Source: Escherichia coli
Lineage (GTDB): Bacteria; Pseudomonadota; Gammaproteobacteria; Enterobacterales; Enterobacteriaceae
NCBI RefSeq assembly: GCF_051903065.1
Contig: NZ_CP178438.1
Reading direction: 5' to 3' (one strand)
Length of the DNA: 64,000 nt
Part shown: positions 1 through 64,000 of the stretch, piece after piece
Layout of the letters: every line of letters starts with the position of its first letter
Numbering within the stretch: position 1 is the stretch's first letter
The notes under the pieces: model-generated
The model's input: the letters and a program-made list of their open reading frames with translations, nothing else
Told to the model about the DNA's origin: nothing
The model's database searches: none
Program-made: the position numbers and the translations under genes

Positions 1-438
1 GGCTAGGACAAAACGTTGATGAATCACCTCCACCAGGCGGATGGATTCACTATCAAGCCCCAGAGATTCACGGCGTTGCCAGACAGCATCTACCCGCGCG
101 AATAATTCACCGTTCAGATAGATATCATTAGCCAGTTCCGCCAGTTCAGCGGAAAACTGCTCGTCAAGACGCTGTAATTCATCATTGGTATGCGCCGCAG
201 TCATCGCAAAAAAGACGCTGGTAACGCGGGTAAGTAATTCTCCGCTTTGTTCCAGTGCCAGAATAGTATTGTTGAAATCAGGTGTTTGCGGGTTAAGCGC
301 GATGGCAGCAATTTCTGCCCGCTTTTGCAGCATTCCCTCATCGAATGCCGGGCGATAGTGATGATTGGCAATTTGATCAAAATGGGGAGCCAAATACGGC
401 AGTGTGCTTTGCACAAGGAAAGGATTCATTGTTGTCAT
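1..438 (-). CDS. dcp: peptidyl-dipeptidase Dcp (M3 family), N-terminal part; gene continues past window start
   Basis: Minus-strand frame from ATG at 436-438 reads MTTMNPFLVQSTLPYLAPHFDQIANHHYRPAFDEG... with no stop down to position 1; matches remembered Dcp N-terminus. Confidence 0.85.
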   Translation of the reverse strand, partial: MTTMNPFLVQSTLPYLAPHFDQIANHHYRPAFDEGMLQKRAEIAAIALNPQTPDFNNTILALEQSGELLTRVTSVFFAMTAAHTNDELQRLDEQFSAELAELANDIYLNGELFARVDAVWQRRESLGLDSESIRLVEVIHQRFVLA

Positions 439-574
439 TTTCTTCTCCTGAACGCGAGGTGTTCCATAGCGTAGGCTTACTGATAACGGAGTGCAATCTT
501 GCAAACCAGTATTACCCGCTCTTAAGCATCACGTGCTATGTTATTGACACACAAAAGCGTTGAGGAACAGTGAG

Positions 575-1321
575 ATGATCGTTTTAGTAACTGGAGCAAC
601 GGCAGGTTTTGGTGAATGCATTACTCGTCGTTTTATTCAACAAGGGCATAAAGTTATCGCCACTGGCCGTCGCCAGGAACGGTTGCAGGAGTTAAAAGAC
701 GAACTGGGAGATAATCTGTACATCGCCCAACTGGACGTTCGCAACCGCGCCGCTATTGAAGAGATGCTGGCATCGCTCCCTGCCGAGTGGAGCAATATTG
801 ATATCCTGGTAAACAATGCCGGCCTGGCGTTGGGCATGGAGCCTGCGCATAAAGCCAGCGTTGAAGACTGGGAAACGATGATTGATACAAACAACAAAGG
901 CCTGGTATATATGACGCGCGCCGTCTTACCGGGTATGGTTGAACGTAATCATGGTCATATTATTAACATTGGCTCAACGGCAGGTAGCTGGCCGTATGCC
1001 GGTGGTAACGTTTACGGTGCGACGAAAGCGTTTGTTCGTCAGTTTAGCCTGAATCTGCGTACGGACCTGCATGGTACGGCGGTGCGCGTCACCGACATCG
1101 AACCGGGTCTGGTGGGTGGCACCGAGTTTTCCAATGTCCGCTTTAAAGGCGATGACGGTAAAGCGGAAAAAACCTATCAAAATACCGTTGCATTGACGCC
1201 GGAAGATGTCAGCGAAGCCGTCTGGTGGGTGTCAACGCTGCCTGCTCACGTCAATATCAATACCCTGGAAATGATGCCGGTTACCCAAAGCTATGCCGGG
1301 CTGAATGTCCACCGTCAGTAA
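575..1321 (+). CDS. ydfG: NADP-dependent 3-hydroxy acid dehydrogenase (SDR family)
   Basis: ORF 560-1321; likely start at internal Met (MIVLVTGATAGFGE, Rossmann TGxxxGxG motif); 248 aa. Confidence 0.9.
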   Translation: MIVLVTGATAGFGECITRRFIQQGHKVIATGRRQERLQELKDELGDNLYIAQLDVRNRAAIEEMLASLPAEWSNIDILVNNAGLALGMEPAHKASVEDWETMIDTNNKGLVYMTRAVLPGMVERNHGHIINIGSTAGSWPYAGGNVYGATKAFVRQFSLNLRTDLHGTAVRVTDIEPGLVGGTEFSNVRFKGDDGKAEKTYQNTVALTPEDVSEAVWWVSTLPAHVNINTLEMMPVTQSYAGLNVHRQ

Positions 1322-1409
1322 TTTTTATACCCGGCGTAACTGCCGGGTTATTGCTTGTCACAAAAAAGTGGTAGACTCATGCAGTTAACTCACTCACAAG
1401 CAAGAACGA

Positions 1410-2096
1410 ATGACCGTCGAAACGCAACTTAATCCCACACAGCCTGTCAATCAGCAAATTTATCGTATCCTTCGTCGCGACATTGTCCATTGCCTGATTG
1501 CCCCAGGCACACCGTTGTCGGAAAAAGAAGTTTCTGTTCGTTTCAATGTGTCACGCCAGCCGGTTCGTGAAGCCTTTATTAAACTGGCGGAAAACGGCCT
1601 GATTCAAATTCGTCCGCAGCGTGGCAGCTACGTCAACAAAATTTCCATGGCCCAGGTGCGCAACGGCAGTTTTATCCGTCAGGCCATTGAGTGCGCGGTG
1701 GCGCGTCGGGCGGCGAGCATGATTACCGAAAGCCAGTGCTACCAACTGGAACAAAATCTTCACCAGCAACGCATTGCCATTGAGCGCAAGCAACTGGATG
1801 ATTTTTTTGAACTTGATGACAACTTCCATCAACTCCTGACGCAGATTGCCGACTGTCAACTGGCGTGGGATACCATTGAGAACCTGAAAGCGACCGTTGA
1901 TCGCGTGCGCTATATGAGTTTCGACCACGTTTCTCCACCAGAAATGCTGTTACGCCAGCATCTTGATATTTTCTCTGCCCTGCAAAAACGTGATGGCGAT
2001 GCGGTAGAACGTGCAATGACGCAACATTTGCAGGAAATCAGCGAATCCGTGCGCCAGATCCGTCAGGAAAACAGCGACTGGTTTAGCGAAGAGTAA
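1410..2096 (+). CDS. ydfH: GntR/FadR-family transcriptional regulator (RspR)
   Basis: 228-aa ORF with N-terminal winged-HTH GntR signature; position upstream of ydfZ as in K-12. Confidence 0.85.
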
Positions 2097-2272
2097 TTCA
2101 TTTCCTCTCATCCCATCCGGGGTGAGAGTCTTTTCCCCCGCCTTATGGCTCATGCATGCATCAAAAAAGATGTGAGCTTGATCAAAAACAAAAAATATTT
2201 CACTCGACAGGAGTATTTATATTGCGCCCGTTACGTGGGCTTCGACTGTAAATCAGAAAGGAGAAAACACCT

Positions 2273-2476
2273 ATGACGACCTACGATCGTAACCGTAACG
2301 CAATCACCACTGGCAGCCGTGTTATGGTTAGCGGCACCGGTCACACTGGCAAGATCCTGTCGATTGATACTGAAGGTCTGACCGCTGAGCAAATCCGCCG
2401 CGGAAAAACCGTAGTTGTTGAAGGTTGTGAAGAGAAACTGGCACCTCTGGACCTGATTCGTCTCGGCATGAACTAA
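2273..2476 (+). CDS. ydfZ: small protein YdfZ (putative selenium-binding)
   Basis: 67-aa [20 protein letters not shown]...; followed by hairpin terminator. Confidence 0.85.
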
Positions 2477-2483
2477 GCGTGTG

Positions 2484-2512
2484 AATGCCGCCGATGGCGG
2501 CATTGCTTTTTT
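2484..2512. terminator. Rho-independent terminator between convergent ydfZ and ydfI
   Basis: GC stem AATGCCGCC-GAT-GGCGGCATT followed by GCTTTTTT. Confidence 0.7.
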
Positions 2513-3971
2513 ACTTCACGGAATATTTCGCCACGGTCGCTTTCGCACCATGCGCTAATAAAAACAAGTACGCTTCCGTCACTTTTGCAGTAAACAAGCT
2601 ATTGTCTGGCAAATCATCACCAAAGATCGCCTTAATCGCCAGCAATGACTGGACGCGCGCTTTCCCTTCGGCACTACTTTGTACAGCCTTCTGAATAACA
2701 GGTAACAGTGGGTCACTGATTTCAATCGGATTTCCCTGTTCATCAACACCACCGACATAACGCATCCAACCCGCGACGCCCAGCGCCAGCAGATCGAACT
2801 TGCTGTCATGCGCCAGATGCCAGCGAACAGAATCCAACATCCGCTGTGGCAATTTCTGGCTGCCATCCATCGCAATCTGCCAGGTTCGATGGCGTAACGC
2901 CGGGTTGCTATAGCGTGCAATTAATCGGTTAGCGTAATCTTGCAAATCAACGCCCTGCACTTTCAGCGTCGGCGCTTGTTCCTGCAACATCAAGCCATAC
3001 GCCGCATGACGATAATGTTCATCTTCCATACAGTCATTAATGTGCTGATATCCGGCAAGATAACCCAGATACGCCAGGAATGAATGACTGCCGTTGAGCA
3101 TGCGCAACTTCATCTCTTCATAAGGCAGTACATCGCTAACCAGTTCTGCTCCCGCTTTTTCCCATTCCGGACGTCCGGCAACAAAATTATCTTCGATTAC
3201 CCACTGGCGGAAAGGTTCACAGGCAACGCCAGCAGGATCGCGCACACCGGTAAGTTGTTCGATTTTCGCCAGCGTATCCTCTGTCACTGCGGGCACAATA
3301 CGGTCCACCATTGTTGATGGGAAAGTCACGTTATCTTCGATCCATTGTGCCAGTTTTACATCAACGGCTTGCGCGTAGGAAGTGACAACGTCACGCATAA
3401 CATGACCGTTTTCTGGCATGTTGTCACATGACATGACGGTAAATGCGGGAAGTCCTGCCGCTTTACGGCGAGCCAGCGCCTCAACAATCACCCCTGTTGC
3501 TGTTTTCGGCTGGTGGGGATTTTGCACGTCGGCAACGACCATCGGGTGATCGAGCATTAACTGTCCGGTCGCCGGAGAGTGGAAATACCCTTTTTCGGTG
3601 ATTGTCAGAGAGACAATCGCGATTTGTGGTTCACACATCGCAGCCAACACGGTTTCTAAGCCATCTATCTGTACGTGCAAGGCTTTTTTAACGACGCCAA
3701 CGACGCGAGCCGTCCACGCATCGGCCGACATTTCCGCAACGGTATAAAGATTATCTTGCTGTTGTAAATCGGCAATTTGCTGTTCGCCACCGATTAAGTT
3801 GACCTCATAATATCCCCAGTCACTGAAATGTTCTGTAGCAAGAATATCGGCATACACGCCCTGATGCGCACGGTGAAATGCACCAAAGCCTAAATGAACA
3901 ATTCTTGGGGCCAGGTTATTACGATCATAAACAGGGAGTGTCGCTTTTGCTGATAACAAATTATTTCCCAT
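2511..3971 (-). CDS. ydfI: mannitol dehydrogenase-family oxidoreductase (mannonate/altronate oxidoreductase-like)
   Basis: 486-aa ORF; family assignment from overall similarity to UxuB-type proteins by memory. Confidence 0.85.
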
Positions 3972-4059
3972 AACAATTCCTTAAATTTAAATATGGCAAG
4001 CTACATGTTTTGTTATATGAAGAAAAATCCCCTCTCCGGTAAGAGAAGGGATTGAGGAT

Positions 4060-5343
4060 TTAAAGACTTCTGGAAGGTTGCGCAGCTCTTACAACACGCG
4101 GTTGATCTTCCGCAGCGTCTTCCAGCGCACTTAAATCACGGTCTTTCACTTCTGGCATTTTCAGCGCAGAGATTAAACCAATCACTGAATATGCCATGAT
4201 CATAATGGCGATTGGATACCAGGATTCCGTCATGGTGCAGAAAATACCCGCCAGGATAGGACCAAAACCGGAAGCGATAAGACCACCAATTTCTTTAGAA
4301 ATAGCCATCCGGGTAAAGCGGTTTTTACAGCCGAACATTTCTGCCATGGTAATGTTTTCCAGAGCAAATAATCCCAGCACCGCACAGTTATGAATCACAA
4401 TCAGTGCAACCATAATGGTGCTCGGGGCATAGCTTTTATCTACGATGATAGAAAGCATTGGCCATGCCAGCACAATCGCGGAGGTATTCATAATAATATA
4501 CGGGATCCGGCGACCAATTTTATCGGATAACCAACCAAGGAACGGAATGGTCATAAAGCCGAGAATCGAACTAATCATCAATGCATCTGTTGGAATTGCT
4601 TTGTTAAACAATAACGTCTGCACTAAATAGCCTGCAAGGAAAGTCTGAATTAACCCGGAGTTACCCGCCTGACCAAAACGCAGCCCTGTTGCCAGCCAGA
4701 AGGATTTGCTCTGGAACATGCTACCAGCAGGTGCAGGTTTTGCTGTCGGTTGGTTGCTGTCGTTAACCTTCTCAAAGACCGGGCTTTCTTTCAGATTCAT
4801 ACGCAACCAGATAGCAAAGACCATCACGACAACGCTCGCCAGGAACGGTATACGCCATCCCCACGCCAGCAGTTCCTCTTTACTGAGAATGAAGAACATA
4901 AAGGCCCAGATTGCCGTTGCGCTTAAGGTTCCGCAGTTAGTTCCCATAGCCACAAATGAGGAGATAATTCCGCGCTTACCTTTTGGCGCATATTCCGCCA
5001 GCATCGTACCGGCACCGGAAATTTCCGCACCTGCACCCAACCCCTGAATAATACGCAGCGTCACCAGCAAGATGGGTGCAAAAACACCAATCTGTGCATA
5101 GGTCGGTAACACACCAATTAAGGTGGTACAGATCCCCATCATGGTGATGGTAATAAAGAGCACTTTTTTACGCCCTATTCTGTCGCCCATTTTGCCGAAA
5201 ATAAATGCTCCGACAATACGCGCCACATAACCTGCACCGTAGGTTCCCATTGCCAGAATTAACGCCATTGCCGTTGATGATTCAGGAAAAAATATTTCAT
5301 GAAACACTAACGCTGCGCCGAGTGAATATAACTGGAAATCCAT
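4060..5343 (-). pseudogene. ydfJ: MFS transporter YdfJ (ProP-like), 3' portion; first ~28 codons displaced to 34966-35058 by prophage insertion
   Basis: 427-aa ORF starts MDFQLYSLGAALVF...; upstream N-terminal codons are found at the other prophage end; att core overlaps the ATG. Confidence 0.8.
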
Positions 5344-5345
5344 AA
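5335..5345. repeat. att core copy at left prophage junction (attL-like)
   Basis: GAAATCCATAA identical to 34966-34976; lies at the ydfJ fragment junction. Confidence 0.7.
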
Positions 5346-5946
5346 TTCACAGGTGTTTTTTCCCATCCTGTGGTTTCCTTGGCGTTTTCTAGGTTTTTTC
5401 AGATAGTTGCATTTTTTAAAAAGCATCCTAAGTTCGATCTCAGTGTCTATCTGGGGCCTATTTCTGTCCCATATATGCCCCAAAAAAACTCCCCAACAGA
5501 TAAGTAGTTTTTTCATGGATTTATGCGTAAAATCAAGAACGGCTGGAAATCATTCAATACTCACACTATCGAAAAATTTACCAGCCAACCGCAGCACGTT
5601 CTTGCATAAGGCGTGTCTGCGTTTTTTCAACTATTCAGATACATCACTCCCATCACAGTCATTCCTCCGCATCAAAGGCATATAGGCTATATCACCTTGA
5701 TATTTTTCTTTTTCAGATAAAAACTGTTATCTATGTATACTTTTAAACCCAATCCGTGTAGAGTCTCTGCATAAGATAGTTTGCAGTTGCCGCTTCAGCT
5801 TGCGCCATAAACCGCCTGATTTTTGCTGCCACCTGCTAGCATTCCTGTATACCTGAAACGACAATGTTTATCTACGAACTTTAAAAACACCCAAGATAAA
5901 AATTGTCAACTATATCATATATAACACATTACTAATTCGAGGCTAT

Positions 5947-6060
5947 ATGAACAGCATACTGATAATCACTTCTCTCCTTATCATATTCAGCATTTTTAGT
6001 CATGCCCTAATAAAATTAGGGATTGGCATATCCAATAACCCAGACAAAACCGATGTATAA
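5947..6060 (+). CDS. possible small hydrophobic protein (37 aa, one predicted TM helix)
   Basis: ATG preceded by GAGG; [37 protein letters not shown]; no homology check possible. Confidence 0.3.
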
Positions 6061-6095
6061 GTCAACATATCCTGAATCAGACATACAATATCGCA

Positions 6096-6362
6096 ATGAA
6101 AATCAATAATATTTTAAGGAATATCTTCATGAAATCAAAAGACACCCTAAAGTGGTTCCCTGCGCAGCTTCCTGAAGTAAGAATTATCCTAGGGGATGCT
6201 GTAGTGGAAGTAGCAAAACAGGGAAGACCTATTAATACCAGAACATTGCTTGATTACATTGAAGGAAACATAAAGAAAAAATCATGGCTGGATAACAAAG
6301 AATTATTACAAACAGCGATATCAGTTCTTAAAGACAACCAAAATTTAAATGGTAAAATGTAA
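6096..6362 (+). CDS. ydfK: prophage cold-shock-induced protein YdfK (YnaE paralog); true start may be internal Met at 6129
   Basis: 88-aa ORF containing MKSKDTLKWFPAQLPEVRIILGDAVVEVAKQGRP... Confidence 0.8.
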   Translation: MKINNILRNIFMKSKDTLKWFPAQLPEVRIILGDAVVEVAKQGRPINTRTLLDYIEGNIKKKSWLDNKELLQTAISVLKDNQNLNGKM

Positions 6363-6679
6363 TATAATAAACTTACTTTTTTATCATTTTTCCACTTTAA
6401 CAACATTTTTCTCCACTTTTCCACGTCCAAACAACTTGAAATCTGGTTAAAATAACACGCAACACTATTCTTCTTCCTTGAGTCCGCCCGGAACTCGAAA
6501 AACAAACCGAGTTAAAGCCATTTTTCACAAAATCGATTTTGGGTCTCACCAAAAATTACGGGGTTGCATACGCATTCGTTTATTTTCGAACGTGTACATA
6601 CAAATATGCACAAAAATAATCATAATTATTTTCTGAGATGCATTATGATATGAACACCAATTTCGAATAGAGTCTCACT

Positions 6680-7270
6680 ATGTCTCGAATTTTTGCTTAC
6701 TGTCGGATATCAACGCTGGATCAGACCACCGAAAATCAACGCCGGGAAATCGAAAGTGCAGGTTTTAAAATCAAACCTCAGCAAATAATCGAAGAACACA
6801 TTAGCGGCTCAGCAGCAACCAGTGAGCGTCCTGGTTTTAACCGGTTGCTTGCTCGCCTGAAATGTGGTGATCAATTGATTGTGACAAAACTGGATCGCCT
6901 TGGTTGTAATGCAATGGATATCAGGAAAACAGTGGAACAACTGACCGAAACAGGTATCAGAGTGCATTGCTTAGCATTGGGTGGCATTGACCTGACCAGT
7001 CCAACAGGAAAAATGATGATGCAAGTAATTTCAGCAGTCGCTGAATTTGAACGAGACCTTTTACTTGAACGCACTCATTCCGGGATAGTAAGAGCCCGCG
7101 GCGCAGGGAAACGTTTTGGTCGACCACCTGTGTTAAATGAAGAACAGAAACAGGTGGTATTCGAACGAATTAAGTCAGGTGTAAGTATAAGTGCCATTGC
7201 CCGGGAATTCAAAACCTCGCGGCAAACCATTTTAAGAGCCAAAGCAAAACTTCAGACACCTGACATATAA
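6680..7270 (+). CDS. pinQ: serine-recombinase DNA invertase Pin
   Basis: 196-aa [23 protein letters not shown]... (resolvase/invertase N-terminal catalytic Ser motif) with C-terminal HTH. Confidence 0.9.
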
Positions 7271-7367
7271 AAAATAATCTCGGTGTGAGATGCTTTACGT
7301 GTTCCAAGCCCCCTTCCTTGCCGTAAATGGAAAGATACATCTAATTATAGAATTTATATGTTTTACC

Positions 7368-7943
7368 CTACGGCAGTGCTGGCCATTCAATATCCTGTGC
7401 AGTTGACGTATCAACACGGTTCAGCAATACCCGATACTTTTTCCATGCTTCCAGCAACGAGATTTCTTCCTCCGTTGCAATTTCCAGATCTGCAGCATCC
7501 TGAAGCGGCGCAATATGCTCACTGGCTACCTGCATCAGGTTGTTTTTTGTTTCTTCCGCCTCCCGGATCCGGAACAGTTTTTCTGCTTCCGTATCCTTCA
7601 CCCAGGCTGTGCCGTTCCACTTCTGAAACTCCCCTTCCGGCGATAACCAGGTAACATTTTCCGGTAACGGACCGAGTTCAGAAATAAATAACGCGTCGCC
7701 GGAAGCCACGTCATAGACGGTTTTTCCCCGATGATCTTCAACGAGATGCCACGATGCCTCATCACTGTTGAAAACAGCCACGAAGCCTGCCGGAATATCT
7801 GGCGGTGCAATATCGGTACTGTTTGCTGGCAGACCTGTATGAGGCGGAATATATGCGTCACCTTCACCAATAAATTCATTAGTTCCGGCCAGCAGATTAT
7901 AAATTTTTATGGTCTGTGGTTGTTCACTCATTCTGAATGCCAT
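7368..7943 (-). CDS. tfaQ: tail fibre assembly protein
   Basis: 191-aa ORF immediately downstream of tail fibre gene; Tfa-family organisation. Confidence 0.85.
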
Positions 7944-9127
7944 TATGCAAGCCTCACAATATAGTTAAATGCGATGTTTTTGACGGTGTTTTCCGCGTTA
8001 CCAGCAGCGTTAACGGTGATGGTGTGTCCATGTGAACCAATCGCAACGGAGTGCGTATGAGCACCAATACCGACAGTATGTGCATGTGCGCCTGCGCTTG
8101 CAGCAGTGCCGGACAGCGAGTGGGTATGAGCACCATCTGATGATGTCTTCCCTGCATTACGAGTCTGGCCACTACCGCTTGTTGTGCTCATAATCCCCGC
8201 GCTTAGATTTGAAATCGCGGTATAACCATTAGGGAAAATGCTCGTGTTCGTGCCACCAAATGCACCGGAACTCTTGTGTTGGTGCGCACCGGCACTATTT
8301 GCAGTCCCGCTAATACTATGGGTATGCGCCCCGGTGTTATTCGTGGATTTGGTTCCGTAATCAAACGACGATGTGTTTTTCGTCCCCAAATCCGTACTGG
8401 ATGCGCTGGCGCTGTGGGTGTGCGATTTAATGCCGTCCTGTTCCTGAGACAATACGGCACGACCACTGGCGGGTTTGCCCTTAATCGTCCAGCCACGCAT
8501 ATCAGGGATCACGGCTGACGGATAAGCGGCTGCAAGTTTCGGGTATGCAGATTTGTCAAAAGTCTGCCCCTGCATCAGGGCATAGCCAGACGGAACGGTA
8601 TCTGATGGCCACGGGATTGGTGCGCCAGGCGGATAAAACTGCTCTGATGGCGTATAGAGTGAATAAACTGTACCGTCCGTTAACCCTTCCGGCTTATTAG
8701 CAGAATATGCTGGTGACGTATGAATCGTCACGCTGGCATTACTGGTATAATCCCATTGAATATTTACACCAGTCGCATAATTTCCGATTGCAACGTAAAT
8801 ATCGTAAGTATCACCAGATGTATTGACCCAGGCAAAATTTGTAAACCCTGTCGATGTGCGCTGCCATAAAGCACCAGTAATCCCCTTCGGATTACCATTA
8901 CCTGCACGCAAAACAAGTTCAGATATACCTGCCTGTTGAGGTGACCCCACGTTAAATCCCGCGCCACCAATCAACGTAATTGAAACAACAGAACTCGCCT
9001 GTGGCATGGTTACCGTTGCTAATTTGAACCAACCAGCACCACCGCTGAATGACATTGTTGTTGAGTTAAGCGTACCAATATCTTTCGGCGTCAGTGTTAT
9101 ATCCGCTGAAAGCGCCTTACCATTCAC
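7943..9127 (-). pseudogene. stfQ: side tail fibre protein fragment (C-terminal part lambda Stf-like with His-rich GAHxHS repeats); N-terminal/constant region absent
   Basis: 394-aa ORF; C-terminus ...GAPIPWPSD...GAHTHS...[18 protein letters not shown] resembles lambda Stf C-terminus; in-frame TGA immediately 5' of ATG and IS903 32 bp upstream. Confidence 0.75.
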
Positions 9128-9159
9128 CTTACGGGCAGAAGGTACCCGACCATTCGCAT

Positions 9160-10216
9160 GGCTTTGTTGAATAAATCGAACTTTTGCTGAGTTGAAGGAT
9201 CAGATCACGTATCTTCCCGACAACGCAGACCGTTCCGTGGCAAAGCAAAAGTTCAAAATCACCAACTGGCCCACCTACAATAAAGCCCTCATCAACCGTG
9301 GCTCCATAACTTTCTGGCTGGATGATGAAGCTATTCAGGCCTGGTATGAGTCAGCAACACCTTCTTCACGAGGCAGACCTCAGCGCTATTCTGACCTTGC
9401 CATCACGACTGTGCTGGTCATTAAACGCGTATTCAGGCTGACCCTGCGCGCTGCGCAGGGCTTTATTGATTCCATTTTTTCTCTGATGAACGTTCCGCTA
9501 CGCTGCCCGGATTACAGCTGTGTCAGCAGGCGGGCAAAGTCGGTTAATGTCAGTTTCAAAACGCCCACCCGGGGTGAAATCGCACACCTGGTAATTGATT
9601 CCACCGGGCTGAAGGTCTTCGGTGAAGGCGAGTGGAAAGTCAAAAAGCATGGCCAGGAACGCCGCCGTATCTGGCGTAAGCTGCATCTCGCCGTTGACAG
9701 TAAAACACATGAAATCATCTGCGCTGACCTGTCGCTGAACAACGTTACGGACTCAGAGGCCTTCCCCGGGTTAATCCGGCAAACCCACCGGAAAATCAGG
9801 TCAGCCGCCGCCGATGGCGCTTACGATACCCGGCTATGTCACGATGAACTGCGGCGTAAGAAAATCAGCGCGCTTATCCCTCCCCGAAAAGGTGCGGGTT
9901 ACTGGCCCGGTGAATATGCAGACCGTAACCGTGCAGTGGCTAATCAGCGAATGACCGGGAGTAATGCGCGGTGGAAATGGACAACAGATTACAACCGTCG
10001 CTCGATAGCGGAAACGGCGATGTACCGGGTAAAACAGCTGTTCGGGGGTTCACTGACACTGCGTGACTACGATGGTCAGGTTGCAGAGGCTATGGCCCTG
10101 GTACGAGCGCTGAACAAAATGACGAAAGCAGGTATGCCTGAAAGCGTGCGTATTGCCTGAAAACACAACCCGCTACGGGGGAGACTTACCCGAAATCTGA
10201 TTTATTCAACAAAGCC
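9160..10216 (+). mobile_element. IS903-like insertion sequence (IS5 family), 1057 bp
   Basis: 18-bp terminal inverted repeats GGCTTTGTTGAATAAATC at 9160-9177 and 10199-10216 (reverse complement); single transposase ORF; no 9-bp target duplication. Confidence 0.85.
9192..10160 (+). CDS. IS903-type DDE transposase
   Basis: 322-aa [55 protein letters not shown]...; recognised as IS903/IS102-type by memory. Confidence 0.85.
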
Positions 10217-11317
10217 TTTATGACCTAAAAGAAGTTCGACAATATAAGGATCCGCCCCCATATCATTAAGCGTAGTGGAAAATGTGCGCCTGAAATCATG
10301 TATGCACCACAAGCCATTAGTATCATGACCAAGACACCTGCATATTCTGTTTGCAGCCCCTGTTATTGTCGCCCTTTGCAAAGCACAACCGACAACATAA
10401 CCGCGATTTTTTGTTTCTGCGTAAAGATTAACGATCCATTGTTTTATTCCGTCAGGAACAGGCCTTACTATAGCCTCCTTGTTTTTGCTGTGCTCTTTTG
10501 GGACTGTCCATACCCAGTTTTTTAAATCCCATTCGTCCCAGGTGGATAGCCTCGCCTCCTGCTGTCGGCAACCAAACACCAGGCAGATAACCATTATTCT
10601 TCGGTTATATATTGATGACAGAGTTAGCAAATTATTACCGTAAGCATAAGACCATACATCAGCGGTTTCATTGATATTAAGAACGCGATCCCTTATACCG
10701 GATGAGCGCCCGACATAACTTACGTTAATATCTCCAAAGGGATCGCACGCGATGTATTGCCTGACGCGACAAAAACGCAACGCCTGTTTGATATCAAGAA
10801 AAATTGCACCAGACATAACAGGCGCATTTTTTTTGATCCTGTCAAAGACGGTAAGCCATGTGTGTAATTTGCACTGTTCTATAGCCATATCACCGATATA
10901 GGGGAAGATATGCTTTTCAAATCGTTTTATTAAATATTCATGCTCTTTTCTGGCTGTTGTGGCGTGATTGTCGTACCAGTAAAACAGCGCATCCCTTACG
11001 GTCACTGGTTGCATAGTTTTTTCGGCAGCAAGTTTTATTTGCCTGCGGGGGTCCAGATTTTCAGCCAGCCATTCACGGCACTGATCACGCATGCGCCTGG
11101 CCGTTGCAAGAGACATGTCAGGATAGCGACCAAGTGTAAGCCATACCGGAGGGGATTCCCTGCCACCAAGACGATAGTAAAAAACAAAGCTGATCCCCCC
11201 AACCATGCTTACACGCACAGACAACCCGCGCCCATCCGCTATTGTTTTTTGTTTGTCCTGCCGTTTTCCGACAAGACTCTTTAACAGTTTGTCACTGAGT
11301 TTGTTTTCAATAGCCAT
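10202..11317 (-). pseudogene. P4-family tyrosine integrase, C-terminally truncated by IS903 (catalytic Tyr region missing)
   Basis: 371-aa ORF with HDFRRT and LLGH core motifs; reading frame ends FVE-stop inside the IS903 inverted repeat. Confidence 0.75.
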
Positions 11318-11335
11318 TAAAAGCCCTCAAGAGAT

Positions 11336-11389
11336 TTGCAATACACACCCATCCCGATCGCCAATTTGCAATACACATTGCAATACACA
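11336..11389. repeat. three direct copies of 12-bp motif TTGCAATACACA upstream of integrase start
   Basis: Copies at 11336-11347, 11366-11377, 11378-11389; 19-72 bp upstream of the int ATG (minus strand). Confidence 0.7.
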
Positions 11390-11465
11390 AAACCGCGAAA
11401 AACTGGAAGGGTGATGAACGGTCATCAAAAGCATGGAAAACGACATTCCAGACGCAGCAAGGGTT

Positions 11466-14446
<2,981 letters not shown>

Positions 14447-14472
<26 letters not shown>

Positions 14473-14992
14473 TCAGCAACCCCGGTATCAGTTCATCCAG
14501 CGCGGCTGCTTTGTTCATGGCTTTGATGATATCCCGTTTCAGGAAATCAACATGTCGGTTTTCCAGTTCCGGAAAACGCCGCTGCACCGACAGGGGGATC
14601 CCGTCGAGAATACTGGCAATTTCACCTGCGATCCGCGACAGCACGAAAGTACAGAATGCGGTTTCCACCACTTCAGCGGAGTCTCTGGCATTTTTCAGCT
14701 CCTGTGCGTCGGCCTGCGCACGCGTAAGTCGATGGCGTTCGTACTCAATAGTCCCTGGCTGGAGATCTGTCTCGCTGGCCTGCCGCAGTTCTTCAACTTC
14801 CCGGCGCAGCTTTTCGTTCTCAATTTCAGCATCCCTTTCGGCATACCATCTTATAACGGCGGCAGAGTCATAAAGCACCTCATTACCCTTGCCACCGCCT
14901 CGCAGAACGGGCATTCCCTGTTCCTGCCAGTTCTGAATGGTACGGATACTCGCACCGAAAATGTCAGCCAGCTGCTTTTTGTTGACTTCCAT
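14447..14992 (-). CDS. lambda-like terminase small subunit Nu1 (NohA-type)
   Basis: 181-aa ORF MEVNKKQLADIFGASIRTIQNWQEQGMPVLRGGGKGNEVLYDSAAV... Confidence 0.9.
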
Positions 14993-15215
14993 TGTTCATT
15001 CCACGGCCAAAAACAGAGAAAGGAAACGACAGAGGCCCAAAAGCTCGTTTTCAGCACCTGTCGTTTCCTTTCTTTTCAGAGGGTATTTTAAATAAAAACA
15101 TCAAGTTACGACGAAGAAGAACGGAAACGCCTTAAACCGGAAAATTTTCATAAATAGCGAAAACCCGCGAGGTCGCCGCCCCGTAACCTGTCGGATCGCC
15201 GGAAAGGACCCGCAA
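14993..15215 (-). other. lambda-type cos site (cosB, cosN and probable cosQ)
   Basis: Reverse complement reads ...CAGGTTACG GGGCGGCGACCT CGCGGGTTTTCGCTATTTATGAAAATTTTCCGGTTTAAGGCG...; 12-nt cohesive-end sequence at 15170-15181; matches lambda cos from memory. Confidence 0.8.
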
Positions 15216-15380
15216 AATGATAATAATTATCATCTGCATGTCACAACGTGCATCTACGCCATCAAACCACGTCAAATAATCAATTATGACGCAGATATCG
15301 TATTAATTGATCTGCATCAACTTAACGTAAAAACAACTTCAGACAATACAAATCAGCGACACTGAATACGGGACAACCTC

Positions 15381-15614
15381 ATGTCAACGAAGAACAGAAC
15401 CCGCAGAACAACAACCCGCAACATCCGCTTTCCTAACCAAATGATTGAACAAATTAACATCGCTCTTGAGCAAAAAGGGTCCGGGAATTTCTCAGCCTGG
15501 GTCATTGAAGCCTGCCGCCGGAGACTGTGCTCAGAAAAAAGAGTTTCTTCTGAAGCAAACAAAGAAAAGAGTGACATTACTGAATTGCTCAGAAAACAGG
15601 TCAGACCAGATTGA
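15381..15614 (+). CDS. ynfO: prophage small protein YnfO
   Basis: 77-aa ORF, position between cos and ydfO. Confidence 0.65.
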   Translation: MSTKNRTRRTTTRNIRFPNQMIEQINIALEQKGSGNFSAWVIEACRRRLCSEKRVSSEANKEKSDITELLRKQVRPD

Positions 15615-15656
15615 AGCAATTTAGATAATCGTGCAGACTACGCCCCCTCATATCAC

Positions 15657-16082
15657 ATGGAAGGTTTATCTATGGATCAGGTAGTCATTTTTAAACAAAT
15701 ATTTGATAAAGTTCGAAACGATTTAAACTATCAATGGTTTTATTCTGAGCTAAAACGTCACAATGTCTCACATTACATTTACTATTTAGCCACAGAGAAT
15801 GTTCATATTGTATTAAAAAATGATAATACAGTGTTATTAAAGGGCCTAAAAAACATTGTGTCTGTCAAATTTTCAAAGGATAGGCATCTTATAGAAACGA
15901 CCTCTAATAAGCTGAAATCCAGAGAGATCACATTTCAGGAATACAGAAGAAACCTTGCTAAAGCAGGAGTTTTTCGGTGGGTTACAAATATCCACGAACA
16001 AAAAAGATATTACTATACCTTTGATAATTCATTACTATTTACTGAAAGCATCCAGAAAACTACACAGATCTTACCACGCTAA
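15657..16082 (+). CDS. ydfO: prophage protein YdfO (DUF1398 family)
   Basis: 141-aa ORF; position as in K-12 Qin. Confidence 0.75.
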
Positions 16083-16233
16083 ACCATAACGTCCGGCTTC
16101 TCTCACTCCTGAGCCGGACTGCATTGGTTTAATAAAAACCATCAACAATTGTGATTTAGATATTCGGAACCATTCAAATATAACAAAACCCCGTAAAAAC
16201 GAGGTTTATGGATAAATTTTATTATTGAATACA

Positions 16234-16407
16234 TCAGATTAAATTAATCTTGACATCATAGCTTTCAAGACCCGTCATTTTTTCCCGTGCGGTAAACTGA
16301 ATACTGGTAACTTCTTTCCCGGTCTTTTTCTTAAGTTCAATAATTTTTTTTGTTATATATTCAGAAATATCTGCTTCTGCTTTTGTTTTTAAGTTTTCAA
16401 TATTCAT
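16234..16407 (-). CDS. gnsB: GnsB (suppressor of secG/fabA phenotypes), 57 aa
   Basis: Hand translation of minus strand: MNIENLKTKAEADISEYITKKIIELKKKTGKEVTSIQFTAREKMTGLESYDVKINLI; not in supplied ORF list (below length cut-off). Confidence 0.8.
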   Translation of the reverse strand: MNIENLKTKAEADISEYITKKIIELKKKTGKEVTSIQFTAREKMTGLESYDVKINLI

Positions 16408-16578
16408 CATTTCCTCTTTTAGTCTGTTATGACTTTCCAGTTACACAGTAAGTCGATTATATGGTGCAAACGTGTAAAAGATAAGATGAAACATCGCAAT
16501 AATCAACATACGATAGTCTAAATTTTACACAAACAGACAAAGAGAATTTTCCTGAATTATCAATGCAATAGCATCAAA

Positions 16579-16809
16579 TCAACTCAAGAGCCTTATTGCT
16601 GCTTCCAGAATTTCTTCTGAAGTAACATGTCGATCCGCGGCTACATAAATGACTTTATGATCTCCGGTCAGAGATGGAAACCCTGCGGCCATTACAGTAA
16701 GGTGTGTTTTTTCGCCATTTGGATATTCACGCATGATGGTGTTAACTCCAGTCATCGCTGGCACTACCACTGCTGGTTCAGAGTTAAAAAAAACTATGAT
16801 TTTTTTCAT
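16579..16809 (-). CDS. ynfN: prophage small protein YnfN
   Basis: ORF 16579-16851; likely start at MKKIIVFFNSEPAVVVP... Confidence 0.65.
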   Translation of the reverse strand: MKKIIVFFNSEPAVVVPAMTGVNTIMREYPNGEKTHLTVMAAGFPSLTGDHKVIYVAADRHVTSEEILEAAIRLLS

Positions 16810-17080
16810 GATGTTACCGTAGTATGTGAGTATCCATCGAATAGACACCAAGCAAAAAAGCTCCCGAAGGAGCCTTCATTTTCACTTTTTTAAATCCAAC
16901 GACAGACGGCTGGCATTTAAGTATTGTGAAATATTATCAAATGTAATCATCATTGATTTACAAAAGATACATTTTGCCCCGAAAGGATTCATGTCAGAAA
17001 CATCAAAAGATGATGTTCTATACTGGGAACCATGACAACACGGGCATCTAAAGTGAATATGGTTTGTAATATTGTCTACC

Positions 17081-17293
17081 TCAAAGCGCCACTACATGAA
17101 CAGCGGCAGGACCTTTAGGTCCGTTCTCAATACCAAATTCAACTTCCTGATTCTCAGTTAATGTTTTGAAATCGTTGCTCTGAATTGCTGAGAAATGGAC
17201 AAACACATCTTTGCTGCCATCTTTCGGCGTGATGAAACCAAAACCTTTTTCAGGGTTAAACCATTTCACTAAACCAGTCATTTTGTTAGACAT
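17081..17293 (-). CDS. cspI: cold shock protein CspI (CspA family)
   Basis: 70-aa [26 protein letters not shown]... cold-shock domain RNP motifs. Confidence 0.9.
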
Positions 17294-17655
17294 AATTATT
17301 ACCTTTTGAAGAAATTAGCCCTTGGGCAGAATGGTCCGAAAAAAAATATCAGAGAGAAAAACCAACAAGGAAATCTCAAGAGGTACAAATAATAAAATTA
17401 TAACAATGACTGCTTCAGATAAATTTGTAACAAACCAGAACACCATTAACGCATGATTAACCACCCATAGCAAGGATTACTTTTGTAAAGAAAAACACAG
17501 CAATGAAAGAATAGCTTTATTTATTAATAAAACGTGTCATTCTGATTAAGACCTTTTATCTTACCCTTAAGATTTCAGGAATTTTGGCTCATGGAAGAGT
17601 CCTTTTTATTTAAATTTTACATTCCGCGATGTAAATGTTCCGATTTAATATTACC

Positions 17656-18679
<1,024 letters not shown>

Positions 18680-18683
<4 letters not shown>

Positions 18684-18991
18684 AGATATTTATGATGAGG
18701 ACGCTCGTGCTTATTGGCAGGATTTTCAATCTTAAAGGAGTACTGATGCTGCAGATAAGACTCAACTTTTTCTGACAATTTTTCTGCTACTTCCAGGAAG
18801 ACTTGCCGGACGCTCCTTCTGGCTGCTGCCTCATAAAACTCCAGCGCAGCTCCTTCAACACGGTCCATGGCGACATCCAGGTCAAAAATTTCACCGTCAA
18901 AGCGTTCTTTGTCCTGTAAGGCTACAGTTACCGTAACTTTATTCTCAAAATTACGGACTCCTTTCACAACCAGTTCATAGTCTTGAGTCAT
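18680..18991 (-). CDS. ydfR: prophage protein YdfR
   Basis: 103-aa ORF between holin and lysozyme genes. Confidence 0.7.
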
Positions 18992-18995
18992 TGGA

Positions 18996-19211
18996 TTACT
19001 CTCCTCTCGCAGCCTTACGCCTGTCTTCTTTAATCTTGAAATAAAGATTTGTCAGATACGTCAGCAGGCAAAAAACCAGGCTACCCAGCACACCGATTGC
19101 AGCCCACTGTGACGGAGTTACTTTATCGAGTAACTGCAATGCCCAGAAACCAGCATTACCCGCCGATGTGCCATAGGCAACACCTGTTGTTAACTTATCC
19201 ATTGATTTCAT
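18996..19211 (-). CDS. essQ: holin (S-like)
   Basis: ORF 18996-19286; likely start [28 protein letters not shown]... with TM segment. Confidence 0.75.
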
Positions 19212-19429
19212 ATCCTCACCCCGATGTACACGGATGGTGCAATATGTTTGAAAAGATCGGAGTCTACGGGGTAGTTTTGACAGCACACGTTGTTCTCAAC
19301 GGCGCTAAAAAACATACACATTAAAAATGTGGGTAATTATTTTGAAAGAAAATCATATATAAAATAATAATACGAGAAATGTTTTCATATTTAGTGTACT
19401 GTATACGGCCATTTATACAGGAAATGCCT

Positions 19430-19600
19430 ATGTCAGAACGTAAAGACTCAAAATCACGCCGTAATTATCTCGTTAAATGTTCCTGCCCAAACTGCACCCA
19501 AGAGTCAGAACACAGTTTTTCAAGAGTACAAAAAGGTGCCCTTTTGATCTGCCCTCATTGCAACAAAGTATTCCAGACAAATCTTAAAGCTGTAGCCTGA
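19430..19600 (+). CDS. small zinc-ribbon protein (56 aa, CxxC...CxxC); possibly the K-12 small protein YnfU
   Basis: ATG at 19430 with AGGA upstream; MSERKDSKSRRNYLVKCSCPNCTQESEHSFSRVQKGALLICPHCNKVFQTNLKAVA. Confidence 0.55.
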   Translation: MSERKDSKSRRNYLVKCSCPNCTQESEHSFSRVQKGALLICPHCNKVFQTNLKAVA

Positions 19601-19963
19601 TTGATTTTATTAGTAACAAGTATTTTTTATATTTTAATAATATATTTAAAGCAGATAATAAAAAACCCGCCTGAGCGGGTTTGAGATTGTGGTGCTTTTT
19701 GTGGGAGTCATCCACTTACGCACTTTGTTTTGCGATGCCAGCAGTTAGCTTCTGCTGTGAAACTATTCATGCAGCAAACCTGCACTTCACCACAATGGTT
19801 AGCATACTTTTCCTGATTAAGATTTTGCCAAATATGCTGGCCATTGTTTCATGTATTGGACCTCCTTACTTTTTATTAAAGAGATCCAATATTCACTACT
19901 CTGTCCGTATCTCTACTCAGGCATCAGCCTTCTTCGTTATCGTATACAGACGAGCGATGAATT

Positions 19964-20179
19964 TTAATCAGTAATGATGACATTTACTGCTGCAGGACCT
20001 TTAGCACCACTCTCTATAGAGAAGGTAACCTTTTGACCTTCAAATAAGGTTCGATAATTATCATTCTGAATCGCAGAAAAATGCACAAACACATCTTTAC
20101 TACCATCAACAGGAGAAATAAAGCCGAAACCTTTATCAGCGTTAAACCATTTTACTAAACCAGTCATTTTATTTGACAT
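19964..20179 (-). CDS. cspB: cold shock protein CspB
   Basis: 71-aa [26 protein letters not shown]... Confidence 0.9.
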
Positions 20180-20489
20180 TCTACATTCCTTAACTTGAGC
20201 CTTTCGGCATAAATGGTTTGCATAACAGAAACGACTTCGTACTTAATTGGAGAGACTCAAAGAAGGAATAAGTGAATAACACCTGAAATGAGAACTGCTT
20301 TAGTAAACTACTTCGTATATCGTCTGTTCTTCAAACCGACGCAGTCATTAACTCATAGTTGAACATATGAAGCAATGTTTATTTTAGACATCCAGCCACC
20401 TTCAATCCTATCAAAAAAGTAGTTTTCTCCAGGAACGTGTGTATGGTGCACCAGGTTATCAGTATTAAGGAGTTTTTCTGTCCCCTAAA

Positions 20490-20690
20490 ATGACAGGAAT
20501 TGTCAAAAACTTTGACGGCAAAAGCGGCAAGGGTCTTATCACCCCATCCGATGGTCGTATCGATGTCCAGCTTCATGTTTCAGCGCTCAATCTCCGCGAT
20601 GCAGAAGAAATTACCACCGGATTACGCGTGGAATTTTACCGGATAAATGGTCTGCGTGGCCCTTCAGCTGCCAATGTTTACCTTTCATGA
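20490..20690 (+). CDS. cspF: cold shock protein CspF (start may lie slightly upstream at a non-ATG codon)
   Basis: 66-aa [39 protein letters not shown]... Confidence 0.8.
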
Positions 20691-20744
20691 GCTATATTAA
20701 AGCTTTAATTTCAGGCCCCATCGGATCACACATGGAGAGTTTTT

Positions 20745-20834
20745 ATGAATAACCCCGTCTGTCTTGATGACTGGTTGATTGGCTTTAAAATCTTATGCTG
20801 TACTTTGGCCGTAATAGCTCTGCTAATAATATAA
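20745..20834 (+). CDS. possible tiny hydrophobic protein (29 aa)
   Basis: GGAGAG 6 nt upstream of ATG; [29 protein letters not shown]. Confidence 0.3.
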
Positions 20835-20983
20835 TAAGCAGACTCATTGTGTTTAGGGACATTGTACTGGAAGAAAACATTTTAAACATCAGGCAAATAA
20901 CCAAGTCACCAGCTAAATAATAAGTTAACAGACATGAGTCCCGGGATGAGATTCAACATTACCATTGCCCCATTTAAAGCACA

Positions 20984-21015
20984 AAACCCGCTCATCAGCG
21001 GGTTTTCTACTTTTT
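20984..21015. terminator. bidirectional hairpin terminator between cspF and quuQ
   Basis: AAAACCCGCTCATCAGCGGGTTTT stem-loop flanked by T/A runs on both strands. Confidence 0.6.
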
Positions 21016-21111
21016 CTTAACGTCGGGTATACAAAGCCCATCGTTGAAAAAATTTTATCCATATTTTTTGAAAAATGCAAACATCATGTCGCCATCTTCA
21101 GCAAAAATCAT

Positions 21112-21864
21112 TTATCTCGTCACCTTCCTCAATTGCGCTTCCGCGTATGCTTCTTCCTGCCAGCACTTTGTTACCAGTTTACCAATGACGTCCGCATACC
21201 CCTTATACCACTGATAATCGGTCAGGTCTGGTACCAGCTTCTGGACATGACGTCGTGCCAGCGTGGTCGGTAAACGACTAAACCGGTTTCCATTACAACG
21301 CCCACAAATCTTATATACCGGTACGCCATGAAACCGGGTTCTTTTTTCATCCAGAACAATCCCTTTACCCTTACACCCTCTGCACGCTGTGCTGGCTTCG
21401 CCCTTACCATGGCAATGCTGACATAGTTCCTTCACCCATTCTTCCTTGATTACAGATTCCCCGCGTCTGTAGTGTTTCACCACTTCGCGCAATACATTAT
21501 AAAATCCCGTACCTGAACAATGCTCACAGCGAGCCTTACTTGCCGCAGACCTGGAGTAATCAGCAAAGGCAAAACTCACGAGGTAAGGAATAATCTGTAA
21601 CCGGATTTCTTCACTCAATTTGTTCAATGTCGGGTTATCCAGTGCCATCGCGTAATTTAGCAGGCCTTCAATCGCAAACTGAGGGTCCTGAACACCAACT
21701 TTTGCCAGAAATAAGGCCAACCCAAGTGGTGCTTTCGACTGCACCATCCCCTGCGCTGCCATTACATCCGTAATTGTTAAACAACCGGTGCCTGTCGCTG
21801 GAGCGTCATCGCTCAATTTTGGAGATTTTGGGGAGTAATATTTTGGTAAGGCTTCAAGGTTCAT
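21112..21864 (-). CDS. quuQ: lambdoid late-gene antiterminator Q-like
   Basis: ORF 21112-21894; Cys-rich zinc-binding motifs (CxxC); upstream of lysis cassette. Confidence 0.8.
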   Translation of the reverse strand: MNLEALPKYYSPKSPKLSDDAPATGTGCLTITDVMAAQGMVQSKAPLGLALFLAKVGVQDPQFAIEGLLNYAMALDNPTLNKLSEEIRLQIIPYLVSFAFADYSRSAASKARCEHCSGTGFYNVLREVVKHYRRGESVIKEEWVKELCQHCHGKGEASTACRGCKGKGIVLDEKRTRFHGVPVYKICGRCNGNRFSRLPTTLARRHVQKLVPDLTDYQWYKGYADVIGKLVTKCWQEEAYAEAQLRKVTR

Positions 21865-21877
21865 GCTCGTTCTCCAC

Positions 21878-22966
21878 TTACGCCAGTACGCCAATTGCCA
21901 GCGCGCGATCGATAAAACGAAATATCAGCTCCAGTTGGGAGCCATACTTATCTTCAAATGCCACTGTATCCGTATGCAGCTCGTTGTGATGCTTTCTGCA
22001 CAAAGGCAACACAAAGAGATCATGTGCTTTTGTTCCCATTCCGCCCTGCCCGTGACCAATCAGATGATGCGGATCGTCGGCTGGCATACCGCAGCAAGCA
22101 CACGGCTGTGTCTTAACCCAACGTGTGTATTTCTCCTTAACCCAGCGGCGACGTTTAGGCAGCTTCATGAAAGATTCCGGAGACTCTGGATCAACGGTGA
22201 TGCTTACCACCGTCTTTTCCTGTGGTGATTTTTGTTGCTGGTGGGCGTAAGGCAACGGTGCAAGATTTTTTGTGCGTTGTTTCAATATGCTGGTGGCGGT
22301 CTGCTCTCCCGGTACGATGTCGCTTTCGCGGTACACCGAGCAGATTTTTTCCGCTGGTAATCCCAGCGAACGACGCGATACAGCCTCAGGTAGTGCATCC
22401 ACCACCTGATTGCAGACCGCCCACCAGGATAATTCAGCCAAAGATAATTCCCGCTCCTGCGTACCGCTTATTGCGTGACGGATGACGTCAATCACCCATG
22501 CTGTCAGATTTTGTTGAGCAAGCAGCTCCAGTGATTCCGATGTCTGGTCACGCAGTTGGTTGTCGCAGTGCCAGCACAACACCATTGCGCCGGTACCATA
22601 ACGGTGAATGACTGTTTCAGTGTGATGGTAATCGCCATTAGGCCACTGGCAGGATGTAACATGACGTAATAGCCAGTCGGACAATGCGCCAACGCCGCCA
22701 GCAGCACGAATCACCCGTTCGTTACTAAAAAACGGCAGCAATGTTTTGTCTTCCGCCAGCGGCTGGCGAACGGCAGGAACGACTCCGGATGGCAGATTAC
22801 GCATGCTTTTTGGTTCCGGTTCCACCAGCACTCGAGGATTATGAAATATCTGTATGGATTCACGGCCCGGCTTAAGGACCACCAGCCCAAGCTCAGGCAC
22901 CAGAACAGGTCTAAGTAATACCCGCACGTTACCTCCAGATCCGTTGCTGGAAAGTGCGGGACGCAC
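21878..22966 (-). CDS. ydfU: prophage protein YdfU with C-terminal HNH-type motif
   Basis: 362-aa ORF; C-terminal CACCGMPADDPHHLIGHGQGGMGTKAHD...CRKHHNELH. Confidence 0.75.
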   Translation of the reverse strand: MRPALSSNGSGGNVRVLLRPVLVPELGLVVLKPGRESIQIFHNPRVLVEPEPKSMRNLPSGVVPAVRQPLAEDKTLLPFFSNERVIRAAGGVGALSDWLLRHVTSCQWPNGDYHHTETVIHRYGTGAMVLCWHCDNQLRDQTSESLELLAQQNLTAWVIDVIRHAISGTQERELSLAELSWWAVCNQVVDALPEAVSRRSLGLPAEKICSVYRESDIVPGEQTATSILKQRTKNLAPLPYAHQQQKSPQEKTVVSITVDPESPESFMKLPKRRRWVKEKYTRWVKTQPCACCGMPADDPHHLIGHGQGGMGTKAHDLFVLPLCRKHHNELHTDTVAFEDKYGSQLELIFRFIDRALAIGVLA

Positions 22967-23207
22967 GTGGTGGGCGTTCGGAATAAGGCAGCCTGACAGA
23001 GATTATCCAGTGCCGATAGTCGAGACTGAGAGCTTTCTTAACCTCGAACCCGCGCCTGCGGTAAGAATGAATCAGCCATTCGGCCTGTTCTGCAGTGCAT
23101 GGAGGGTGCTGGAACCATTCAGACTTGAATGCGTGAGAATACCGCCCGTGCGTGCAGGCAAGAACGGGCGAATTATCAGAATTGTAATATTTTGCGTTGC
23201 GTGCCAT
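22929..23207 (-). CDS. hypothetical prophage protein (92 aa)
   Basis: ORF with protein-like composition overlapping predicted ydfU start by ~38 nt; no family assigned. Confidence 0.4.
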   Translation of the reverse strand: MARNAKYYNSDNSPVLACTHGRYSHAFKSEWFQHPPCTAEQAEWLIHSYRRRGFEVKKALSLDYRHWIISVRLPYSERPPRASRTFQQRIWR

Positions 23208-23273
23208 CGGTTTTCTCCGGTGGCACGGTGTTACTCAGCGGGAGTTCAGCCCCGCGCAAGATTGTAGATGAGT

Positions 23274-23525
23274 TTATTCTCCTGAAAAAGCAGAAAAGCC
23301 AGCTTTTATTCCGATCTCTTTCAATGCCTGTAATGAAGTGACAAACTCACCTTCGCGCAAGATAAATCCGTCCGTGACCCGAGCATCCACAAAATTAATT
23401 AACGCAGCCCCATTCTTTCGCAAACACATAATGCGGTAATGACTAACAAGATTTCCATTTTCAACGCACACAGCATAGAGGCCATCTTCACAAAAAATTT
23501 TACGCAGTTCTTCGATGTTCATCAT
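23274..23525 (-). CDS. rem: prophage protein Rem
   Basis: 83-aa ORF MMNIEELRKIFCEDGLYAVCVENGN... Confidence 0.8.
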   Translation of the reverse strand: MMNIEELRKIFCEDGLYAVCVENGNLVSHYRIMCLRKNGAALINFVDARVTDGFILREGEFVTSLQALKEIGIKAGFSAFSGE

Positions 23526-23640
23526 CAGAATCCTTCCGGATAATTAGCTCTCCCCTTTAAGGGACCATCCCTCTTATCCCTGCGCGCTACTTAAGTATTT
23601 TTGATTCTATTCCGGCACCGTCCAGAACTTCAAACGCGTT

Positions 23641-23673
23641 GAAAATAAAAACAAAAACCCGCCGAAGCGGGTT
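23641..23673 (-). terminator. Rho-independent terminator downstream of relBE-hokD
   Basis: Stem AACCCGCTTCGGCGGGTT followed by T-rich run on minus strand. Confidence 0.65.
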
Positions 23674-23741
23674 AAGTGCGGGTGCGTTGAGGATGCCTGC
23701 CACATCAGAGGTGGCGAGGGATTTCTCCCCCGCCGGGTCTC

Positions 23742-23897
23742 TTACTCCTCAGGTTCGTAAGCTGTGAAGACAGCGACCTCCGTCTGGCCGGTTCGGATTC
23801 GTACCTCGCAGAGGTCTTTCCTCGTTACCAGTGCCGTCACTATGACGGTTAAACAGATGACGATCAGGGCGATTAACATCGCCTTTTGCTGCTTCAT
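23742..23897 (-). CDS. hokD: Hok-family small membrane toxin (RelF)
   Basis: Hand translation: MKQQKAMLIALIVICLTVIVTALVTRKDLCEVRIRTGQTEVAVFTAYEPEE (51 aa); not in supplied ORF list. Confidence 0.85.
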   Translation of the reverse strand: MKQQKAMLIALIVICLTVIVTALVTRKDLCEVRIRTGQTEVAVFTAYEPEE

Positions 23898-23968
23898 AGC
23901 CTGCTTCTCCTGTCAACGCAAAGCAGAAGTGTCACCTTCGGTGCGAAACAGAGATGTCATGCTTTGGT

Positions 23969-24256
23969 TCAGAGAATGCGTTTGACCGCCTCGCTATATA
24001 CTTCCGAGCGTTCTCTTTTCCCAACAGAAATCACGAAAACGACAACTTTCTCGTCTATAACCTGGTATACAAGGCGATAGCCTGAAGACCGGAGCTTAAT
24101 CTTGTAACAATCAGGCATACCACGGAGCTTGTTTGCTTCAATCCGGGGTGACTCAAGTACTTCAACCAGCTTCTTTTTCAACTGTTCACGTACCGTCGAG
24201 CCCAGCTTTCGCCATTCCTTTAGTGCCCGCTCGTCAAAATCCAGAAAATACGCCAT
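23969..24256 (-). CDS. relE: RelE mRNA interferase toxin
   Basis: 95-aa ORF MAYFLDFDERALKEWRKLGSTVREQLKKKL... Confidence 0.9.
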   Translation of the reverse strand: MAYFLDFDERALKEWRKLGSTVREQLKKKLVEVLESPRIEANKLRGMPDCYKIKLRSSGYRLVYQVIDEKVVVFVISVGKRERSEVYSEAVKRIL

Positions 24257-24495
24257 CAGAGTTCATCCAGCGTCACACGTACTGGCTTAGGATTACGAAG
24301 CCGTTCTTTCACTATCTCCACAAGTTCAGCATCTTCATCACTCAGGAGTGTCTGTTTGAACGGCAAGCGTTCATTGTCAGCGATATACTCGAGCATGAGA
24401 CGAAGCGCTTCAGAAGGAGTTACACCCATTTTTTCAAGCGCGGCGTAAGAACGCGCTTTAAGTTCATCGTCAATACGCAGGTTAATGCTACCCAT
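24256..24495 (-). CDS. relB: RelB antitoxin
   Basis: 79-aa ORF MGSINLRIDDELKARSYA...; overlaps relE start. Confidence 0.9.
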   Translation of the reverse strand: MGSINLRIDDELKARSYAALEKMGVTPSEALRLMLEYIADNERLPFKQTLLSDEDAELVEIVKERLRNPKPVRVTLDEL

Positions 24496-24504
24496 GTCTT
24501 ACAC

Positions 24505-24535
24505 CTCTTGTAATTACAAATGTCATTACAAGTAT
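24505..24535. promoter_or_regulatory. relBE operator-like inverted repeats
   Basis: CTTGTAATTACAAATGTCATTACAAG: palindromic TTGTAAT/ATTACAA elements just upstream of relB. Confidence 0.55.
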
Positions 24536-24825
24536 CGCACTACAACATGCTTAGGGCAAGTCACGAAGGAAGTCAGAAAGTAGTCGTAAGAACGGTGATC
24601 ACTGTCCGCTTTGTGCCAGGAGCAGCCATTGCTAAGTCCATCCTGTATTGTGCAGGTCAGCTCGTTTTTAAAGAGTCCGGCCATCATCTTACTGGTACAG
24701 ACACCATATACTTTGTGACGGTCAGGCTACATATGCACAACTCAACTTATTCATCTATTTTTTGCTTTAGCATGTCAGTGTTGCTTTCTCGTCGGCGGGT
24801 GAGCGGTGACCTGACCTGTCGATAA
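24520..24825 (+). CDS. ydfV: prophage protein YdfV
   Basis: 101-aa ORF divergent from relB. Confidence 0.6.
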   Translation: MSLQVSHYNMLRASHEGSQKVVVRTVITVRFVPGAAIAKSILYCAGQLVFKESGHHLTGTDTIYFVTVRLHMHNSTYSSIFCFSMSVLLSRRRVSGDLTCR

Positions 24826-24977
24826 AGGAACGTAACACGTTTTATGCAACACCCGCATGCGGCAGAAAATTATTGCCGAACGTTTACCCCTGTCAACAAG
24901 CTTTACTTTCTGAGGCGCGCCAGCCCGCGAGGAAAACAATCTGAACATCAAACAATTAATGACACAAGAAATACGAT

Positions 24978-25004
24978 TAAAGATTTTTTTGTACATGCCG
25001 ATAG
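24978..25004 (+). promoter_or_regulatory. sigma-28 (FliA) type promoter upstream of flxA
   Basis: TAAAGATT-N11-GCCGATAG versus consensus TAAAGTTT-N11-GCCGATAA, 24 bp upstream of flxA ATG. Confidence 0.7.
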
Positions 25005-25027
25005 TGCTTTTTTAAAAGGAGAAATCT

Positions 25028-25360
25028 ATGTCTGTCACAATTCAGGGAAATACCTCAACCGTTATTTCAAACAACTCCGCCCCGGAAGGAACATCAGAAA
25101 TAGCCAAAATCACAAGACAAATTCAGGTGCTGACTGAAAAGCTTGGGAAAATCTCATCGGAAGAGGGGATGACGACACAGCAGAAAAAAGAAATGGCTGC
25201 ATTGGTACAGAAGCAAATTGAAAGCCTCTGGGCTCAACTGGAGCAGTTGTTAAGGCAGCAGGCAGAGAAAAAGAATGAAGACGCGACAGTTCAGCCTGAT
25301 AAAAAAGAAGAGAAAAAAGACGATACAAATACCGCTGGCACCATTGATATTTACGTCTAA
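25028..25360 (+). CDS. flxA: FliA-regulated protein FlxA
   Basis: 110-aa ORF MSVTIQGNTSTVISNNSAPEGTSEIAKITRQIQ... Confidence 0.85.
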   Translation: MSVTIQGNTSTVISNNSAPEGTSEIAKITRQIQVLTEKLGKISSEEGMTTQQKKEMAALVQKQIESLWAQLEQLLRQQAEKKNEDATVQPDKKEEKKDDTNTAGTIDIYV

Positions 25361-25374
25361 GTGACAGCCGTATT

Positions 25375-25397
25375 GTGGCCCTCATCGGGCCACTTTT
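25375..25397 (+). terminator. Rho-independent terminator after flxA
   Basis: GTGGCCC-TCATC-GGGCCAC followed by TTTT. Confidence 0.7.
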
Positions 25398-25796
25398 CGC
25401 CATCAGCCTTTTCTTTAAAGACATATTATCTTTGTATCATTTCTGATAGTTAACATTACAAGATATAAGTAATGGACGCACTCCCAATTAGTCTATTTAA
25501 ATCGCCACGAGTTTAACTGACAACCCATGATCAATTATGAATTGCAACTATTTCTGTAGTCACTTTTGTGGGGACAGTCCACAAAACTGCCAACTTCCGC
25601 TTCTTGCTCTTAGCGGACATTAGCATAGGCTATTTACCATAACGCCTCATTACGCACACCGCCCAGACTGACTCAGCGCGTTTCTGGCATATCCCCGGTA
25701 AAACAAGTAACAAACCACCCGAAAATGAACACCAGAAACGCGACTTAAGAATCTACCCTATGAATGGATATGCACTCAACCGAATCGATCTTGGTT

Positions 25797-27110
25797 TCAA
25801 TCTTTTTTATCGGGATCAGGCTTCTTTTTAGGTAACTTCGGGGGCTTAACTTGCTGATGACTTTGCGTTCGGCGCGTAAGCCAGGGATGGTCAGCTTTAG
25901 GTTTAACATAGTATTTTGAGCGTAAATCAATACGGGCATTATCCACTCGTTCATGGACACTCTTTTCATCATCCGGTGGTATAGGCTCCGGGCCATCAAC
26001 ATACTTTTCCCAGCCCAGCGCTTTCCCGTCATACAGAACGTTAATTTCACCGTCAAAGTTCTCGCATACAGTAACAACCGAATGCCTAAGTCGATATCCC
26101 CGGCCCTCACTGCGTACCTGAAACGCACTGCTTTTGTACTGGAAAGTGAGATTTTTAGACAGAACGCGCTTCGCCTGTAGGCTGAAGATATAACCCAGTT
26201 CCTCTTCAGAATGGTGCACATCAAGATGAGCATTATCAGTAGTACGAGGCGACGTAGCGAACCGGTTGTTATAGGCTTCAATAAAGGTCGGCAACCATGC
26301 ATTTGCTGTTTCAATATCACTGATATTCTGAAGCCGCATTTCTTTGACCAGCCTGTCCTGTAGTGTCTGATTGGCGCGCTCTACCCGCCCTTTTGCCTGC
26401 GGGCTGTTGGCATGGATTGGCTCGATGCCCAGTGTCTTTATCGCACGAGTGAACTGGGTCAGCTCACCTTCCCGCTCTGGGTTATTTACCCTGAATATAC
26501 TGTGTCTATCAGAGTAGAGAGCGAGCGGTACGCCATGATCATTAAGGTAACCCCGGAGGGTTTCCATGTAAGCCCGGGTTGTTTCAGCAGGCACAAAACG
26601 CAACGCCATCAACGCACTGGTGGCATCATCAATGAAAACGATCAGTGTACATCTGGGGCCTCGATTTTCAAACCAGTCATGAGATGAGCCATCAATCTGG
26701 ATCAGTTCACCGTAAGATGGTCGTCGCATGCGGCGTTGATATATACGGGCAATTTTACGACGGCGTTCACGCCATAACCCCTCTTCTATCATCCACTTTC
26801 TGAGAGTTTCAACGGATAAAGATAAACCGTGTATCTCGCGCAATTTTTCGCACGCAAACGTAGGTCCAAAATCAGCGTAACGGCCTTTGAGGAGTGAAAT
26901 TACTGTTGCTCTGAATTCAGTAGAAAAGGAATTATTAGGACGCTTTCCACGTCGGTGGGAAACCAGACCAGAAGGCCCTTCATTTCTATACCGTTGCACC
27001 AGACGTTTAACCTGCCGAATAGAAATGCCAATGCGTGCCGCAGCTTGTTCCTGAATAATCTGAAGTCGGTGGAGTTCCTTATGACTCATCGTAACAGTCT
27101 CTTTGATCAT
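25797..27110 (-). CDS. DDE transposase/integrase with N-terminal HTH and rve (retroviral-integrase-type) core; IS481/ISNCY-like, family not confirmed
   Basis: 437-aa ORF; motifs ...IQIDGSSHDWF..., ...VFIDDATS..., ...HANSPQAKGRVERANQTLQDRL...; element ends not identified. Confidence 0.7.
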   Translation of the reverse strand: MIKETVTMSHKELHRLQIIQEQAAARIGISIRQVKRLVQRYRNEGPSGLVSHRRGKRPNNSFSTEFRATVISLLKGRYADFGPTFACEKLREIHGLSLSVETLRKWMIEEGLWRERRRKIARIYQRRMRRPSYGELIQIDGSSHDWFENRGPRCTLIVFIDDATSALMALRFVPAETTRAYMETLRGYLNDHGVPLALYSDRHSIFRVNNPEREGELTQFTRAIKTLGIEPIHANSPQAKGRVERANQTLQDRLVKEMRLQNISDIETANAWLPTFIEAYNNRFATSPRTTDNAHLDVHHSEEELGYIFSLQAKRVLSKNLTFQYKSSAFQVRSEGRGYRLRHSVVTVCENFDGEINVLYDGKALGWEKYVDGPEPIPPDDEKSVHERVDNARIDLRSKYYVKPKADHPWLTRRTQSHQQVKPPKLPKKKPDPDKKD

Positions 27111-27444
27111 GAAAAATCCCCCAGAGAATTGTCTGGGGACATTTTAGAATGGTTCAAAGGGGACATTACAGCTTGGTGTTAACAATAGCCTGCTTCTCCG
27201 TGCCTTTCGGCACGTAAGAGGCTAACCTACATGTGTCTAGCATGAAATTGGCCTCAGATTAATGTTAAGCGTCTTGCAGGACGCGTAATGTTAACTGGGG
27301 CTTTTCTCTATCTGCCGTTGGTGTCCATGCCCGAGGCAGATAGCCTCAAGCACCCGCAGTCATTCTACTTAACTAAGATTTCCCCGCAAACCGTTTTTGT
27401 CCAGCACAGTAAATATCCAACTAAACCAATGGAGTTCGCTGTAT

Positions 27445-27624
27445 TTACCGCCAGTATTCAATGCACATGACCGCCATGAACACCCCTAAAAAAAGGGCAT
27501 TTATATATCCAAATATTAATATCAAAACATCAACTTTTTCCATATACCTTGCTGTGAAGATGATGGGCATACATGATGCGAACAACCAGAACGCAACAAA
27601 CAAAAACTGCAATGCGTTTTTCAT
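27445..27624 (-). CDS. small membrane protein, 59 aa, two predicted TM helices, unknown function
   Basis: AGGAGG 4 nt upstream of ATG; MKNALQFLFVAFWLFASCMPIIFTARYMEKVDVLILIFGYINALFLGVFMAVMCIEYWR. Confidence 0.5.
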   Translation of the reverse strand: MKNALQFLFVAFWLFASCMPIIFTARYMEKVDVLILIFGYINALFLGVFMAVMCIEYWR

Positions 27625-27878
27625 TATTCCTCCTACAATCAATGTGCAATTACATTTAAACACACCTCAATTTGGCCGGACATATAAATATCTAAACCAG
27701 AAAAAATCACTTACATAGCGTTACAAACTCTTTAGTCTAAAGGTTCATCGTAAAACATTCCCCATACTTATCAGTCCGTTCCGCGCCAGGTAGCTCATTG
27801 CCTTATCTGGCAACCTGTAATCAGGTTTCCGCTTTTTCAGTTGGCTGGTCGTTTAACCGACATAGTTAATCCATTAAT

Positions 27879-28166
27879 CTAGTTGCCGGATGTTGGTGGA
27901 TTTTCGCGTTTTAGTTGTTCATAAAAGTGCACAGCTTTAACCAGTTCTTCTGATGTAACTGGGACTGGTGAGGCAGTGAATAAGGCCTGAATTTGATAGT
28001 TCGGCCTGTCGTTACAATCCTCTTTTTTCGGTACATATTTCCAGTCACCAGACCACTACTTCCCCTGAAAGTCCGTAACGCCTTTTTTCACGTAGCGATA
28101 TCGCCATGCCACTGGTTTTGCTTGCCCCGCCGTTTCATGCCCTTCCTGATAATTAATCTCGCTCAT
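27879..28166 (-). pseudogene. small prophage ORF (95 codons) interrupted by one in-frame TAG at 28056-28058
   Basis: Hand translation MSEINYQEGHETAGQAKPVAWRYRYVKKGVTDFQGK-TAG-WSGDWKYVPKKEDCNDRPNYQIQALFTASPVPVTSEELVKAVHFYEQLKRENPPTSGN. Confidence 0.45.
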
Positions 28167-28354
28167 TCATCGCCCCACTCATCACAATATGCTTCGACCG
28201 GAGTTTTTCCCGCTTCATAGTCATCACGCTAGGATTCGACATCAGCAGCACTTCCACCGCGTAACTCACCATAGTCCATTAATAGTTCATCCCGCTCTTC
28301 AAAACTGATGTTATATTTAGCTGAACAAAAATCAGCCACTTTGTTCTTCCTCAT
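28163..28354 (-). pseudogene. small prophage ORF (63 codons) interrupted by one in-frame TAG at 28229-28231; stop overlaps next ORF start (ATGA)
   Basis: Hand translation MRKNKVADFCSAKYNISFEERDELLMDYGELRGGSAADVES-TAG-RDDYEAGKTPVEAYCDEWGDE. Confidence 0.45.
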
Positions 28355-28403
28355 CGTCTTTTATTTCGTGGTATGAGTAATTGCAGTAGTTAAAGAAAAT
28401 TTC

Positions 28404-28514
28404 TTATGCTCCGTCATGAATTTCCTCAGGTGTTGCGTCATCGTCCACTTCGAATACATCCTCAAAATCTCCACCAGCTATTCCCGTTTCAATAATAATT
28501 TTGAACTTTCGCAT
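28404..28514 (-). CDS. possible small acidic ORF (36 aa) at head of degenerate small-gene cluster
   Basis: MRKFKIIIETGIAGGDFEDVFEVDDDATPEEIHDGA; may itself be a fragment. Confidence 0.25.
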   Translation of the reverse strand: MRKFKIIIETGIAGGDFEDVFEVDDDATPEEIHDGA

Positions 28515-28776
28515 TTCACTACCGCCCTTTCGGGCGGCCTCCTGATGTTCTGAGGGTGCAGAAATCCATCCGGTTAAGGATTAAATTTTATTTACAGAAC
28601 TGAATTTAATTATTCAGATATACGTATCTGTAGCCTTACGAATCTACTCACTGGATGCCTCTTTCATAAAAATAATCCAGTGGGTTTTATCGTTTTTTCC
28701 CTGTTCGTTGACAGATAACAGGTTTTCTGTCTGTCAGTGCCAGAATCTGGCTTACCGGTATTTGCGTTTCATTCCA

Positions 28777-29133
28777 TTAAAAAATCAGAACGCCGTGCGG
28801 CCTCAACACCCGAAAGGCTTCTTTAAATCTCTGTCGCGAATCATCACGCCAGGCATCTTTATTCAGCCGTCCATATTTCTTTCCCATCCAGGCGTTATCA
28901 CCAACACTCTCAAGATGCGGAGGGTCTAATACAACCATCGAAAAAGATGCGTCTGCAAATGATAATGCACGAAAATCTGCGATAATGTCAGGGCTGATAA
29001 TCAAGCGTCTCCCATTGCGTAATGTGTATCCTTCTTTTCTGATATCGCTGAATATCGCCCGTTCGTCAGACTTATCGAACCAGAACATGCGGCTGCCACA
29101 GCACATATCAAGAATGGTTGCCGGTGCACTCAC
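28777..29133 (-). CDS. SAM-dependent methyltransferase-like protein, probably truncated (118 aa)
   Basis: Motif I-like LDMCCGSRM and motif IV-like VVLDPPH; ORF too short for a complete DNA methyltransferase. Confidence 0.5.
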   Translation of the reverse strand: MSAPATILDMCCGSRMFWFDKSDERAIFSDIRKEGYTLRNGRRLIISPDIIADFRALSFADASFSMVVLDPPHLESVGDNAWMGKKYGRLNKDAWRDDSRQRFKEAFRVLRPHGVLIF

Positions 29134-29552
29134 TGCGCCACGTCCTGAAAATTACCCTGATAGAAAGCCAGTATGCGCTGCATAACTTCGCTCTTCCGGC
29201 ACTCGCGACAGATTATGTTTAGGCGACTGTCGTAGCGACGTATTTCTCCGTCAGGTGATGACCAGATAAGGTCCGGATCAACCACAGCAGGTTTCTTCAC
29301 CTTTGCCCTCGAGAGTTTTTTGCGGGCGTTTTGCCAGTCCTTACGCGCCTGTTCAGAGGGGAATAACCCGTAGCCGGAGTTGTATACATCGCCACTGGCT
29401 ACCAGCTCTCTGGCAAGAACGCTCATCAGATATCTAGTCGCACCTGTTTTAGCTTCCAGTTGCCGTAACGTCTCACGGCCGCTCTGGCGCACGAGTTCCA
29501 CCACCTGCCATTTAATTTTTTCCCGCTCTTCTTGTGTAAAAACTTTTGCCAC
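29130..29552 (-). CDS. hypothetical protein (140 aa), translationally coupled to downstream methyltransferase-like gene
   Basis: Stop overlaps next start (ATGA at 29130-29133); HTH-like segment TLRQLEAKTGATRYLMSVLARELV. Confidence 0.5.
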   Translation of the reverse strand: MAKVFTQEEREKIKWQVVELVRQSGRETLRQLEAKTGATRYLMSVLARELVASGDVYNSGYGLFPSEQARKDWQNARKKLSRAKVKKPAVVDPDLIWSSPDGEIRRYDSRLNIICRECRKSEVMQRILAFYQGNFQDVAQ

Positions 29553-29592
29553 AAGTCCCCCTTAAAATTACCTCATGACCTGAAATCAACAC

Positions 29593-30558
29593 TTATCCTC
29601 TGAAACCAGGCGGAATTTCTGTATCCGGTTCAGAAATATGATTAACACAACGCTGTACAGGTGAACGTCCCAGGCGGATGACCAGTTCGTCCCATTTTTC
29701 GAGGAGCTTTGACGGGCTCATGATGTTTTTTACCCAGAATGGATCTCGCTGAACCCGACCAAACATTTCGCAAATTTGTCTGTGGCTTCTGCCATCCAGC
29801 ATCCGCATTGTGCGCACGTCATTGGCCCAGGCAGTCCAGTTAGGCTCTTTTGGTCGCATGATCTCGCCATCATCACTGGCTGCCTGTTCGTAGAGACCCA
29901 CGATCCGCCCCCAGATCCACTGCGCACACGCCAAATCCTCCCTGCTACCCCACTGGCGTTTTTTCGCACTAAACACAACCGCGTCGGAGTTCCGGGTTAA
30001 AAAATCCTGTTCAGTCGTCTGCGGGTCCGGTTGCGAAGCTTCCGGACGAAAAGTGTTTTTATTCTCTGTAGTAATCTCTGTTGTATTCTCTGTAAGATCA
30101 TCAGGCCATTTTGACCCGATGACATTGGGTCGTTTTGAACCAATGGAGCGTTTCATTTTGACCTCTTCCATCGTGTCATTTTGACCTGATGGAGCGGCGC
30201 ATTTTGAACCGATGGATTCGCTCAATTTGCCACCATCTAAAAGCTCGCTCCCATAGTTGATCGTGTAGAAATTGGTCATATCGCGCTTTGATTTATTGAG
30301 CTTTTCACAACGCAAAAGCCCCAGCGTTTTCAGACTTGCAAACGCGCGCTTTAACGTTGACTCTGACCAGAATGGGAACTGTTCCAGCCATTGTTCCGTT
30401 GTGTTATAAATCCAGCGAACACCATCACATTCCATGCCGGAGTTGGTATCTCTCAACCAGTAGTGCAGTTGTTGCAAAACAATGGCTTCGTTTAAGCCAA
30501 TTTTCATTGCCAGCTGCGTGTTTATAACCAGTGGGCGTTCAGCAAAAAGAAGGCTCAT
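29593..30558 (-). CDS. lambda O-like replication initiation protein
   Basis: ORF 29593-30612 (start probably Met at 30558); C-terminal region ...WANDVRTMRMLDGRSHRQICEMFG... resembles lambda gpO; iterons inside gene. Confidence 0.75.
   Translation of the reverse strand: MSLLFAERPLVINTQLAMKIGLNEAIVLQQLHYWLRDTNSGMECDGVRWIYNTTEQWLEQFPFWSESTLKRAFASLKTLGLLRCEKLNKSKRDMTNFYTINYGSELLDGGKLSESIGSKCAAPSGQNDTMEEVKMKRSIGSKRPNVIGSKWPDDLTENTTEITTENKNTFRPEASQPDPQTTEQDFLTRNSDAVVFSAKKRQWGSREDLACAQWIWGRIVGLYEQAASDDGEIMRPKEPNWTAWANDVRTMRMLDGRSHRQICEMFGRVQRDPFWVKNIMSPSKLLEKWDELVIRLGRSPVQRCVNHISEPDTEIPPGFRG
30105..30240. repeat. iteron array (5-6 copies, ~23-24 bp period) inside O-like gene: candidate replication origin
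   Basis: Repeated CATTTTGACC/CGTTTTGAACC...GATGGA units at ~30107, 30131, 30154, 30177, 30201, 30224; flanked by AT-rich TCTCTGT repeats. Confidence 0.7.
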
Positions 30559-31060
30559 AATTCCATCCAGCTTTTTGTTGGTATTGCTGTCGATACGCAA
30601 GTTTGAAAGCAATTGCTTTTTCTATAAGTTCGTCAGTTTCACGATCCACTACGGCAGGATCAGCAAAAAGCAGTCCGGACTCCACCACATCGCCATATTC
30701 TTTGTTTAACCCGGCGATCATGCACGTGATGCTTTTTCCGTCAGTAATTTCACGATACAACCTGAAATCATTAATCCGGATAGCCTCCATAATTGCAGGC
30801 ACTAGCGCCGTGAACTTTTCACGCTTATCCCTGGTGTCGATAGCCTTCCAGCGTTCAAATATCTTCACTCGATTAACGCCAAGCGCTCGCTGATCAATCG
30901 CGCCACCTTCATATGTGACACGCTGAACATCGATGTTCGGGCGCTCTTTCAAAGCCCAGAATGCTTCAGTGATTAATATCGTCGCCTGCTCCTGTGTCAT
31001 TCCTGGTCGACATATCCAGGCATCCAGAGCCTCACGAGCCTGTTCAGGAGTGATTTTCAT
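30539..31060 (-). CDS. YdaT-like protein (cII-position regulator analog)
   Basis: 173-aa ORF downstream of cro-like dicC; ...DKREKFTALVPAIMEAI... resembles Rac YdaT by memory. Confidence 0.55.
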   Translation of the reverse strand: MKITPEQAREALDAWICRPGMTQEQATILITEAFWALKERPNIDVQRVTYEGGAIDQRALGVNRVKIFERWKAIDTRDKREKFTALVPAIMEAIRINDFRLYREITDGKSITCMIAGLNKEYGDVVESGLLFADPAVVDRETDELIEKAIAFKLAYRQQYQQKAGWNYEPSFC

Positions 31061-31274
31061 TGTTCAACCGCCCCGCCCGCTTCGTCTTACGATATTCATC
31101 ATAAACTTTGGGATCATACTGAAGCTCCCCGCCAGATGCCTCCTGTAGACGCATCGCGCGACCTTCGGGAACTAAATCCCCTTTCCAGCTATAAAGCGAA
31201 GCCAAACGAATACCTGCTGCTTGTGCAAGTTTTGTTTTTGAACCGAAATACAAAAGAGCGTCAGTTTTAAGCAT
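31044..31274 (-). CDS. dicC: Cro-like repressor DicC
   Basis: 76-aa ORF MLKTDALLYFGSKTKLAQAAGIRLASLYSWKG...; divergent from dicA. Confidence 0.85.
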   Translation of the reverse strand: MLKTDALLYFGSKTKLAQAAGIRLASLYSWKGDLVPEGRAMRLQEASGGELQYDPKVYDEYRKTKRAGRLNNENHS

Positions 31275-31357
31275 TTAAAACACCTTTATTGTTAGCCATA
31301 ACTAACAAGATAGATGTTAACAAAAACATAGTCAATACGATTTAGCATTAGCTAACT

Positions 31358-31765
31358 ATGGAAACAAAAAATTTAACTATCGGCGAACGCATCAGGTATC
31401 GTCGGAAAAACCTCAAACACACCCAAAGGTCTCTTGCTAAAGCCCTGAAAATCTCCCATGTGTCTGTATCACAATGGGAACGGGGTGATAGTGAACCTAC
31501 AGGGAAGAACCTTTTTGCCCTCAGCAAAGTATTGCAATGCTCACCAACATGGATTCTATTTGGCGATGAAGACAAGCAACCAACACCACCTGTTGAGAAG
31601 CCAGTTGCCTTATCCCCCAAAGAACTAGAGCTCCTTGAGCTGTTTAATGCACTGCCAGAATCAGAACAGGATACCCAGCTCGCCGAAATGCGAGCTCGAG
31701 TAAAAAACTTCAATAAACTCTTTGAAGAATTACTAAAAGCCCGTCAGCGGACAAATAAAAGATAA
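31358..31765 (+). CDS. dicA: CI-like repressor DicA (HTH_XRE)
   Basis: 135-aa ORF METKNLTIGERIRYRRKNLKHTQRSLAKALKISHVSVSQWERG... Confidence 0.9.
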   Translation: METKNLTIGERIRYRRKNLKHTQRSLAKALKISHVSVSQWERGDSEPTGKNLFALSKVLQCSPTWILFGDEDKQPTPPVEKPVALSPKELELLELFNALPESEQDTQLAEMRARVKNFNKLFEELLKARQRTNKR

Positions 31766-31931
31766 CATCATCAATGAGTTATCTTTTACCACATCAATTA
31801 TGTTAGCTATAGCATACAAAATCACTTGACCGATATGTTAGTCATGGCTAATCTTGTTTGCATCAACACACCGCACGGTGTTCTCAGCAAACAGTTCCGC
31901 TACCCCAGCGTTAAGGGGAAATGAGGTCAGC

Positions 31932-32087
31932 ATGGATACTATCGATCTTGGCAACAACGAATCTCTGGTGTACGGCGTGTTTCCAAACCAGGACGGCACG
32001 TTCACCGCAATGACGTATACCAAAAGCAAAACGTTTAAAACCGAAAATGGTGCCCGTCGCTGGCTGGAAAGAAACTCAGGTGAGTGA
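31932..32087 (+). CDS. ydfA: small prophage protein YdfA
   Basis: ORF 31854-32087; likely start MDTIDLGNNESLVYGVFPNQDG... Confidence 0.7.
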   Translation: MDTIDLGNNESLVYGVFPNQDGTFTAMTYTKSKTFKTENGARRWLERNSGE

Positions 32088-32088
32088 T

Positions 32089-32217
32089 ATGGATTTCGAC
32101 ACAATCATGGAAAAGGCTTACGAAGAATACTTCGAAGGCCTTGCCGAAGGCGAAGAAGCTCTCAGCTTCAGTGAGTTTAAACAGGCGCTTTCCAGTTCGG
32201 CAAAATCTAACGGCTGA
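32089..32217 (+). CDS. ydfB: small prophage protein YdfB (42 aa)
   Basis: Hand translation MDFDTIMEKAYEEYFEGLAEGEEALSFSEFKQALSSSAKSNG. Confidence 0.7.
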   Translation: MDFDTIMEKAYEEYFEGLAEGEEALSFSEFKQALSSSAKSNG

Positions 32218-32246
32218 TAAGCGAAACAGCACCGCGAGGAATCAGT

Positions 32247-32465
32247 ATGCAGAAACGAGAACCCGTCATCATCGCGCCAGACTATACCGATGATGAACTT
32301 TATGAGTGGATGCGCCAGAAAATTAATGCAGCGCAGGATCTGAAATGGGCTAATGAAGCCAGGGCTAAGCAGGCTGAAAATCTGTCCGCTCTGGAGCAGG
32401 ATATCACCAATCTGGAAAAAGCAGCGGCATTAAGCATTGCCAGAATGATTACATACCCGCGTTAG
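32247..32465 (+). CDS. ydfC: small prophage protein YdfC
   Basis: 72-aa ORF MQKREPVIIAPDYTDDELYEWMRQKINAAQDLK... Confidence 0.8.
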   Translation: MQKREPVIIAPDYTDDELYEWMRQKINAAQDLKWANEARAKQAENLSALEQDITNLEKAAALSIARMITYPR

Positions 32466-32805
32466 TAGCTAATCAACAAAGCTAAGGTTAGTAATTAAGG
32501 AGTTCTCCACGGGTGAGGTGGAGTGCGTGCGCCGGACACGGGTGCGCATCCGGAACTGACAGTTTACTGAAAGGATATTTCCCTGAAAAGTCAGACCATA
32601 ACGCGAAAGCGCACGGCGAGGTAGCTGGTTCATAGATAGCCTGTCGTTAAATTTTCATCGACCGTGCGCTTCCGGTTGTGGCAACCCGCGAAATGGCGCG
32701 GCGGTAAGTATGGCGGGGTTATTCCTTCCCCGTTGAGGACACCGGGTTGTCAGGTTGACCATACGCTTAAGTGACAACCCCGCTGCAACGCCCTCTGTTA
32801 TCAAT

Positions 32806-32863
32806 TTTCTGGTGACGTTTGGCGGTATCAGTTTTACTCCGTGACTGCTCTGCCGCCCTTTTT
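32806..32863 (+). ncRNA. dicF: DicF small regulatory RNA (ftsZ-targeting)
   Basis: TTTCTGGTGACGTTTGGCGGTATCAGTTTTACTCCGTGACTGCTCTGCCGCCCTTTTT matches remembered DicF with intrinsic terminator; ends approximate. Confidence 0.8.
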
Positions 32864-33032
32864 AAAGTGAATTTTGTGATGTGGTGAATGCGGCTGAGCG
32901 CACGCGGAACAGTTAAAACCAAAAACAGTGTTATGGGTGGATTCTCTGTATCCGGCGTTAATTGTTAACTGGTTAACGTCACCTGGAGGCACCAGGCACT
33001 GCATCACAAAATTCATTGTTGAGGACGCGATA

Positions 33033-33056
33033 ATGAAAACGTTATTACCAAACGTT
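33033..33056 (+). pseudogene. dicB: dicB (cell-division inhibitor) first 8 codons only; interrupted by IS1
   Basis: ATG AAA ACG TTA TTA CCA AAC GTT (MKTLLPNV) then IS1 left end at 33057. Confidence 0.75.
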
Positions 33057-33071
33057 GGTAATGACTCCAAC

Positions 33072-33575
33072 TTATTGATAGTGTTTTATGTTCAGATAAT
33101 GCCCGATGACTTTGTCATGCAGCTCCACCGATTTTGAGAACGACAGCGACTTCCGTCCCAGCCGTGCCAGGTGCTGCCTCAGATTCAGGTTATGCCGCTC
33201 AATTCGCTGCGTATATCGCTTGCTGATTACGTGCAGCTTTCCCTTCAGGCGGGATTCATACAGCGGACAGCCATCCGTCATCCATATCACCACGTCAAAG
33301 GGTGACAGCAGGCTCATAAGACGCCCCAGCGTCGCCATAGTGCGTTCACCGAATACGTGCGCAACAACCGTCTTCCGGAGCCTGTCATACGCGTAAAACA
33401 GCCAGCGCTGGCGCGATTTAGCCCCGACATAGCCCCACTGTTCGTCCATTTCCGCGCAGACGATGACGTCACTGCCCGGCTGTATGCGCGAGGTTACCGA
33501 CTGCGGCCTGAGTTTTTTAAGTGACGTAAAATCGTGTTGAGGCCAACGCCCATAATGCGGGCTGTTGCCCGGCAT
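33072..33575 (-). CDS. insB: IS1 InsB (expressed as InsAB' by frameshift)
   Basis: 167-aa ORF overlapping insA 3' end. Confidence 0.9.
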
Positions 33576-33769
33576 CCAACGCCATTCATGGCCATATCAA
33601 TGATTTTCTGGTGCGTACCGGGTTGAGAAGCGGTGTAAGTGAACTGCAGTTGCCATGTTTTACGGCAGTGAGAGCAGAGATAGCGCTGATGTCCGGCGGT
33701 GCTTTTGCCGTTACGCACCACCCCGTCAGTAGCTGAACAGGAGGGACAGCTGATAGAAACAGAAGCCAC
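33494..33769 (-). CDS. insA: IS1 InsA
   Basis: 91-aa [46 protein letters not shown]... Confidence 0.9.
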
Positions 33770-33824
33770 TGGAGCACCTCAAAAACACCATCATACACTA
33801 AATCAGTAAGTTGGCAGCATCACC

Positions 33825-34928
33825 GCAAAACAGTTTCCCTCCTCACGCAATCTGGAAAAATTTGGTGAGGCCCGACAAGATTTAACCATAAAAGAACTGG
33901 CTGAAAAATTTCTGGCACTGAAAGAAACTGAAGTCGCCAAAACATCACTCAACACATACCGTGCCGTCATCAAAAATATCCTAAGCATAATCGGTGAAAA
34001 AAATCTTGCCTCATCGATTAATAAAGAAAAATTACTGGAGGTTCGTAAAGAGCTACTGACTGGATACCAGATCCCCAAAAGTAACTATATTGTTACACAA
34101 CCAGGGAGATCGGCTGTAACTGTAAATAATTACATGACAAATCTTAACGCCGTGTTCCAGTTTGGTGTTGATAACGGTTACCTGGCAGATAATCCGTTTA
34201 AGGGGATCTCGCCATTAAAGGAATCAAGAACCATTCCGGATCCTCTTTCGCGGGAGGAATTTATCCGTCTTATCGATGCGTGCAGAAATCAGCAAGCAAA
34301 AAATTTATGGTGTGTTTCTGTTTATACTGGCGTTCGCCCTGGTGAGCTGTGTGCACTTGGATGGGAGGACATAGATCTGAAAAATGGAACAATGATGATC
34401 AGGAGAAATTTAGCAAAAGACCGTTTCACGGTACCAAAAACACAGGCGGGAACCAATCGGGTCATTCATCTTATTAAGCCAGCAATCGACGCTCTCCGGA
34501 GTCAGATGACATTAACGAGACTGAGCAAAGAGCATATCATTGATGTTCACCTCAGAGAGTATGGCAGAACAGAAAAACAAAAATGCACCTTTGTTTTTCA
34601 ACCTGAAGTATCAGCGAGAGTAAAAAATTATGGTGACCATTTTACCGTTGACTCAATAAGGCAGATGTGGGACGCAGCGATAAAACGTGCCGGACTCCGC
34701 CATCGAAAATCATATCAGTCGAGACATACTTATGCCTGCTGGTCGCTGACTGCTGGTGCTAACCCGGCATTTATAGCAAACCAGATGGGCCATGCAGATG
34801 CGCAAATGGTATTTCAGGTATACGGAAAATGGATGTCTGAAAACAATAATGCACAGGTAGCTTTGTTAAATACACAGTTAAGCGAGTTTGCCCCAACCAT
34901 ACCCCATAACGAAGCAATGAAAAATTAA
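33825..34928 (+). pseudogene. intQ: lambda-type tyrosine integrase lacking its N-terminus (5' end replaced by IS1)
   Basis: Frame open from IS1 junction to 34928; C-terminal ...HTYACWSLTAGANPAFIANQMGHADAQMVFQVYGKW... (His/Tyr catalytic region); adjacent to att core. Confidence 0.75.
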
Positions 34929-34965
34929 TTTAATATTTATCAAATAGTTGACACGTATGACTCTT

Positions 34966-34976
34966 GAAATCCATAA
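34966..34976. repeat. att core copy at right prophage junction (attR-like)
   Basis: GAAATCCATAA identical to 5335-5345. Confidence 0.7.
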
Positions 34977-35058
34977 ATTCAAGCGCAGTGCCCAGCCATC
35001 CCGATACTGCTGCTTTCACCAAATCCTTAGTGCTTCTTTCGTGTTTTTCTATTGTCAT
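34966..35058 (-). pseudogene. ydfJ: ydfJ 5' fragment (first ~28 codons) separated from rest of gene by prophage
   Basis: Minus strand from ATG 35056-35058: MTIEKHERSTKDLVKAAVSGWLGTALEF then MDF entering the att core. Confidence 0.7.
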
Positions 35059-35115
35059 AATGGTTATCTCTAAAAAAGAGGTAAGATGCGTACTACTTAC
35101 TCGCCGTTATTGGTA

Positions 35116-36135
35116 TTATTCAGAAAAAGTGAGTAAGACTTTGCAGCAATGTTTTTGATCCTGTTCAAATAAACTAATGGCATCAGCAACATGCTGGAAA
35201 TCAAACGTATGGGTAATTAATTTTTCTGGTTTAATTAACCCTTTACTTAACCAGTCGATAACGACCGGAAATTTATTTGCATTTAAGCGTGAAGAGAAAA
35301 TAGAGAGTTCTTTTCCGGTAATTCCTTGCTGAATCACTTCAGACGGTTCACTGGAGAAGCCCATCAATACAATACGTGCCGCTGGAGAAGCCAGCGTTAC
35401 GGCCTCTTTCAGGATAGAAGGATGACAAGCCGCATCAATAATTAATGTCGGCTTTATGCCTTTTTCAGCGAAAATCTCGCCAAGCGGTGTCTGGCTGTTA
35501 TTAATCACCCAGTCAGCCCCGCTCTCTTTCGCTTTTTCCAGTCGTTCATCAATGCGATCGGCAACAATCACATTTTTAACGTTATAGACGCCTTTTAATA
35601 CCTGAACGATCGTCAGGCCGATTGGACCGGCACCATAAACCAGAACGGTATCATTTTCAGTCGGTTGACCATGTCCGGTTACGTTAGCCGCAATGGTAAA
35701 AGGTTCGATCATCACCGCATATTGATCGGCCACTGCTTCAGGAATTTTCCACGCATTTTTTGCCGGAACCACAGCATATTCACTGAAACCACCGTCAACA
35801 TGCACACCTAATACAGCGAGTGTCGTACAAACGTTCGGCTTACCTATAGAGCACGGATAGCAATGACCACAGCTGACCACCGGATCGACAGCAACACGTT
35901 CACCGACTCTGGCGCTTTCCACACCTTCACCCACCGCATCAATGACGCCAAAGAATTCATGTCCAATGACGCGCGGATATTTCGCAAAAGGATTATGCCC
36001 ACGATAAATATGGCTATCTGAACCACAAATTCCGGCAAGTTTTACTTTTACTCGAACTTCACCCGCTGACGGGGTGGGTATTTCACGTTCGATAATCGCC
36101 AGTTGATTCGGTTTTTCAATTAAAATGCTTTTCAT
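35116..36135 (-). CDS. rspB: starvation-sensing protein RspB (zinc alcohol dehydrogenase family)
   Basis: ORF 35116-36159; start at MKSILIEKPNQL...; GHEFFG and Cys ligand motifs. Confidence 0.9.
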   Translation of the reverse strand: MKSILIEKPNQLAIIEREIPTPSAGEVRVKVKLAGICGSDSHIYRGHNPFAKYPRVIGHEFFGVIDAVGEGVESARVGERVAVDPVVSCGHCYPCSIGKPNVCTTLAVLGVHVDGGFSEYAVVPAKNAWKIPEAVADQYAVMIEPFTIAANVTGHGQPTENDTVLVYGAGPIGLTIVQVLKGVYNVKNVIVADRIDERLEKAKESGADWVINNSQTPLGEIFAEKGIKPTLIIDAACHPSILKEAVTLASPAARIVLMGFSSEPSEVIQQGITGKELSIFSSRLNANKFPVVIDWLSKGLIKPEKLITHTFDFQHVADAISLFEQDQKHCCKVLLTFSE

Positions 36136-36146
36136 TAACTTACTCC

Positions 36147-37361
36147 TTACCAGTTCCACAGCGTGCCATCTTCCAGACGTGCGACTGGTAGATAAGCAGG
36201 TTCATAGGGATATTTCGCCGCCAGCTTTTCATCGAATTCGATACCAAGACCCGGTTTGTCTCCCGGATGCATATAGCCGTTATCGAAAGTCCAGTTGTGC
36301 GGGAAGACTTCGAGCATTTGTTCGGAATAACCCATGTATTCCTGGACACCGAAATTGGGGACCCACAGATCAAAGTGCAGCGCCGCAGCCATGCAGACTG
36401 GTGACAAATCGGAAGGACCGTGTGAGCCAGTACGTACCTGATACAACGAAGCAAAATCGGCAATCCGGCGCATACCGGTAATTCCGCCTGCATGGGTCAG
36501 CGTGGTGCGGATATAATCGATGAGTTGCTCTTCAATCAGTTGTTTGCAGTCCCAGATGCTGTTGAAGACTTCACCCACAGCGATGGGTGTGACGGTATGT
36601 TGGCGAATGAGACGGAAGCATTCCTGGTTTTCCGCAGGCGTCGGGTCTTCCATCCAGAACATGCGATAATCTTCAATGCTTTTACCAAAGCGCGCCGCTT
36701 CAATAGGCGTTAAGCGATGGTGCATGTCATGCAGCAAATGTTCATTAAAACCAAACTTGTTACGTACCGCGTCAAACAATTTCGGCATGAAATCGAGGTA
36801 TTTCTCCGTCGACCACAGCTGCTCTTCCGGCCACTGTCCTTTGGTTGCGGGTTCATAAGCCAGACCTTTACCTTTCGACATGCCGTAGGTGGTTTTCATA
36901 CCAGGGATTCCGCACTGCACGCGGATGGCTTTGAATCCCAGCTCCTGATGACGGGCATAATCATCCAGAGCTTCATCAATACTGTGACCGGTGGTATGGC
37001 AATAAACCATCACCCCTTCACGAGATGCGCCGCCGAGTAACTGGTAAAGCGGCATGTTGGCAGCTTTGGCTTTAATATCCCACAGCGCCATATCAACCGC
37101 TGAAATGGCCGACATCGTAACCGGACCGCGACGCCAGTAAGCACCTTTATAGAAAAACTGCCAGATATCTTCGATACGGTGCGCATCGCGACCAATAAGC
37201 TGCGGACAAAGGTGATCCTGCAAATAAGAGGCCACGGAAAGCTCACGTCCATTGAGGGTGGCATCCCCAAGGCCCGTAATACCGTCCTCAGTGGTGATTT
37301 TTAATGTGACGAAATTACGCCCCGGACAGGTAACAAAAACTTCAGCCTTTACGATCTTCAT
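36147..37361 (-). CDS. rspA: starvation-sensing protein RspA (mannonate dehydratase-like enolase superfamily)
   Basis: ORF 36147-37394; start at [17 protein letters not shown]... Confidence 0.9.
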
Positions 37362-37566
37362 GTTCGATTCCTTGCATCGCTTGTCGTGATGCATGAAATC
37401 TACGCAACTGAGCTACTACCATACAAGTATGAAGATCAAAAAAAGCCAGAGTGATCACAAAAAAAGGCGTATATTTGCGCTGTGAATGGTTGACAAAAGA
37501 TGAAATAGAATACCTTTTATCAGCTGACACTTCCTCGTATCTTATTGATAAAATGGATTTATGTTC

Positions 37567-37893
37567 CTACGTACGCCCCCAGCCCGCAACAATGATCAAC
37601 ATGCCGCAAAGCGCAATCAACGCCCCCGTCCAGTCATAAAGAGTCAGTTTCACGCCATCCACAACGCGCAGCCACATCAACGCCGTGCAGACATAAACGC
37701 CACCATAAGCCGCGTAAACACGCCCACTCGCCGCAGGATGCAACGTTAACAACCAGACAAACAGAGCCAGTGAAATCCCCGCCGGAAGCAACAGCCAGAT
37801 ACTGGCGTTTCGTTTTAACCACAACCAGGGCAGAAAGCATCCAATAATTTCACACAGCGCAGTAGCAAAAAATAGTAACGTTGTTTTAATCAT
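37567..37893 (-). CDS. ynfA: UPF0060 inner membrane protein YnfA
   Basis: ORF 37567-37902; start [18 protein letters not shown]... Confidence 0.85.
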
Positions 37894-38027
37894 CTTTGTC
37901 ACTTATTGACATCATGTATAGTTATAGGGCGACATAATATCATCAATATAAACACCCTCTTGGTACGTTTTGCGTCCGCAGTGGATGGTGTAGAATCACC
38001 TTTAATCATTCACACAGGGAATGAATT

Positions 38028-38369
38028 ATGAAAATCACTCTCAGCAAACGAATCGGCCTGCTCGCTTTTCTGCTGCCTTGCGCACTGGCATTGAGCACAA
38101 CTGTTCATGCCGAAACTAACAAACTGGTGATTGAGTCTGGCGACAGTGCACAAAGCCGCCAGCACGCCGCTATGGAAAAAGAGCAATGGAATGACACGCG
38201 CAATCTGCGTCAGAAAGTGAATAAACGCACTGAAAAAGAGTGGGATAAAGCCGACGCCGCTTTTGATAACCGCGATAAATGTGAGCAAAGCGCCAACATC
38301 AATGCCTACTGGGAGCCCAATACTTTGCGCTGCCTGGACCGTCGAACTGGCCGCGTTATTACCCCCTAA
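38028..38369 (+). CDS. ynfB: secreted protein YnfB (signal peptide)
   Basis: 113-aa [31 protein letters not shown]... Confidence 0.85.
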
Positions 38370-38403
38370 CCTGTTATTGATTTAAGGAATGTAAGGACAC
38401 GTT

Positions 38404-38964
38404 ATGCCAAGCGCCCACAGTGTTAAGCTACGCCCGCTGGAGCGTGAAGATTTACGCTATGTACATCAACTCGACAATAACGCCAGTGTGATGCGTTACT
38501 GGTTTGAGGAACCCTACGAAGCCTTTGTTGAACTCTCTGATCTGTATGATAAGCATATTCACGATCAGAGCGAACGACGCTTTGTGGTGGAATGTGACGG
38601 CGAAAAAGCCGGTCTGGTGGAGTTGGTGGAAATTAACCATGTACATCGCCGCGCAGAATTTCAGATAATTATCTCCCCGGAGTATCAGGGGAAAGGTCTG
38701 GCAACCCGTGCCGCCAAATTAGCAATGGACTATGGCTTCACCGTTCTCAATCTCTATAAGCTGTATCTGATCGTCGATAAAGAGAATGAAAAAGCGATTC
38801 ACATTTACCGCAAGCTTGGCTTTACGGTTGAAGGTGAATTGATGCATGAGTTCTTTATTAATGGTCAATATCGTAATGCCATTCGCATGTGTATATTCCA
38901 GCATCAGTATCTGGCAGAGCACAAAACACCGGGTCAGACTCTCCTGAAGCCGACCGCACAATAG
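38404..38964 (+). CDS. speG: spermidine N-acetyltransferase (GNAT)
   Basis: 186-aa [42 protein letters not shown]... Confidence 0.9.
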
Positions 38965-38966
38965 CA

Positions 38967-39677
38967 TTAATAATAATCGATTGTATTTTTGATGGTGTAA
39001 ACCCGTTCGACGGCGGGTTTTACTCCTTCATCAACAATGATTAGCTGACAGTCCACCGGATTGGCGTGACTGTCATATTCACAGCTCTGTTTTACATTAC
39101 CAACCCGTTGATTGTTCAGTAAAGTAACCGCTGTGTAATCTAATTTTTTGATCGGATCCGTTGATGGCGTGGCGCTGACAGATAATGTTTTGTCGTTACT
39201 TTTCGTGGTTTTACCTAGCGGATACCCCTGATCATCATAGCGATATTCCATCTGCATCTGTTTGCTGCTGGCTTTAATCACGAAGCCATTATCATCGGTT
39301 TCCCAACTCACCCCGGCGGAAGGTAATTCCGCTAGCTGGCATTTTCCCTGTAAACGTACTCTCTTCTCCAGCGTCTCAGCATCACGGTAATAATTGGCGT
39401 CCAGTACCAGAGCGACCACGGTATTATTTTCCAGATCCAGTAATTCGAGTGAATCAAAACAGCCTTCTTCCGACAAAGTCCCCGAAACACGTTTCGTCAC
39501 TTCACCTTGCTCATCCATTAATGTCTGAGTGAAATCTTTTACCGGACCACGCAGCGGATCAAAATCGAATTCATTAGAGAAACTGGCCATCTCAGGGGTA
39601 AATGAAAGTGTTACCTCTGTGCGGTCACATCCTGTGAGGAATATCGCGAGTAAGCATGGTAGTAATTTGTATTTCAC
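38967..39677 (-). CDS. ynfC: lipoprotein YnfC (UPF0257); probable GTG start
   Basis: ORF 38967-39713; lipobox LTGC after KYKLLPCLLAIF. Confidence 0.8.
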   Translation of the reverse strand: MKYKLLPCLLAIFLTGCDRTEVTLSFTPEMASFSNEFDFDPLRGPVKDFTQTLMDEQGEVTKRVSGTLSEEGCFDSLELLDLENNTVVALVLDANYYRDAETLEKRVRLQGKCQLAELPSAGVSWETDDNGFVIKASSKQMQMEYRYDDQGYPLGKTTKSNDKTLSVSATPSTDPIKKLDYTAVTLLNNQRVGNVKQSCEYDSHANPVDCQLIIVDEGVKPAVERVYTIKNTIDYY

Positions 39678-39784
39678 AACAGTCACCAGAGAGTAGAGAT
39701 GATTCTCAATCATAGTAGCAAATACAGTACTTTACACGTTAAATGCTATGCTTAAAGAAGTTATCTTCGCGTAAGGAGCTTATG

Positions 39785-40090
39785 ATGAAACTCTCAACCT
39801 GCTGTGCCGCGCTTCTGCTCGCCCTCGCCTCACCCGCGGTACTCGCCGCGCCGGGATCCTGTGAGCGCATACAGAGCGATATATCACAGCGCATTATCAA
39901 TAATGGCGTACCCGAAAGCAGCTTCACGTTAAGTATTGTACCCAATGACCAGGTTGATCAGCCTGATTCCCAGGTCGTCGGGCATTGTGCTAATGATACG
40001 CATAAAATTCTCTACACCCGCACCACCAGCGGTAACGTCTCTGCTCCCGCGCAGTCTACCCAGGATGGCGCGCCTGCCGAACTGCAGTAA
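39785..40090 (+). CDS. ynfD: secreted protein YnfD
   Basis: ORF 39743-40090; start MKLSTCCAALLLALASPAVLA (signal peptide) with AGGAG upstream. Confidence 0.8.
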   Translation: MKLSTCCAALLLALASPAVLAAPGSCERIQSDISQRIINNGVPESSFTLSIVPNDQVDQPDSQVVGHCANDTHKILYTRTTSGNVSAPAQSTQDGAPAELQ

Positions 40091-40287
40091 TACATTATCG
40101 ACTGAACGCCGGATACGACGCATCCGGCGATTTGAACATATAACATAACCCACCTTATTACTCATACCCTTCTATTGATATGGATTAATAATTCTTAACC
40201 CAAAATGGGTAGACTCCCTCTATTGTTAGCGCGCTAAATATTCAATATATAAACTTTTATATAACGATAAAGAACAGGGAGTGAGTT

Positions 40288-42714
40288 ATGTCCAAAAATG
40301 AACAAATGGTGGGCATCAGCCGCAGAACACTCGTTAAATCTACCGCGATAGGTTCTCTGGCGCTGGCTGCAGGCGGTTTTTCTTTACCGTTTACCCTGCA
40401 CAGTGCAGCAGCAGCGGTACAACAGGCCCGCGAAAAAGTGGTCTGGGGTGCCTGTTCTGTCAACTGTGGTAGCCGCTGTGCACTTCGTCTACATGTTAAA
40501 GATAATGAAGTGACCTGGGTGGAAACTGACAATACCGGCAGCGATGAGTACGGCAACCATCAGGTACGCGCCTGTTTGCGCGGTCGCTCCATCCGCCGGC
40601 GTATTAATCATCCCGATCGCTTGAATTACCCAATGAAACGCGTGGGCAAACGCGGCGAAGGCAAATTCGAACGGATTAGCTGGGATGAAGCCCTGGATAC
40701 TATCGCCAGTAGCCTGAAGAAAACCGTCGAACAATATGGCAATGAGGCTGTATATATTCAGTACTCTTCGGGGATCGTTGGCGGCAATATGACCCGCTCT
40801 TCGCCATCAGCCTCGGCGGTCAAACGCCTGATGAACTGCTACGGCGGTTCACTCAATCAGTATGGCTCCTACAGCACCGCACAAATTTCCTGTGCCATGC
40901 CCTACACCTACGGCAGTAATGATGGCAACAGCACCACGGATATTGAAAACAGCAAGCTGGTCGTGATGTTTGGTAACAACCCGGCAGAAACCCGCATGAG
41001 CGGCGGTGGCATCACTTATCTTCTTGAAAAAGCGCGCGAGAAATCGAACGCCAAAATGATTGTTATCGATCCGCGATATACCGATACGGCTGCTGGTCGT
41101 GAGGATGAATGGCTTCCTATTCGCCCGGGCACCGATGCCGCGCTGGTTGCGGGGATTGCCTGGGTATTGATTAACGAAAATCTCGTTGATCAACCTTTTC
41201 TCGATAAATACTGCGTCGGCTATGACGAAAAAACCTTACCCGCAGATGCACCCAAAAATGGTCACTATAAAGCCTATATTCTTGGTGAAGGTGATGATAA
41301 CACAGCGAAAACGCCGCAGTGGGCTTCGCAAATTACCGGTATCCCGGTGGACCGTATCATCAAACTGGCGCGTGAAATTGGCACAGCAAAACCCGCTTAT
41401 ATCTGCCAGGGCTGGGGGCCGCAACGCCAGGCAAACGGCGAGCTGACTGCACGCGCTATTGCTATGTTGCCTATTTTGACGGGCAATGTCGGCATCAGCG
41501 GCGGAAATAGTGGCGCGCGTGAATCGACCTATACCATTACCATAGAGCGACTGCCGGTGCTGGATAATCCGGTCAAAACGTCAATTTCCTGCTTCAGTTG
41601 GACAGATGCTATCGATCATGGTCCGCAAATGACGGCAATCCGCGACGGCGTCCGCGGCAAAGATAAACTGGATGTGCCCATTAAGTTCATCTGGAACTAC
41701 GCGGGAAATACCCTGGTTAATCAGCATTCTGACATCAACAAAACGCATGAAATTCTGCAAGACGAATCGAAATGCGAAATGATTGTGGTCATCGAAAACT
41801 TTATGACCTCATCGGCAAAATATGCCGACATTCTGCTGCCAGACCTGATGACCGTTGAGCAGGAAGATATTATTCCTAACGACTACGCCGGTAACATGGG
41901 ATATCTCATTTTCCTCCAGCCTGTCACCAGCGAAAAATTCGAACGCAAACCGATTTACTGGATCCTGAGTGAAGTCGCGAAACGTCTTGGACCTGACGTC
42001 TATCAAAAGTTCACAGAAGGTCGTACGCAGGAACAATGGTTACAACATCTGTACGCCAAAATGCTTGCCAAAGATCCGGCGTTACCGTCTTACGACGAAC
42101 TGAAAAAAATGGGTATCTATAAGCGTAAAGATCCCAATGGTCATTTTGTCGCCTACAAAGCATTTCGTGACGACCCCGAGGCAAATCCACTTAAAACACC
42201 TTCCGGTAAGATTGAAATTTATTCCAGCAAGCTGGCGGAAATTGCCCGTACCTGGGAACTGGAAAAAGATGAAGTGATAAGCCCACTGCCAGTTTATGCC
42301 TCTACCTTTGAAGGCTGGGACTCACCTGAACGTAGAACCTTCCCACTGCAACTGTTTGGTTTCCATTACAAATCCCGTACTCACTCGACCTACGGCAATA
42401 TTGATCTCCTGAAGGCTGCCTGCCGTCAGGAGGTGTGGATCAACCCTATAGATGCGCAGAAACGTGGGATTGCCAACGGCGATATGGTGCGGGTGTTTAA
42501 CCATCGTGGCGAAGTTCGGCTACCAGCCAAAGTGACACCACGTATTCTCCCTGGAGTTAGCGCTATGGGCCAGGGAGCCTGGCACGAGGCCAATATGTCT
42601 GGCGATAAAATCGACCATGGAGGCTGTGTGAATACGCTAACCACTCTGCGCCCTTCACCACTGGCGAAGGGAAACCCGCAGCATACGAATCTGGTCGAGA
42701 TCGAAAAAATATAA
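40288..42714 (+). CDS. ynfE: DMSO-reductase-family molybdoenzyme catalytic subunit (putative selenate reductase) with Tat signal
   Basis: 808-aa ORF; twin-arginine motif SRRTLVK; Cys cluster CSVNCGSRC. Confidence 0.9.
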   Translation: MSKNEQMVGISRRTLVKSTAIGSLALAAGGFSLPFTLHSAAAAVQQAREKVVWGACSVNCGSRCALRLHVKDNEVTWVETDNTGSDEYGNHQVRACLRGRSIRRRINHPDRLNYPMKRVGKRGEGKFERISWDEALDTIASSLKKTVEQYGNEAVYIQYSSGIVGGNMTRSSPSASAVKRLMNCYGGSLNQYGSYSTAQISCAMPYTYGSNDGNSTTDIENSKLVVMFGNNPAETRMSGGGITYLLEKAREKSNAKMIVIDPRYTDTAAGREDEWLPIRPGTDAALVAGIAWVLINENLVDQPFLDKYCVGYDEKTLPADAPKNGHYKAYILGEGDDNTAKTPQWASQITGIPVDRIIKLAREIGTAKPAYICQGWGPQRQANGELTARAIAMLPILTGNVGISGGNSGARESTYTITIERLPVLDNPVKTSISCFSWTDAIDHGPQMTAIRDGVRGKDKLDVPIKFIWNYAGNTLVNQHSDINKTHEILQDESKCEMIVVIENFMTSSAKYADILLPDLMTVEQEDIIPNDYAGNMGYLIFLQPVTSEKFERKPIYWILSEVAKRLGPDVYQKFTEGRTQEQWLQHLYAKMLAKDPALPSYDELKKMGIYKRKDPNGHFVAYKAFRDDPEANPLKTPSGKIEIYSSKLAEIARTWELEKDEVISPLPVYASTFEGWDSPERRTFPLQLFGFHYKSRTHSTYGNIDLLKAACRQEVWINPIDAQKRGIANGDMVRVFNHRGEVRLPAKVTPRILPGVSAMGQGAWHEANMSGDKIDHGGCVNTLTTLRPSPLAKGNPQHTNLVEIEKI

Positions 42715-42771
42715 CCCACTACAACCATAAATTCTGGCATGACATTTTGTTTGAAAAGCAATAAGTGAGTA

Positions 42772-45198
42772 ATGATGAAAATCCATACCACAGAGGCGCT
42801 CATGAAGGCTGAAATCAGCCGTAGAAGTCTGATGAAAACCTCCGCACTTGGCAGTCTTGCGCTGGCAAGCAGTGCTTTCACTCTGCCATTTTCCCAAATG
42901 GTCCGGGCGGCACAGGCTCCGGTAGAAGAGAAAGCGGTCTGGAGTTCCTGCACCGTTAACTGCGGGAGCCGCTGTCTGTTACGTTTGCATGTGAAAGATG
43001 ACACCGTGTACTGGGTGGAGTCTGATACGACAGGTGACGACGTCTACGGTAATCATCAGGTTCGAGCGTGTTTACGCGGGCGCTCTATCCGCCGACGGAT
43101 GAATCATCCTGATAGGTTGAAATATCCCATGAAGCGCGTCGGCAAGCGCGGTGAAGGTAAATTTGAACGGATAAGTTGGGACGAAGCCCTGGATACCATC
43201 AGTGATAATCTTCGGCGGATCCTAAAAGATTACGGCAATGAGGCTGTACATGTCCTGTACGGAACAGGTGTAGATGGCGGAAACATCACCAACTCAAACG
43301 TCCCGTACCGTCTGATGAACTCTTGCGGTGGTTTTCTCAGTCGCTATGGCAGCTACAGTACCGCACAGATCAGTGCCGCAATGAGTTATATGTTCGGTGC
43401 CAATGATGGCAACAGCCCGGATGATATCGCCAATACGAAACTGGTCGTTATGTTCGGAAATAACCCGGCAGAAACGCGGATGAGCGGTGGTGGTGTCACT
43501 TACTACGTCGAGCAAGCCCGCGAACGTTCAAACGCACGCATGATCGTCATCGATCCACGTTATAACGACACAGCTGCCGGGCGTGAAGATGAATGGCTGC
43601 CCATTCGCCCTGGCACCGATGGCGCACTGGCCTGTGCGATTGCCTGGGTGCTGATTACTGAAAACATGGTCGATCAGCCATTTCTCGACAAATATTGTGT
43701 TGGTTACGATGAAAAAACGCTGCCCGCCAACGCACCACGTAACGCGCATTATAAAGCCTATATTCTGGGCGAAGGGCCTGACGGCATAGCTAAAACGCCG
43801 GAATGGGCAGCAAAAATCACCAGCATTCCGGCAGAAAAAATTATCCAGTTGGCACGAGAGATCGGTTCAGCAAAACCTGCTTATATTTGTCAGGGTTGGG
43901 GGCCACAACGACATTCCAACGGCGAGCAAACATCCCGCGCTATTGCCATGCTTTCCGTTCTCACCGGTAACGTCGGCATAAACGGCGGCAACTCAGGTGT
44001 ACGCGAAGGTAGCTGGGATCTGGGGGTAGAATGGTTCCCGATGCTTAAGAATCCTGTTAAAACGCAGATTTCCGTCTTTACATGGACAGATGCCATCGAC
44101 CATGGTACGGAAATGACCGCGACCCGTGATGGTGTTCGTGGAAAAGAAAAACTGGATGTCCCCATCAAGTTTTTATGGTGCTACGCCAGTAACACATTGA
44201 TCAATCAACATGGCGACATCAATCACACCCATGAGGTGCTTCAGGATGACAGCAAGTGCGAGATGATTGTTGGCATTGACCACTTCATGACGGCCTCGGC
44301 TAAGTATTGCGATATCCTGTTGCCCGACCTGATGCCAACAGAGCAAGAAGACCTTATCTCTCATGAATCTGCAGGGAATATGGGCTATGTGATCCTCGCC
44401 CAACCCGCAACCTCAGCAAAATTTGAACGCAAACCCATCTACTGGATGCTGAGTGAAGTCGCCAAACGCTTAGGACCGGACGTTTATCAAACCTTTACTG
44501 AAGGTCGCAGTCAGCATGAATGGATCAAATATCTCCATGCGAAAACGAAGGAACGTAACCCTGAGATGCCCGACTACGAGGAGATGAAAACGACCGGGAT
44601 CTTTAAGAAAAAATGCCCGGAAGAACACTACGTCGCTTTCCGCGCATTCCGTGAAGATCCACAGGCAAACCCGTTGAAAACACCTTCGGGGAAAATCGAA
44701 ATTTATTCTGAACGACTGGCGAAGATTGCAGATACCTGGGAATTGAAAAAAGATGAAATTATTCATCCCCTTCCTGCGTATACCCCAGGTTTTGATGGCT
44801 GGGACGATCCCCTGCGGAAAACCTATCCACTGCAGTTAACGGGCTTCCACTACAAAGCGCGTACCCACTCCAGCTACGGCAATATTGATGTGTTACAGCA
44901 GGCCTGCCCACAAGAGGTGTGGATCAACCCCATTGATGCTCAGGCTCGCGGTATCCGTCATGGCGATACCGTGCGGGTATTTAACAATAATGGAGAAATG
45001 CTGATTGCCGCAAAAGTGACTCCGCGTATTCTGCCTGGCGTTACCGCCATCGGGCAAGGTGCGTGGCTTAAAGCGGATATGTTTGGTGACCGGGTCGATC
45101 ACGGCGGCAGTATTAATATTCTGACCTCTCACCGCCCTTCACCGCTGGCAAAGGGAAACCCGTCGCACAGCAATCTTGTCCAGATCGAAAAGGTTTAA
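42772..45198 (+). CDS. ynfF: DMSO-reductase-family molybdoenzyme catalytic subunit, paralog of ynfE, Tat signal
   Basis: 808-aa ORF; SRRSLMK; CTVNCGSRC. Confidence 0.9.
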   Translation: MMKIHTTEALMKAEISRRSLMKTSALGSLALASSAFTLPFSQMVRAAQAPVEEKAVWSSCTVNCGSRCLLRLHVKDDTVYWVESDTTGDDVYGNHQVRACLRGRSIRRRMNHPDRLKYPMKRVGKRGEGKFERISWDEALDTISDNLRRILKDYGNEAVHVLYGTGVDGGNITNSNVPYRLMNSCGGFLSRYGSYSTAQISAAMSYMFGANDGNSPDDIANTKLVVMFGNNPAETRMSGGGVTYYVEQARERSNARMIVIDPRYNDTAAGREDEWLPIRPGTDGALACAIAWVLITENMVDQPFLDKYCVGYDEKTLPANAPRNAHYKAYILGEGPDGIAKTPEWAAKITSIPAEKIIQLAREIGSAKPAYICQGWGPQRHSNGEQTSRAIAMLSVLTGNVGINGGNSGVREGSWDLGVEWFPMLKNPVKTQISVFTWTDAIDHGTEMTATRDGVRGKEKLDVPIKFLWCYASNTLINQHGDINHTHEVLQDDSKCEMIVGIDHFMTASAKYCDILLPDLMPTEQEDLISHESAGNMGYVILAQPATSAKFERKPIYWMLSEVAKRLGPDVYQTFTEGRSQHEWIKYLHAKTKERNPEMPDYEEMKTTGIFKKKCPEEHYVAFRAFREDPQANPLKTPSGKIEIYSERLAKIADTWELKKDEIIHPLPAYTPGFDGWDDPLRKTYPLQLTGFHYKARTHSSYGNIDVLQQACPQEVWINPIDAQARGIRHGDTVRVFNNNGEMLIAAKVTPRILPGVTAIGQGAWLKADMFGDRVDHGGSINILTSHRPSPLAKGNPSHSNLVQIEKV

Positions 45199-45208
45199 GG
45201 AGTAGCCC

Positions 45209-45826
45209 ATGACCACACAATATGGATTTTTTATCGATTCCAGCCGCTGTACTGGCTGTAAAACCTGCGAACTGGCGTGCAAAGATTTTAAAGATCTTGG
45301 CCCGGAAGTCAGTTTCCGCCGTATTTATGAATATGCTGGCGGCGACTGGCAGGAAGATAATGGCGTCTGGCACCAGAACGTGTTCGCTTATTATCTCTCC
45401 ATCTCCTGTAACCATTGCGATGACCCCGCATGTACAAAAGTCTGCCCCAGCGGCGCAATGCATAAGCGTGAAGATGGCTTTGTGGTGGTTGATGAAGATG
45501 TTTGTATCGGCTGCCGCTACTGCCACATGGCTTGTCCGTACGGCGCACCACAGTACAATGCTGAAAAAGGGCACATGACGAAGTGCGATGGTTGTTATTC
45601 GCGCGTCGCCGAGGGGAAACAACCCATATGTGTCGAATCCTGCCCGCTGCGTGCACTTGAGTTCGGTCCAATTGAAGAGCTGCGCCAGAAGCACGGCACT
45701 CTTGCTGCCGTCGCGCCACTGCCGCGCGCGCATTTCACAAAACCCAATATCGTTATCAAACCTAACGCCAACAGCCGCCCGACCGGCGATACCACTGGTT
45801 ATCTGGCTAATCCGGAGGAAGTGTAA
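45209..45826 (+). CDS. ynfG: 4Fe-4S ferredoxin-type subunit (DmsB-like)
   Basis: 205-aa ORF with four CxxCxxCxxxCP clusters. Confidence 0.9.
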   Translation: MTTQYGFFIDSSRCTGCKTCELACKDFKDLGPEVSFRRIYEYAGGDWQEDNGVWHQNVFAYYLSISCNHCDDPACTKVCPSGAMHKREDGFVVVDEDVCIGCRYCHMACPYGAPQYNAEKGHMTKCDGCYSRVAEGKQPICVESCPLRALEFGPIEELRQKHGTLAAVAPLPRAHFTKPNIVIKPNANSRPTGDTTGYLANPEEV

Positions 45827-45827
45827 A

Positions 45828-46682
45828 ATGGGAAATGGATGGCATGAATGGCCACTGGTTATCTTTACCGTATTGGGTCAATGCGTAGTAGGCGCGCTGA
45901 TTGTTAGCGGAATTGGCTGGTTCGCCGCCAAAAATGACGCAGACCGTCAGCACATTGTTCGTGGCATGTTTTTCCTCTGGCTGTTGATGGGCATCGGGTT
46001 TATTGCCTCTGTCATGCACCTGGGATCGCCACTGCGGGCGTTTAACTCGCTGAATCGAATCGGAGCTTCTGGTCTGAGTAACGAGATTGCTGCCGGTTCC
46101 ATATTTTTTGCCGTTGGCGGACTATGGTGGCTGGTGGCGGTCATCGGTAAAATGCCGCAAGCGTTGGGGAAACTCTGGTTACTTGTCAGCATGGCGCTCG
46201 GCGTCATTTTCGTCTGGATGATGACCTGCGTGTATCAAATCGACACTGTGCCAACCTGGCATAACGGTTACACTACGCTGGCTTTCTTCCTGACGGTATT
46301 GTTGAGTGGTCCAATACTTGCTGCCGCAATTCTGCGGGCAGCCCGCGTTACATTTAATACCACACCATTTGCCATCATTAGCGTTCTGGCGCTGATCGCT
46401 TGTGCCGGGGTGATTGTGCTGCAAGGTTTGTCTCTGTCGTCTATTCACTCATCCGTGCAACAAGCCAGCGCACTGGTACCAGATTACGCCTCCTTACAGG
46501 TCTGGCGTGTGGTATTGTTATGCGCAGGTCTAGGATGCTGGCTTTGTCCGCTCATACGTCGCCGTGAACCTCACGTTGCCGGACTTATTCTGGGGTTAAT
46601 CCTCATTCTTGGCGGTGAGATGATCGGGCGTGTGCTCTTTTATGGCCTGCACATGACGGTAGGAATGGCTATTGCAGGTTAA
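45828..46682 (+). CDS. ynfH: membrane anchor subunit (DmsC-like)
   Basis: ATG 1 nt after ynfG stop; MGNGWHEWPLVIFTVLGQ... polytopic membrane protein. Confidence 0.85.
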   Translation: MGNGWHEWPLVIFTVLGQCVVGALIVSGIGWFAAKNDADRQHIVRGMFFLWLLMGIGFIASVMHLGSPLRAFNSLNRIGASGLSNEIAAGSIFFAVGGLWWLVAVIGKMPQALGKLWLLVSMALGVIFVWMMTCVYQIDTVPTWHNGYTTLAFFLTVLLSGPILAAAILRAARVTFNTTPFAIISVLALIACAGVIVLQGLSLSSIHSSVQQASALVPDYASLQVWRVVLLCAGLGCWLCPLIRRREPHVAGLILGLILILGGEMIGRVLFYGLHMTVGMAIAG

Positions 46683-46724
46683 CAAATTGGTGCGGGGCAA
46701 CCCGCACATTTCAGGATGTTAGGA

Positions 46725-47339
46725 ATGACCCATTTTTCACAGCAAGATAATTTTTCTGTCGCGGCGCGCGTGTTGGGCGCGCTGTTTTATTACGCTCCAG
46801 AGAGTGCTGAAGCCGCACCTCTGGTTGCGGTACTCACCAGTGACGGCTGGGAAACTCAGTGGCCTCTACCAGAAGCGTCATTAGCGCCGCTGGCGACGGC
46901 TTTTCAGACACAGTGTGAAGAGACTCTCGCCCAGGCCTGGCAGCGTTTGTTTGTCGGCCCGTGGGCACTGCCGTCTCCGCCGTGGGGATCGGTCTGGCTG
47001 GATCGCGAATCTGTGCTGTTTGGCGATTCAACATTGGCACTTCGTCAGTGGATGCGCGAGAAAGGCATTCAGTTTGAAATGAAGCAAAATGAACCGGAAG
47101 ATCATTTTGGTTCATTGCTGTTGATGGCTGCGTGGTTGGCGGAGAATGGTCGCCAGACAGAATGCGAAGAATTGCTGGCATGGCACCTTTTTCCCTGGTC
47201 AACACGTTTTCTTGACGTTTTTATCGAAAAAGCAGAACACCCTTTCTACCGTGCACTGGGTGAACTGGCTCGCTTAACGCTGGCGCAATGGCAATCACAA
47301 CTGTTAATTCCTGTCGCGGTTAAACCATTCTTTCGATAG
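46725..47339 (+). CDS. dmsD: Tat proofreading chaperone DmsD
   Basis: ORF 46716-47339; start MTHFSQQDNFSVAARVLGALFYYAPES... Confidence 0.9.
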   Translation: MTHFSQQDNFSVAARVLGALFYYAPESAEAAPLVAVLTSDGWETQWPLPEASLAPLATAFQTQCEETLAQAWQRLFVGPWALPSPPWGSVWLDRESVLFGDSTLALRQWMREKGIQFEMKQNEPEDHFGSLLLMAAWLAENGRQTECEELLAWHLFPWSTRFLDVFIEKAEHPFYRALGELARLTLAQWQSQLLIPVAVKPFFR

Positions 47340-47532
47340 GATCACTGTAATATTGCCGGATGGTGACGATTACGCGCGATTCGGCAACAATACGTTACAG
47401 TGTCACGTTTTTTGTCTCTTAAAGCACGCACTGCTTTTGCAGCTGGCCTCTTTTGCCGCAAAATAGTCGCCCGTGTTTCATTGCCCATTTCTGCTCATGC
47501 ATCATCTACACACCTATCCGGATCTGCGCACT

Positions 47533-48789
47533 ATGTTCCGCCGTCTGCTTATCGCAACAGTCGTCGGTATTCTCGCGGCCTTTGCCGTTGCCGGGTTTCG
47601 TCATGCGATGCTGCTACTGGAGTGGTTGTTCCTCAATAATGACTCCGGCAGTCTGGTCAATGCAGCGACAAACCTTTCCCCTTGGCGACGGCTGCTAACT
47701 CCGGCGCTCGGCGGACTGGCGGCGGGTTTGTTGCTGATGGGCTGGCAGAAATTTACCCAGCAACGCCCTCATGCGCCGACCGATTATATGGAAGCGTTGC
47801 AAACCGAGGGTCAGTTTGATTACGCAGCAAGCCTGGTTAAATCGCTTGCCTCTCTGCTGGTAGTAACCAGCGGCAGTGCAATTGGTCGCGAAGGTGCGAT
47901 GATTCTTTTAGCTGCCCTTGCCGCCTCCTGTTTTGCCCAACGTTTTACGCCACGCCAGGAGTGGAAATTATGGATCGCCTGTGGGGCCGCGGCGGGAATG
48001 GCTGCGGCCTATCGTGCCCCGCTTGCTGGCAGTTTATTTATAGCCGAAGTGCTGTTTGGCACTATGATGTTGGCCTCTCTCGGCCCGGTGATTATTTCCG
48101 CCGTCGTGGCATTGCTGGTTAGCAATCTGATTAATCATAGCGACGCGTTACTCTACAGCGTACAACTCTCAGTGACGGTTCAGGCTCGTGACTATGCGCT
48201 GATTATCAGTACAGGTGTGCTGGCAGGTCTGTGCGGACCACTGTTGTTAACGTTAATGAACGCCTGTCATCGTGGATTTGTAAGTCTCAAGCTTGCGCCG
48301 CCCTGGCAACTGGCACTGGGCGGCTTAATCGTGGGTCTGCTTTCCCTGTTCACACCTGCAGTGTGGGGCAACGGCTATAGCACCGTACAATCCTTTTTAA
48401 CCGCCCCGCCACTGTTAATGATCATTGCCGGGATCTTCCTCTGTAAACTGTGTGCCGTGCTGGCGAGTAGTGGTTCCGGCGCGCCCGGTGGTGTCTTTAC
48501 ACCGACGCTATTTATCGGTCTTGCCATTGGCATGTTGTATGGTCGTAGCCTGGGATTATGGTTCCCTGATGGCGAAGAAATTACGCTTTTACTCGGATTG
48601 ACCGGGATGGCGACACTGTTGGCGGCAACCACGCACGCGCCGATTATGTCGACGTTGATGATATCTGAAATGACCGGGGAGTATCAGCTACTCCCCGGTT
48701 TATTGATTGCCTGCGTAATTGCGTCGGTAATTTCGCGGACGTTACACCGTGACTCTATCTACCGCCAGCACACTGCGCAGCATAGCTAA
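47533..48789 (+). CDS. clcB: ClC-type voltage-gated chloride channel
   Basis: ORF 47473-48789; start [17 protein letters not shown]...; GSGIP/GREG-type motifs. Confidence 0.85.
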
Positions 48790-49437
48790 GCGGATGTATT
48801 GCCCCAGTTCACGCTGTTCGGCGCGCGGCAGATAAGGCAGTTCACCAATGAGCGGTGCCGGAAGTTTTTTACCGAGCACATCAATGATTTCCGCATAATG
48901 CGCCAGTCCTGGGTTGATTCGGTTAGCCACCCAGCCAATGAGCGGCAGCCCGTCGTTGGCAATCGCCTGAGCTGTTAGCAGTGCATGGTTAATGCAACCT
49001 TCCTGAATACCGACAACCATCAACACCGGCAGTTGTTCCTGCACCACCCATTCAGAGAGTGGACGCAAATCATTCATCAGACTGCGCCAGCCGCCAGTCC
49101 CTTCTACCACGACATGATCGACTTTTTCGGTCAGGTTTGCCAGGCCGTTTGAAATGAGGGTGTAATTGATTGGGCAACTGTGCGCCACGCTACTTTCTTC
49201 TTCGCTTAACGCGATAGGATTAACTGCTTCATAAGGCAGTTCGATGGTTGAAACACTCTGCAACACCAGGGCATCTTTATTACGCAGCCCTTCGGGTGTC
49301 TCTTTGCTCCCCTTCGCTACGGGTTTATATCCCGCAACCGTTTTTCCCTGGGAGGCTAACGCTTGTAGCAATGCGCGGGAAACCACCGTTTTCCCTACAG
49401 AAGTGTCTGTACCGGTAATAAAGAAACGCTTCAGCAT
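48742..49437 (-). CDS. ynfK: dethiobiotin synthetase paralog (BioD2)
   Basis: ORF 48742-49449; start [19 protein letters not shown]... P-loop. Confidence 0.85.
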
Positions 49438-49561
49438 CACTAACTCCACCGTTATGCTTCACAAATATAAACCAGGAAAATAATTAACCTTGAAAGTCTA
49501 AGTTATGCTTTCCTGGCCCAAATTGAGATAGCGCAAATTTTGGTAGAACAGTTAAAAAATG

Positions 49562-50782
49562 TTAACCCTGCAACAGACGAATCAACAAAGAACCGTTATA
49601 CATCGCGTCTTTTACCAGCGCAGCGCCTGCCATCGTACCCTGGTTAGAAAACTGAGTACTCTCAACGCTAATGTGCTGACTATACGCAGGAAGGGCCTGC
49701 TGACGGATGCTATCTGAGATGACCGGGAAGAGGATATCTGCCGCTTTACTTAACGGTGAGCCAATCAGTATTTTTTGTGGGTTAAATAAATTCACCATGA
49801 TGGCAAGAATGCGCCCTACATGCGCGCCCACCCCGGTAATGATGTCTTTTGCCAGCAGATCGCCGCGCAATGCCGCCTGACACAATGAGTCCACGGTTAA
49901 CGGTTGCCCATGTAACATCGAGCTCATGGATTGATTGAGACGCAGCTGTGCCAGCTCAAGAATACTGTCCACACTGGCGATGGTTTCGAGGCAGCCGTGG
50001 TTCCCGCAATAACAGCGTTTACCATATGGGTCTACCTGTGTGTGACCTATTTCCACGAGGCTACTGCTGCCTGCGTGTAGCAGATGACCATCGGTAATGA
50101 CGCCCGCCCCCACGTTGTGATCGATAACCACCTGAATCACATCGCGCGCCCCGCGTGAGGCACCAAACAAGGCCTCTGCCATCGTCCATGCGCTGATATC
50201 ATGCTGTATATAAACCGGAACGCCGGTATGCTGCTCCAGAGCCTCGCCGAGCGGCATCTCTTTTACATCCTCGTAGAACGGCATGCGATGTACAATGCCA
50301 TTTTCCGTATCAATAATTCCCGGCAGGGTTATGGCAATCGAAGTTAGACGCTCAAGTTTTTTCTGGTGGCGGATAAAAAACTGATCGATATGGGAAATGA
50401 TACGATCCAGCAATGGCGAGTCATCTTTTAACGCCAGTTCCTGCGACTCTTCCACCACCAGTTTGCTGCTCAGATCGCGCAGAGCAAGGAAAATCTCCCC
50501 GCGACTAATGCGCAGAGAAAGATAGTGCCAGGCTTCAGTTTCAACCACCAGCCCCACCGCCGGACGGCCACGGTTCCCCGCTTCTTTGATTTCCAGCTCT
50601 TGCACCAGGTGTGCTTCGAGCATCTCACGGACAATTTTAGTGATACTGGCAGGAGCCAGCTGCGCCAGACGGGAAAGATCGATACGCGAGACTGGACCAA
50701 GCTGATCAATCAGGCGATAAACCGCGCCCGCGTTGGTCTGCTTTATTTGATCAATGTGCCCAGGCTGGTTTTCAGCAACCAC
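49562..50782 (-). CDS. mlc: ROK-family global regulator Mlc (DgsA)
   Basis: 406-aa ORF; ROK motifs and Cys cluster CYCGNHGCLE. Confidence 0.9.
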   Translation of the reverse strand: MVAENQPGHIDQIKQTNAGAVYRLIDQLGPVSRIDLSRLAQLAPASITKIVREMLEAHLVQELEIKEAGNRGRPAVGLVVETEAWHYLSLRISRGEIFLALRDLSSKLVVEESQELALKDDSPLLDRIISHIDQFFIRHQKKLERLTSIAITLPGIIDTENGIVHRMPFYEDVKEMPLGEALEQHTGVPVYIQHDISAWTMAEALFGASRGARDVIQVVIDHNVGAGVITDGHLLHAGSSSLVEIGHTQVDPYGKRCYCGNHGCLETIASVDSILELAQLRLNQSMSSMLHGQPLTVDSLCQAALRGDLLAKDIITGVGAHVGRILAIMVNLFNPQKILIGSPLSKAADILFPVISDSIRQQALPAYSQHISVESTQFSNQGTMAGAALVKDAMYNGSLLIRLLQG

Positions 50783-50916
50783 CGCATACTCCCTATATTT
50801 TCGCGCTCCGAAATAATCTGTAGGCTATGGTGAAGCACTTCAATACGTGTCGTCAAATTTTTACTTAGGCATGTGATTAACAGCACATTTTTCGGGCTTT
50901 TTCGCTGAAATTTCCC

Positions 50917-51810
50917 TCACCTGAGAGCATTCAGCAGATGAATACGAAAGTTACGCGCAGCTGGACTTTGTTCATGATGTTTCGGCCAGACCAACCACAT
51001 TTCAGAAACCGCATCCTCTTCAGCAATCGGCACCCAGCGCATTTCGTTGAGCTGAACACGTTTAAATGACGCAGGCAAAATTGAAACACCCAGACCGGCG
51101 GAAACCAGACCGATGATGGTCATTGCCTCGCCCACCTCCTGAGTGATGACGGGCGTCAAATGGTAACGTCGCATCAGCCCGAGAATATCGTCATACAGCC
51201 CTGTCCCGACGTGCGGATCAAAAAAGACAAAGGGTTCTTTCGCCAGTTCAGCCAGCGTTACATTCGGGTTATTTGCCAGGGGATGATCGTGCGGGATCAT
51301 CGCCATAAGCGGTTCATGGACGATGACTGCGTGTTCAAGCGTCTCCGGTAACGCTGTGTTACGCAGCAATCCCATATCCAGCGTTCCTTCAATGAGCGGA
51401 GCGATTTGCTCGCGAGTGTTCATTTCGCGGGTTTGTAAATGGACATCGGGATAATCTCGGCGAAACAGCGATAACGTATCGGACACCGCCCGAATAAAAG
51501 GAGCCGACGAAGTAAAACCAATGCGCAACTCCCCCGCTTCACCCTGATGCAGTCTTTCAGCGCGAGCGGCAGCGTCATCCACCATAGACAGGATTTGCCG
51601 ACTATCTGCAAGAAACTGTTTTCCTGCTGCCGTCAGCAATACACTGCGATTGGTTCGTGCCAGCAGTCGGGCACCAATTTGTTGCTCCAGCGCCTGAATC
51701 TGCTGACTTAGCGGCGGTTGCGAAATATTCAGGCGGGCAGCGGCGCGCCCGAAATGCAGCTCTTCCGCAACAGCAACAAAGTAACGCAGATGACGAAGTT
51801 CAATATTCAT
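50917..51810 (-). CDS. ynfL: LysR-type transcriptional regulator
   Basis: 297-aa ORF MNIELRHLRYFVAVAEELHFGRAAARLNISQPPLSQQI... Confidence 0.9.
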   Translation of the reverse strand: MNIELRHLRYFVAVAEELHFGRAAARLNISQPPLSQQIQALEQQIGARLLARTNRSVLLTAAGKQFLADSRQILSMVDDAAARAERLHQGEAGELRIGFTSSAPFIRAVSDTLSLFRRDYPDVHLQTREMNTREQIAPLIEGTLDMGLLRNTALPETLEHAVIVHEPLMAMIPHDHPLANNPNVTLAELAKEPFVFFDPHVGTGLYDDILGLMRRYHLTPVITQEVGEAMTIIGLVSAGLGVSILPASFKRVQLNEMRWVPIAEEDAVSEMWLVWPKHHEQSPAARNFRIHLLNALR

Positions 51811-51916
51811 ATTTAAAACATCTTATTTGAGATTATTAATATATTAGACAGAACAATTCGATTTTCCTACCCTATGTATAAGCCTGATCCACAGGCACAT
51901 TTAGCAAGGATTTCAA

Positions 51917-53170
51917 GTGAGCCGTACTACAACTGTTGATGGCGCTCCGGCAAGCGACACTGACAAGCAAAGCATTTCTCAGCCAAATCAATTTATTAAA
52001 CGCGGTACGCCGCAATTTATGCGCGTCACCCTGGCGCTGTTCTCTGCCGGACTGGCAACATTTGCACTTCTCTATTGTGTGCAGCCTATCCTTCCGGTGC
52101 TTTCGCAGGAGTTTGGCTTAACGCCCGCGAACAGTAGTATTTCACTGTCCATTTCCACGGCGATGTTGGCTATTGGTTTGCTGTTTACTGGCCCCCTATC
52201 CGATGCCATTGGTCGCAAACCAGTGATGGTCACGGCGCTACTGTTGGCCTCCATTTGTACGTTACTTTCGACAATGATGACCAGCTGGCACGGCATTTTG
52301 ATTATGCGCGCCTTGATTGGGCTTTCGTTAAGTGGCGTGGCAGCTGTTGGCATGACTTATCTTAGCGAGGAAATCCATCCCAGTTTCGTGGCCTTTTCGA
52401 TGGGGTTGTATATCAGCGGCAACTCAATTGGCGGCATGAGCGGACGCTTAATTAGCGGTGTCTTCACGGACTTTTTCAACTGGCGAATTGCTCTGGCGGC
52501 TATCGGTTGTTTCGCGCTAGCCTCGGCGTTGATGTTCTGGAAAATCCTCCCGGAATCACGCCATTTTCGCCCGACTTCGCTGCGACCTAAGTCGTTGTTT
52601 ATCAACTTTCGTCTGCACTGGCGTGACCGGGGATTACCGTTATTGTTCGCAGAAGGCTTTTTGCTGATGGGGTCGTTCGTCACGCTGTTTAATTACATCG
52701 GCTATCGGTTGATGCTCTCCCCCTGGCATGTCAGTCAGGCCGTGGTTGGCTTATTATCGCTGGCTTATTTGACCGGTACATGGAGCTCACCCAAAGCCGG
52801 AACCATGACCACCCGCTATGGGCGTGGTCCAGTGATGTTGTTTTCGACGGGGGTTATGCTGTTTGGTTTACTGATGACCTTATTCAGCTCGCTGTGGCTG
52901 ATCTTTGCCGGAATGTTACTCTTCTCAGCAGGATTCTTCGCAGCCCACTCAGTTGCCAGCAGCTGGATCGGCCCCCGCGCAAAACGCGCTAAAGGCCAGG
53001 CCTCCTCGCTGTATCTGTTCAGTTACTATCTGGGGTCGAGTATTGTCGGGACGCTGGGTGGTGTTTTCTGGCATAACTATGGCTGGAACGGCGTCGGCGC
53101 ATTTATTGCTCTGATGCTGGTCATTGCTCTGCTGGTCGGGACGCGTTTGCATCGTCGTCTGCACGCCTGA
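51917..53170 (+). CDS. ynfM: MFS transporter YnfM
   Basis: 417-aa ORF, 12-TM MFS-like. Confidence 0.85.
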   Translation: MSRTTTVDGAPASDTDKQSISQPNQFIKRGTPQFMRVTLALFSAGLATFALLYCVQPILPVLSQEFGLTPANSSISLSISTAMLAIGLLFTGPLSDAIGRKPVMVTALLLASICTLLSTMMTSWHGILIMRALIGLSLSGVAAVGMTYLSEEIHPSFVAFSMGLYISGNSIGGMSGRLISGVFTDFFNWRIALAAIGCFALASALMFWKILPESRHFRPTSLRPKSLFINFRLHWRDRGLPLLFAEGFLLMGSFVTLFNYIGYRLMLSPWHVSQAVVGLLSLAYLTGTWSSPKAGTMTTRYGRGPVMLFSTGVMLFGLLMTLFSSLWLIFAGMLLFSAGFFAAHSVASSWIGPRAKRAKGQASSLYLFSYYLGSSIVGTLGGVFWHNYGWNGVGAFIALMLVIALLVGTRLHRRLHA

Positions 53171-53593
53171 AAAATAAGTCCGGACTGCGGTAAATACCCG
53201 TCCGGACTTATTGCCTACTCAAACCAACGTTAATAGCCATCCTAAAATAGACGAAGCGCCAGCCAATTCCCGCAGCGCGTCTAGCGTCATCAGGATTATA
53301 AGTACCCAAATAAACGGATTCATTTTGCTGTGTGTCATTTATTACTGATGCGCAGTTATTCTACCGCTTTGTAAGTAGTAAAATAGTTAACCCGATCAAG
53401 ACTACTATTATTGGTAGCTAAATTTTCCTTAAGTCACAATACGTTATTATCAACGCTGTAATTTATTCAGCGTTTGTACATATCGTTACACGCTGAAACC
53501 AACCACTCACGGAAGTCTGCCATTCCCAGGGATATAGTTATTTCAACGGCCCCGCAGTGGGGTTAAATGAAAAAACAAATTGAGGGTATGACA

Positions 53594-53902
53594 ATGAAAA
53601 AAGTATTAGCTCTGGTTGTTGCCGCTGCTATGGGTCTGTCTTCTGCCGCCTTTGCTGCAGAGACTGCGACCACACCTGCTCCGACTGCGACGACCACCAA
53701 AGCAGCACCGGCGAAAACTACACATCATAAAAAACAGCATAAAGCAGCACCTGCCCAGAAAGCGCAGGCGGCTAAAAAGCATCATAAAAATGCGAAAGCT
53801 GAACAGAAAGCCCCAGAACAAAAAGCGCAGGCAGCGAAGAAACACGCCAAGAAACACAGCCATCAGCAACCGGCAAAACCTGCTGCACAACCCGCAGCGT
53901 AA
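53594..53902 (+). CDS. asr: acid shock protein Asr (low-complexity Ala/Lys/His/Gln-rich periplasmic protein)
   Basis: ORF 53567-53902; start [21 protein letters not shown]...; repeated AAKKH motifs. Confidence 0.85.
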
Positions 53903-53994
53903 GTTTTCAACAGTAATGCTGGCGCGCCCCCTCGCGCCTGAAAATTACGGTGCTAAGCGGGTAACGTTTAGCACCGCCTTTAGCGGAGGGTAGT

Positions 53995-54078
53995 ATGGTG
54001 GGCCGTTATCGCTTTGAGTTCATTCTTATCATCCTTATTTTATGCGCACTGATTGCCGCCCGTTTTTATCTTTCCTGA
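53995..54078 (+). CDS. ydgU: small membrane protein YdgU (27 aa)
   Basis: Hand translation MVGRYRFEFILIILILCALIAARFYLS; known small protein by memory. Confidence 0.6.
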   Translation: MVGRYRFEFILIILILCALIAARFYLS

Positions 54079-54177
54079 CTGTAGTTATCTGATTTTACTC
54101 CCACTTTCATCCCGTCCCGTCTATAGTATTTATGAGGGTTTGCTTTTAATAATCATAATTACCCACCAGAGTGTGAT

Positions 54178-54999
54178 ATGCGTACAACCATTGCTGTAGT
54201 GTTGGGTGCAATTAGTTTGACGTCTGCTTTTGTGTTTGCAGATAAACCAGACGTTGCCAAATCGGCAAACGATGAGGTCAGCACCCTGTTTTTTGGTCAT
54301 GATGATCGTGTGCCAGTGAATGACACGACCCAATCACCGTGGGATGCGGTTGGGCAACTGGAAACGGCCAGCGGCAATTTATGTACGGCGACGCTGATTG
54401 CACCCAATCTGGCATTAACGGCAGGACACTGTTTATTGACACCTCCAAGGGGTAAAGCCGATAAAGCAGTGGCGCTGCGTTTTGTGTCAAATAAAGGTCT
54501 TTGGCGCTATGACATCCACGACATAGAAGGCCGCGTTGATCCGACACTGGGAAAGCGGTTAAAAGCAGATGGGGATGGTTGGATTGTACCTCCCGCAGCC
54601 GCGCCGTGGGACTTCGGATTGATTGTGCTACGTAATCCCCCTTCTGGCATTACGCCGTTGCCGTTATTTGAGGGAGATAAAGCCGCGCTTACCGCCGCAT
54701 TAAAAGCGGCAGGTCGTAAAGTGACTCAGGCAGGATACCCTGAAGATCATCTCGATACGTTGTACAGTCATCAAAACTGTGAAGTGACTGGCTGGGCGCA
54801 AACGTCGGTGATGTCACATCAGTGCGATACCTTGCCGGGTGACAGCGGTTCGCCTCTGATGTTGCATACCGATGACGGCTGGCAATTAATTGGGGTGCAA
54901 AGTTCGGCTCCTGCCGCGAAAGATCGCTGGCGCGCCGATAACCGGGCCATTTCTGTTACCGGTTTTCGCGACAAGCTGGATCAACTGTCGCAAAAATAA
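54178..54999 (+). CDS. ydgD: trypsin-like serine peptidase YdgD
   Basis: 273-aa ORF with signal peptide; TAGHC and GDSGSP catalytic motifs. Confidence 0.85.
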
Positions 55000-55037
55000 T
55001 GTTCAAACGCTGCCCGACTGTGCGGGCAGCGTGTTCA

Positions 55038-55367
55038 TCAGGCAAGTTTCACCATGATCATTCCAGCCAACAGCAAGACCAGGCCAATCCAGCCTTTACG
55101 ATTTAACCGTTGACCAAACAAGATCCAACCTGCGGCTAACGTGGCGGCAATACCAAACCCGCCCCACAATGCATAAGCGACAGACAAGTCGATCCCTTTA
55201 ACGGCCTGAGAAAGCGCACTAAAGGCAGCCAGCACCGCCGCCAGGGAGAGCAAGCCAAATATTTTGCGACGAAAGCCGTCAGAAAATTTCAAAAAGACGT
55301 TAGCAACGATTTCCAGCACGATTGCCAATGCCAGCCAGGCGGCGTGAACCCATTCAAACTGCACCAT
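55038..55367 (-). CDS. mdtI: SMR-family spermidine exporter subunit MdtI
   Basis: 109-aa ORF, 4-TM SMR. Confidence 0.85.
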
Positions 55368-55719
55368 GGTTCACCTCCAGTTCAGGTTTACGCGCTTTAC
55401 GGGTACCTGATTTTATCAACACAATCCCGGCGACCAGGGTGGTTAACCCGGCAATTTTCATCAGCGATAAACTTTCGTCGAATAACAAAACGCTAAACAA
55501 GGTAATAAATAAAATACCGATACCTTCCCACAGCGCATAAGCTACGCCTAAGGCGATTTTTTTAACGGCGAAAGAGAGAAATATATACGACAGAGAAATC
55601 ATCACCAGCATTAAAATAAAGCCGCCATTTCCCTCACTGACGCTCGCCCATTTCATGGACAGCGTACCGGTAATTTCTGTAGCAATAGCCAGACCTAATA
55701 AAATCCAATAAATATACAT
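55354..55719 (-). CDS. mdtJ: SMR-family spermidine exporter subunit MdtJ
   Basis: 121-aa ORF overlapping mdtI start. Confidence 0.85.
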
Positions 55720-56130
55720 TGTCCTTCTCCTGCAAGAGAATTATTTTAATTTTCGCTTAATTCAGCGAAACCAAAGTAAAGTGGTCAAGCCCCGCGCTTA
55801 GCGCAAGCTTTGGCAGAAGAAAGGACTAAAGCGCGTTGCGCCAGTGCTGCTCACCTACGAGCAAGATAGTGGATGAGGTACGAAGATGGGTAAATGTAGA
55901 AAATAACGTCCTGAACAAATTGTCCATAATATTACAATTATCCGCAGTGTTGCTTCTCGTCATCGCGGATGATAATTGTCCTCGGTAGTTGAACACGCCT
56001 GATTTGTATCATAGCTTAAGAATTAACTCAAAATATTTTCATTTCTTTACCTGAGCGGTTTGATTTTCGTTATGATGACGGAGCGAAAAAGACATTATTA
56101 TTAGCAAAGGAAGAAAAAACGGGGACAAGC

Positions 56131-57165
56131 ATGGCAAAGCCGATCATCACGCTCAATGGCCTAAAAATCGTCATTATGTTGGGAATGCTGGTCATTATTC
56201 TCTGCGGTATCCGTTTTGCCGCCGAGATCATCGTGCCGTTTATTCTCGCATTATTTATTGCTGTTATTCTTAACCCGCTGGTGCAACACATGGTCCGCTG
56301 GCGAGTGCCGCGTGTACTGGCGGTGTCGATTTTGATGACCATCATCGTGATGGCTATGGTGTTGCTGTTAGCTTATCTGGGTTCCACGCTCAACGAGTTG
56401 ACGCGGACGTTACCGCAATATCGCAACTCTATTATGACGCCGCTGCAAGCTCTTGAGCCGTTGTTGCAACGCGTAGGGATTGACGTCTCAGTTGACCAAC
56501 TGGCGCATTACATTGATCCGAACGCGGCGATGACGTTGCTCACCAACTTATTGACGCAGTTATCTAATGCCATGTCATCAATATTTTTATTGCTGCTGAC
56601 GGTGCTGTTTATGCTGCTCGAAGTGCCACAATTGCCCGGAAAATTTCAGCAAATGATGGCGCGTCCGGTTGAAGGGATGGCGGCGATTCAGCGTGCGATT
56701 GACAGTGTGTCTCATTATCTGGTGCTGAAAACAGCCATCAGCATCATCACCGGCCTGGTCGCATGGGCGATGCTCGCCGCCCTCGATGTTCGCTTCGCTT
56801 TTGTCTGGGGATTGCTGGCCTTTGCGCTTAATTACATCCCTAATATTGGTTCAGTTCTCGCGGCAATCCCCCCTATCGCTCAGGTACTGGTGTTTAATGG
56901 CTTCTACGAAGCGTTGTTGGTGCTGGCGGGATATCTGCTGATTAATCTGGTCTTCGGCAATATTCTGGAGCCACGCATCATGGGGCGTGGGCTGGGACTT
57001 TCCACATTGGTGGTATTTTTGTCGTTGATTTTTTGGGGATGGTTGTTAGGACCGGTGGGTATGCTGCTTTCCGTGCCGTTAACAATTATTGTCAAAATTG
57101 CGCTTGAACAAACAGCGGGAGGTCAAAGCATCGCCGTTCTGTTAAGCGATCTCAATAAAGAGTGA
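56131..57165 (+). CDS. tqsA: AI-2 exporter TqsA (YdgG)
   Basis: 344-aa polytopic membrane ORF. Confidence 0.85.
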
Positions 57166-57185
57166 CGGCCTCCGCAGAGGCCGTC
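57164..57185. terminator. bidirectional hairpin between convergent tqsA and pntB
   Basis: GACGGCCTC-CGCAG-AGGCCGTC. Confidence 0.6.
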
Positions 57186-57189
57186 AGGG

Positions 57190-58581
<1,392 letters not shown>

Positions 58582-58588
58582 TTACCCC

Positions 58589-60184
<1,596 letters not shown>

Positions 60185-60644
60185 TCATGTACGAGCTAAA
60201 TGTTACTCCGTTAAAATAAATTAGTAACAAACGCCCTATAACGTACTGAAAATTATGCCTGTGATCTAGCGCCAAAAATCAGTATTTCGGCGTGAACTCG
60301 CAAAATATTAACGATTCAGCCGTGATAGTGGGATAAACACCTTAGAACGCCGGATAAAGACTGATAATTGTCTTCGACGGTCGGGTAAAACGAGACATCG
60401 CCCCGGCACGAATCACTACTTAACATTAAATTAACTTATACAATTCAGTTGCTTCAGTAGTAATGATGCTGATACGGCTGTTTTTTAAGCATAGACGGTC
60501 ATTTGAGCAGGATTAAAAATGACTTAAGGAATGTGATATGAAAAATGACGCAGACAGTTACACCGTTTAAATGCAATAATCAGCCACGTTTCTCGTTAAT
60601 AACAATACCAGTACCTGGTTTGCGCAAGGCGAAGGATTATTTTT

Positions 60645-61589
60645 ATGAAGCTTAAGAACACCCTCCTGGCGTCGGCACTGCTTTCTGCTACGGCATTCTC
60701 CGTTAACGCAGCAACAGAACTGACACCGGAGCAAGCGGCAGCGGTTAAACCTTTTGACCGTGTAGTGGTTACCGGTCGTTTTAATGCTATTGGCGAAGCG
60801 GTGAAAGCCGTTTCTCGTCGCGCAGATAAAGAAGGTGCCGCCTCTTTTTATGTTGTCGACACTTCTGATTTTGGTAACAGCGGTAACTGGCGTGTGGTCG
60901 CTGACCTCTATAAAGCCGATGCTGAAAAAGCAGAAGAAACAAGTAATCGCGTAATTAACGGTGTTGTCGAACTGCCGAAAGATCAGGCTGTTCTGATTGA
61001 ACCGTTTGACACGGTCACCGTCCAGGGCTTCTATCGTAGCCAGCCAGAAGTCAATGATGCCATCACCAAAGCGGCAAAAGCGAAAGGTGCCTACTCTTTC
61101 TACATCGTTCGTCAAATCGATGCCAACCAGGGCGGCAACCAGCGTATTACTGCATTCATCTATAAAAAAGATGCTAAGAAACGTATCGTCCAGAGCCCGG
61201 ATGTGATCCCGGCAGATTCCGAAGCAGGACGTGCAGCTCTGGCTGCCGGTGGCGAAGCCGCGAAGAAAGTTGAGATCCCGGGTGTTGCGACTACCGCATC
61301 ACCAAGTTCTGAAGTCGGTCGCTTCTTTGAAACCCAGTCATCAAAAGGCGGGCGTTACACCGTCACGCTCCCGGATGGCACTAAAGTCGAAGAACTGAAC
61401 AAAGCGACCGCAGCGATGATGGTCCCGTTCGACAGCATCAAATTCTCTGGCAACTACGGCAACATGACCGAAGTCTCCTATCAGGTTGCGAAACGTGCCG
61501 CGAAGAAAGGTGCTAAGTATTACCACATCACCCGCCAGTGGCAGGAACGTGGTAATAACCTGACCGTCAGCGCAGATCTGTATAAATAA
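60645..61589 (+). CDS. ydgH: periplasmic DUF1471-repeat protein YdgH
   Basis: 314-aa ORF with signal peptide and three internal repeats. Confidence 0.85.
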   Translation: MKLKNTLLASALLSATAFSVNAATELTPEQAAAVKPFDRVVVTGRFNAIGEAVKAVSRRADKEGAASFYVVDTSDFGNSGNWRVVADLYKADAEKAEETSNRVINGVVELPKDQAVLIEPFDTVTVQGFYRSQPEVNDAITKAAKAKGAYSFYIVRQIDANQGGNQRITAFIYKKDAKKRIVQSPDVIPADSEAGRAALAAGGEAAKKVEIPGVATTASPSSEVGRFFETQSSKGGRYTVTLPDGTKVEELNKATAAMMVPFDSIKFSGNYGNMTEVSYQVAKRAAKKGAKYYHITRQWQERGNNLTVSADLYK

Positions 61590-61607
61590 CTATTCAGTTA
61601 CTCCTAT

Positions 61608-61633
61608 AAGGCGGCTTGATGCCGCCTTTCGCA
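61608..61633 (+). terminator. Rho-independent terminator after ydgH
   Basis: AGGCGGC-TTGAT-GCCGCCT followed by TTCGCATTTTT. Confidence 0.6.
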
Positions 61634-61774
61634 TTTTTAGTCACAAATTTCCCTGCGACCATTGCATGCAGACACATCTCTTCGTAAAATCCCGCGCTTC
61701 AGTGGCAAACTCCATTTTTATGCGTTTTGCCCTAATATTTATTCTTCTTATCACGTTTTAATCACTGGATATCG

Positions 61775-63157
61775 ATGGAAAAGAAACTGGGACTGAGCGC
61801 ACTCACCGCGCTGGTATTAAGCTCAATGCTGGGCGCGGGTGTTTTCAGTCTGCCGCAAAATATGGCGGCAGTTGCCAGCCCGGCAGCACTGCTCATCGGC
61901 TGGGGTATTACTGGCGCTGGCATTTTATTGCTGGCCTTTGCCATGCTGATCCTCACGCGCATTCGTCCCGAACTTGACGGCGGTATCTTTACCTATGCCC
62001 GCGAAGGGTTTGGCGAGCTAATCGGCTTTTGTTCCGCATGGGGATACTGGCTGTGCGCGGTCATCGCCAACGTCTCCTATCTGGTGATCGTTTTTTCCGC
62101 GTTAAGCTTTTTTACGGACACGCCGGAATTGCGCCTGTTTGGCGATGGTAATACCTGGCAATCGATAGTCGGTGCATCGGCTTTATTGTGGATTGTTCAC
62201 TTTTTGATCCTGCGCGGGGTGCAAACCGCTGCCAGCATTAACCTGGTGGCGACACTGGCAAAATTGTTGCCGCTGGGTCTGTTTGTTGTGCTGGCGATGA
62301 TGATGTTCAAACTGGATACCTTCAAGCTCGACTTCACCGGACTTGCACTTGGCGTACCCGTGTGGGAACAGGTGAAAAACACCATGCTGATCACCCTGTG
62401 GGTTTTCATTGGTGTGGAAGGTGCCGTGGTTGTTTCTGCGCGTGCGCGTAATAAACGTGATGTTGGCAAAGCGACACTGCTGGCGGTTCTCTCCGCTCTG
62501 GGCGTTTACTTGCTGGTAACGCTGCTTTCGCTGGGAGTGGTGGCACGTCCTGAACTGGCTGAAATTCGTAACCCGTCAATGGCCGGTCTGATGGTGGAAA
62601 TGATGGGACCGTGGGGCGAAATCATCATCGCTGCCGGTTTGATCGTTTCCGTTTGCGGCGCGTACTTAAGCTGGACCATCATGGCGGCAGAAGTTCCGTT
62701 CCTGGCTGCCACTCATAAAGCATTCCCACGCATTTTTGCGCGCCAGAACGCACAAGCTGCGCCATCCGCCTCACTGTGGTTGACCAACATCTGCGTGCAA
62801 ATTTGTCTGGTACTCATCTGGCTGACCGGTTCCGATTACAACACGTTGCTGACCATCGCCTCAGAAATGATTCTGATGCCCTATTTCCTGGTGGGCGCGT
62901 TCTTGCTGAAAATCGCAACCCGTCCACTGCATAAAGCGGTAGGTGTCGGTGCCTGCATTTATGGCTTATGGTTATTGTACGCCTCTGGTCCAATGCACTT
63001 GCTGTTATCCGTTGTTCTGTATGCACCGGGGCTGCTGGTTTTCCTGTATGCGCGCAAAACGCATACACATGATAATGTACTGAACCGTCAGGAAATGGTG
63101 CTGATTGGCATGCTGTTAATTGCCTCAGTTCCGGCGACCTGGATGCTGGTGGGATAA
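61775..63157 (+). CDS. ydgI: APC-family amino acid antiporter (putative arginine:ornithine antiporter)
   Basis: 460-aa polytopic membrane ORF. Confidence 0.85.
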   Translation: MEKKLGLSALTALVLSSMLGAGVFSLPQNMAAVASPAALLIGWGITGAGILLLAFAMLILTRIRPELDGGIFTYAREGFGELIGFCSAWGYWLCAVIANVSYLVIVFSALSFFTDTPELRLFGDGNTWQSIVGASALLWIVHFLILRGVQTAASINLVATLAKLLPLGLFVVLAMMMFKLDTFKLDFTGLALGVPVWEQVKNTMLITLWVFIGVEGAVVVSARARNKRDVGKATLLAVLSALGVYLLVTLLSLGVVARPELAEIRNPSMAGLMVEMMGPWGEIIIAAGLIVSVCGAYLSWTIMAAEVPFLAATHKAFPRIFARQNAQAAPSASLWLTNICVQICLVLIWLTGSDYNTLLTIASEMILMPYFLVGAFLLKIATRPLHKAVGVGACIYGLWLLYASGPMHLLLSVVLYAPGLLVFLYARKTHTHDNVLNRQEMVLIGMLLIASVPATWMLVG

Positions 63158-63193
63158 CGTTCATCCCATCGTTGGATAGCAAAGGAGATAACG

Positions 63194-63916
63194 ATGGGTA
63201 AAACCCAGCCCTTGCCAATATTAATTACTGGCGGAGGTCGTCGCATCGGCCTCGCCCTCGCATGGCATTTCATTAATCAAAAGCAACCGGTGATTGTCAG
63301 CTATCGGACACACTATCCAGCCATTGATGGACTGATTAATGCAGGTGCGCAGTGTATTCAAGCTGATTTTTCGACCAACGACGGTGTGATGGCGTTTGCC
63401 GATGAAGTACTAAAAAGCACCCATGGTCTGCGTGCTATTTTGCATAACGCCAGTGCGTGGATGGCGGAAAAACCGGGTGCGCCACTGGCCGACGTACTGG
63501 CTTGCATGATGCAGATCCACGTTAATACCCCATACCTGCTCAACCATGCGCTGGAAAGATTACTGCGTGGGCACGGACACGCCGCCAGCGATATCATTCA
63601 CTTTACCGATTATGTAGTGGAGCGCGGTAGCGACAAACATATTGCGTATGCTGCAAGCAAAGCGGCACTGGATAATATGACCCGCTCGTTTGCCCGCAAG
63701 CTGGCACCGGAAGTGAAAGTGAATTCTATTGCGCCATCGCTGATCCTGTTTAATGAACATGATGATGCCGAATATCGACAACAGGCGCTGAATAAATCAC
63801 TGATGAAAACCGCGCCTGGCGAGAAAGAAGTGATCGACCTGGTCGATTACTTACTTACCAGTTGCTTTGTCACCGGACGCAGTTTCCCACTTGATGGCGG
63901 TCGTCATCTGCGTTAA
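63194..63916 (+). CDS. folM: dihydromonapterin reductase (SDR family)
   Basis: 240-aa ORF MGKTQPLPILITGGGRRIGLALAWHF... Confidence 0.9.
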   Translation: MGKTQPLPILITGGGRRIGLALAWHFINQKQPVIVSYRTHYPAIDGLINAGAQCIQADFSTNDGVMAFADEVLKSTHGLRAILHNASAWMAEKPGAPLADVLACMMQIHVNTPYLLNHALERLLRGHGHAASDIIHFTDYVVERGSDKHIAYAASKAALDNMTRSFARKLAPEVKVNSIAPSLILFNEHDDAEYRQQALNKSLMKTAPGEKEVIDLVDYLLTSCFVTGRSFPLDGGRHLR

Positions 63917-64000
63917 TGCAGCTTTATCCAGCATATAATCAACACCCATGCGCTTATCCCCCAACACGCAACAGAACCAACAAAAGCGGCGGGCAAGCGC
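63913..64000 (-). CDS. ydgC: GlpM-family membrane protein YdgC, C-terminal part; gene continues past window end
   Basis: Minus-strand frame ends ...WVLIICWIKLH-stop with stop overlapping folM stop by 3-4 bp. Confidence 0.7.
   Translation of the reverse strand, partial: RLPAAFVGSVACWGISAWVLIICWIKLH

Follow-up and report, generated by a model that had tools for sequence, protein, structure and literature searches.

Besides AcrZ, the characterised small single-pass membrane proteins of Escherichia coli include MgtS, MgrB and CydX, and ynfT, the gene described here, is one of many that encode verified small proteins of this species without an assigned function. In the survey of VanOrsdel et al. 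(2018), 80 short ORFs were SPA-tagged on the chromosome, and 36 of the products were detected by immunoblot (PMC6001520). The exact 37-aa sequence is tabled twice in that survey, as ynaM between ynaE and ttcC and as a second gene between ydfJ and ydfK (MG1655 1632890-1633003). Both copies belong to a group of 13 small proteins for which a tetracycline ribosome-profiling screen gave a signal as well (PMC6001520), and ribosome profiling was a check suggested in the original prediction of this ORF, which was made from the DNA letters alone. In addition, Weaver et al. (bioRxiv 10.1101/511675) measured more YnaM-SPA than of most other newly found small proteins, and neither retapamulin nor Onc112 gave a start-codon ribosome peak for YnaM. 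We suspect that the missing peak is an artefact of discarded multi-mapping reads, as ynfT and ynaM of K-12 have the same sequence around the start codon. A functional study of YnaM or YnfT was not found in our literature search.

The neighbouring genes have been described more often. YdfK and YnaE are cold-associated, their genes being cold-induced (PMC5594050), and ydfK/ynaE are among the most induced genes in long-term stationary phase (PMC7406224). Passages of two further reports describe short, Hfq-binding leader transcripts of ydfK/ynaE, which are called 'prematurely terminated' and proposed to be riboswitch-like (PMC5089854, PMC4152368). The leader RNAs were described in 2011-2014, before the discovery of ynfT and ynaM, and they fit a promoter located upstream of ynfT. 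The leader RNAs of ydfK/ynaE are probably the ynfT/ynaM mRNA.

The window analysed here is a stretch of 64,000 nucleotides from an E. coli contig (NZ_CP178438.1, assembly GCF_051903065.1). It spans the Qin prophage, as indicated by the Rfam elements of Qin that it contains: cspA-type thermoregulator 5' UTRs at 17054-17439 (-) and 19917-20340 (-), a hok/sok-type sok antitoxin RNA at 27184-27355 (-), and DicF at 32807-32858 (+). A full-length Rfam IS009 match (RF02111; 220.9 bits against a gathering threshold of 117) was also seen at 7402-7600 (-), inside or antisense to the tfaQ region and beside pinQ.

Positions 5947-6060 of the plus strand are the known Qin prophage gene ynfT, annotated in RefSeq and published in 2018. 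The frame opens with an ATG at 5947, runs through 37 sense codons and closes with a TAA at 6058-6060, as read from the sequence and the ORF list, and this is the 37-aa ORF that had been predicted. In two RefSeq records, including a K-12 MG1655 assembly, the "YnaM/YnfT family protein" WP_120795384.1 has its CDS at positions 3248-3361 of the extracted locus, which correspond to 5947-6060 of the window. The protein matched Pfam PF23676 'YnaM-like' over residues 1-37 of 37 (96.2 bits, cutoff 27), NCBIfam NF041477 'YnaM/YnfT family' (63.9 bits, cutoff 35), and PHROG phrog_35882, which has no assigned function (E=3e-20). In a megablast search, the segment 5700-6400 was present in 2,808 of 5,426 complete E. 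coli genomes, and the annotations beneath the match read 'ydfK: cold shock protein YdfK' together with 'ynfT' or 'ynaM'. Membership in the YnaM/YnfT family is shown by the full-length scores above the model cutoffs, by the agreement of coordinates, frame and product, and by the synteny upstream of ydfK/ynaE. With a RefSeq annotation, Pfam and NCBIfam families and a 2018 publication, the ORF is not a new discovery. Overall, ynfT is very probably a genuine coding gene for a single-pass membrane protein that is carried as prophage cargo together with ydfK. The features of the locus are collected in Table 1.

The name of the gene differs between sources. The 2024 y-ome paper puts ynfT first in a cluster of uncharacterised Qin genes that begins at 1632890 (PMC11551758), and this coordinate identifies the 'ynfQ' of VanOrsdel et al. 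(PMC6001520) as the gene that RefSeq and the y-ome paper call ynfT. In both of the latter, ynfQ denotes another Qin gene (PMC11551758).

Table 1. Features of the ynfT-ydfK locus, in coordinates of the window
Feature	Positions	Strand	Basis
ydfJ pseudogene, a host gene that lacks its N-terminus and lies at the prophage junction	4060-5343	-	RefSeq 'incomplete; missing N-terminus'
Non-coding region upstream of ynfT, common to lambdoid prophage copies	5503-5946	+	Start of homology
ynfT-ydfK cassette common to Salmonella phage 118970_sal3	5894-6366	+	blastn, query 195-667 of window 5700-6700, 78.7% identity
Shine-Dalgarno core GAGG, then 4-nt spacer CTAT and ATG	5939-5942	+	Read directly; conserved
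ynfT CDS, 37 aa + stop, YnaM/YnfT family	5947-6060	+	RefSeq WP_120795384.1; family models; dN/dS; PMC6001520
Predicted single transmembrane helix, codons 4-28	5956-6030	+	Hydropathy prediction
End of helix and polar C-terminal tail, codons 25-36, invariant	6019-6054	+	0 amino-acid and 5 synonymous changes vs Salmonella phage
ynfT-ydfK spacer, 68 nt, 28% GC, including the ydfK Shine-Dalgarno sequence AAGGAA	6061-6128	+	Fold and identity tests
ydfK, 77 aa, cold-shock-induced, predicted YmgB/AriR-like fold	6129-6362	+	RefSeq; AF2 model

The original prediction had described a GAGG before the start codon, a hydrophobic N-terminal helix, an AT-rich setting and a position just upstream of a cold-shock gene, and each of these was recovered. 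The GAGG and its 4-nt spacing are kept in the Qin, Rac, prfC-site prophage, phage 2H10 and Salmonella phage copies. The Kyte-Doolittle maximum over 19 residues is 2.52, at residues 4-22, which is of transmembrane grade, and all 19-residue windows from 1-19 through 11-29 exceed a hydropathy of 1.8; the helix is thus a predicted one. The G+C content is 34% for the ORF, 38% for the upstream spacer and 28% for the ynfT-ydfK spacer, compared with 48% for the whole window, and ydfK, for which cold induction is published (PMC5594050), begins 68 nt past the ynfT stop. An ATG-initiated ORF of at least 37 aa with a Shine-Dalgarno sequence arose in only 3% of shuffles of the 785-nt spacer.

The coding constraint on ynfT was assessed by comparing the copies in K-12 Qin and Rac, a prophage beside prfC (two strains), the lambdoid phage 2H10 and Salmonella phage 118970_sal3. 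The frame and the 37-codon length are identical in five independent copies. Conservation upstream of the ydfK/ynaE paralogs had been proposed as a check of the ORF, with loss of the frame there counting against it, and the frame and length are the same in all of the copies. The differences within the ORF are synonymous only between the window and Rac (two) and between K-12 Qin and Rac (three), and in the prfC-site and 2H10 copies a single replacement, S18G, accompanies five synonymous changes.

Against the Salmonella phage copy there are 22 nucleotide differences in 111 nt, 14 of which fall at third codon positions (P=0.0035). The Nei-Gojobori dN/dS for ynfT against this copy is 0.09, computed from 14 synonymous and 8 non-synonymous changes, compared with 0.07 (0.074) for ydfK; given how narrow the YnaM/YnfT family is, the ynfT value depends in essence on a single diverged copy. 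The other five frames of the ORF contain stops and give ratios of 0.28-4.4. When 22 substitutions were placed at random, an open frame with at most eight amino-acid changes was retained in 0.08% of the trials (P=0.0008). In addition, the ORF shares 80% identity with the Salmonella copy, more than the 53 nt before it (55%) or the stretch between it and ydfK (62.5%). Between E. coli and the Salmonella phage, constraint on the peptide is strongest at residues 25-36. These comparisons show purifying selection on the peptide, and such conservation, more than the low frequency in shuffles, is the decisive sign that ynfT is coding; it is consistent with the published detection of the tagged protein.

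In E. coli P276M (positions 2501-2906 of the extracted locus), ynfT carries a frameshift annotation, as does ydfK. The indels appear in or beside short homopolymer runs, which suggests an assembly error and not real decay.

The ynfT ORF was found in 2,803 of the 5,426 complete E. coli genomes, with one to three copies in each. An exhaustive HMMER search of 1.84 billion representative proteins returned four clusters only, all of them trivial variants of YnfT. In tblastn searches of phages and plasmids the alignments were confined to residues 23-37, the low-complexity filter masking the hydrophobic N-terminus, and DNA searches and a local unfiltered tblastn were used in their place. The YnaM/YnfT family is narrow and confined to E. 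coli and Salmonella prophages.

The same arrangement of ynfT with ydfK/ynaE occurs in Rac, the prfC-site prophage, phage 2H10 and the Salmonella phage, and the cassette is present at three or more chromosomal insertion sites as well as in isolated phages. On one side of it lie the tail-fibre genes (stf and tfa, sometimes together with the pin invertase), and on the other the integrase/att end. Other morons at this genome position, such as HK97 gp15, are known for superinfection exclusion. The limits of the block shared with the Salmonella phage were reproduced by local blastn; the similarity falls to 38% upstream of 5894, and the block comprises ynfT and ydfK alone. Homology to the prfC-site prophage and phage 2H10 starts further upstream, at 5503, and that to Rac at 5585. 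In the window, ynfT is the first gene inside the prophage, beside the truncated ydfJ, and, judging by the position of ydfJ at the junction, it lies no more than about 450-600 bp from the prophage end.

Some phage records lack an annotation of the gene. In the RefSeq record of phage 2H10 (NC_049950.1), the ORF is intact at positions 3248-3361 of the extracted locus and is unannotated, and the records of the lambdoid phages Tritos, mEp460, PhiR63_1 and PhiR68_2 have no feature beneath the match, which amounts to a small annotation gap.

For YdfK, a scan of genome contigs yielded two E. coli loci only, indicating a narrow distribution, and the YdfK family as a whole extends to Enterobacter, a second E. 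coli lineage, Salmonella and Limnobaculum, where identity falls as low as 55-64%. A YnfT-like ORF was not found at the 55-64%-identity YdfK/YnaE loci of Enterobacter, E. coli and Limnobaculum. This comparison of loci indicates that ynfT is a lineage-specific companion of the prophage-end ydfK clade and would not generally be required for ydfK expression.

The distant YdfK loci have conserved neighbours of their own. A divergent small protein of the YnfU family is encoded immediately upstream in the second E. coli lineage and Limnobaculum, and a gene for a 2,860-aa GH94-type glycosyl hydrolase lies downstream in Enterobacter and E. coli, the place of which is taken by a BON-domain gene in Limnobaculum. 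A GnsAB-family gene is found nearby in Enterobacter. YnfU and GnsB are themselves Qin-prophage gene families.

The YdfK AlphaFold model, built from 17 homologs, is all-helical (pLDDT 77.6), and its single outstanding match in the PDB is E. coli YmgB/AriR (2OXL; TM 0.68/0.83, rmsd 1.7 Å over 59 columns, Foldseek probability 1.00, E-value 0.26). A profile search of YdfK against PDB sequences gave nothing meaningful, and a profile search yielded no Pfam family, the protein being tagged PF27475 'YnaE' in the protein database. YdfK also gave a weak match to the YcgZ family model (E=0.012), which was seen for five of the 17 homologs. The modelled fold match to YmgB/AriR agrees with this weak sequence match, and the two together offer a lead that would place YdfK in the YcgZ/YmgA/AriR class of small regulators. 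The regulators of this class are cold-induced as well.

No terminator-like site was found in 5947-6128, which, together with the reported leader transcripts, supports a shared transcript; ynfT and ydfK are probably co-transcribed. A promoter upstream of ynfT was not located, since promoter-like matches were no commoner there than in shuffles, and the region 5503-5946 probably holds the promoter and leader of ynfT. The published guess for the ydfK promoter, 'TTCCCA-16-GATAAT', falls within ydfJ', at 4941-4968 and some 1 kb upstream, and the ynaE motif is absent from the window.

In the same region, a sub-threshold match to CssrB, a Shigella chromosomal sRNA, was seen at 5590-5727 (-) with 23.8 bits against a gathering threshold of 76 (E=0.023), and is probably due to chance. 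Just past the ynfT stop, at 6064-6078 (+), the block ACATATCCTGAAT is nearly unchanged in the Salmonella phage, whereas the remaining spacer diverges. Judged by its conservation, ACATATCCTGAAT could be a processing or binding site.

Several other readings of the ORF were weighed against a functional membrane peptide. The gene might act in cis as a uORF or leader peptide, its translation controlling ydfK through coupling, protection from Rho or RNase E, or attenuation in the cold. Such a role is favoured by the closeness of ydfK, which shares the strand and is not separated from ynfT by a terminator, by the constant linkage of the two genes within the close clade and by the Hfq-binding short transcripts, proposed to be riboswitch-like, that passages of PMC5089854 and PMC4152368 describe; in one MFE fold, moreover, codons 10-12 of ynfT pair with the ydfK Shine-Dalgarno region. 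However, the folds are no stabler than those of shuffled sequences (z of +0.84 for the spacer, and of -0.52 and -0.83 for further ynfT-ydfK 5' regions), the stretch that pairs with the Shine-Dalgarno region is altered in the Salmonella copy without any compensatory change, and the ORF has no run of regulatory codons. An attenuator or leader structure was rejected given the lack of both a terminator in 5947-6128 and a stable fold. A cspA-type thermoregulator or cold box was rejected likewise: RF01766 had no match in 5350-6700 at E<=1, its only hits being the two distant 5' UTRs at 17054-17439 and 19917-20340, and no cold-box motif occurs near the ynfT locus. Moreover, a 37-codon peptide is still almost wholly in the ribosome tunnel at termination, so that SecM/MifM-style force-sensing arrest is geometrically unlikely. 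The strong purifying selection on the whole peptide (dN/dS 0.09, invariant tail), the accumulation of the tagged protein (PMC6001520; bioRxiv 10.1101/511675) and the ydfK homologs of 55-64% identity that lack such an ORF also argue against control of ydfK by ynfT translation, which we regard as decidedly improbable; a secondary coupling role beside a functional peptide is possible, if rather unlikely. Known leader uORFs, such as that of the cspA type (RF01766) and YrbN upstream of deaD, resemble ynfT in being short ORFs in the AT-rich leader of a cold-induced gene, and other small proteins adjoin cold-shock genes, e.g. YnfR and yrbN (VanOrsdel et al., PMC6001520). They differ in that ynfT has neither a match to RF01766 nor a signal of alternative structures, and in that the peptide sequence itself is under selection. 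The original prediction had offered a small membrane protein or a leader peptide, and the former fits the annotated ynfT, the YnaM/YnfT family and the SPA immunoblot, whereas the latter finds no structural support.

That the small, hydrophobic and prophage-borne peptide is a membrane-damaging type I toxin, restrained by an antisense or trans RNA and stabilising the prophage, is highly improbable. Its match to the PepG1 model (E=0.055) scores 13.1 bits against the NF041589 cutoff of 70 and reflects hydrophobic composition only. On the minus strand, hexamers resembling a sigma-70 promoter at 6138-6111 might in principle drive an antisense RNA across the ORF, but promoter-like sites are not enriched over shuffles, this pair is not above chance, and its conservation is uninformative because it overlaps the ydfK Shine-Dalgarno sequence and start. 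The true hok/sok system of the window (Rfam sok at 27184-27355) likewise has no counterpart here, as no Rfam antitoxin or other RNA family overlaps or adjoins the ORF in 5350-6700, even at E<=1, above the thresholds relevant to a toxin or thermoregulator. There is no evident structured leader that would block translation and no PADLOC match, and the candidate was dismissed, composition and the 13-bit PepG1 match being all that favoured it. In addition, the tagged protein is fairly abundant in normally growing cells (bioRxiv 10.1101/511675), and the polar tail, not the hydrophobic core, is most conserved. Thus YnfT shares with Hok, Ldr, Ibs and PepG1 the form of a small hydrophobic peptide on a mobile element, and differs from them in being tolerated at detectable levels and in having its conservation centred on the polar tail. 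The ORF could finally be a chance frame in a non-coding regulatory leader RNA of ydfK. AT-rich DNA, with few GC-rich codons, readily yields hydrophobic frames rich in Ile, Leu and Phe, and the pre-2018 literature, in the passages of PMC5089854 and PMC4152368 that concern this region, took it as a non-coding 5' leader. This reading is effectively refuted already by the codon-position bias, the dN/dS of 0.09, the permutation P of 0.0008, the better conservation of the ORF than of its flanks, the conserved Shine-Dalgarno spacing, the lack of significant RNA structure and the published detection of the protein.

A functional membrane peptide thus remains the preferred reading of ynfT. YnfT would consist of one N-terminal transmembrane helix (residues ~4-28 of 37) and the short conserved polar tail SNNPDKTD, and it would probably be inserted in the inner membrane with its N-terminus out and its C-terminus in, because its only lysines, K23 and K34, sit on the C-terminal side. 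By riding on the ydfK leader transcript, ynfT would share the expression of ydfK in the cold and in stationary phase. The peptide itself, above all its invariant tail, would be the functional entity, and, by analogy with characterised small membrane proteins, YnfT most likely binds a membrane or membrane-proximal partner. The two genes travel as a two-gene cargo cassette of lambdoid phages and of one Salmonella temperate phage.

A more specific proposal, which we consider unlikely as it stands, makes YnfT and YdfK a working pair. The cytoplasmic SNNPDKTD tail would recruit or gate the AriR/YmgB-like YdfK at the inner membrane, by which the prophage would tune envelope signalling of the host, e.g. 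Rcs, the pathway targeted by the cold-induced connectors YcgZ/YmgA/AriR, in the cold or in stationary phase. In addition, the leader RNAs would be the ynfT/ynaM mRNA, possibly with a dual function.

About half of the complete E. coli genomes carry ynfT, purifying selection on it is strong, and temperate phages keep it in tight linkage with the gene of a cold-induced AriR-like protein, so that ynfT is a reasonable candidate for functional study, in work on prophage cargo as well as on small membrane proteins.

Among the known systems, AcrZ, the reference protein in Weaver et al. (bioRxiv 10.1101/511675), is like YnfT in having fewer than 50 residues, one predicted transmembrane helix and a short polar tail, and YnfT was found by the same tagging approach as small single-pass membrane proteins of the AcrZ type. 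Those proteins have identified partners, namely pumps, transporters, kinases and oxidases, whereas none is reported for YnfT. YnfT also differs from them in being prophage-borne and very narrowly distributed, so that the likeness is one of class and not of homology. The closest counterpart is YnaM, encoded in Rac between ynaE and ttcC: the protein is identical (the same WP_120795384.1), it has the same Shine-Dalgarno sequence, and its gene is likewise followed, after 68 nt, by a ydfK/ynaE gene at the end of a prophage. YnaM and YnfT differ only in prophage and site, YnaM being located in Rac next to ttcC/uspF, and YnfT in Qin within ydfJ.

Follow-up and report, generated by a model that had tools for sequence, protein, structure and literature searches.

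Gene content and setting of the locus

The window, a 64-kb stretch of Escherichia coli DNA, contains at 4060-9159 the attachment-site end of a defective Qin/Rac-type lambdoid prophage inserted at ydfJ. Its pin-proximal part, up to the bordering insertion sequence, reads as follows:

5947-6060, plus strand: ynfT, a small ORF belonging to the conserved ynfT-ydfK-pin module of the prophage end (mapped onto the window from RefSeq annotation of related prophages L001 and L002, 100% identical here)
6129-6362, plus strand: ydfK, cold-shock protein YdfK (mechanical ORF start at 6096)
6363-6581, no strand: conserved non-coding stretch (98% identity among prophage copies; no transposon homology)
6582-6679, plus strand: relic of a Tn3-family res site, tnpR-proximal part (local alignment to a transposon intergenic region; half-site matrix)
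6680-7270, plus strand: pinQ, a 196-aa small serine recombinase, homologue of tnpR
7279-7313, minus strand: degenerate Tn3-family terminal inverted repeat, a probable IRR relic (homology contiguous with the transposon IRR)
7314-7367, no strand: phage DNA (54 bp) separating the transposon end from the tfaQ stop codon
7368-7943, minus strand: tfaQ, tail-fibre assembly gene, 191 aa (Caudo_TAP domain)
7943-9159, minus strand: stf, the C-terminal 405 codons of a lambda-type side tail fibre, cut by IS903B
9160-10216, plus strand: IS903B, IS5 family (18-bp terminal repeats; no target-site duplication)

The pinQ reading frame is intact at 196 aa, as a first-pass annotation of this DNA had stated, and its product carries Resolvase and HTH_7 domains. 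That annotation was also right that pinQ and tfaQ lie close together, but the gap measures 97 bp and not 98 bp. The order ynfT/ynaM-ydfK/ynaE-pin-97 bp-tfa-stf is common to the window and to K-12 Rac and Qin; in K-12 Qin stf is joined to nohA, whereas in the window it is cut by IS903B instead. Compared with K-12, the interior of the window prophage is more rearranged, its integrase gene adjoining a truncated portal gene, and the exact stf-IS903B-integrase joint was found in none of 5,426 complete genomes. The locus itself is ordinary and already known: it is the pinR/pinQ-tfa-stf end of K-12 Rac and Qin, with further damage by IS903B.

The stf-tfa operon is likewise ordinary, of lambda type and in a single orientation. 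Tfa has its Caudo_TAP domain, and Stf matches the Pfam families Collar and Phage_fiber and bears seven (G/S)(A/S)HxH(S/T/K) motifs, which agrees with the HxH-type repeats described earlier at its C-terminus. What remains of stf is 100% identical to the 3' part of a 987-codon gene in L002; strains 042 and 23CRST027 have the full-length gene, of whose 987 codons the window keeps 405. The constant N-terminal fibre region is indeed absent, with 582 codons missing, and the neighbouring IS903 is indeed present, namely as IS903B. The claim that the stf ORF starts directly after an in-frame TGA does not hold: GTG at 9127 is merely the first start codon in frame, the Stf-homologous frame extends to 9159, and the TGA lies at 9200-9202, within IS903B and 72 nt upstream of the GTG. 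Since no 9-bp target duplication surrounds IS903B, the fibre N-terminus was lost by an IS-associated deletion or rearrangement and not by simple insertion. The complete order J-lom-stf-tfa is found in L001 and L002, and the window lacks lom and J in addition to the 582 codons. A search of the 64-kb window by tblastn with Tfa and the Stf C-terminus returned a single copy, so that there is, as previously noted, no alternative tail-fibre/tfa set. In other phages, the last 37-46 codons of tfaQ travel together with the pin module. An Rfam match to IS009 lies inside tfaQ; scans for promoters, terminators and Rfam families yielded nothing else that bears on a switch.

Search for crossover sites and inversion

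A classical invertase switch has two 26-bp crossover sites (12-2-12), inverted with respect to each other and flanking the segment. We scanned the window with a matrix that combines hix with the pix, gix and cix sites taken from e14, Mu and P1 sequence; genuine crossover sites score about 26-30 on it. The best score for gix/pix-type sites in the whole window was 11.4, under the mean shuffle maximum of 12.0, and across 6300-9200 the top score was 2.9. The failure to recognise gix/hix sites by eye is thus borne out by a profile scan, and the two inverted crossover sites around tfaQ-stfQ that would mark a functional switch are absent. The same matrix found no crossover site in the intact relatives L001, L002 and L004, nor was there one in prophages with the full 987-aa stf. 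Inverted repeats sought across 5500-9300 were limited to short, weak pairs typical of chance.

Several candidates were considered and rejected. Two upstream palindromes, the 14-bp CAAAATCGATTTTG (6528-6541, inside the non-coding stretch 6363-6581) and TGTACATA-N4-TATGCACA (6592-6613), are each unique in the window and have no partner, and homology breaks at neither of them across E. coli genomes. A gix-like half-site, GAATTCAAAACC, at 7205 in the pinQ 3' end scores 8.2, lacks a partner half and is matched by comparable scores arising by chance. The surroundings of a homologue in Erwinia phage LS-2018a (61% identical) gave no informative repeats.

Population data gave no sign of inversion around pinQ. 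K-12 Rac and Qin have exactly this pin-97 bp-tfa joint, viable phages such as HannyBb, mEp460, 2H10 and Tritos carry it too, and of 5,426 complete E. coli genomes 2,682 show it colinear, the locus aligning as a single piece. Breakpoints do recur inside tfa (about 7479-7487), at no site. This colinearity agrees with a report of inversions solely in e14 (PMC12529663). The first-pass view that no working tail-fibre switch exists at this locus is upheld.

Affiliation of PinQ

The invertases Gin, Hin, Cin and Pin are roughly 60-80% identical and interchangeable. PinE and Gin share 77.7% identity, and PinQ shares 38.6% with PinE and 35.2% with Gin; in a tree, PinQ lies inside the transposon-resolvase clade and well away from Gin, Cin, PinE and the HK225 invertase. 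The label "Pin invertase" given by the first-pass annotation is therefore misplaced, as PinQ falls outside the Gin family and is nested among Tn3-family transposon resolvases. The protein in the window is identical to K-12 PinR and two residues apart from K-12 PinQ. It is 83-84% identical (83% at the DNA level) to the product of the gene in tnpR position in a transposon on E. coli plasmids. This transposon is bounded by 38-bp terminal repeats, encodes a Tn3-family transposase and has an intergenic region of 160 bp; at least 80% of it is present on 169 plasmids. An 84%-identical gene, divergent from a Tn3-family transposase, is carried by L038. Among nine places examined for relatives with 78-80% identity in Shewanella, Hafnia and Klebsiella, eight show the gene diverging from a whole or partial 994-aa Tn3 transposase, across an intergenic region that is constant at 159-160 bp. 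Classical invertase genes contain a Fis-dependent recombinational enhancer in their 5' part; in pinQ this part of the coding region shares homology with tnpR of the transposon and with neither cin nor gin.

Homology to the transposon does not stop at the ends of the gene. Upstream of pinQ it reaches as far as about 6582-6584, inside the right half of res site I, and downstream it continues through the terminal repeat and halts at the repeat's outer GGGG. The upstream remnant (6582-6679), which probably also carries the pinQ promoter, retains the right half of site I at 6582-6593, a degenerate site II at 6606-6639 with its 12-10-12 spacing kept, and a site III half-site at 6659-6670. The transposon's own res has the canonical build: site I measures 28 bp and site II 34 bp, and they score 29-31 on a half-site matrix; the site II relic scores 14.2 on that matrix, within the range of chance, and the window holds no res site with three subsites including the crossover site I. 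Tn3-family terminal inverted repeats are 38 bp long and of the form GGGG...ACGCTAAG. The repeat at 7279-7313 matches about 27 of 38 positions of the transposon IRR with a 3-nt deletion, is contiguous with the gene homology and points its outer GGGGG end toward tfaQ; the second end is absent. Neither tblastx nor tblastn detected a trace of tnpA in the window, so the element is a relic and not a transposon.

With one transposon end surviving, there is no 5-bp target duplication to compare. An artificial joint of the ydfK and tfa flanks matched genomes only as two pieces separated by pin, and the single apparent exception proved to be a pin gene cut by IS1. No empty site in which the tfa flank runs straight into the ydfK flank was found as proof of the insertion. 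We infer that an ancestral phage received one transposon end at a point 54 bp downstream of tfa, and that the transposase gene was lost afterwards, together with the second terminal repeat and the half of the res site that contains the crossover point. The left break, which can be placed to within a few bases, lies at the centre of res site I or immediately beside it, and the roughly 730 bp remaining (6582-7313) comprise degenerate accessory res subsites, an intact ORF and a degenerate terminal inverted repeat. IS903B has removed the N-terminal 582 codons of stf. Judged from these homologies, pinQ is very likely the tnpR gene of a compact Tn3-family transposon and not the invertase of the tail-fibre operon. 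We found no published proposal of such an origin.

Catalytic residues and selection

The active site of small serine recombinases comprises Y6, R8, S10, D36, R68 and R71 (Tn3 numbering). PinQ has an incomplete set: it retains Y7, R9, S11 and R73, has Glu at position 36, as do the transposon copies, and has Cys76 (TGT) at the position equivalent to Arg71. The Cys is present in all 27 phage and prophage copies examined, whereas all 10 transposon copies, like the other sequences compared, keep the Arg. In Tn3 resolvase, R71A and R71K abolish recombination and slow cleavage about 1000-fold (PMC2794168), yet R71 mutants are described as "not inert", so that over-production could reveal residual activity. 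From the replacement of the catalytic Arg in every phage-borne copy, we infer that PinQ binds DNA but catalyses poorly. Between two prophage pinQ alleles (dS 0.22), dN/dS is 0.35, versus 0.02-0.07 among transposon copies; pinQ has evolved under relaxed, not absent, constraint. On this sequence evidence, pinQ is an orphan and probably encodes a weakened recombinase.

Discussion

In this study, we asked what pinQ is and whether it belongs to the tail-fibre genes beside it. The first-pass annotation took it for a Gin/Cin/Pin-type invertase whose adjacent invertible segment had collapsed by deletion of the alternative Sv'-tfa' set, leaving pin facing one tfa-stf set, like P1 minus half its C segment. 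The geometry of P1 is compatible with this, its cin gene being directed at the C segment and overlapping cixL at its 3' end, and orphan classical invertases do occur in lambdoid phages, as in HK225, which has a single pix-like remnant scoring 14. In the related prophage L023, pinQ even has a Mu-type G segment directly beside it, with its gix sites and a truncated gin, but that segment belongs to the truncated gin of L023 and not to pinQ. Neither in the window nor in prophages with full-length stf is there a crossover site or half-site remnant at the pin 3' end, in the spacer or in stf, and a transposon terminal repeat and phage DNA together explain the 97-bp spacer. PinQ is 35-39% identical to classical invertases that are themselves about 78% identical to one another, and thousands of genomes share the fixed pin-tfa joint, as do viable phages, including some with unrelated fibre modules. 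A collapsed switch is therefore largely refuted and, in our judgement, highly improbable; the widespread joint, the lack of sites, the resolvase clade and the transposon relics framing pinQ leave the former existence of an invertible segment unsupported.

If pinQ descends from tnpR, the question becomes what its product does at present. Because the window has neither gix/pix-type sites nor an intact res site, PinQ has no recombination target in cis, and whatever biological effect it has, including the one reported for the P segment of e14, must come about in trans. In K-12, production of PinQ is reported to shift the inverted fraction of that segment from about 30% to 88% and to protect against phage T2 (2025; PMC12529663), which suggests real recombinase activity on pix sites despite the Cys. 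It is possible, though doubtful, that PinQ is a fully active, host-co-opted invertase that inverts the P segment at pix, which would be compatible with a transposon origin; P inversion would then switch on the chimeric StfE2 and so block T2 adsorption. In support of this, the effect was abolished by deleting stfP, stfE or e14, T2 induces pinQ (PMC12529663), and the protein in the window is that of K-12 PinR, two residues from K-12 PinQ. Full activity is difficult to reconcile, however, with the Cys that all phage-borne copies have in place of the catalytic Arg71. PinQ's DNA-binding domain is closest to the transposon res sites, and on the half-site matrix made for these, pix and gix sites score 8.6 or less, against 29-31. 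The window contains no pix site. In a pinE mutant the P segment is locked although pinQ and pinR are present (PMC12529663), which fits PinE as the catalyst and PinQ as acting indirectly.

An indirect role would be expected if PinQ and PinR were domesticated Tn3-family resolvases that lost efficient catalysis, through the Arg-to-Cys change, when stranded in an ancestral lambdoid phage and were kept for a non-catalytic, DNA-binding function, a reading that we consider unlikely. PinQ might then bias or regulate inversion by a true invertase such as PinE, or might instead bind the res sites of related plasmid transposons, and the published "PinQ-mediated inversion" in anti-phage defence would be indirect. 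Perhaps pinQ is instead a functionless fossil hitch-hiking in the non-essential b region of Rac/Qin-type phages, its reading frame still open simply for want of time to decay, a reading to which we give a rather low probability. The loss of the cis site and the transposase, the replaced catalytic Arg, the degenerate res relic and a dN/dS five- to ten-fold above that of the transposon copies all accord with decay. Nevertheless, the ORF is intact across two alleles with a dS of 0.22 and a dN/dS of 0.35, below 1, pinQ is retained in viable phages, and phenotypes have been published for both its deletion and its over-production (PMC12529663). An intact ORF in thousands of genomes as well as viable phages, at dN/dS < 1, counts against a pure fossil.

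These results bear on annotation. The name "Pin invertase" is now attached to thousands of transposon resolvase genes, labelled in public databases as "putative DNA-invertase from lambdoid prophage Rac", and it invites the wrong expectation of an adjacent tail-fibre switch. Genome scans can pass over pinR/pinQ next to a single tfa as a known arrangement that does not switch. The probable transposon origin and the fixed loss of the catalytic Arg also bear on the 2025 claim that PinQ is the active enzyme in a new anti-phage defence.

Comparison with known systems

The Pin/P-segment system of e14, the Gin/G-segment system of Mu and the Cin/C-segment system of P1 likewise place a small serine recombinase beside tail-fibre genes, and in P1 the invertase reads toward the fibre genes, as in the window. 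These switches have two 26-bp inverted sites and two opposed Sv-tfa sets, whereas the window has neither. Phage HK225 carries an orphan invertase in its lambdoid b region, between the fibre genes and attP, without an invertible segment. Its enzyme, unlike that encoded by pinQ, is a true Gin-family member with one pix-like site just upstream (score 14), which makes HK225 a real candidate for a collapsed switch. Compared with compact Tn3-family transposons, such as that at NZ_CP182384.1 14801-18248 and those of Shewanella, Hafnia and Klebsiella, the copy in the window is without tnpA, the second repeat and the left half of site I, and its res half-sites are mutated; the TnpR proteins of these transposons have the same 196-aa length as PinQ, with 83-84% protein identity.

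The pinQ locus at a Qin-type prophage end

The gene calls of the first-pass annotation at this locus were confirmed by the ORF list and a Pfam scan, as follows.

Features of the pinQ locus
6680-7270, + strand: pinQ, 196 aa, Resolvase and HTH_7 domains (ORF list, Pfam scan)
7368-7943, - strand: tfaQ, 191 aa, Caudo_TAP domain (ORF list, Pfam scan)
3' end at 7943, - strand: stf tail-fibre frame, Collar and fibre-repeat domains (Pfam)
right of the tail-fibre frame: IS5-family transposase (ORF list/Pfam)
9160-10216: IS903B, without target duplication

To the left of pinQ lie ydfJ', ynfT and ydfK, and intact relatives show J-lom-stf; the region is therefore the attachment-site end of a Qin-type lambdoid prophage at ydfJ. 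The pin-tfa gap is 97 bp, and the observation that an intact pinQ accompanies a single tfa-stf set is real, with no second copy of tfa or stf within the 64-kb window. Seven HxH motifs occur in the stf frame. Up to 9159 the frame matches, at 100% identity, the 3' part of the 987-codon stf of strains 042 and 23CRST027; the in-frame TGA that had been placed directly before the GTG at 9127 is actually at 9200-9202, within IS903B. The 9-bp target duplication is absent at IS903B (left, CATTCGCAT; right, TTTATGACC).

The right end of IS903B abuts a C-terminally cut P4-type integrase (10202-11317, -), which adjoins a truncated lambda-type portal gene (11466-12347, -), and strain LCP30S3_I3 carries the same IS903B-integrase-portal' joint without pin-tfa-stf. 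A strong match to Rfam IS009 (RF02111; 7402-7600, -; 220.9 bits vs a gathering score of 117) falls wholly within the tfaQ coding sequence and overlaps the 3' part of tfa that travels with the pin module.

Crossover sites and the distribution of the pin-tfa layout

The first-pass annotation had read the locus as a Pin invertase beside a collapsed invertible tail-fibre segment. This idea was worth testing because in P1 cixL overlaps the 3' end of cin, and the pin-toward-tfa geometry would in principle fit a half-deleted C segment. A 12-2-12 crossover-site matrix was built from real sites read in e14, Mu and P1, together with hix half-sites. Real crossover sites score 26.5-30 on this matrix; the best match in the 64-kb window was 11.4, lower than the maximum averaged over block shuffles (12.0), and the best match in 6300-9200 was 2.9. 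The caution originally expressed over these sites was justified. Crossover sites were also absent from two intact Qin-type prophages, which have full-length stf, and from phage HannyBb. In phage HK225 the matrix does detect a single pix-like remnant, upstream of that phage's classical orphan invertase.

The pin-tfa arrangement is not a local collapse. The gene order and the 97-bp gap recur in K-12 Rac and Qin, the PinQ protein of the window is identical to K-12 PinR, and 2,682 of 5,426 complete E. coli genomes keep ynfT-ydfK-pin-tfa colinear. Viable phages such as HannyBb, mEp460, 2H10, Tritos and PhiR63_1 have an identical pin at this position, with the fibre genes on one side and att/int on the other. 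HannyBb and many prophage predictions carry a different fibre module, in which the last 37-46 codons of tfa alone accompany pin, and the pin module is thus not bound to a particular fibre gene. A collapsed segment is therefore unsupported, given that the crossover sites it predicts are absent and that the pin-tfa layout is common to Rac/Qin and viable phages.

The HK225 enzyme is a Gin-family orphan invertase in the b region, without an invertible segment, with a single pix-like site just upstream (L007 5913-5938, CCCTCCCAAACCAACCTTTTTTATAA, score 14). In prophage prediction IMGVR_UViG_2744054976_000007 (1500-6100), a Mu-type invertible G segment directly adjoins pinQ and a 32-codon tfaQ remnant; with gix sites at 2009-2046 and 5058-5095, opposed Sv/U sets and its own gin cut to 72 codons, it is a genuine decayed invertase switch beside pinQ.

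Kinship of PinQ with transposon resolvases

PinQ shares just 35-39% identity with PinE, Gin and Cin, which are ~78% identical among themselves. A search of E. coli genomes found plasmid genes with 83% DNA identity to pinQ. One such relative, on plasmid NZ_CP182384.1 (84% protein identity), occupies the tnpR position of a compact Tn3-family transposon, ordered IRL, tnpA, a 160-bp intergenic region, tnpR and IRR, with 38-bp repeats (GGGG...ACGCTAAG); most of this transposon occurs on at least 169 plasmids. A protein search returned thousands of relatives at 77-85% identity in Enterobacterales and Shewanella. At 8 of 9 places examined, a 994-aa Tn3 transposase, whole or as a fragment, was encoded divergently from the relative at a constant spacing of 159-160 bp; one Shewanella genome held three copies. 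In a neighbour-joining tree, PinQ and the second prophage allele were nested within the transposon clade, distant from the classical invertases.

In a comparison with window 6340-7270, the second pin allele (L025-L029) differs by 10% in DNA (dS 0.22) and 15% in protein, while the 320 bp upstream and ydfK are still ~98% identical; apparently either the coding region was swapped as a cassette or the flanks were homogenised. Chimeric recombinases (P0004-P0008), with an N-terminal part of transposon type (Arg) and a C-terminal part of PinQ type, suggest that plasmid tnpR genes have recombined with prophage pin, although some come from short contigs and may be assembly artefacts.

Transposon relics flanking pinQ

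Homology to the transposon continues past the ORF on both sides and, downstream, through the terminal repeat. Window 7279-7313 aligns to IRR at ~27 of 38 positions with a 3-nt deletion, and the homology stops exactly at the outer GGGG, beyond which the window and both plasmid flanks (right and left) all differ. The 97-bp spacer can thus be divided into 8 bp, the 35-bp relic of the repeat, and phage DNA over the remaining 54 bp.

On the upstream side, similarity reaches ~6584. The transposon intergenic region is a canonical res, with site I of 12-4-12 (28 bp), site II of 12-10-12 (34 bp) and the half-site pattern nTG(T/A)(C/A)CGAAAnn. Similarity in the window starts within the right half of site I, the site II relic has the correct spacing but mutated half-sites (scoring 14.2, within chance range, vs 29-31 for real sites), and no trace of the transposase is left in the window. 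The crossover site has thus been lost, which leaves the element unable to move or resolve. Between ydfK and this relic, a ~220-bp non-coding stretch (6363-6581), almost invariant in all copies, holds a perfect 14-bp palindrome (6528-6541) and repeated TTTTCCAC motifs.

Replacement of the catalytic Arg

Cys76 (TGT), in the KLDRLG(R) motif, was present in 27 of 27 phage-borne copies examined, which take in both alleles, K-12 pinQ and pinR, a viable phage and the window. Each of the 10 transposon copies has Arg here, as do the Erwinia phage homologue, PinE, Gin, Cin and the HK225 enzyme. The position is that of Arg71 in Tn3 and gamma-delta resolvase; in Tn3 resolvase, R71A and R71K abolished recombination and slowed cleavage ~1000-fold, yet the mutants were "not inert" (PMC2794168). 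The dN/dS ratio was 0.02-0.07 among transposon copies vs 0.35 between the two prophage alleles, which indicates that constraint on prophage pin has been relaxed but not lost.

Discussion

The best-supported explanation is that pinQ is a Tn3-family resolvase gene left stranded, with relics of res and of a terminal repeat around it and without a substrate in cis. Any role that it still has would, we infer, be exerted in trans. The arrangement, that of K-12 Rac/Qin, is already known and is here eroded further by IS903B.

Like Kirigo et al. 2025 (PMC12529663), we find pinQ to be an orphan. In that study, PinQ production reportedly caused the e14 P segment to invert in trans and gave protection against T2, DNA adjoining PinQ was not inverted by PinQ, and BLAST showed no inversions within Qin or Rac. 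The P segment was locked in a pinE mutant despite the presence of pinQ and pinR, so that the effect of PinQ on it may be indirect or dependent on over-production. To this picture we add the Tn3-family origin of pinQ and the Cys at the position of the catalytic Arg, neither of which was found in the searchable literature.

Follow-up and report, generated by a model that had tools for sequence, protein, structure and literature searches.

The prophage Qin of Escherichia coli K-12 lies between ydfJ and rspB, and its stfQ' is joined to nohA' by what we take to be an older, IS-free deletion. The satellites known as E. coli PICIs, of which the EcCICFT073 type is a named example, carry int, alpA, a D5-type primase gene, genes for an E-like capsid protein and a D-like decoration protein, and a Nu1-like homologue of the small terminase. 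The insertion sequence IS903B is 1057 bp in length, with perfect 18-bp terminal repeats and a single ORF for a DDE transposase. Adjacent deletions are common for IS903, where they require both ends of the element and proceed via a cointegrate (PMC11708052). IS-mediated adjacent deletions of this kind, described for IS903, IS1 and IS150, including IS150 in the Lenski lines, leave the IS termini intact, remove the flanking DNA and show no target-site duplication, and successive or nested deletions out of a resident copy are known there too (PMC11708052). Together with recombination between IS copies, adjacent deletion is the usual cause of a missing duplication (PMC11708052).

Here we describe a stretch of 64 kb of E. 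coli DNA, referred to as the window, in which an intact and ordinary copy of IS903B marks an IS-associated deletion scar in a defective lambdoid prophage of the Qin type. The element, the mechanism and the Qin host locus are all already known, and nothing at the locus departs from known behaviour. By comparison with annotated relatives, the locus lies between ydfJ and rspB, in the interval of the Qin prophage, and by the RefSeq annotation of the sister genomes this is the same chromosomal site as that of Qin in K-12. The two prophages also share the gene set ydfK, pinQ, tfaQ, stf, nohA, ynfO, ydfO, gnsB, cspI, rzpQ, rrrQ, essQ and cspB, and so on to dicA, dicB and intQ'. In contrast to K-12 Qin, the window prophage retains the terminase A gene, W, the 5' part of the portal gene, a satellite remnant and IS903B. 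The features around the element are listed in Table 1.

Table 1. Features at and around the IS903B copy, in window coordinates.
Feature	Position	Strand	Basis or remark
Pin-type invertase gene	6680-7270	-	ORF list, Pfam
Tail-fibre assembly gene	7368-7943	-	ORF list, Pfam
stf 3' fragment (side tail-fibre gene), codons 584-987 of 987	7943-9159	-	Translation match, Pfam Collar and Phage_fiber
Left flank CATTCGCAT	9151-9159		Left deletion junction at 9159/9160
IS903B, complete, 1057 bp (IS5 family, IS903 group)	9160-10216	+	100% identity to annotated copies
Left terminal inverted repeat GGCTTTGTTGAATAAATC	9160-9177	+	Sequence, repeat search, pattern search
IS903B transposase ORF, 322 codons from TTG, intact	9192-10160	+	ORF list, Pfam
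Right terminal inverted repeat	10199-10216	-	Exact reverse complement of left repeat
Right flank TTTATGACC	10217-10225		Right deletion junction at 10216/10217
Tyrosine integrase gene of putative PICI-type satellite, 3'-truncated	10217-11317	-	Pfam Arm-DNA-bind_3 and Phage_integrase
Putative satellite end, int upstream region and portal junction	11318-11525	-	Repeats, att core, portal homology
Portal gene B 5' fragment, lambda-type, of Qin-type prophage, satellite-interrupted	11518-12347	-	Pfam Phage_portal_2

The element is identical over all 1057 bp (100%) to plasmid copies annotated as 'IS5-like element IS903B', which rules out an element other than IS903. Matching plasmids numbered more than 5,000 records, and at least 1,566 of these, counted among the best-scoring 5,000, were ≥99% identical. 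The terminal repeat occurs in exactly two perfect copies in the 64 kb, against a chance level of 0.09 matches at ≤3 mismatches (mean of the shuffled sequences; largest value 2), and the repeat search extended its arms to 33 nt at 79% complementarity. The transposase is encoded by a single uninterrupted ORF that contains the Pfam domains DDE_Tnp_1_5 (E = 3e-40) and DDE_Tnp_1 (E = 7e-33) and that agrees in coordinates and length with the RefSeq IS903B transposase CDS of an identical copy in E. coli 23CRST027. Judged by its sequence, the element is IS903B itself and apparently functional. It has the length, the perfect repeats, the single transposase ORF and the sequence of IS903B and deviates solely in the missing duplication, its flanks being deletion junctions and the element itself being unchanged.

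The initial annotation had described an IS903-like element of 1057 bp, bounded by perfect 18-bp repeats and flanked by two different 9-bp sequences. The repeats can be read directly at the two ends of the element, the assignment can be narrowed to IS903B, and the flanks do differ, with CATTCGCAT on the left and TTTATGACC on the right. These two sequences are unrelated in any register, so that the 9-bp duplication is absent at this copy. A coordinate error or a hidden duplication was rejected, as the flanks differ in every register and a shift by 1 bp creates no duplication. In 23CRST027, one IS903B copy located in a satellite is flanked on both sides by a perfect 9-bp duplication, CTCTGAATC, and CCAGAATGG is duplicated around a second copy, which is frameshifted and 99.9% identical. 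Because the copies in 23CRST027 are flanked by duplications, the missing duplication is a property of the window locus and not of the element. Each of the two junctions is new, and the two 9-bp flanks are therefore unrelated to each other.

The genome of 23CRST027 (NZ_AP045789.1) displays the undeleted arrangement. It is 100% identical to the window over positions 1-9159, over the element (9160-10216) and over positions 10216-29742, and has 3 mismatches over positions 29733-61507. The order of genes at its Qin site is ydfJ', ydfK, pinQ, tfaQ, stf (987 aa), lom, J, tail and head genes, the 3' part of the portal gene, an insert of 11.85 kb, the 5' part of the portal gene, W, A and nohA. In the coordinates of this reference locus (L006), positions 1-9159 of the window correspond to 9189-18347 at 100% identity, and the next reference base does not belong to an IS. 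On the other side, the window from 10216/10217 onward corresponds to the reference from 46645/46646 onward, again at 100%. Between the window break points 18347 and 46646 lies the satellite IS903B of 23CRST027 (42737-43793), identical in sequence to the window copy and in the same orientation.

The comparison thus places the missing DNA on both sides of the element: 24,389 bp are missing on the left (18348-42736) and 2,852 bp on the right (43794-46645), each junction coinciding with the outermost base of an IS inverted repeat. Lost with the first 583 codons of stf were lom and all head and tail genes (18 tail and head genes in addition to the 5' part of stf), the 3' part of the portal gene and almost all of the satellite. 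The scar explains the lack of head and tail genes in this Qin-type prophage. No part of the missing 27 kb was found elsewhere in the 64-kb window.

The stf fragment represents the 3' 41% of the gene, and its translation matches the last 404 of the 987 aa encoded by stf in 23CRST027. Exact matches to the full-length protein are widespread in public assemblies, so the truncated stf is the derived state. The integrase fragment keeps codons 1-367 of 413, identical to the first 367 aa of the full-length protein; its ORF reads through 4 IS codons to a stop at 10202, and the lost segment (VKGVAGVYNKSRH...) includes the catalytic Tyr. Upstream of int, TTGCAATACACA repeats are located at 11334-11389, and the core shared by the satellite and the portal gene, about ATCGCCTT, is located at 11518-11525. 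Homology to the portal gene in about 3,180 genomes begins at position 11513. The portal fragment matches positions 2-242 of the 354 in the Phage_portal_2 profile (E = 7e-64) and is annotated as a pseudogene in the sister genomes. To the right of it follow gpW, terminase A and nohA, and the remnant of Qin's own integrase is located about 24 kb further to the right of the satellite int remnant.

Comparison with related prophages, as proposed in the initial annotation, has thus revealed 27.2 kb between the two break points in 23CRST027. The suggestion that stf had lost its 5' part and int its 3' end is borne out by the same genome, and the loss turns out to be much larger. What had been called an integrase remnant is indeed a truncated integrase gene, but its owner is the nested satellite and not the prophage, which makes it unfit for defining the ends of the prophage. 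The two ORFs that adjoin IS903B, stf and int, are dead fragments. Of the two events considered earlier, an adjacent deletion or an inversion, the deletion is upheld by the 27.2 kb that is missing at the ends of the IS and the inversion is contradicted by the collinearity of the flanks.

Inversion is a possible outcome of intramolecular transposition and would leave a second IS903B copy elsewhere with the reciprocal flanks TATCATTAG... and ...CTTTCAC. It would also flip one of the flanks, yet both keep the order and orientation seen in 23CRST027, and for this reason we conclude that the rearrangement was a deletion. A pattern search for a second IS903 copy with reciprocal flanks, which had been proposed as a check, yielded none within the 64-kb window, nor any second IS903 end. 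The sequence at 630-647 was considered as such an end and rejected, as it has 3 mismatches, resembles the IS over these 18 bp only and is a match at chance level. Taken together, this leaves a negligible probability for an inversion.

The positions of the junctions also bear on whether the scar could be an artefact of assembly, in which two IS903B copies were collapsed and the 27 kb between them skipped, or a capture of the IS at a double-strand break. IS repeats are classic points of mis-joining, and for an IS5-family element of E. coli C an origin by capture at a break has been put forward (PMC11708052); moreover, the stf break point is located 10-12 bp from a site of recurrent IS-independent deletions in other genomes. 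However, both junctions coincide with the exact IS termini, a hallmark of transposase chemistry, and the skipped DNA is present nowhere else in the 64-kb window. The same IS|int' junction occurs in an independent assembly, GCA_036912935.1, which matches the window at 100% over 11.2 kb, and this argues against a mis-join. We regard an origin by mis-assembly or break capture as very improbable.

The 11.85-kb insert (including the IS) that separates the two portal halves in 23CRST027 contains a satellite of about 10.8 kb. Its genes code for an integrase, AlpA, a Bro-N protein, an Icd-like protein, a D5-type primase, SSB, an E-like capsid protein, a D-like decoration protein, a second AlpA-like protein and a Nu1-like protein; Pfam matches in the 23CRST027 copy were to Phage_AlpA, Bro-N, D5_N, Phage_cap_E, HDPD and Phage_Nu1. 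No tail or lysis genes were found in the 23CRST027 insert. By this gene content we classify the insert as a putative phage satellite of the PICI type, whose integration site in the portal gene is a common core of about AAGGCGAT. As judged on the intact 23CRST027 copy, the satellite has the gene content expected of a PICI and falls close to the expected size of about 10-15 kb. Int, alpA, the D5-type primase, the E-like capsid protein, the D-like decoration protein and the Nu1-like small-terminase homologue are all common to this satellite and E. coli PICIs. It differs from them in being located in a prophage portal gene rather than at a chromosomal site. The IS903B copy of 23CRST027 is inserted between the primase gene and a gene for a DUF4222 protein, the latter being cut by the insertion. 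The window keeps just the truncated int and about 200 bp next to the att site.

The duplication-flanked IS903B of 23CRST027 lies between the two break points of the window, and the simplest explanation is therefore that two deletions occurred, one from each end of the IS. Neither of the window junctions equals the CTCTGAATC junctions, so that either two events or another route is needed. In the route that we favour, the ancestor would have carried the PICI-type satellite of about 10.8 kb in the portal gene of the prophage, and IS903B would have entered it between the primase and DUF4222 genes, duplicating CTCTGAATC. The resident copy would then have gone through two rounds of intramolecular replicative transposition of the cointegrate type. 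In each round, the IS would attack a nearby site on the same molecule, with loss of the DNA in between and joining of the IS terminus to a new flank. The rightward event would have removed 2,852 bp, ending within the 3' end of the satellite integrase gene at a favourable target for IS903, and the leftward event 24,389 bp, ending in the middle of stf. Under this scheme the window lineage would descend from the CTCTGAATC insertion, the transposase and not RecA would have made the junctions, and the events would have followed in the order given. We consider two adjacent deletions somewhat more probable than any other origin taken singly or jointly. The case differs from the known adjacent deletions in that the IS is changed on both sides relative to the nearest reference.

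The distribution of the satellite insertion among sequenced genomes is consistent with such a precursor. Just two genomes in a collection of 5,426 complete ones of E. coli, 23CRST027 and 23CRST031, contained the IS junction at the satellite site. At least 8 contigs encode a protein identical to the 63-aa product of the cut DUF4222 gene, and of the 4 that were compared with 23CRST027, 3 were identical at 100% and 1 at 99.86%. One contig of 25,906 bp, from GCA_002941455.1, appears unbroken from the satellite IS to an IS1 at the end of the prophage. Its extent implies the genotype with the IS in the satellite and an intact gene O, which is the expected precursor. This contig is 2,848 bp longer than its 23,058-bp equivalent in GCA_036912935.1, which has the window genotype, and the difference matches the right-hand deletion. 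The exact-protein matches to junction-marker ORFs lie on short-read contigs that break off within the IS and support only reasoning of this kind, from the extent of the contigs; the 394-aa stf ORF is an unspecific marker that is also called in DLP12-type loci. Single-deletion intermediates, primase|IS|int' and stf'|IS|DUF4222', were absent from the 5,426 complete E. coli genomes.

Gene O of 23CRST027 contains an additional IS903B, the frameshifted copy flanked by CCAGAATGG, and gene O is intact in the window. Because this copy is absent from the window, 23CRST027 is a sister and not an ancestor, and it follows that the satellite insertion could post-date the split of the two lineages. The ancestor would then have lacked the satellite IS, and a fresh IS903B insertion in the 3' end of int, duplicating TTTATGACC, could have been followed by a single leftward deletion of about 27.2 kb. 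This corresponds to the single-event picture of the initial annotation. Simple insertions are the commoner type of event, and 14 of the 83 IS events in the LTEE were associated with deletions (PMC11708052). IS903B has furthermore been active in the clone, as seen from the new gene-O copy in 23CRST027, the int site suits IS903 well as a target (7/10 or 8/10, see below), and an IS903B at the same place of int in strain LCP30S3_I3 suggests a recurrent insertion hot spot. However, junction queries against the 5,426 complete E. coli genomes identified no simple IS insertion in int or in stf, and in the one further genome that has an IS|int' junction, the 3' end of int is likewise missing on the other side of the IS. 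The 4.9-Mb sister genome contains about 20 near-identical IS903B copies, from which we estimate a chance of about 5% that an unrelated copy would fall within the 27-kb interval in the right orientation; the IS that 23CRST027 carries there, in the same orientation, would have to be such a coincidence. An int insertion followed by one deletion is therefore possible but rather unlikely.

The abundance of near-identical copies, about 20 in this genome family, is also the basis for a third route, in which RecA-dependent recombination between IS903B copies in direct repeat, with extra copies in stf and/or int, left a single hybrid IS. Recombination between IS copies is a listed reason for the loss of duplications (PMC11708052), and its product cannot be told from that of an adjacent deletion by sequence. 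It would require more events, namely two extra insertions in the same orientation and one or two crossovers, and none of the 5,426 complete genomes contains a duplication-flanked IS903B in stf or int. We consider this route improbable, more so than an int insertion with a subsequent deletion. The final sequence is identical under two adjacent deletions, an insertion plus a deletion, and IS-IS recombination. The significance of the locus is slight beyond annotation, where it offers a clean natural case of a prophage and its nested satellite being eroded by IS903B, for which a near-isogenic reference exists. 23CRST027 and 23CRST031, GCA_002941455.1 and GCA_036912935.1 could form a small natural series for the formation of IS903B deletions.

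We also compared the sites with the IS903 target motif, WTTYA-N9-TRAAW (PMC2577343, Table 1, citing Hu and Derbyshire). The int site, with TTTATGACC as the duplicated sequence followed by TAAAA, a perfect right half-site, scored 7/10, which is within the top 2.3% of the positions in the region, and the register 1 bp to the left scored 8/10 (top 0.5%). The satellite insertion site scored 5/10, which is not exceptional. The stf site scored only 3/10, the commonest score in the region, and the target motif was accordingly rejected as an explanation for the position of the break in stf. Independent break points are clustered within 20 bp in stf. A crossover site of the Pin/Din invertases was considered as the source of this cluster and discarded, since TTCNNNNAAACCNNGGTTTNNNNGAA had no match anywhere in the window at ≤3 mismatches.

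The junction queries against the 5,426 complete genomes matched only two strains, LCP30S3_I3 at the right junction and CP53 at a different stf junction. In LCP30S3_I3, a pig isolate, IS903B is located at the same position of int with a different left flank. Its IS allele has 3 SNPs relative to the window copy, two of them within 160 bp of the junction, and the junction in its different int allele has an apparent extra C, or an offset of 1 bp, for which a homopolymer error in the assembly is a possible reason. Common descent of the two IS|int' junctions is disfavoured by the IS SNPs, the int alleles and the extra C. On these sequence differences, the data suggest that the int insertions in the window and in LCP30S3_I3 may represent independent use of a hot spot. 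The IS903B copy of LCP30S3_I3 adjoins a deletion and has no duplication, and copies without a duplication also abut other Qin deletions in CP53 (stf|IS|hokD) and NT1F34 (DUF1441|IS|intQ'), which indicates recurrent erosion of the prophage and is in line with adjacent deletion in the window. It is conceivable, if doubtful, that int is a true hot spot and that IS903B repeatedly disarms the satellite and the prophage by nested deletions, possibly under selection, or else that the copies without a duplication were captured at breaks. In all, different deletions at the Qin locus adjoin IS903B in four strains.

The truncated integrase to the right of IS903B is part of a PICI-type satellite of roughly 10.8 kb, of which an intact copy is present in the near-identical sister genome 23CRST027. 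The gene content of the satellite comprises int, alpA, Bro-N, D5 primase, SSB, an E-like capsid gene, a D-like decoration gene and a Nu1-like gene. Within the prophage, the satellite is integrated in gene B, the lambda-type portal gene, and splits it at ...AIVKA/MYAAT... with a core of about AAGGCGAT. Among 5,426 complete genomes of E. coli, 63 carry this satellite-portal junction, which is found in prophages of both the Qin type (23CRST027) and the DLP12 type (EC93). In the region immediately upstream of int, TTGCAATACACA occurs three times in close succession (window 11334-11389), and a fourth copy is located at the opposite end of the satellite in its intact form (L006 36158-36171). The repeats are plausibly arm-type binding sites of the integrase.

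Coordinates of the features, in the window unless stated otherwise
Feature	Location	Strand	Remark
Satellite remnant	10217-11525		truncated int and satellite end
Intact satellite copy	L006 36091-47942		23CRST027
stf break point 1			IS903B junction of the window
stf break point 2			IS903B junction of strain CP53, 18 bp off; stf allele about 85% identical across the junction region
stf break point 3			terminase-A::stf fusions, DLP12-type loci
stf break point 4			J::stf fusion, a Qin locus
Replication gene O	29596-30558	minus	intact, prophage
IS1A	about 33072-34928		mapped from L007 21565-23421

The junction between IS903B and the truncated integrase gene (window 10216/10217) is shared with the pig isolate LCP30S3_I3 (L001 10058/10059), in which the IS allele differs by 3 SNPs from that of the window, the left flank is unlike that of the window and the junction contains one additional C. 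This offset could be a homopolymer sequencing error. Since 7-8 of 10 positions agree with the IS903 target motif WTTYA-N9-TRAAW, the site is probably a hot spot for insertions or deletions.

On the other side of the element, four independent break points in stf fall inside about 20 bp (window 9120-9159, codons about 584-595). Those of the terminase-A::stf and J::stf fusions are located at TACC/GGTACC microhomology, 10-12 bp from the junction in the window. A search for a Din/Pin crossover site yielded no match to account for the cluster. For the exact 394-aa stf ORF, 271 blocks are listed in the public assembly collection.

IS903B has been mobile recently in this clone, since gene O is intact in the window whereas in the otherwise near-identical 23CRST027 it contains a second IS903B, itself frameshifted, with the target-site duplication CCAGAATGG. 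At window 630-647, an 18-bp segment (GCCCTTGTTGAATAAAAC) differs from the inverted repeat of IS903 at 3 positions; no IS similarity was found outside it, and a single match of this kind lies within chance expectation.

A further IS-associated truncation within the same prophage involves an IS1A, positioned by coordinate transfer from the sister genome (99.99% identity), at the Qin integrase. The adjoining integrase is N-terminally truncated and is located beside rspB; dicB is also cut by IS1A.

Follow-up and report, generated by a model that had tools for sequence, protein, structure and literature searches.

Family-model matches, conservation and gene neighborhood together indicate that a 56-codon open reading frame (ORF) in the Escherichia coli window analyzed here, a stretch of 64,000 nucleotides, is ynfU, a real and conserved gene of a Qin-type lambdoid prophage, and that it belongs to a cassette together with cspF, cspB and a structured RNA. 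The gene is already catalogued in RefSeq, in EcoCyc-style annotation, in Pfam and in NCBIfam, and its identification is not new; the new observations made here are the linkage of ynfU to csp genes, with the cassette in which this linkage is embodied, and the structured RNA. The features of the gene and its two protein-coding cassette partners are the following (positions are those of the window, residues those of YnfU).

19430-19600, plus strand: ynfU coding sequence, 171 nt, 56 codons and a stop (ATG at 19430, TGA at 19598-19600)
19418-19424, plus strand: ynfU ribosome-binding site CAGGAAA, read from the sequence
19484-19486, 19493-19495, 19550-19552 and 19559-19561, plus strand: codons of the inferred zinc ligands C19, C22, C41 and C44, respectively
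Residues 26-29: near-invariant SEHS strand
Residues 14-18, 25-29, 38-40 and 47-49 (strands) and 30-35 (helix): secondary structure predicted by AlphaFold2
19355-19429, plus strand: conserved upstream block of about 75 nt, kept across 10 aligned loci
19342-19371, plus strand: candidate sigma-70 promoter, TTGAAA-18-AATAAT, a consensus match only
19964-20179, minus strand: cspB, the cassette partner that converges on ynfU
20490-20690, plus strand: cspF, the cassette partner that diverges from cspB

The preliminary description of this DNA had placed a 56-aa ORF with a plausible ribosome-binding site between the holin gene and cspB and had proposed YnfU as its possible identity. All of this is borne out: the ATG-to-TGA frame on the plus strand is flanked by essQ (18996-19211, minus strand) and cspB, an AGGA Shine-Dalgarno (SD) sequence stands at 19419-19422 with a gap of 7 nt to the ATG, and the product, MSERKDSKSRRNYLVKCSCPNCTQESEHSFSRVQKGALLICPHCNKVFQTNLKAVA, is identical to K-12 b4776 at 55 of 56 residues, is encoded at the same locus and passes the cut-offs of both YnfU family models (Pfam PF23499 'YnfU', 107.7 bits against a cut-off of 27, profile positions 1-49 of 49 covered; NCBIfam NF038384 'YnfU family zinc-binding protein', 79.8 bits against a cut-off of 36, positions 1-51 of 52 covered). 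In K-12 MG1655, ynfU (b4776, YP_010051186.1; 1640805-1640975) lies inside the cryptic prophage Qin, where the gene order is rzpQ, rrrQ, ydfR, essQ, ynfU, cspB, cspF, ynfS, ydfT(Q). The two copies are alike in the essQ-cspB locus, the start codon, the ribosome-binding region and the terminator, and are unlike in a single coding base (GAC for AAC, giving Asp6 in the window where K-12 has Asn6), in one base of the spacer after the ribosome-binding site and in a few bases of the flanks. The window thus derives from an E. coli strain other than K-12 that carries a Qin-like prophage. Of 5426 complete E. coli genomes, 1622 contain a 761-nt stretch around ynfU, and the coding sequence is annotated in all 25 E. 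coli records listed, as either 'putative zinc-binding protein YnfU' or 'YnfU family zinc-binding protein'. The remark that such a gene is easy to miss in annotation was correct before 2019 and is so no longer, the NCBI pipeline now naming the protein via NF038384. A zinc-ribbon HMM search, which the same description had recommended, gives a divided answer: the YnfU family models score above their cut-offs, whereas none of the generic zinc-ribbon Pfam models reaches its threshold, the best being that of the PhnA/YjdM ribbon (PF08274; 22.4 bits against 30.8, E=1.3e-4). A plain zinc-ribbon search would therefore not settle the identity.

The suggested comparison with small-protein catalogues from ribosome profiling was likewise positive. 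YnfU is present in that of Weaver et al. (2019), who detected it in K-12 by ribosome profiling with stalled initiation complexes (bioRxiv 10.1101/511675), and a chromosomal SPA tag confirmed the protein, at the highest level among the newly identified small proteins (bioRxiv 10.1101/511675). Moreover, ynfU was independently recovered as a coding gene by PIRT-Seq in 2025 (PMC12350097). On this literature, all of which concerns the K-12 orthologue, YnfU is translated. Later publications refer to it in terms of 'possible metal binding' or of co-occurrence with other Qin and Rac genes, and the literature searched contained no functional study of the protein (phenotype, partner, metal content or cold induction). 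A 2026 paper on silver nanoparticles that names ynfU in its abstract was set aside, its content being only a low-frequency polymorphism in the ynfU/cspB spacer.

Length alone does not place this ORF beyond chance, because 57 ORFs of at least 25 aa are listed within the 4 kb around it; that ynfU is a real gene follows from homology, the invariant Cys pairs and purifying selection. A search of 5.8 billion proteins returned 49 matches, most of the named ones from Enterobacteriaceae, and the hosts include E. coli, Klebsiella, Enterobacter, Kosakonia, Salmonella, Lelliottia, Kluyvera, Franconibacter, Superficieibacter and Citrobacter. The family is small, since HMMER over 1.84 billion cluster representatives gave only 44 YnfU clusters at E<=0.001. 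In the close set, P20, C22, S26-E27-H28-S29-F30, K35, P42 and C44 are invariant and C17, C19 and C41 nearly so; inclusion of distant members (30-42% identity) leaves C19, P20, C22, L39, C41 and C44 invariant, and S26, H28 and S29 keep a conservation of 90% or more where the alignment extends to about 30% identity. The C-terminal residues vary among the homologues. Loss of the Cys pairs in homologous regions had been named beforehand as the observation that would speak against the gene; instead, C19, C22, C41 and C44 are invariant down to about 30% identity. Because these four persist even in distant members, whereas C17, conserved in close enterobacterial homologues, is lost in distant ones, the zinc ligands are most readily assigned to the two CPxC pairs C19/C22 and C41/C44, that is, to the knuckles C19-P-N-C22 and C41-P-H-C44, which are about 18 residues apart with SEHS between them.

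At the nucleotide level, the median pN over 27 distinct ynfU coding sequences is 0.175 against a pS of 0.80, and dN/dS is about 0.12 where computable (synonymous sites are saturated across the clades compared), which indicates purifying selection. The notion that ynfU is translated yet functionless, a neutral ORF in a conserved prophage region, could appeal to the cryptic status of Qin and to the essQ-cspB 'intergenic locus' having been taken for a neutral landing pad when promoter libraries were integrated into the genome of MG1655 (bioRxiv 10.1101/2020.01.04.894907). The selection on the coding sequence effectively refutes it, ligands intact to about 30% identity and a well-expressed protein also stand against it, and we regard a functionless ynfU as improbable in the extreme.

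The 56-aa start is the choice of both RefSeq and Weaver et al. An alternative in-frame ATG at 19379 would yield a 73-aa ORF overlapping ynfU, and the N-terminal extension so gained shows no protein-level conservation among the homologues. The SD block CAGGA(A/G)A is retained in most of the 10 aligned ynfU loci, the exceptions being phage PHB10, with CTGGAGA, and a Klebsiella sequence displaced by an alignment gap. Within the conserved upstream block, an almost invariant GTAT..GT motif lies about 35 nt before the ATG. This block is probably a promoter or operator, a reading that we prefer since a conserved leader fold is unsupported: a regulatory RNA structure in the 5' leader was considered and rejected (RNAalifold gives 0 pairs across the 10 loci; z=-0.3 against shuffled sequences), and the E. 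coli leader has a 7-bp hairpin, CTGTATA/TATACAG, which abuts the SD sequence and is not conserved. The candidate sigma-70 promoter of ynfU overlaps a divergent minus-strand TTTATA-16-AATAAT, which Shimada et al. assigned to essQ, and promoter-like matches in the ynfU region are no more numerous than in shuffled sequences. A sigma-70 holoenzyme SELEX peak has been reported within the essQ-cspB spacer (PMC3946193). Peaks of the sigma-32 and sigma-E holoenzymes have also been reported there, and no corresponding conserved motif was recognized by eye for these two.

With respect to structure, YnfU is a basic protein of 6.4 kDa (computed pI 9.4, net charge about +6). A first AlphaFold2 model reached a pLDDT of 62, and a fold search with it was uninformative, the top match being a PhnA-type ribbon; with a broader alignment, the core reaches a pLDDT of 82-87 and comprises four strands and a short helix, and both termini are disordered, including a Lys/Arg-rich N-terminal tail of residues 1-13. 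YnfU is thus predicted to consist of a disordered basic tail and a single, putatively zinc-binding C4 ribbon with two CPxC knuckles around SEHS. A Foldseek search of this model against the PDB gave no match at E<=0.001. The top neighbors are all small zinc ribbons, namely archaeal-ribosome-bound proteins (9o17 chain AZ, 9e71, 9fhl chain C and others), yeast Tim15 and Haloferax HVO_2753 (probability 0.75-0.96, TM-score 0.42-0.50, rmsd 2.3-3.2 A, E-values only 0.07-0.25), and the sequence profile of YnfU picks an overlapping set from the PDB (Tim15, E=0.013; L44e, E=0.03; a Methanosarcina acetivorans ribosome zinc finger, E=0.2; PA0128, E=0.5). All of these matches lie above E=0.01 and are weak, zinc ribbons being a generic fold, and the structures matched include protein binders (Tim15, ZitP and Kti11) as well as RNA binders.

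Three groups of known ribbons merit comparison. The archaeal-ribosome ribbons and HVO_2753 share with YnfU the size, the basic character and a single C4 ribbon (TM about 0.45), yet their sequence similarity to it is not significant (E=0.2-2.4) and they belong to another domain of life; unlike the ribosome-bound ribbons, YnfU is not known to associate with ribosomes. The N-terminal ribbon of PhnA/YjdM (Pseudomonas aeruginosa PA0128, PDB 2AKL) was reported as a moderate threading match of YnfU (bioRxiv 10.1101/511675) and supplies the best generic Pfam match, yet the C-terminal domain of PhnA is absent in YnfU and PhnA is not among the top 50 matches listed for the better model. Finally, the DNL-type zinc finger of Tim15/Zim17/Hep1 (PF05180), an escort of mitochondrial Hsp70, has a similar fold and shares with YnfU the core C-x2-C...S-x-H...KG...I-x-CPxC, and Tim15 is both the best PDB profile match and third in the fold search, with a probability of 0.92. 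On these grounds, YnfU could be a protein-binding adaptor, for example an escort or regulator of a chaperone or of a large protein in the manner of Tim15/Zim17/Hep1 and Hsp70, a role that would suit both a Kosakonia homologue encoded beside an HSP20 gene and the expectation of Weaver et al. that most small proteins bind larger ones (bioRxiv 10.1101/511675). We nevertheless hold the adaptor role to be doubtful: at 13.4 bits, the match to PF05180 falls short of the cut-off of 27, YnfU lacks the D-N-L motif, is half as large and varies at its C-terminus, and the sampled neighborhoods contain no recurrent chaperone gene, the recurrent neighbor being a cold-shock-domain gene.

The same conserved residues bear on the proposal that YnfU mainly handles metal, by buffering or delivering zinc. 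The four invariant Cys residues, C17 in the close homologues and an invariant or near-invariant His28 are compatible with such a role, as is the literature label, which goes only as far as 'possible metal-binding'. However, a single structural site in 56 aa is typical of a fold-stabilizing ribbon and not of a buffer, distant homologues lack C17, and znu, zur and zinT are absent from every sampled neighborhood, all of which makes metal handling very unlikely as the main function.

The adjacency of ynfU to csp genes is far beyond chance. By estimate, about nine genes of E. coli, roughly 0.2% of the total, belong to the csp group; by comparison, a csp gene adjoins ynfU in 8 of the 14 sampled contexts, in four relative orientations, these contexts having been gathered by exact-protein look-ups and two pattern scans of viral contigs and being phylogenetically non-independent, so that no P-value is given. 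An identical ynfU stands beside csp in E. coli Qin and in the isolated temperate phages HannyBb, Tritos, 2H10 and PhiR63_1. Two Superficieibacter prophages, with a YnfU of 73% identity, have the order holin, ynfU, cspB, cspF, Q, and phage PHB10 and its relatives carry ynfU, cspB and cspF near the integrase and umuDC, away from the lysis genes. On a Lelliottia chromosome, ynaE lies upstream of ynfU and csp is convergent; on a Klebsiella chromosome, csp is 3' of ynfU on the same strand; in Salmonella, csp is divergent; and the gene of P0063, a homologue of about 40% identity, diverges from a csp-ymcF-like operon. The other 6 contexts, with no adjacent csp, are those of Enterobacter, Kosakonia (where the neighbor is the HSP20 gene), Franconibacter, a Klebsiella phage (where it is a holin) and two distant homologues. 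The full cassette, in the order cspF (diverging), cspB, structured RNA of about 160 nt and convergent ynfU, is found in E. coli, Superficieibacter and several groups of viral contigs. The Rfam model of the cspA thermoregulator spans an entire mRNA; in the window, its match runs over 19917-20340.

Some features of these loci are recorded here for their own sake. The HannyBb annotation (PP925841.1) lacks cspB, and the Rfam cspA model places it at L011 4019-4411; between ynfU and Q of the same phage (L011 3800-6850), about 20 tiny 'hypothetical' ORFs have been deposited. Superficieibacter prophages have a homologue of the STnc100 sRNA (RF02076) between holin and ynfU, and PHB10 has one near its cassette (L017 4740-4869 and L013 2320-2521, both minus strand); the window itself has no STnc100 match.

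This distribution also bears on whether YnfU serves the phage, in lysis timing, late transcription or superinfection. Such a role might be read from the placement of ynfU between antiterminator Q and holin, antisense to the late operon, from its position directly upstream of the holin gene, on the opposite strand, in Qin, the Superficieibacter prophages and the Klebsiella phage, and from the identical gene in HannyBb, Tritos, 2H10 and PhiR63_1. Equally constrained homologues occur, however, in non-phage chromosomal contexts (Enterobacter, Klebsiella, Lelliottia, Franconibacter and others), the PHB10 cassette is near integrase and umuDC and not near lysis genes, no PADLOC defence model was matched, and the PHROGs matches are weak and all to families of unknown function. 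A phage-serving role is therefore, in our judgment, quite unlikely.

The remaining member of the cassette lies in the 363-nt gap between ynfU and cspB, whose elements are the following.

About 19686-19842, minus strand: conserved structured RNA 3' of cspB, about 160 nt, with covariation; it belongs to the cassette and not to ynfU
19842-19797, minus strand: 5' hairpin of this RNA
19796-19788 pairing with 19694-19686, minus strand: its closing helix, which encloses three supported hairpins
19785-19769, 19757-19739 and 19715-19701, minus strand: its inner hairpins
19663-19682, strand not fixed: GC-rich terminator hairpin between the convergent ynfU and cspB units

Sequence conservation extends over a block at about 19686-19850 in E. 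coli, Superficieibacter, Lelliottia and PHB10, and phage-plasmids of E. coli share this block, there placed after a 'cspG' gene and without a ynfU in the vicinity. We consider it likely that this block represents a genuine structured-RNA family that is absent from Rfam. Two pattern scans of viral contigs brought the total to 130 loci with 37 distinct element sequences, situated 100-165 nt 3' of cspB-type genes in prophages, phages, phage-plasmids and one chromosome. The minimum free energy of the minus strand is -61.9 kcal/mol (z=-4.0 against shuffled sequences). In an alignment of 21 sequences, a five-helix model has 93.3% of cells paired, a covariation score of 0.236 and changes on both sides in 13 of 32 pairs (6 of 9 in the closing helix), as against 23-58% paired, at most 5 double-change pairs and a score of at most 0.086 in slid controls; these figures are to be read with the structure derived from the same sequences and with search patterns that fix one loop and one junction. 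RNAalifold pairs the inner region in a partly different way.

The strand of the element is not decided by G-U pairs (pairing is 93.3% for the minus and 91.7% for the plus strand), and both strands fold well (z=-4.0 and z=-3.3, respectively). We assign it to the minus strand because each of the 100 loci with sufficient flank has cspB upstream on that strand, because 15 of these loci have no ynfU, and because the T-run after the hairpin at 19663-19682 is strong for the minus strand (TTTTTTATTAT) but weak for the plus strand (TTTGAGATT). Among the same 100 loci, a convergent ynfU is present in 85 and also cspF in 80, in a sample that is biased through having been gathered with patterns from the RNA element itself. 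Given the 15 loci with cspB and without ynfU, the RNA element does not need YnfU.

Other identities for the block were considered and rejected: a small protein gene (the translations contain stops and share no common start), a degraded copy of the region downstream of cspI (on comparison) and a tRNA or tRNA-like gene (no ARAGORN match). A search of window positions 18900-21200 with the Rfam 15 covariance models at E<=1 gave nothing above noise for the element, and five homologous loci likewise gave nothing at an Rfam gathering score; the terminator alone produced sub-threshold matches to isrK (17.9 bits against 50) and Trp_leader (23.8 bits against 41). The literature searched for an RNA 3' of cspB contained no description of it and dealt only with the cspB 5' UTR. 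An 11-codon ORF, MKQWPAYLAKS (19817-19852, minus strand), overlaps the 5' hairpin, with a near-perfect SD sequence, TAAGGAGGT, 7 nt upstream; its SD sequence and ATG occur in the E. coli clade only, and the K-12 annotation does not include it. Other catalogued small features of the window are the IS009 RNA (7402-7600, minus strand), the sok antitoxin RNA beside hokD (27184-27355, minus strand), the DicF sRNA (32807-32858, plus strand) and the 29-codon ynfS ORF after cspF (20745-20834, plus strand).

A parallel to the ynfU-csp linkage is offered by the YmcF/YnfQ-type proteins (PF23641), which are encoded just 3' of cspG and cspI. Like YnfU, they are small, have two Cys pairs (RCPCC...CIFC) and stand beside a cspA-family gene. 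Unlike ynfU, which runs toward cspB from a promoter region of its own, their genes lie on the same strand as the csp gene, just downstream of it. Homology between YnfU and YnfQ/YmcF is not supported: an hhalign comparison with YnfQ gave E=0.11 and a probability of 0.5%, and PF23641 is not among the 25 Pfam matches listed at E<=10. In the window, ynfQ (16882-17070, minus strand) is directly 3' of cspI (17081-17293, minus strand) and is followed by ynfR (16814-16879, minus strand). With YnfQ, to which NCBI gives the name 'cold shock small protein YmcF', the prophage encodes a second putative zinc ribbon linked to a csp gene. The small ORF ynfR adjoining Qin cspI is strongly cold-induced (PMC6001520). 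The YmcF name and the induction of ynfR show that small genes beside the Qin csp genes can be cold-regulated.

As for the function of YnfU, we tentatively propose binding to RNA or the ribosome and joint action with the Csp RNA chaperones, a reading that we hold as possible and whose mechanism is a guess. The basic tail and the zinc ribbon would contact RNA or the ribosome, YnfU would work together with the Csp proteins, most plausibly at low temperature, and the gene might represent a 'moron', a phage-carried function of benefit to the host. A more ambitious version of this proposal, which we deem unlikely as a whole, is that ynfU, cspB, cspF and the RNA of about 160 nt form one mobile 'cold-shock cassette' exchanged as a unit among lambdoid phages, phage-plasmids and enterobacterial chromosomes, with YnfU as an RNA- or ribosome-binding ribbon that would tune Csp-dependent expression, possibly via the cspB 3' RNA on which its own transcript converges.

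The present observations have implications for both the protein and its surroundings. The essQ-cspB spacer (19212-19963) is not empty, containing both ynfU and a structured RNA, which calls for caution in its use as a landing pad. The RNA after cspB lacks annotation and may represent a new family, in a genome that has been studied intensively. Furthermore, YnfU is among the best-expressed of the recently found small proteins of E. coli, and the csp linkage provides a lead to its function, pointing to cold shift as the condition and to Csp proteins, RNA and the ribosome as candidate partners.

Follow-up and report, generated by a model that had tools for sequence, protein, structure and literature searches.

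The small open reading frame downstream of cspF in an Escherichia coli prophage region is ynfS, a catalogued small-protein gene of Qin-type lambdoid prophages

A 29-codon open reading frame lies downstream of cspF in the 64,000-nucleotide stretch of E. coli DNA analysed here (hereafter, the window), and the question that it raises is whether so short a sequence is a gene and, if so, of what kind. The original prediction, made from the sequence alone, listed 20745–20834 as a candidate small ORF, hydrophobic and preceded by a Shine-Dalgarno sequence, and proposed ribosome profiling and conservation as the means of checking it. The same coordinates were obtained from the sequence and from the ORF list: the coding sequence (20745..20834, + strand) comprises 29 codons plus TAA, starts with ATG, and is followed directly by a second TAA at 20835–20837. 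Given that 20745 is the earliest start codon past the preceding in-frame stop, no longer version of the ORF is possible.

Comparison with annotated genomes leaves almost no doubt that this ORF is ynfS, a catalogued small-protein gene of E. coli Qin-type lambdoid prophages, and the relationship is one of identity, not of resemblance. The ortholog in K-12 MG1655, b4750 (1642122–1642211), has equal length and occupies the homologous site within the Qin cryptic prophage, with cspF on one side and ydfT (= quuQ, a Q-type antiterminator gene) on the other. The annotations of K-12 and S43, together with the alignment, place the gene as expected for an ortholog: it follows cspF and converges with ydfT/quuQ within a Qin-type prophage. 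Over 700 bp around ynfS, the window and K-12 share 98% identity, and the two 29-residue peptides agree at 28 positions; the YnfS peptide of the window differs from that of K-12 only by the replacement S16I, and the linked cspF allele differs as well. A search of Pfam with the window peptide matched family PF23697, “YnfS,” at 75.1 bits (gathering cut-off of 27, E = 3.2e-21), with residues 1–29 aligned to positions 1–29 of the 29-position profile, and a protein cluster look-up returned the UniProt name YNFS_ECOLI. Megablast of 20400–21100 against complete E. coli genomes identified 100% identical copies in many strains, in which RefSeq/PGAP annotates cspF and a 90-nt “hypothetical protein” coding sequence, WP_122985911.1. 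Searches of NCBIfam, PADLOC, and PDB sequences with YnfS gave no match, and a PHROGs search gave a weak partial match alone (E = 0.046).

What had been proposed as a candidate thus corresponds to an annotated K-12 gene and a full-length member of PF23697. The gene is already known, being named, annotated in the K-12 reference, and represented by its own Pfam family, and as a discovery it matters little, given that it was named and annotated after published tagging and ribosome-profiling work. The original prediction did not recognise the ORF as an already named gene. A 2024 review of the y-ome counted ynfS among the uncharacterised Qin genes, and a tiling-array study placed its transcript in a fluoride-down-regulated set; a literature search for a functional study of YnfS found none.

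The case nevertheless serves as a positive control, in that a reading of the raw sequence picked out a validated 29-codon gene, and the chance expectation for such a reading was estimated from the window itself. Across its six frames, 385 ATG-first ORFs of 20–50 aa were counted. A GGAG ending 5–11 nt upstream of the start was present in 10 of these, and a 19-residue segment with a mean Kyte-Doolittle value of at least 2.4 was present in 5. Both features were combined in two ORFs, ynfS and ydgU, compared with ∼0.13 expected under independence. ORF length by itself is therefore no better than chance, whereas the combination of a Shine-Dalgarno sequence and hydrophobicity is informative. The second ORF, ydgU (53995–54078, + strand; 27 codons, MVGRYRFEFILIILILCALIAARFYLS), lies between asr and ydgD, has a well-spaced GGAG, and encodes a known small membrane protein, so the filter returned precisely the two known small membrane proteins of the window.

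The Shine-Dalgarno sequence of ynfS and its spacing are invariant. The Shine-Dalgarno sequence GGAGAG at 20734..20739 (+ strand) is followed by a 5-nt spacer, TTTTT, and then by the ATG, in good agreement with the distance of about 6 nt first proposed; measured from the GGAG core, the distance to the ATG is 7 nt. The duplex with the 3′ end of 16S rRNA has a predicted energy of −6.7 kcal/mol, and none of the 21 distinct haplotypes compared showed a variable site in 20730–20743, the region of the Shine-Dalgarno sequence. Ribosomes would load at this GGAG independently of cspF translation.

Direct evidence for translation is available in the literature, and the check by ribosome profiling can be answered in the affirmative. 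On the K-12 chromosome, VanOrsdel et al. (PMC6001520) fused the SPA tag to 80 candidate small ORFs and obtained immunoblot signals for 36; YnfS is listed in their Table 1 among the tagged proteins detected, with coordinates and sequence that match the K-12 gene, and is noted as positive in a tetracycline ribosome-profiling screen. Weaver et al. (bioRxiv 10.1101/511675) reported strong peaks at the ynfS start codon in ribosome profiling with both retapamulin and Onc112, together with a moderate to lower level of the tagged protein. These data establish that, in K-12, ribosomes initiate at the ynfS start codon and the tagged protein accumulates. They refer to the K-12 allele, and the S16I allele of the window has an identical Shine-Dalgarno sequence, start codon, and flanks.

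As judged from its composition, the product is probably a short acidic head, MNNPVCLDD, joined to a hydrophobic C-terminal segment of 19–20 residues that would form a single inner-membrane helix with no C-terminal tail. The segment is encoded by codons 10–29 (20772..20831, + strand) and is predicted to form a helix, either spanning the membrane or embedded in it, that reaches the C terminus. Its mean Kyte-Doolittle value is 2.56 over 20 aa, with a best 19-mer of 2.74, and on the Hessa scale an unweighted summation gives −2.2 to −2.5 kcal/mol for the window allele and −0.7 to −1.0 kcal/mol for the K-12 S16 allele, S16I making the window segment slightly more hydrophobic than that of K-12. By hydropathy and by this negative sum, the segment is long enough to span the bilayer, even with K15 in it. 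Given that K15, the sole basic residue of YnfS, lies inside the segment, that there are no flanking basic residues, and that the chain ends at its last hydrophobic residue, the topology of YnfS is not predictable. The E. coli small membrane proteins YdgU, AcrZ, MgtS, and MgrB are likewise shorter than 50 aa, consist of little beyond one hydrophobic helix, and have their own Shine-Dalgarno sequences, but none showed sequence similarity to YnfS in the Pfam scan. By analogy with most small membrane proteins that have been characterised, the YnfS helix might, speculatively, target a protein of the host inner membrane or the bilayer itself.

From left to right, the locus consists of ynfU, cspB, cspF, ynfS, a terminator hairpin, ydfT/Q, and ydfU, with the holin and lysis genes left of cspB on the − strand. 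Just left of cspB, ynfU (19430–19600, + strand) encodes a putative zinc-binding protein of 56 aa, a recently annotated small protein. The cspB gene (19964–20179, − strand) has a long 5′ UTR that matches the Rfam cspA thermoregulator; the match (19917–20340, − strand) is full-length, scores 158.9 bits, and covers the 5′ UTR and the start of cspB. By contrast with cspB, cspF (20478–20690, + strand; placed by alignment and by the annotation of identical strains and of K-12) is without a cspA-type leader, and the Rfam scan of the locus revealed nothing over ynfS or its 3′ region. In the spacer between cspB and the lysis genes, next to ynfU, two sub-threshold Rfam matches were observed at 19657–19746 (− strand), to Trp_leader (E = 0.09) and to isrK (E = 0.9). 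The latter is an Hfq-binding prophage sRNA of Salmonella; both matches are probably due to chance.

The stop codon of cspF is separated from ynfS by a gap of 54 nt. Given that the two genes share a strand and that a terminator scan revealed no terminator-like site between them, they would be transcribed together, with ynfS as the second cistron and the downstream hairpin as the end of the transcript. A scan for a consensus promoter upstream of cspF found none. The hairpin (AAAACCCGCTCATCAGCGGGTTTT, 20983–21006) was identified by the terminator scan as a bidirectional intrinsic terminator, with an A-run before it and a T-run after it, and folds with −15.1 kcal/mol on the + strand and −23.9 kcal/mol in the − strand context. 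A bidirectional terminator had been placed at 20984–21015, which is essentially right; a T-tract follows the hairpin on both strands. With 1 variable site in 21 haplotypes it is the most conserved element of the locus, and it is kept both in deletion alleles that lack ynfS and in phage Tritos. On the other side of it lies ydfT/Q (21112–21864, − strand), the Q antiterminator gene, followed by ydfU. Because the hairpin lies ∼105 nt downstream of Q on the − strand, just after a promoter-like site at 21081..21052 (− strand), it is probably also the late-operon terminator tR′, the two elements forming a pR′/tR′ pair.

Lambdoid phages classically carry morons in the interval from Q to the lysis genes, stx of the Stx phages being an example. 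The cspB/cspF-ynfS module is found between Q and the holin gene in the viable lambdoid phages PhiR42_1, HannyBb, PhiR63_1, and 2H10, and resembles other lambdoid morons in being an autonomous unit between Q/tR′ and holin that is present in some phages only. Unlike these, cspF-ynfS lies on the strand opposite late transcription, with Q and the lysis genes on the − strand and cspF-ynfS antisense to their transcription. Given this position and orientation, production of the YnfS peptide would be expected in the lysogen and not in lytic growth.

The distribution of the gene is that of an accessory element. At least 80% of 20691–20990 is present in 1405 of 5426 complete E. coli genomes (about 26%), whereas the 501-bp segment around ydgU (53800–54300) is present in 5422 of the same 5426, making ydgU a core gene. 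A further ∼220 complete genomes, and phage Tritos, have the terminator part of the region only. Two of these genomes, W2-5 and EC43, were examined; in both, a deletion extends from the last cspF codons to ∼40 nt before the terminator (∼20682–20940 of the window), removing ynfS and leaving a cspF that is annotated as a pseudogene.

Beyond E. coli, one genome per species was scanned for 100,044 species with a degenerate DNA pattern for 10 YnfS residues. These species representatives yielded a single match, to contig DXKH01000110.1 of a metagenome-assembled genome labelled “Citrobacter sp.,” in which 2950–3640 is 100% identical to the window across cspF, ynfS, the terminator, and Q. Misbinning of E. 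coli prophage DNA into a Citrobacter genome is the probable origin of this contig, the other explanation being a very recent transfer, and a match that is 100% identical to E. coli DNA is uninformative as to conservation across genera. A YnfS variant labelled Salmonella enterica also occurs in the protein collection. A ynfS paralogue was sought downstream of cspH, the cspH-cspG pair being paralogous to cspF-cspB; none is present, and the homology stops at the csp stop codon.

Sequence variation was assessed in copies from genomes, phages, and IMG/VR. An initial IMG/VR scan with a degenerate pattern for residues 4–15 retrieved 60 loci, and a second scan, anchored on the 3′ end of cspF to avoid selection for an intact peptide, retrieved 65; after the window and the loci from genomes and phages were added, there were 69 copies with sufficient flank for analysis. 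An intact 29-codon ORF with ATG was present in 66 of the 69. The null alleles were ATG to ATA, in one copy, and K15stop, in two IMG/VR loci, of which just one had enough sequence to enter the set of 69. Only 1 of the distinct changes in ynfS was synonymous (at C6), compared with 11 that were non-synonymous or disruptive (M1I, N2D, N3K, P4S, L11M, I12T, K15*, S16I, A22T, V23L, and I29M), giving a pN/pS of about 3 that is not distinguishable from neutral (binomial p = 0.24). At the same loci, cspF had 18 synonymous and 13 non-synonymous changes, with a pN/pS of 0.24 and fewer replacements than expected under neutrality (p = 1e-4), and the two genes differ in their ratios of changes (Fisher p = 0.005). 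Conservative replacements predominate in the hydrophobic segment (A22T, V23L, I29M, L11M, and S16I), I12T being the exception, and the protein collection contains many rare single-residue YnfS variants, among them changes of each cysteine (C6Y, C18Y, and C19S).

Between K-12-type and F637-type haplotypes, ynfS is 2–4% diverged and the flanking non-coding DNA 12–13% (p = 0.004–0.06). This gradient was considered as a sign of constraint on ynfS and set aside: given that cspF is diverged at 0 of 213 positions in the same comparison, a mosaic recombination boundary explains it equally well. Overall, the ynfS ORF and its translation signals are kept; selection could not be detected at the amino-acid level, and alleles that have lost function are tolerated. 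The check by conservation is thereby answered only weakly, in that the 29 codons are kept in 66 of 69 copies, against a narrow distribution and no detectable purifying selection.

We regard it as fairly probable that YnfS is a real but dispensable membrane peptide of a prophage moron, co-transcribed with cspF. The null alleles, the narrow distribution, and the excess of replacements together argue that any function of YnfS is dispensable and weakly constrained, and the gene is dispensable and either evolutionarily young or weakly constrained. The same data can be accommodated by a peptide that is translated but unselected: the cspF mRNA would happen to carry a good ribosome-binding site towards its 3′ end, and YnfS would be a case of pervasive translation or of a proto-gene. 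The preponderance of replacements in ynfS, by contrast with cspF, fits such an origin, as do the segregation of nonsense, start-loss, and deletion alleles, the restriction of the gene to a single type of prophage within part of one species, the many rare variants that reach even the cysteines (C6Y, C18Y, and C19S), and a protein level below what the initiation signal suggests. It does not readily account for an invariant Shine-Dalgarno sequence and spacing, for a length fixed at 29 codons in 66 of 69 copies, for segment replacements that mostly stay hydrophobic, or for the retention of ynfS in viable phages; the low divergence of ynfS (2–4%) relative to its flanks (12–13%) would count on the same side, were it not that a mosaic recombination boundary could equally be responsible. 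An unselected peptide is thus a possible, although doubtful, explanation. The replacement pattern lends itself also to a reading in which YnfS is a phage-encoded membrane effector of the lysogen, for example blocking DNA entry by superinfecting phages or modulating a host transporter, and the 11 versus 1 changes reflect diversifying selection in an arms race and not drift; this we consider unlikely. Weak constraint of this kind makes ynfS a reasonable test case in the debate on which translated small ORFs are real genes.

Two further explanations were considered. With its 29 aa, strong hydrophobicity, and prophage location, YnfS would fit a type I toxin-like membrane peptide checked by an antisense or overlapping RNA, as for Ibs, ShoB, TisB, Ldr, and Hok, which are also small, very hydrophobic, and often prophage-borne, and hokD and relBE lie 2.5 kb away. 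A promoter-like site at 20855..20826 (− strand) would give an antisense RNA across ynfS, but the promoter-like matches number 5 compared with 4.1 expected by chance, and the −35 element of this site includes the variable positions 20851 and 20853, so that the site was set aside as a chance-level match that is not conserved and lends no support to an antisense RNA. No Rfam RNA was found at ynfS, a Pfam search at E values up to 10 returned the YnfS family only, without similarity to Hok/Gef, Ldr, Ibs, ShoB, or TisB, and PADLOC returned nothing. Type I toxins are normally kept translationally silent, whereas YnfS gives strong start peaks, is translated readily, and builds up in growing as well as stationary cells, which tolerate it with no reported harm. 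A toxin of this kind is accordingly very improbable. Least credible of all, in our estimation, is a role in cis in which the peptide is irrelevant and ribosomes on ynfS keep Rho or RNases away from the 3′ region of the cspF mRNA, or interfere with the antisense late transcription. Such a role would agree with initiation signals that are conserved while the amino-acid sequence drifts, and with the ∼290 nt that separate the cspF stop from the terminator. However, 148 nt past the ynfS stop are untranslated in any case, the sustained hydrophobic character of YnfS is left unexplained, direct evidence is absent, and the deletion alleles also inactivate cspF and are hence uninformative on this point.

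With respect to the gene upstream of ynfS, the window cspF differs from that of K-12 by a CTG in place of the TTG start and by R3P, T11N, and C54Y, all four changes being non-synonymous. They are common to four loci, three of which also have S16I in YnfS. RefSeq keeps the cspF coordinates for the CTG allele; the distance from the Shine-Dalgarno sequence to the next ATG (20490) is 17 nt. The allele may be a sign that, in this lineage, selection on the cspF-ynfS module as a whole is relaxed or altered. A 118-aa E. coli “CspF” record, SPX19322.1, runs through the spacer into ynfS owing to frameshifts in the assembly, and is an annotation curiosity and not a natural fusion seen elsewhere. In the annotations of S43 and K-12, this prophage stretch contains three small-protein genes that post-date 2018, namely ynfU, ynfS, and, further left, ynfR/ynfQ.

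Follow-up and report, generated by a model that had tools for sequence, protein, structure and literature searches.

A probable small phage-family gene between rem and ydfU in the cryptic prophage Qin, left out of the curated Escherichia coli K-12 annotation

Introduction

In phage λ, the small ORFs coding for NinD, NinE, NinF, and NinH lie between the replication genes and Q, in an arrangement with operon-style coupling. Other temperate phages of Enterobacterales carry members of phrog_1212, a PHROG family without assigned function whose proteins are ~66 aa long and basic and which is found in these phages only. The nucleases encoded in such operons are better described. DUF968 proteins, including YdfU, were classed with YbcO as His-Me finger nucleases (PMC5714182), and another paper describes DUF968 proteins as fusions of an Orf/NinB-like DNA-binding domain with an HNH nuclease (PMC4118853).

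The E. coli K-12 ydfU gene has also been studied for its transcription. A qRT-PCR study, in which the reverse primer for ydfU was placed 1200 nt from the transcription start site, counted the terminator preceding ydfU among the strongest Rho-dependent ones (PMC9160355). In the table of array and RNA-seq data compiled in that study for rho or nusG mutants or bicyclomycin treatment, ydfU was up by 1.4 to 2.8 (fold-change as tabulated), while rem was essentially unchanged under the same conditions (-0.5 to 0.5) (PMC9160355).

Here we analyzed a 92-codon ORF located between rem and ydfU in a 64,000-nt stretch of E. coli DNA (hereafter, the window). The initial annotation of the window, made from the sequence alone, had left this ORF unassigned and overlapping the predicted start of ydfU, and had proposed that either ydfU starts further downstream or the ORF is an unannotated gene.

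Results

A 92-codon ORF in the Qin prophage

The ORF at 22929..23207 has exactly the translation first quoted for it, and its strand, which the initial annotation did not give, is minus. A 1-kb query around it is 100% identical to positions 1,643,977-1,644,977 of E. coli K-12 MG1655 (NC_000913.3), and the locus is the cryptic prophage Qin of that strain (MG1655 coordinate = window coordinate + 1,621,377). The curated minus-strand gene order is relB-relE-hokD-rem-ydfU-ydfT, with ydfT coding for a Q-like antiterminator. The features used below are as follows, with positions in the window:

21878..22927, minus strand: ydfU (b1560), 349 aa, DUF968 His-Me/HNH nuclease, GTG start at 22927-22925
22854..23267, plus strand: 137-aa antisense shadow ORF, read as non-coding (pN/pS 2.48 in the antisense frame)
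22929..23207, minus strand: the 92-codon ORF, ATG at 23207-23205 and TAA at 22931-22929, identical to WP_012304870.1 and a phrog_1212 member
22932..22936, minus strand: Shine-Dalgarno sequence of ydfU, GGAGG, made by the last two codons of the ORF (TGG AGG)
22932..22982, minus strand: conserved basic tail PRxSRTFQQRIWR, codons 76-92, pN/pS 0.16, W91 nearly invariant
22964..22966, minus strand: upstream in-frame GTG, the source of a spurious 362-aa ydfU; the start codon is not conserved
22983..23126, minus strand: conserved core, codons 28-75, with predicted β1 (28-33), α1 (39-52), β2 (56-60), and β3 (67-75)
23070..23302, minus strand: C-rich, G-poor stretch in the mRNA sense, a candidate Rho-utilization (rut) site from base composition
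23127..23207, minus strand: N-terminal extension, codons 1-27, E. coli lineage-specific, predicted to be disordered and weakly constrained
23200..23227, minus strand: predicted RNA hairpin of 7+3 bp (prediction only)
23215..23218, minus strand: Shine-Dalgarno sequence of the ORF, GGAG, read directly, 7 nt upstream of the ATG
23274..23525, minus strand: rem (b1561), the upstream neighbor, AT-rich (GC 0.405) and replaced in related prophages

The proposal that the ORF is unannotated is right for NC_000913.3, which has zero annotated features between ydfU and rem, but not for the sequence databases. In strain ATCC 8739, PGAP annotates the identical 279-nt CDS as a 'hypothetical protein' (WP_012304870.1), and the RefSeq E. 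coli records listed, including that of the K-12 derivative MC4100, also show a PGAP 'hypothetical protein' between ydfU and rem. The exact ORF protein is present on at least 1000 contigs under the labels 'hypothetical protein' or 'Prophage protein' (UniRef A0A094VVT9), and megablast with the 1-kb region gave matches in 4426 of 5426 complete E. coli genomes. Searches of the literature for WP_012304870.1 and for the genome coordinate returned nothing relevant. The protein is thus known as an entity, being catalogued by PGAP and in phrog_1212, and what is left is its omission from the MG1655 annotation.

Selection on the reading frame

The length of the ORF is little evidence in itself because the same 4 kb contains many ORFs of similar size (~90-140 aa) on both strands, including the 137-aa antisense ORF; it is its conservation that raises the ORF above chance. 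We compared the sequences from 80 viral contigs with homologs at 85-100% protein identity, plus L001, L002, and L005, which together gave 27 distinct DNA variants. A frame that is not conserved had been named as the finding that would speak against a gene; instead, the 92-codon frame is intact in 27/27 variants, with zero indels. Variable sites are distributed 22/24/51 over the three codon positions, the third one dominating. The pooled pN/pS is 0.23 in the ORF frame versus 2.48 in the antisense 137-aa frame, and the remaining four reading frames contain stop codons. By region, codons 2-27 have a pN/pS of 1.05 among the close variants, codons 28-75 one of 0.12, and codons 76-92 one of 0.16; the comparison of K-12 with L005, a 76%-identical homolog, gives 0.66, 0.16, and 0.17 for the same three regions. 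Purifying selection in the core and tail and the retention of the frame together argue, at the level of sequence comparison, that the ORF is protein-coding, with its C-terminal two-thirds strongly constrained and its N-terminal leader weakly so. The supplements of Ribo-seq and N-terminomics papers, searched for translation in K-12, had no entry at the ORF locus.

The ORF could be taken for a chance ORF or for the shadow of the plus-strand 137-aa ORF, as ORFs of ~90-140 aa are common on both strands here and as the curated K-12 annotation leaves it out. This is scarcely credible in view of the pN/pS contrast with the antisense frame, the conservation of the frame in every variant, and the homologs found in other genera at 30-50% identity, and we consider it refuted as far as comparative data can do so.

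The overlap with ydfU stands only for the mechanically longest ydfU ORF, which starts at the GTG at 22966, codes for 362 aa, and spans the last 38 nt of the 92-codon ORF. It disappears with the curated 349-aa ydfU, the GTG of which, at 22927, comes one base after the TAA of the ORF. The proposal that ydfU starts further downstream was borne out: a GGAGG (22936-22932) lies 4 nt upstream of the curated GTG, and the alignments of phrog_96 (profile 1-334) and phrog_11007 (profile 2-133) begin at residues 1-2 of the 349-aa YdfU, that of phrog_96 at residue 1. Conservation of the N-terminus, the suggested way of checking this start, agrees, as the upstream codon is GTG in only 9 of the 27 variants (GTC in 16 and GCC in 2), and the 12 extension codons have a pN (0.080) above their pS (0.053). 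The same observations bear on the idea, suggested by the 38-nt overlap of the 362-aa form, that the ORF belongs to ydfU, as the 5′ portion of a longer or frameshifted gene. Its probability is practically nil, as the two reading frames differ, the upstream GTG is missing in 18/27 variants, both profiles begin with the 349-aa form, the extension codons are not conserved at the amino-acid level (pN above pS), and a free-standing 66-aa version of the gene occurs before RusA, NinG, and other genes. An extension of the YdfU N-terminus across the ORF was rejected on the basis of the different frame, the non-conserved GTG, and the start of phrog_96.

Relatives in enterobacterial phages

The ORF matches phrog_1212 with E=1.7e-35 (121.9 bits), its residues 27-92 covering positions 1-66 of the 66-position profile, and the window contains a single phrog_1212 copy. 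An exhaustive phmmer search of 1.8 billion representatives recovered 60 clusters at E<=1e-3. Most of the distant members are 64-69 aa long and align from their residue 2 onward with ORF residues 28-92; reciprocally, 64-69-aa members from other genera match window positions 22932-23129 at E 1e-11 to 1e-17. By tblastn, the family was found in 59 phage genomes, including mEp460, Tritos, PPompW/Stx2a phages, Gifsy-2, mEp237, PY54, and SPN3UB, as well as Klebsiella, Edwardsiella, Hafnia, and Erwinia phages. In a profile search with an alignment of the distant members, all entries recovered were labeled 'hypothetical protein' and came from Enterobacterales (Cronobacter, Kluyvera, Citrobacter, Salmonella, Pantoea, Yersinia, Leclercia, and Plesiomonas), and informative domain fusions were absent. 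The homology search that had been suggested as a check thus gave homologs in Salmonella, Klebsiella, Yersinia, Citrobacter, Cronobacter, and other phages. Together with the lack of an NC_000913.3 annotation, the phrog_1212 match, and the purifying selection, these homologs in other genera uphold the reading of the ORF as a gene that the reference annotation does not have.

The family consensus is MKKxWFxHxxCTxEQAxELxxRYRxRGxxxxKSLSxDxxxWxVSAxLPESxxxPRxxRxxQQRIWR. In the family alignment, Y49 is invariant and F32, L45, L60, D63, L73, P74, and W91 are conserved in at least 90% of the sequences. In the E. coli type, Phe27 stands where the ancestral Met was. This type cannot do without the upstream ATG and the 26-residue leader because no in-frame ATG, GTG, or TTG is found near residue 27, and the ancestral start codon was apparently lost. 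Searches of the ORF against Pfam (no match at E<=1), NCBIfam, and PADLOC gave nothing, and a sequence profile search of the PDB gave only noise (E>=0.1).

One phage record (ON470583.1) carries the label 'toxin to Rem'. We found no support for a toxin-antitoxin pair with Rem, as the ORF has no Pfam, NCBIfam, or PADLOC match, and rem is the upstream gene in the Qin type only, its place being taken elsewhere by DUF1367, RdgC, a LexA-like gene, or others. The phrase had no support in the literature searched.

AlphaFold2, run with a 36-sequence alignment as input, gave a model with a mean pLDDT of 78 and values above 90 for residues 30-75. The predicted core consists of β1 (28-33), α1 (39-52), β2 (56-60), and β3 (67-75), whereas the leader is predicted to be disordered (pLDDT ~50) and the tail is modeled at intermediate confidence. 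The core is basic across the family (median pI 9.6, net charge ~ +4); by itself, a basic pI does little to support nucleic-acid binding. With this model, Foldseek found nothing significant in the PDB (E>=0.2) and, in BFVD, only a family member, N15 Orf QD1. R3H domains were among the weak Foldseek matches of the core. An R3H-like domain, to be recognized by a significant fold match together with the R-x3-H motif, was not supported.

Gene neighborhood

In all lineages examined, the family gene is co-oriented with the early-right (nin) operon. The arrangements are listed below, with X for the phrog_1212 gene:

Gifsy-2: 200-aa hypothetical protein STM1020 – X – NinG – … – Q
P0137 type: DinI – DUF1367 – X – RusA – antiterminator
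P0135 type: DinI – hypothetical protein – X – RusA – DUF968 – Q
P0141: LexA-like – X – DUF968
P0150: NinB – … – X – 122-aa unknown – NinG – Q
N15/PY54-like: RdgC – X – Rv2179c-like exonuclease or ORF48 – … – Lar – Dam
Other E. coli prophages: X – DUF968 – RusA – Q

Across 194 loci, which are phylogenetically redundant and represent ~6-8 independent contexts, the next downstream gene codes for DUF968 (80), RusA type 1 (77), RusA type 2 (19), an Rv2179c-like exonuclease (6), a YbcO-like His-Me nuclease (5), or one of a few others; NinG also occurs. The phrog_1212 gene is thus consistently found immediately 5′ of a gene for a DNA-branch or DNA-end nuclease across lineages, PY54 and the P0150 lineage excepted, where the adjacent downstream gene is not a recognizable nuclease. 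The constant placement before a nuclease could simply follow from the way gene order is conserved in lambdoid nin regions.

The junction with the downstream gene has the same layout in all lineages: the last two codons (Trp followed by Arg, Gly, Glu, or Lys), the stop codon, 1-3 nt, and the start of the next gene. The last two codons occur as TGGAGG, TGGGAG, TGGGGG, TGGAGA, or TGGAAA. Because a Shine-Dalgarno sequence in the last codons and a 1-3 nt spacing are found everywhere, the 3′ end of the ORF doubles as the ribosome-binding site of the downstream gene. By this layout, the Qin ORF is translationally coupled to ydfU, with its own last codons providing the GGAGG of ydfU and a gap of one base separating the two genes. 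At the other end, the match to the 1-kb query stops at window position 23224, 17 nt upstream of the ORF ATG, in many E. coli genomes, and the GC content is 0.53 for the ORF and 0.52 for ydfU versus 0.405 for rem. Based on this match boundary and the shared GC content, the ORF and ydfU act as one mosaic module, and rem is a replaceable neighbor.

This junction also raises the question of whether the ORF acts in cis as a leader, its translation bringing ribosomes to the ydfU GTG and shielding a Rho-loading site while the peptide itself has no function. The use of the last codons as the downstream Shine-Dalgarno sequence, with 1-3 nt between the stop codon and the next start throughout the lineages, fits this idea, as do the C-rich and G-poor mRNA, the strong Rho-dependent terminator reported upstream of ydfU, and the near-neutral evolution of the N-terminal 26 codons. 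However, selection strongly preserves the amino-acid sequence of the core and tail (pN/pS 0.12-0.16). The protein can still be recognized in different genera at 30-50% identity, its hydrophobic pattern is conserved, and its fold is predicted with confidence. As amino-acid constraint and fold would not be conserved in a pure leader, this is very unlikely to be the sole role of the ORF. Coupling and a trans-acting product can coexist.

The ORF could also encode a host-directed or anti-defense protein, such as one inhibiting a host nuclease or restriction system, that merely resides in the nin operon without a link to the adjacent nuclease. Many small proteins of early phage operons behave this way, N15/PY54-like phages carry the gene near Lar (restriction alleviation) and Dam, no partner-specific co-variation was shown, and the downstream gene is not always a nuclease. 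We see this as a real but minor possibility, as no match to PADLOC models or known anti-defense families was obtained, by its GC content and mosaic boundaries the ORF goes with ydfU and does not look like an independent moron, and no promoter or terminator of its own was found beyond chance expectation.

RNA features

On the mRNA-sense strand, the C/G ratio is 1.2-1.65 over the rem-ORF spacer and the ORF versus ~0.5 across rem. By its composition, this C-rich stretch is a candidate for the rut site of the Rho-dependent terminator reported upstream of ydfU. A predicted hairpin (23200-23227; 91-nt fold, z = -3.1) pairs part of the Shine-Dalgarno sequence of the ORF and the UG of its AUG, and one variant keeps a hairpin pair through a change from A-U to G-U. 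Over the 45 nt preceding the ATG, 75/81 loci have the same sequence, and a stronger GGAGG is present in 4 loci. A search of Rfam over 21000-25500 returned nothing, and scans for promoter and terminator consensus sequences gave counts equal to the shuffled expectation, with no promoter or terminator proper to the ORF beyond chance. With a hairpin modeled over its ribosome-binding site and the reported Rho-dependent terminator probably acting on the region, the ORF is probably poorly expressed in K-12. In this strain, the RNA of the ORF may be the loading place for Rho, with ydfU and ydfT silenced as a result.

Discussion

The best joint explanation of these data, which includes a guess at function that we hold separately and with less confidence, is that the ORF truly codes for a protein, belongs to the nin (early-right) operon of Qin, and was left out of the curated MG1655 annotation; we give this reading a probability of roughly 0.8. 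The omission is minor but genuine, and it concerns the reference annotation of the bacterial genome that has been studied most. Without a b-number, the ORF is invisible to K-12 knockout collections, to arrays, and to most omics pipelines. The analysis also settles the start of ydfU and offers a concrete candidate region for the strong Rho-dependent terminator upstream of this gene. Beyond K-12, it points to an uncharacterized family of small proteins that consistently precede the recombination nucleases of enterobacterial temperate phages.

What the product does can only be proposed tentatively. It is possible, at well below even odds, that it is a small nucleic-acid-binding accessory factor of the phage recombination or junction-processing module, which would act in trans and be poorly expressed in K-12. 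Because the downstream nuclease is swapped between unrelated families, such a product would act on the DNA or on the process, and not on one specific nuclease. A more specific version seems rather unlikely to us: phrog_1212 would be a dedicated accessory of lambdoid recombination and junction resolution, binding DNA branches or regulating the nuclease, that stays constant while the nuclease (RusA, Rap/NinG, DUF968, or YbcO-like His-Me) changes, and in K-12 the translation of the ORF would gate the Rho-dependent silencing of ydfU.

The described proteins that resemble this one do so to different degrees. R3H and similar small βαββ(α) nucleic-acid-binding modules have the secondary-structure order, the small size, and the basic charge of the ORF core. 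The closest relatives are the phrog_1212 members of other phages, such as Gifsy-2 STM1021.1n, PY54 ORF47, and N15 'Orf QD1', which have the same nin or early-right place, the same orientation, and the same tight coupling as the ORF. The 64-69-aa members differ from the E. coli Qin-type ORF in that they do not have its 26-residue N-terminal leader. The Gifsy-2 homolog, directly before NinG, occupies the slot that NinF has in λ. However, although the ORF shares its niche with λ NinD, NinE, NinF, and NinH, the two groups are unrelated in sequence, with hhalign probabilities of 0.05-0.3% and no Pfam match, so that the likeness to the λ genes is one of place and operon-style coupling.

Transcription of rem and the 92-codon gene

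The upstream neighbour of the 92-codon gene, rem (23274..23525, minus strand), matches phrog_340 (E=4e-21), a family of unknown function. In related prophages other genes take the place of rem, which is also far more AT-rich than the adjoining genes (GC 0.405); rem thus behaves like a moron. Its match to SocB_toxin (E=0.01) scored 14.9 bits where the cut-off is 210, and was dismissed as noise. Two features lie between hokD and rem:

23656..23673, minus strand: strong hairpin resembling an intrinsic terminator, AACCCGCTTCGGCGGGTT with a T-run after it, just downstream of hokD
23633..23604, minus strand: weak sigma-70-like match, after this hairpin and before rem

Given these sequence signals, rem and the 92-codon gene may form their own transcription unit, apart from relBE-hokD. 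Further downstream, a strong Rho-dependent terminator was reported upstream of ydfU, which is de-repressed when Rho/NusG is impaired, whereas rem is unaffected (table, PMC9160355). By base composition, two C-rich, G-poor stretches of the mRNA sense are candidate rut sites for this terminator:

23070..23302, minus strand: C/G up to 1.65
22185..22340, minus strand: C/G up to 2.1

The spacer between rem and the 92-codon gene contains two predicted RNA hairpins:

23200..23227, minus strand: predicted hairpin
23234..23260, minus strand: predicted hairpin

The 3' one is predicted to pair two G's of the gene's Shine-Dalgarno sequence and the UG of its AUG (z=-3.1 for a 91-nt fold). One natural variant retains a stem pair through an A-U to G-U change. 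In divergent prophages, the sequence upstream of the homologous gene differs from that of K-12, which limits comparison of the hairpin with theirs.

Overlapping frames, labels and fusions

One open reading frame lies exactly antisense to the 92-codon gene, with matching codon registers:

22854..23267, plus strand: 137-aa open reading frame

Since its pN/pS is 2.48, we rejected it as a gene and regard it as a shadow frame. In a single GenBank phage record (ON470583.1, related-prophage locus L005), the homologue of the 92-codon gene (3001-3279) is labelled "toxin to Rem" and an overlapping antisense 37-aa frame "mobile element protein"; the present analysis found nothing to support either label.

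In some E. coli genomes, residues 1-53 of the 92-codon gene product are joined to C-terminal residues of YdfT or YdfU (proteins P0096 and P0097), evidently through internal deletions within the segment running from this gene to ydfU or ydfT. In protein P0152, a phrog_1212 family member is fused to a YbcO-like nuclease, probably by frameshift.

Comparison with related prophages

Related prophages have a rusA gene (L005, 4337-4702; L197, 1392-1772) that separates the DUF968 gene from the gene for the Q-like antiterminator. In contrast, the K-12 Qin prophage lacks rusA, and ydfT directly follows the DUF968 gene ydfU at the junction 21864..21878.
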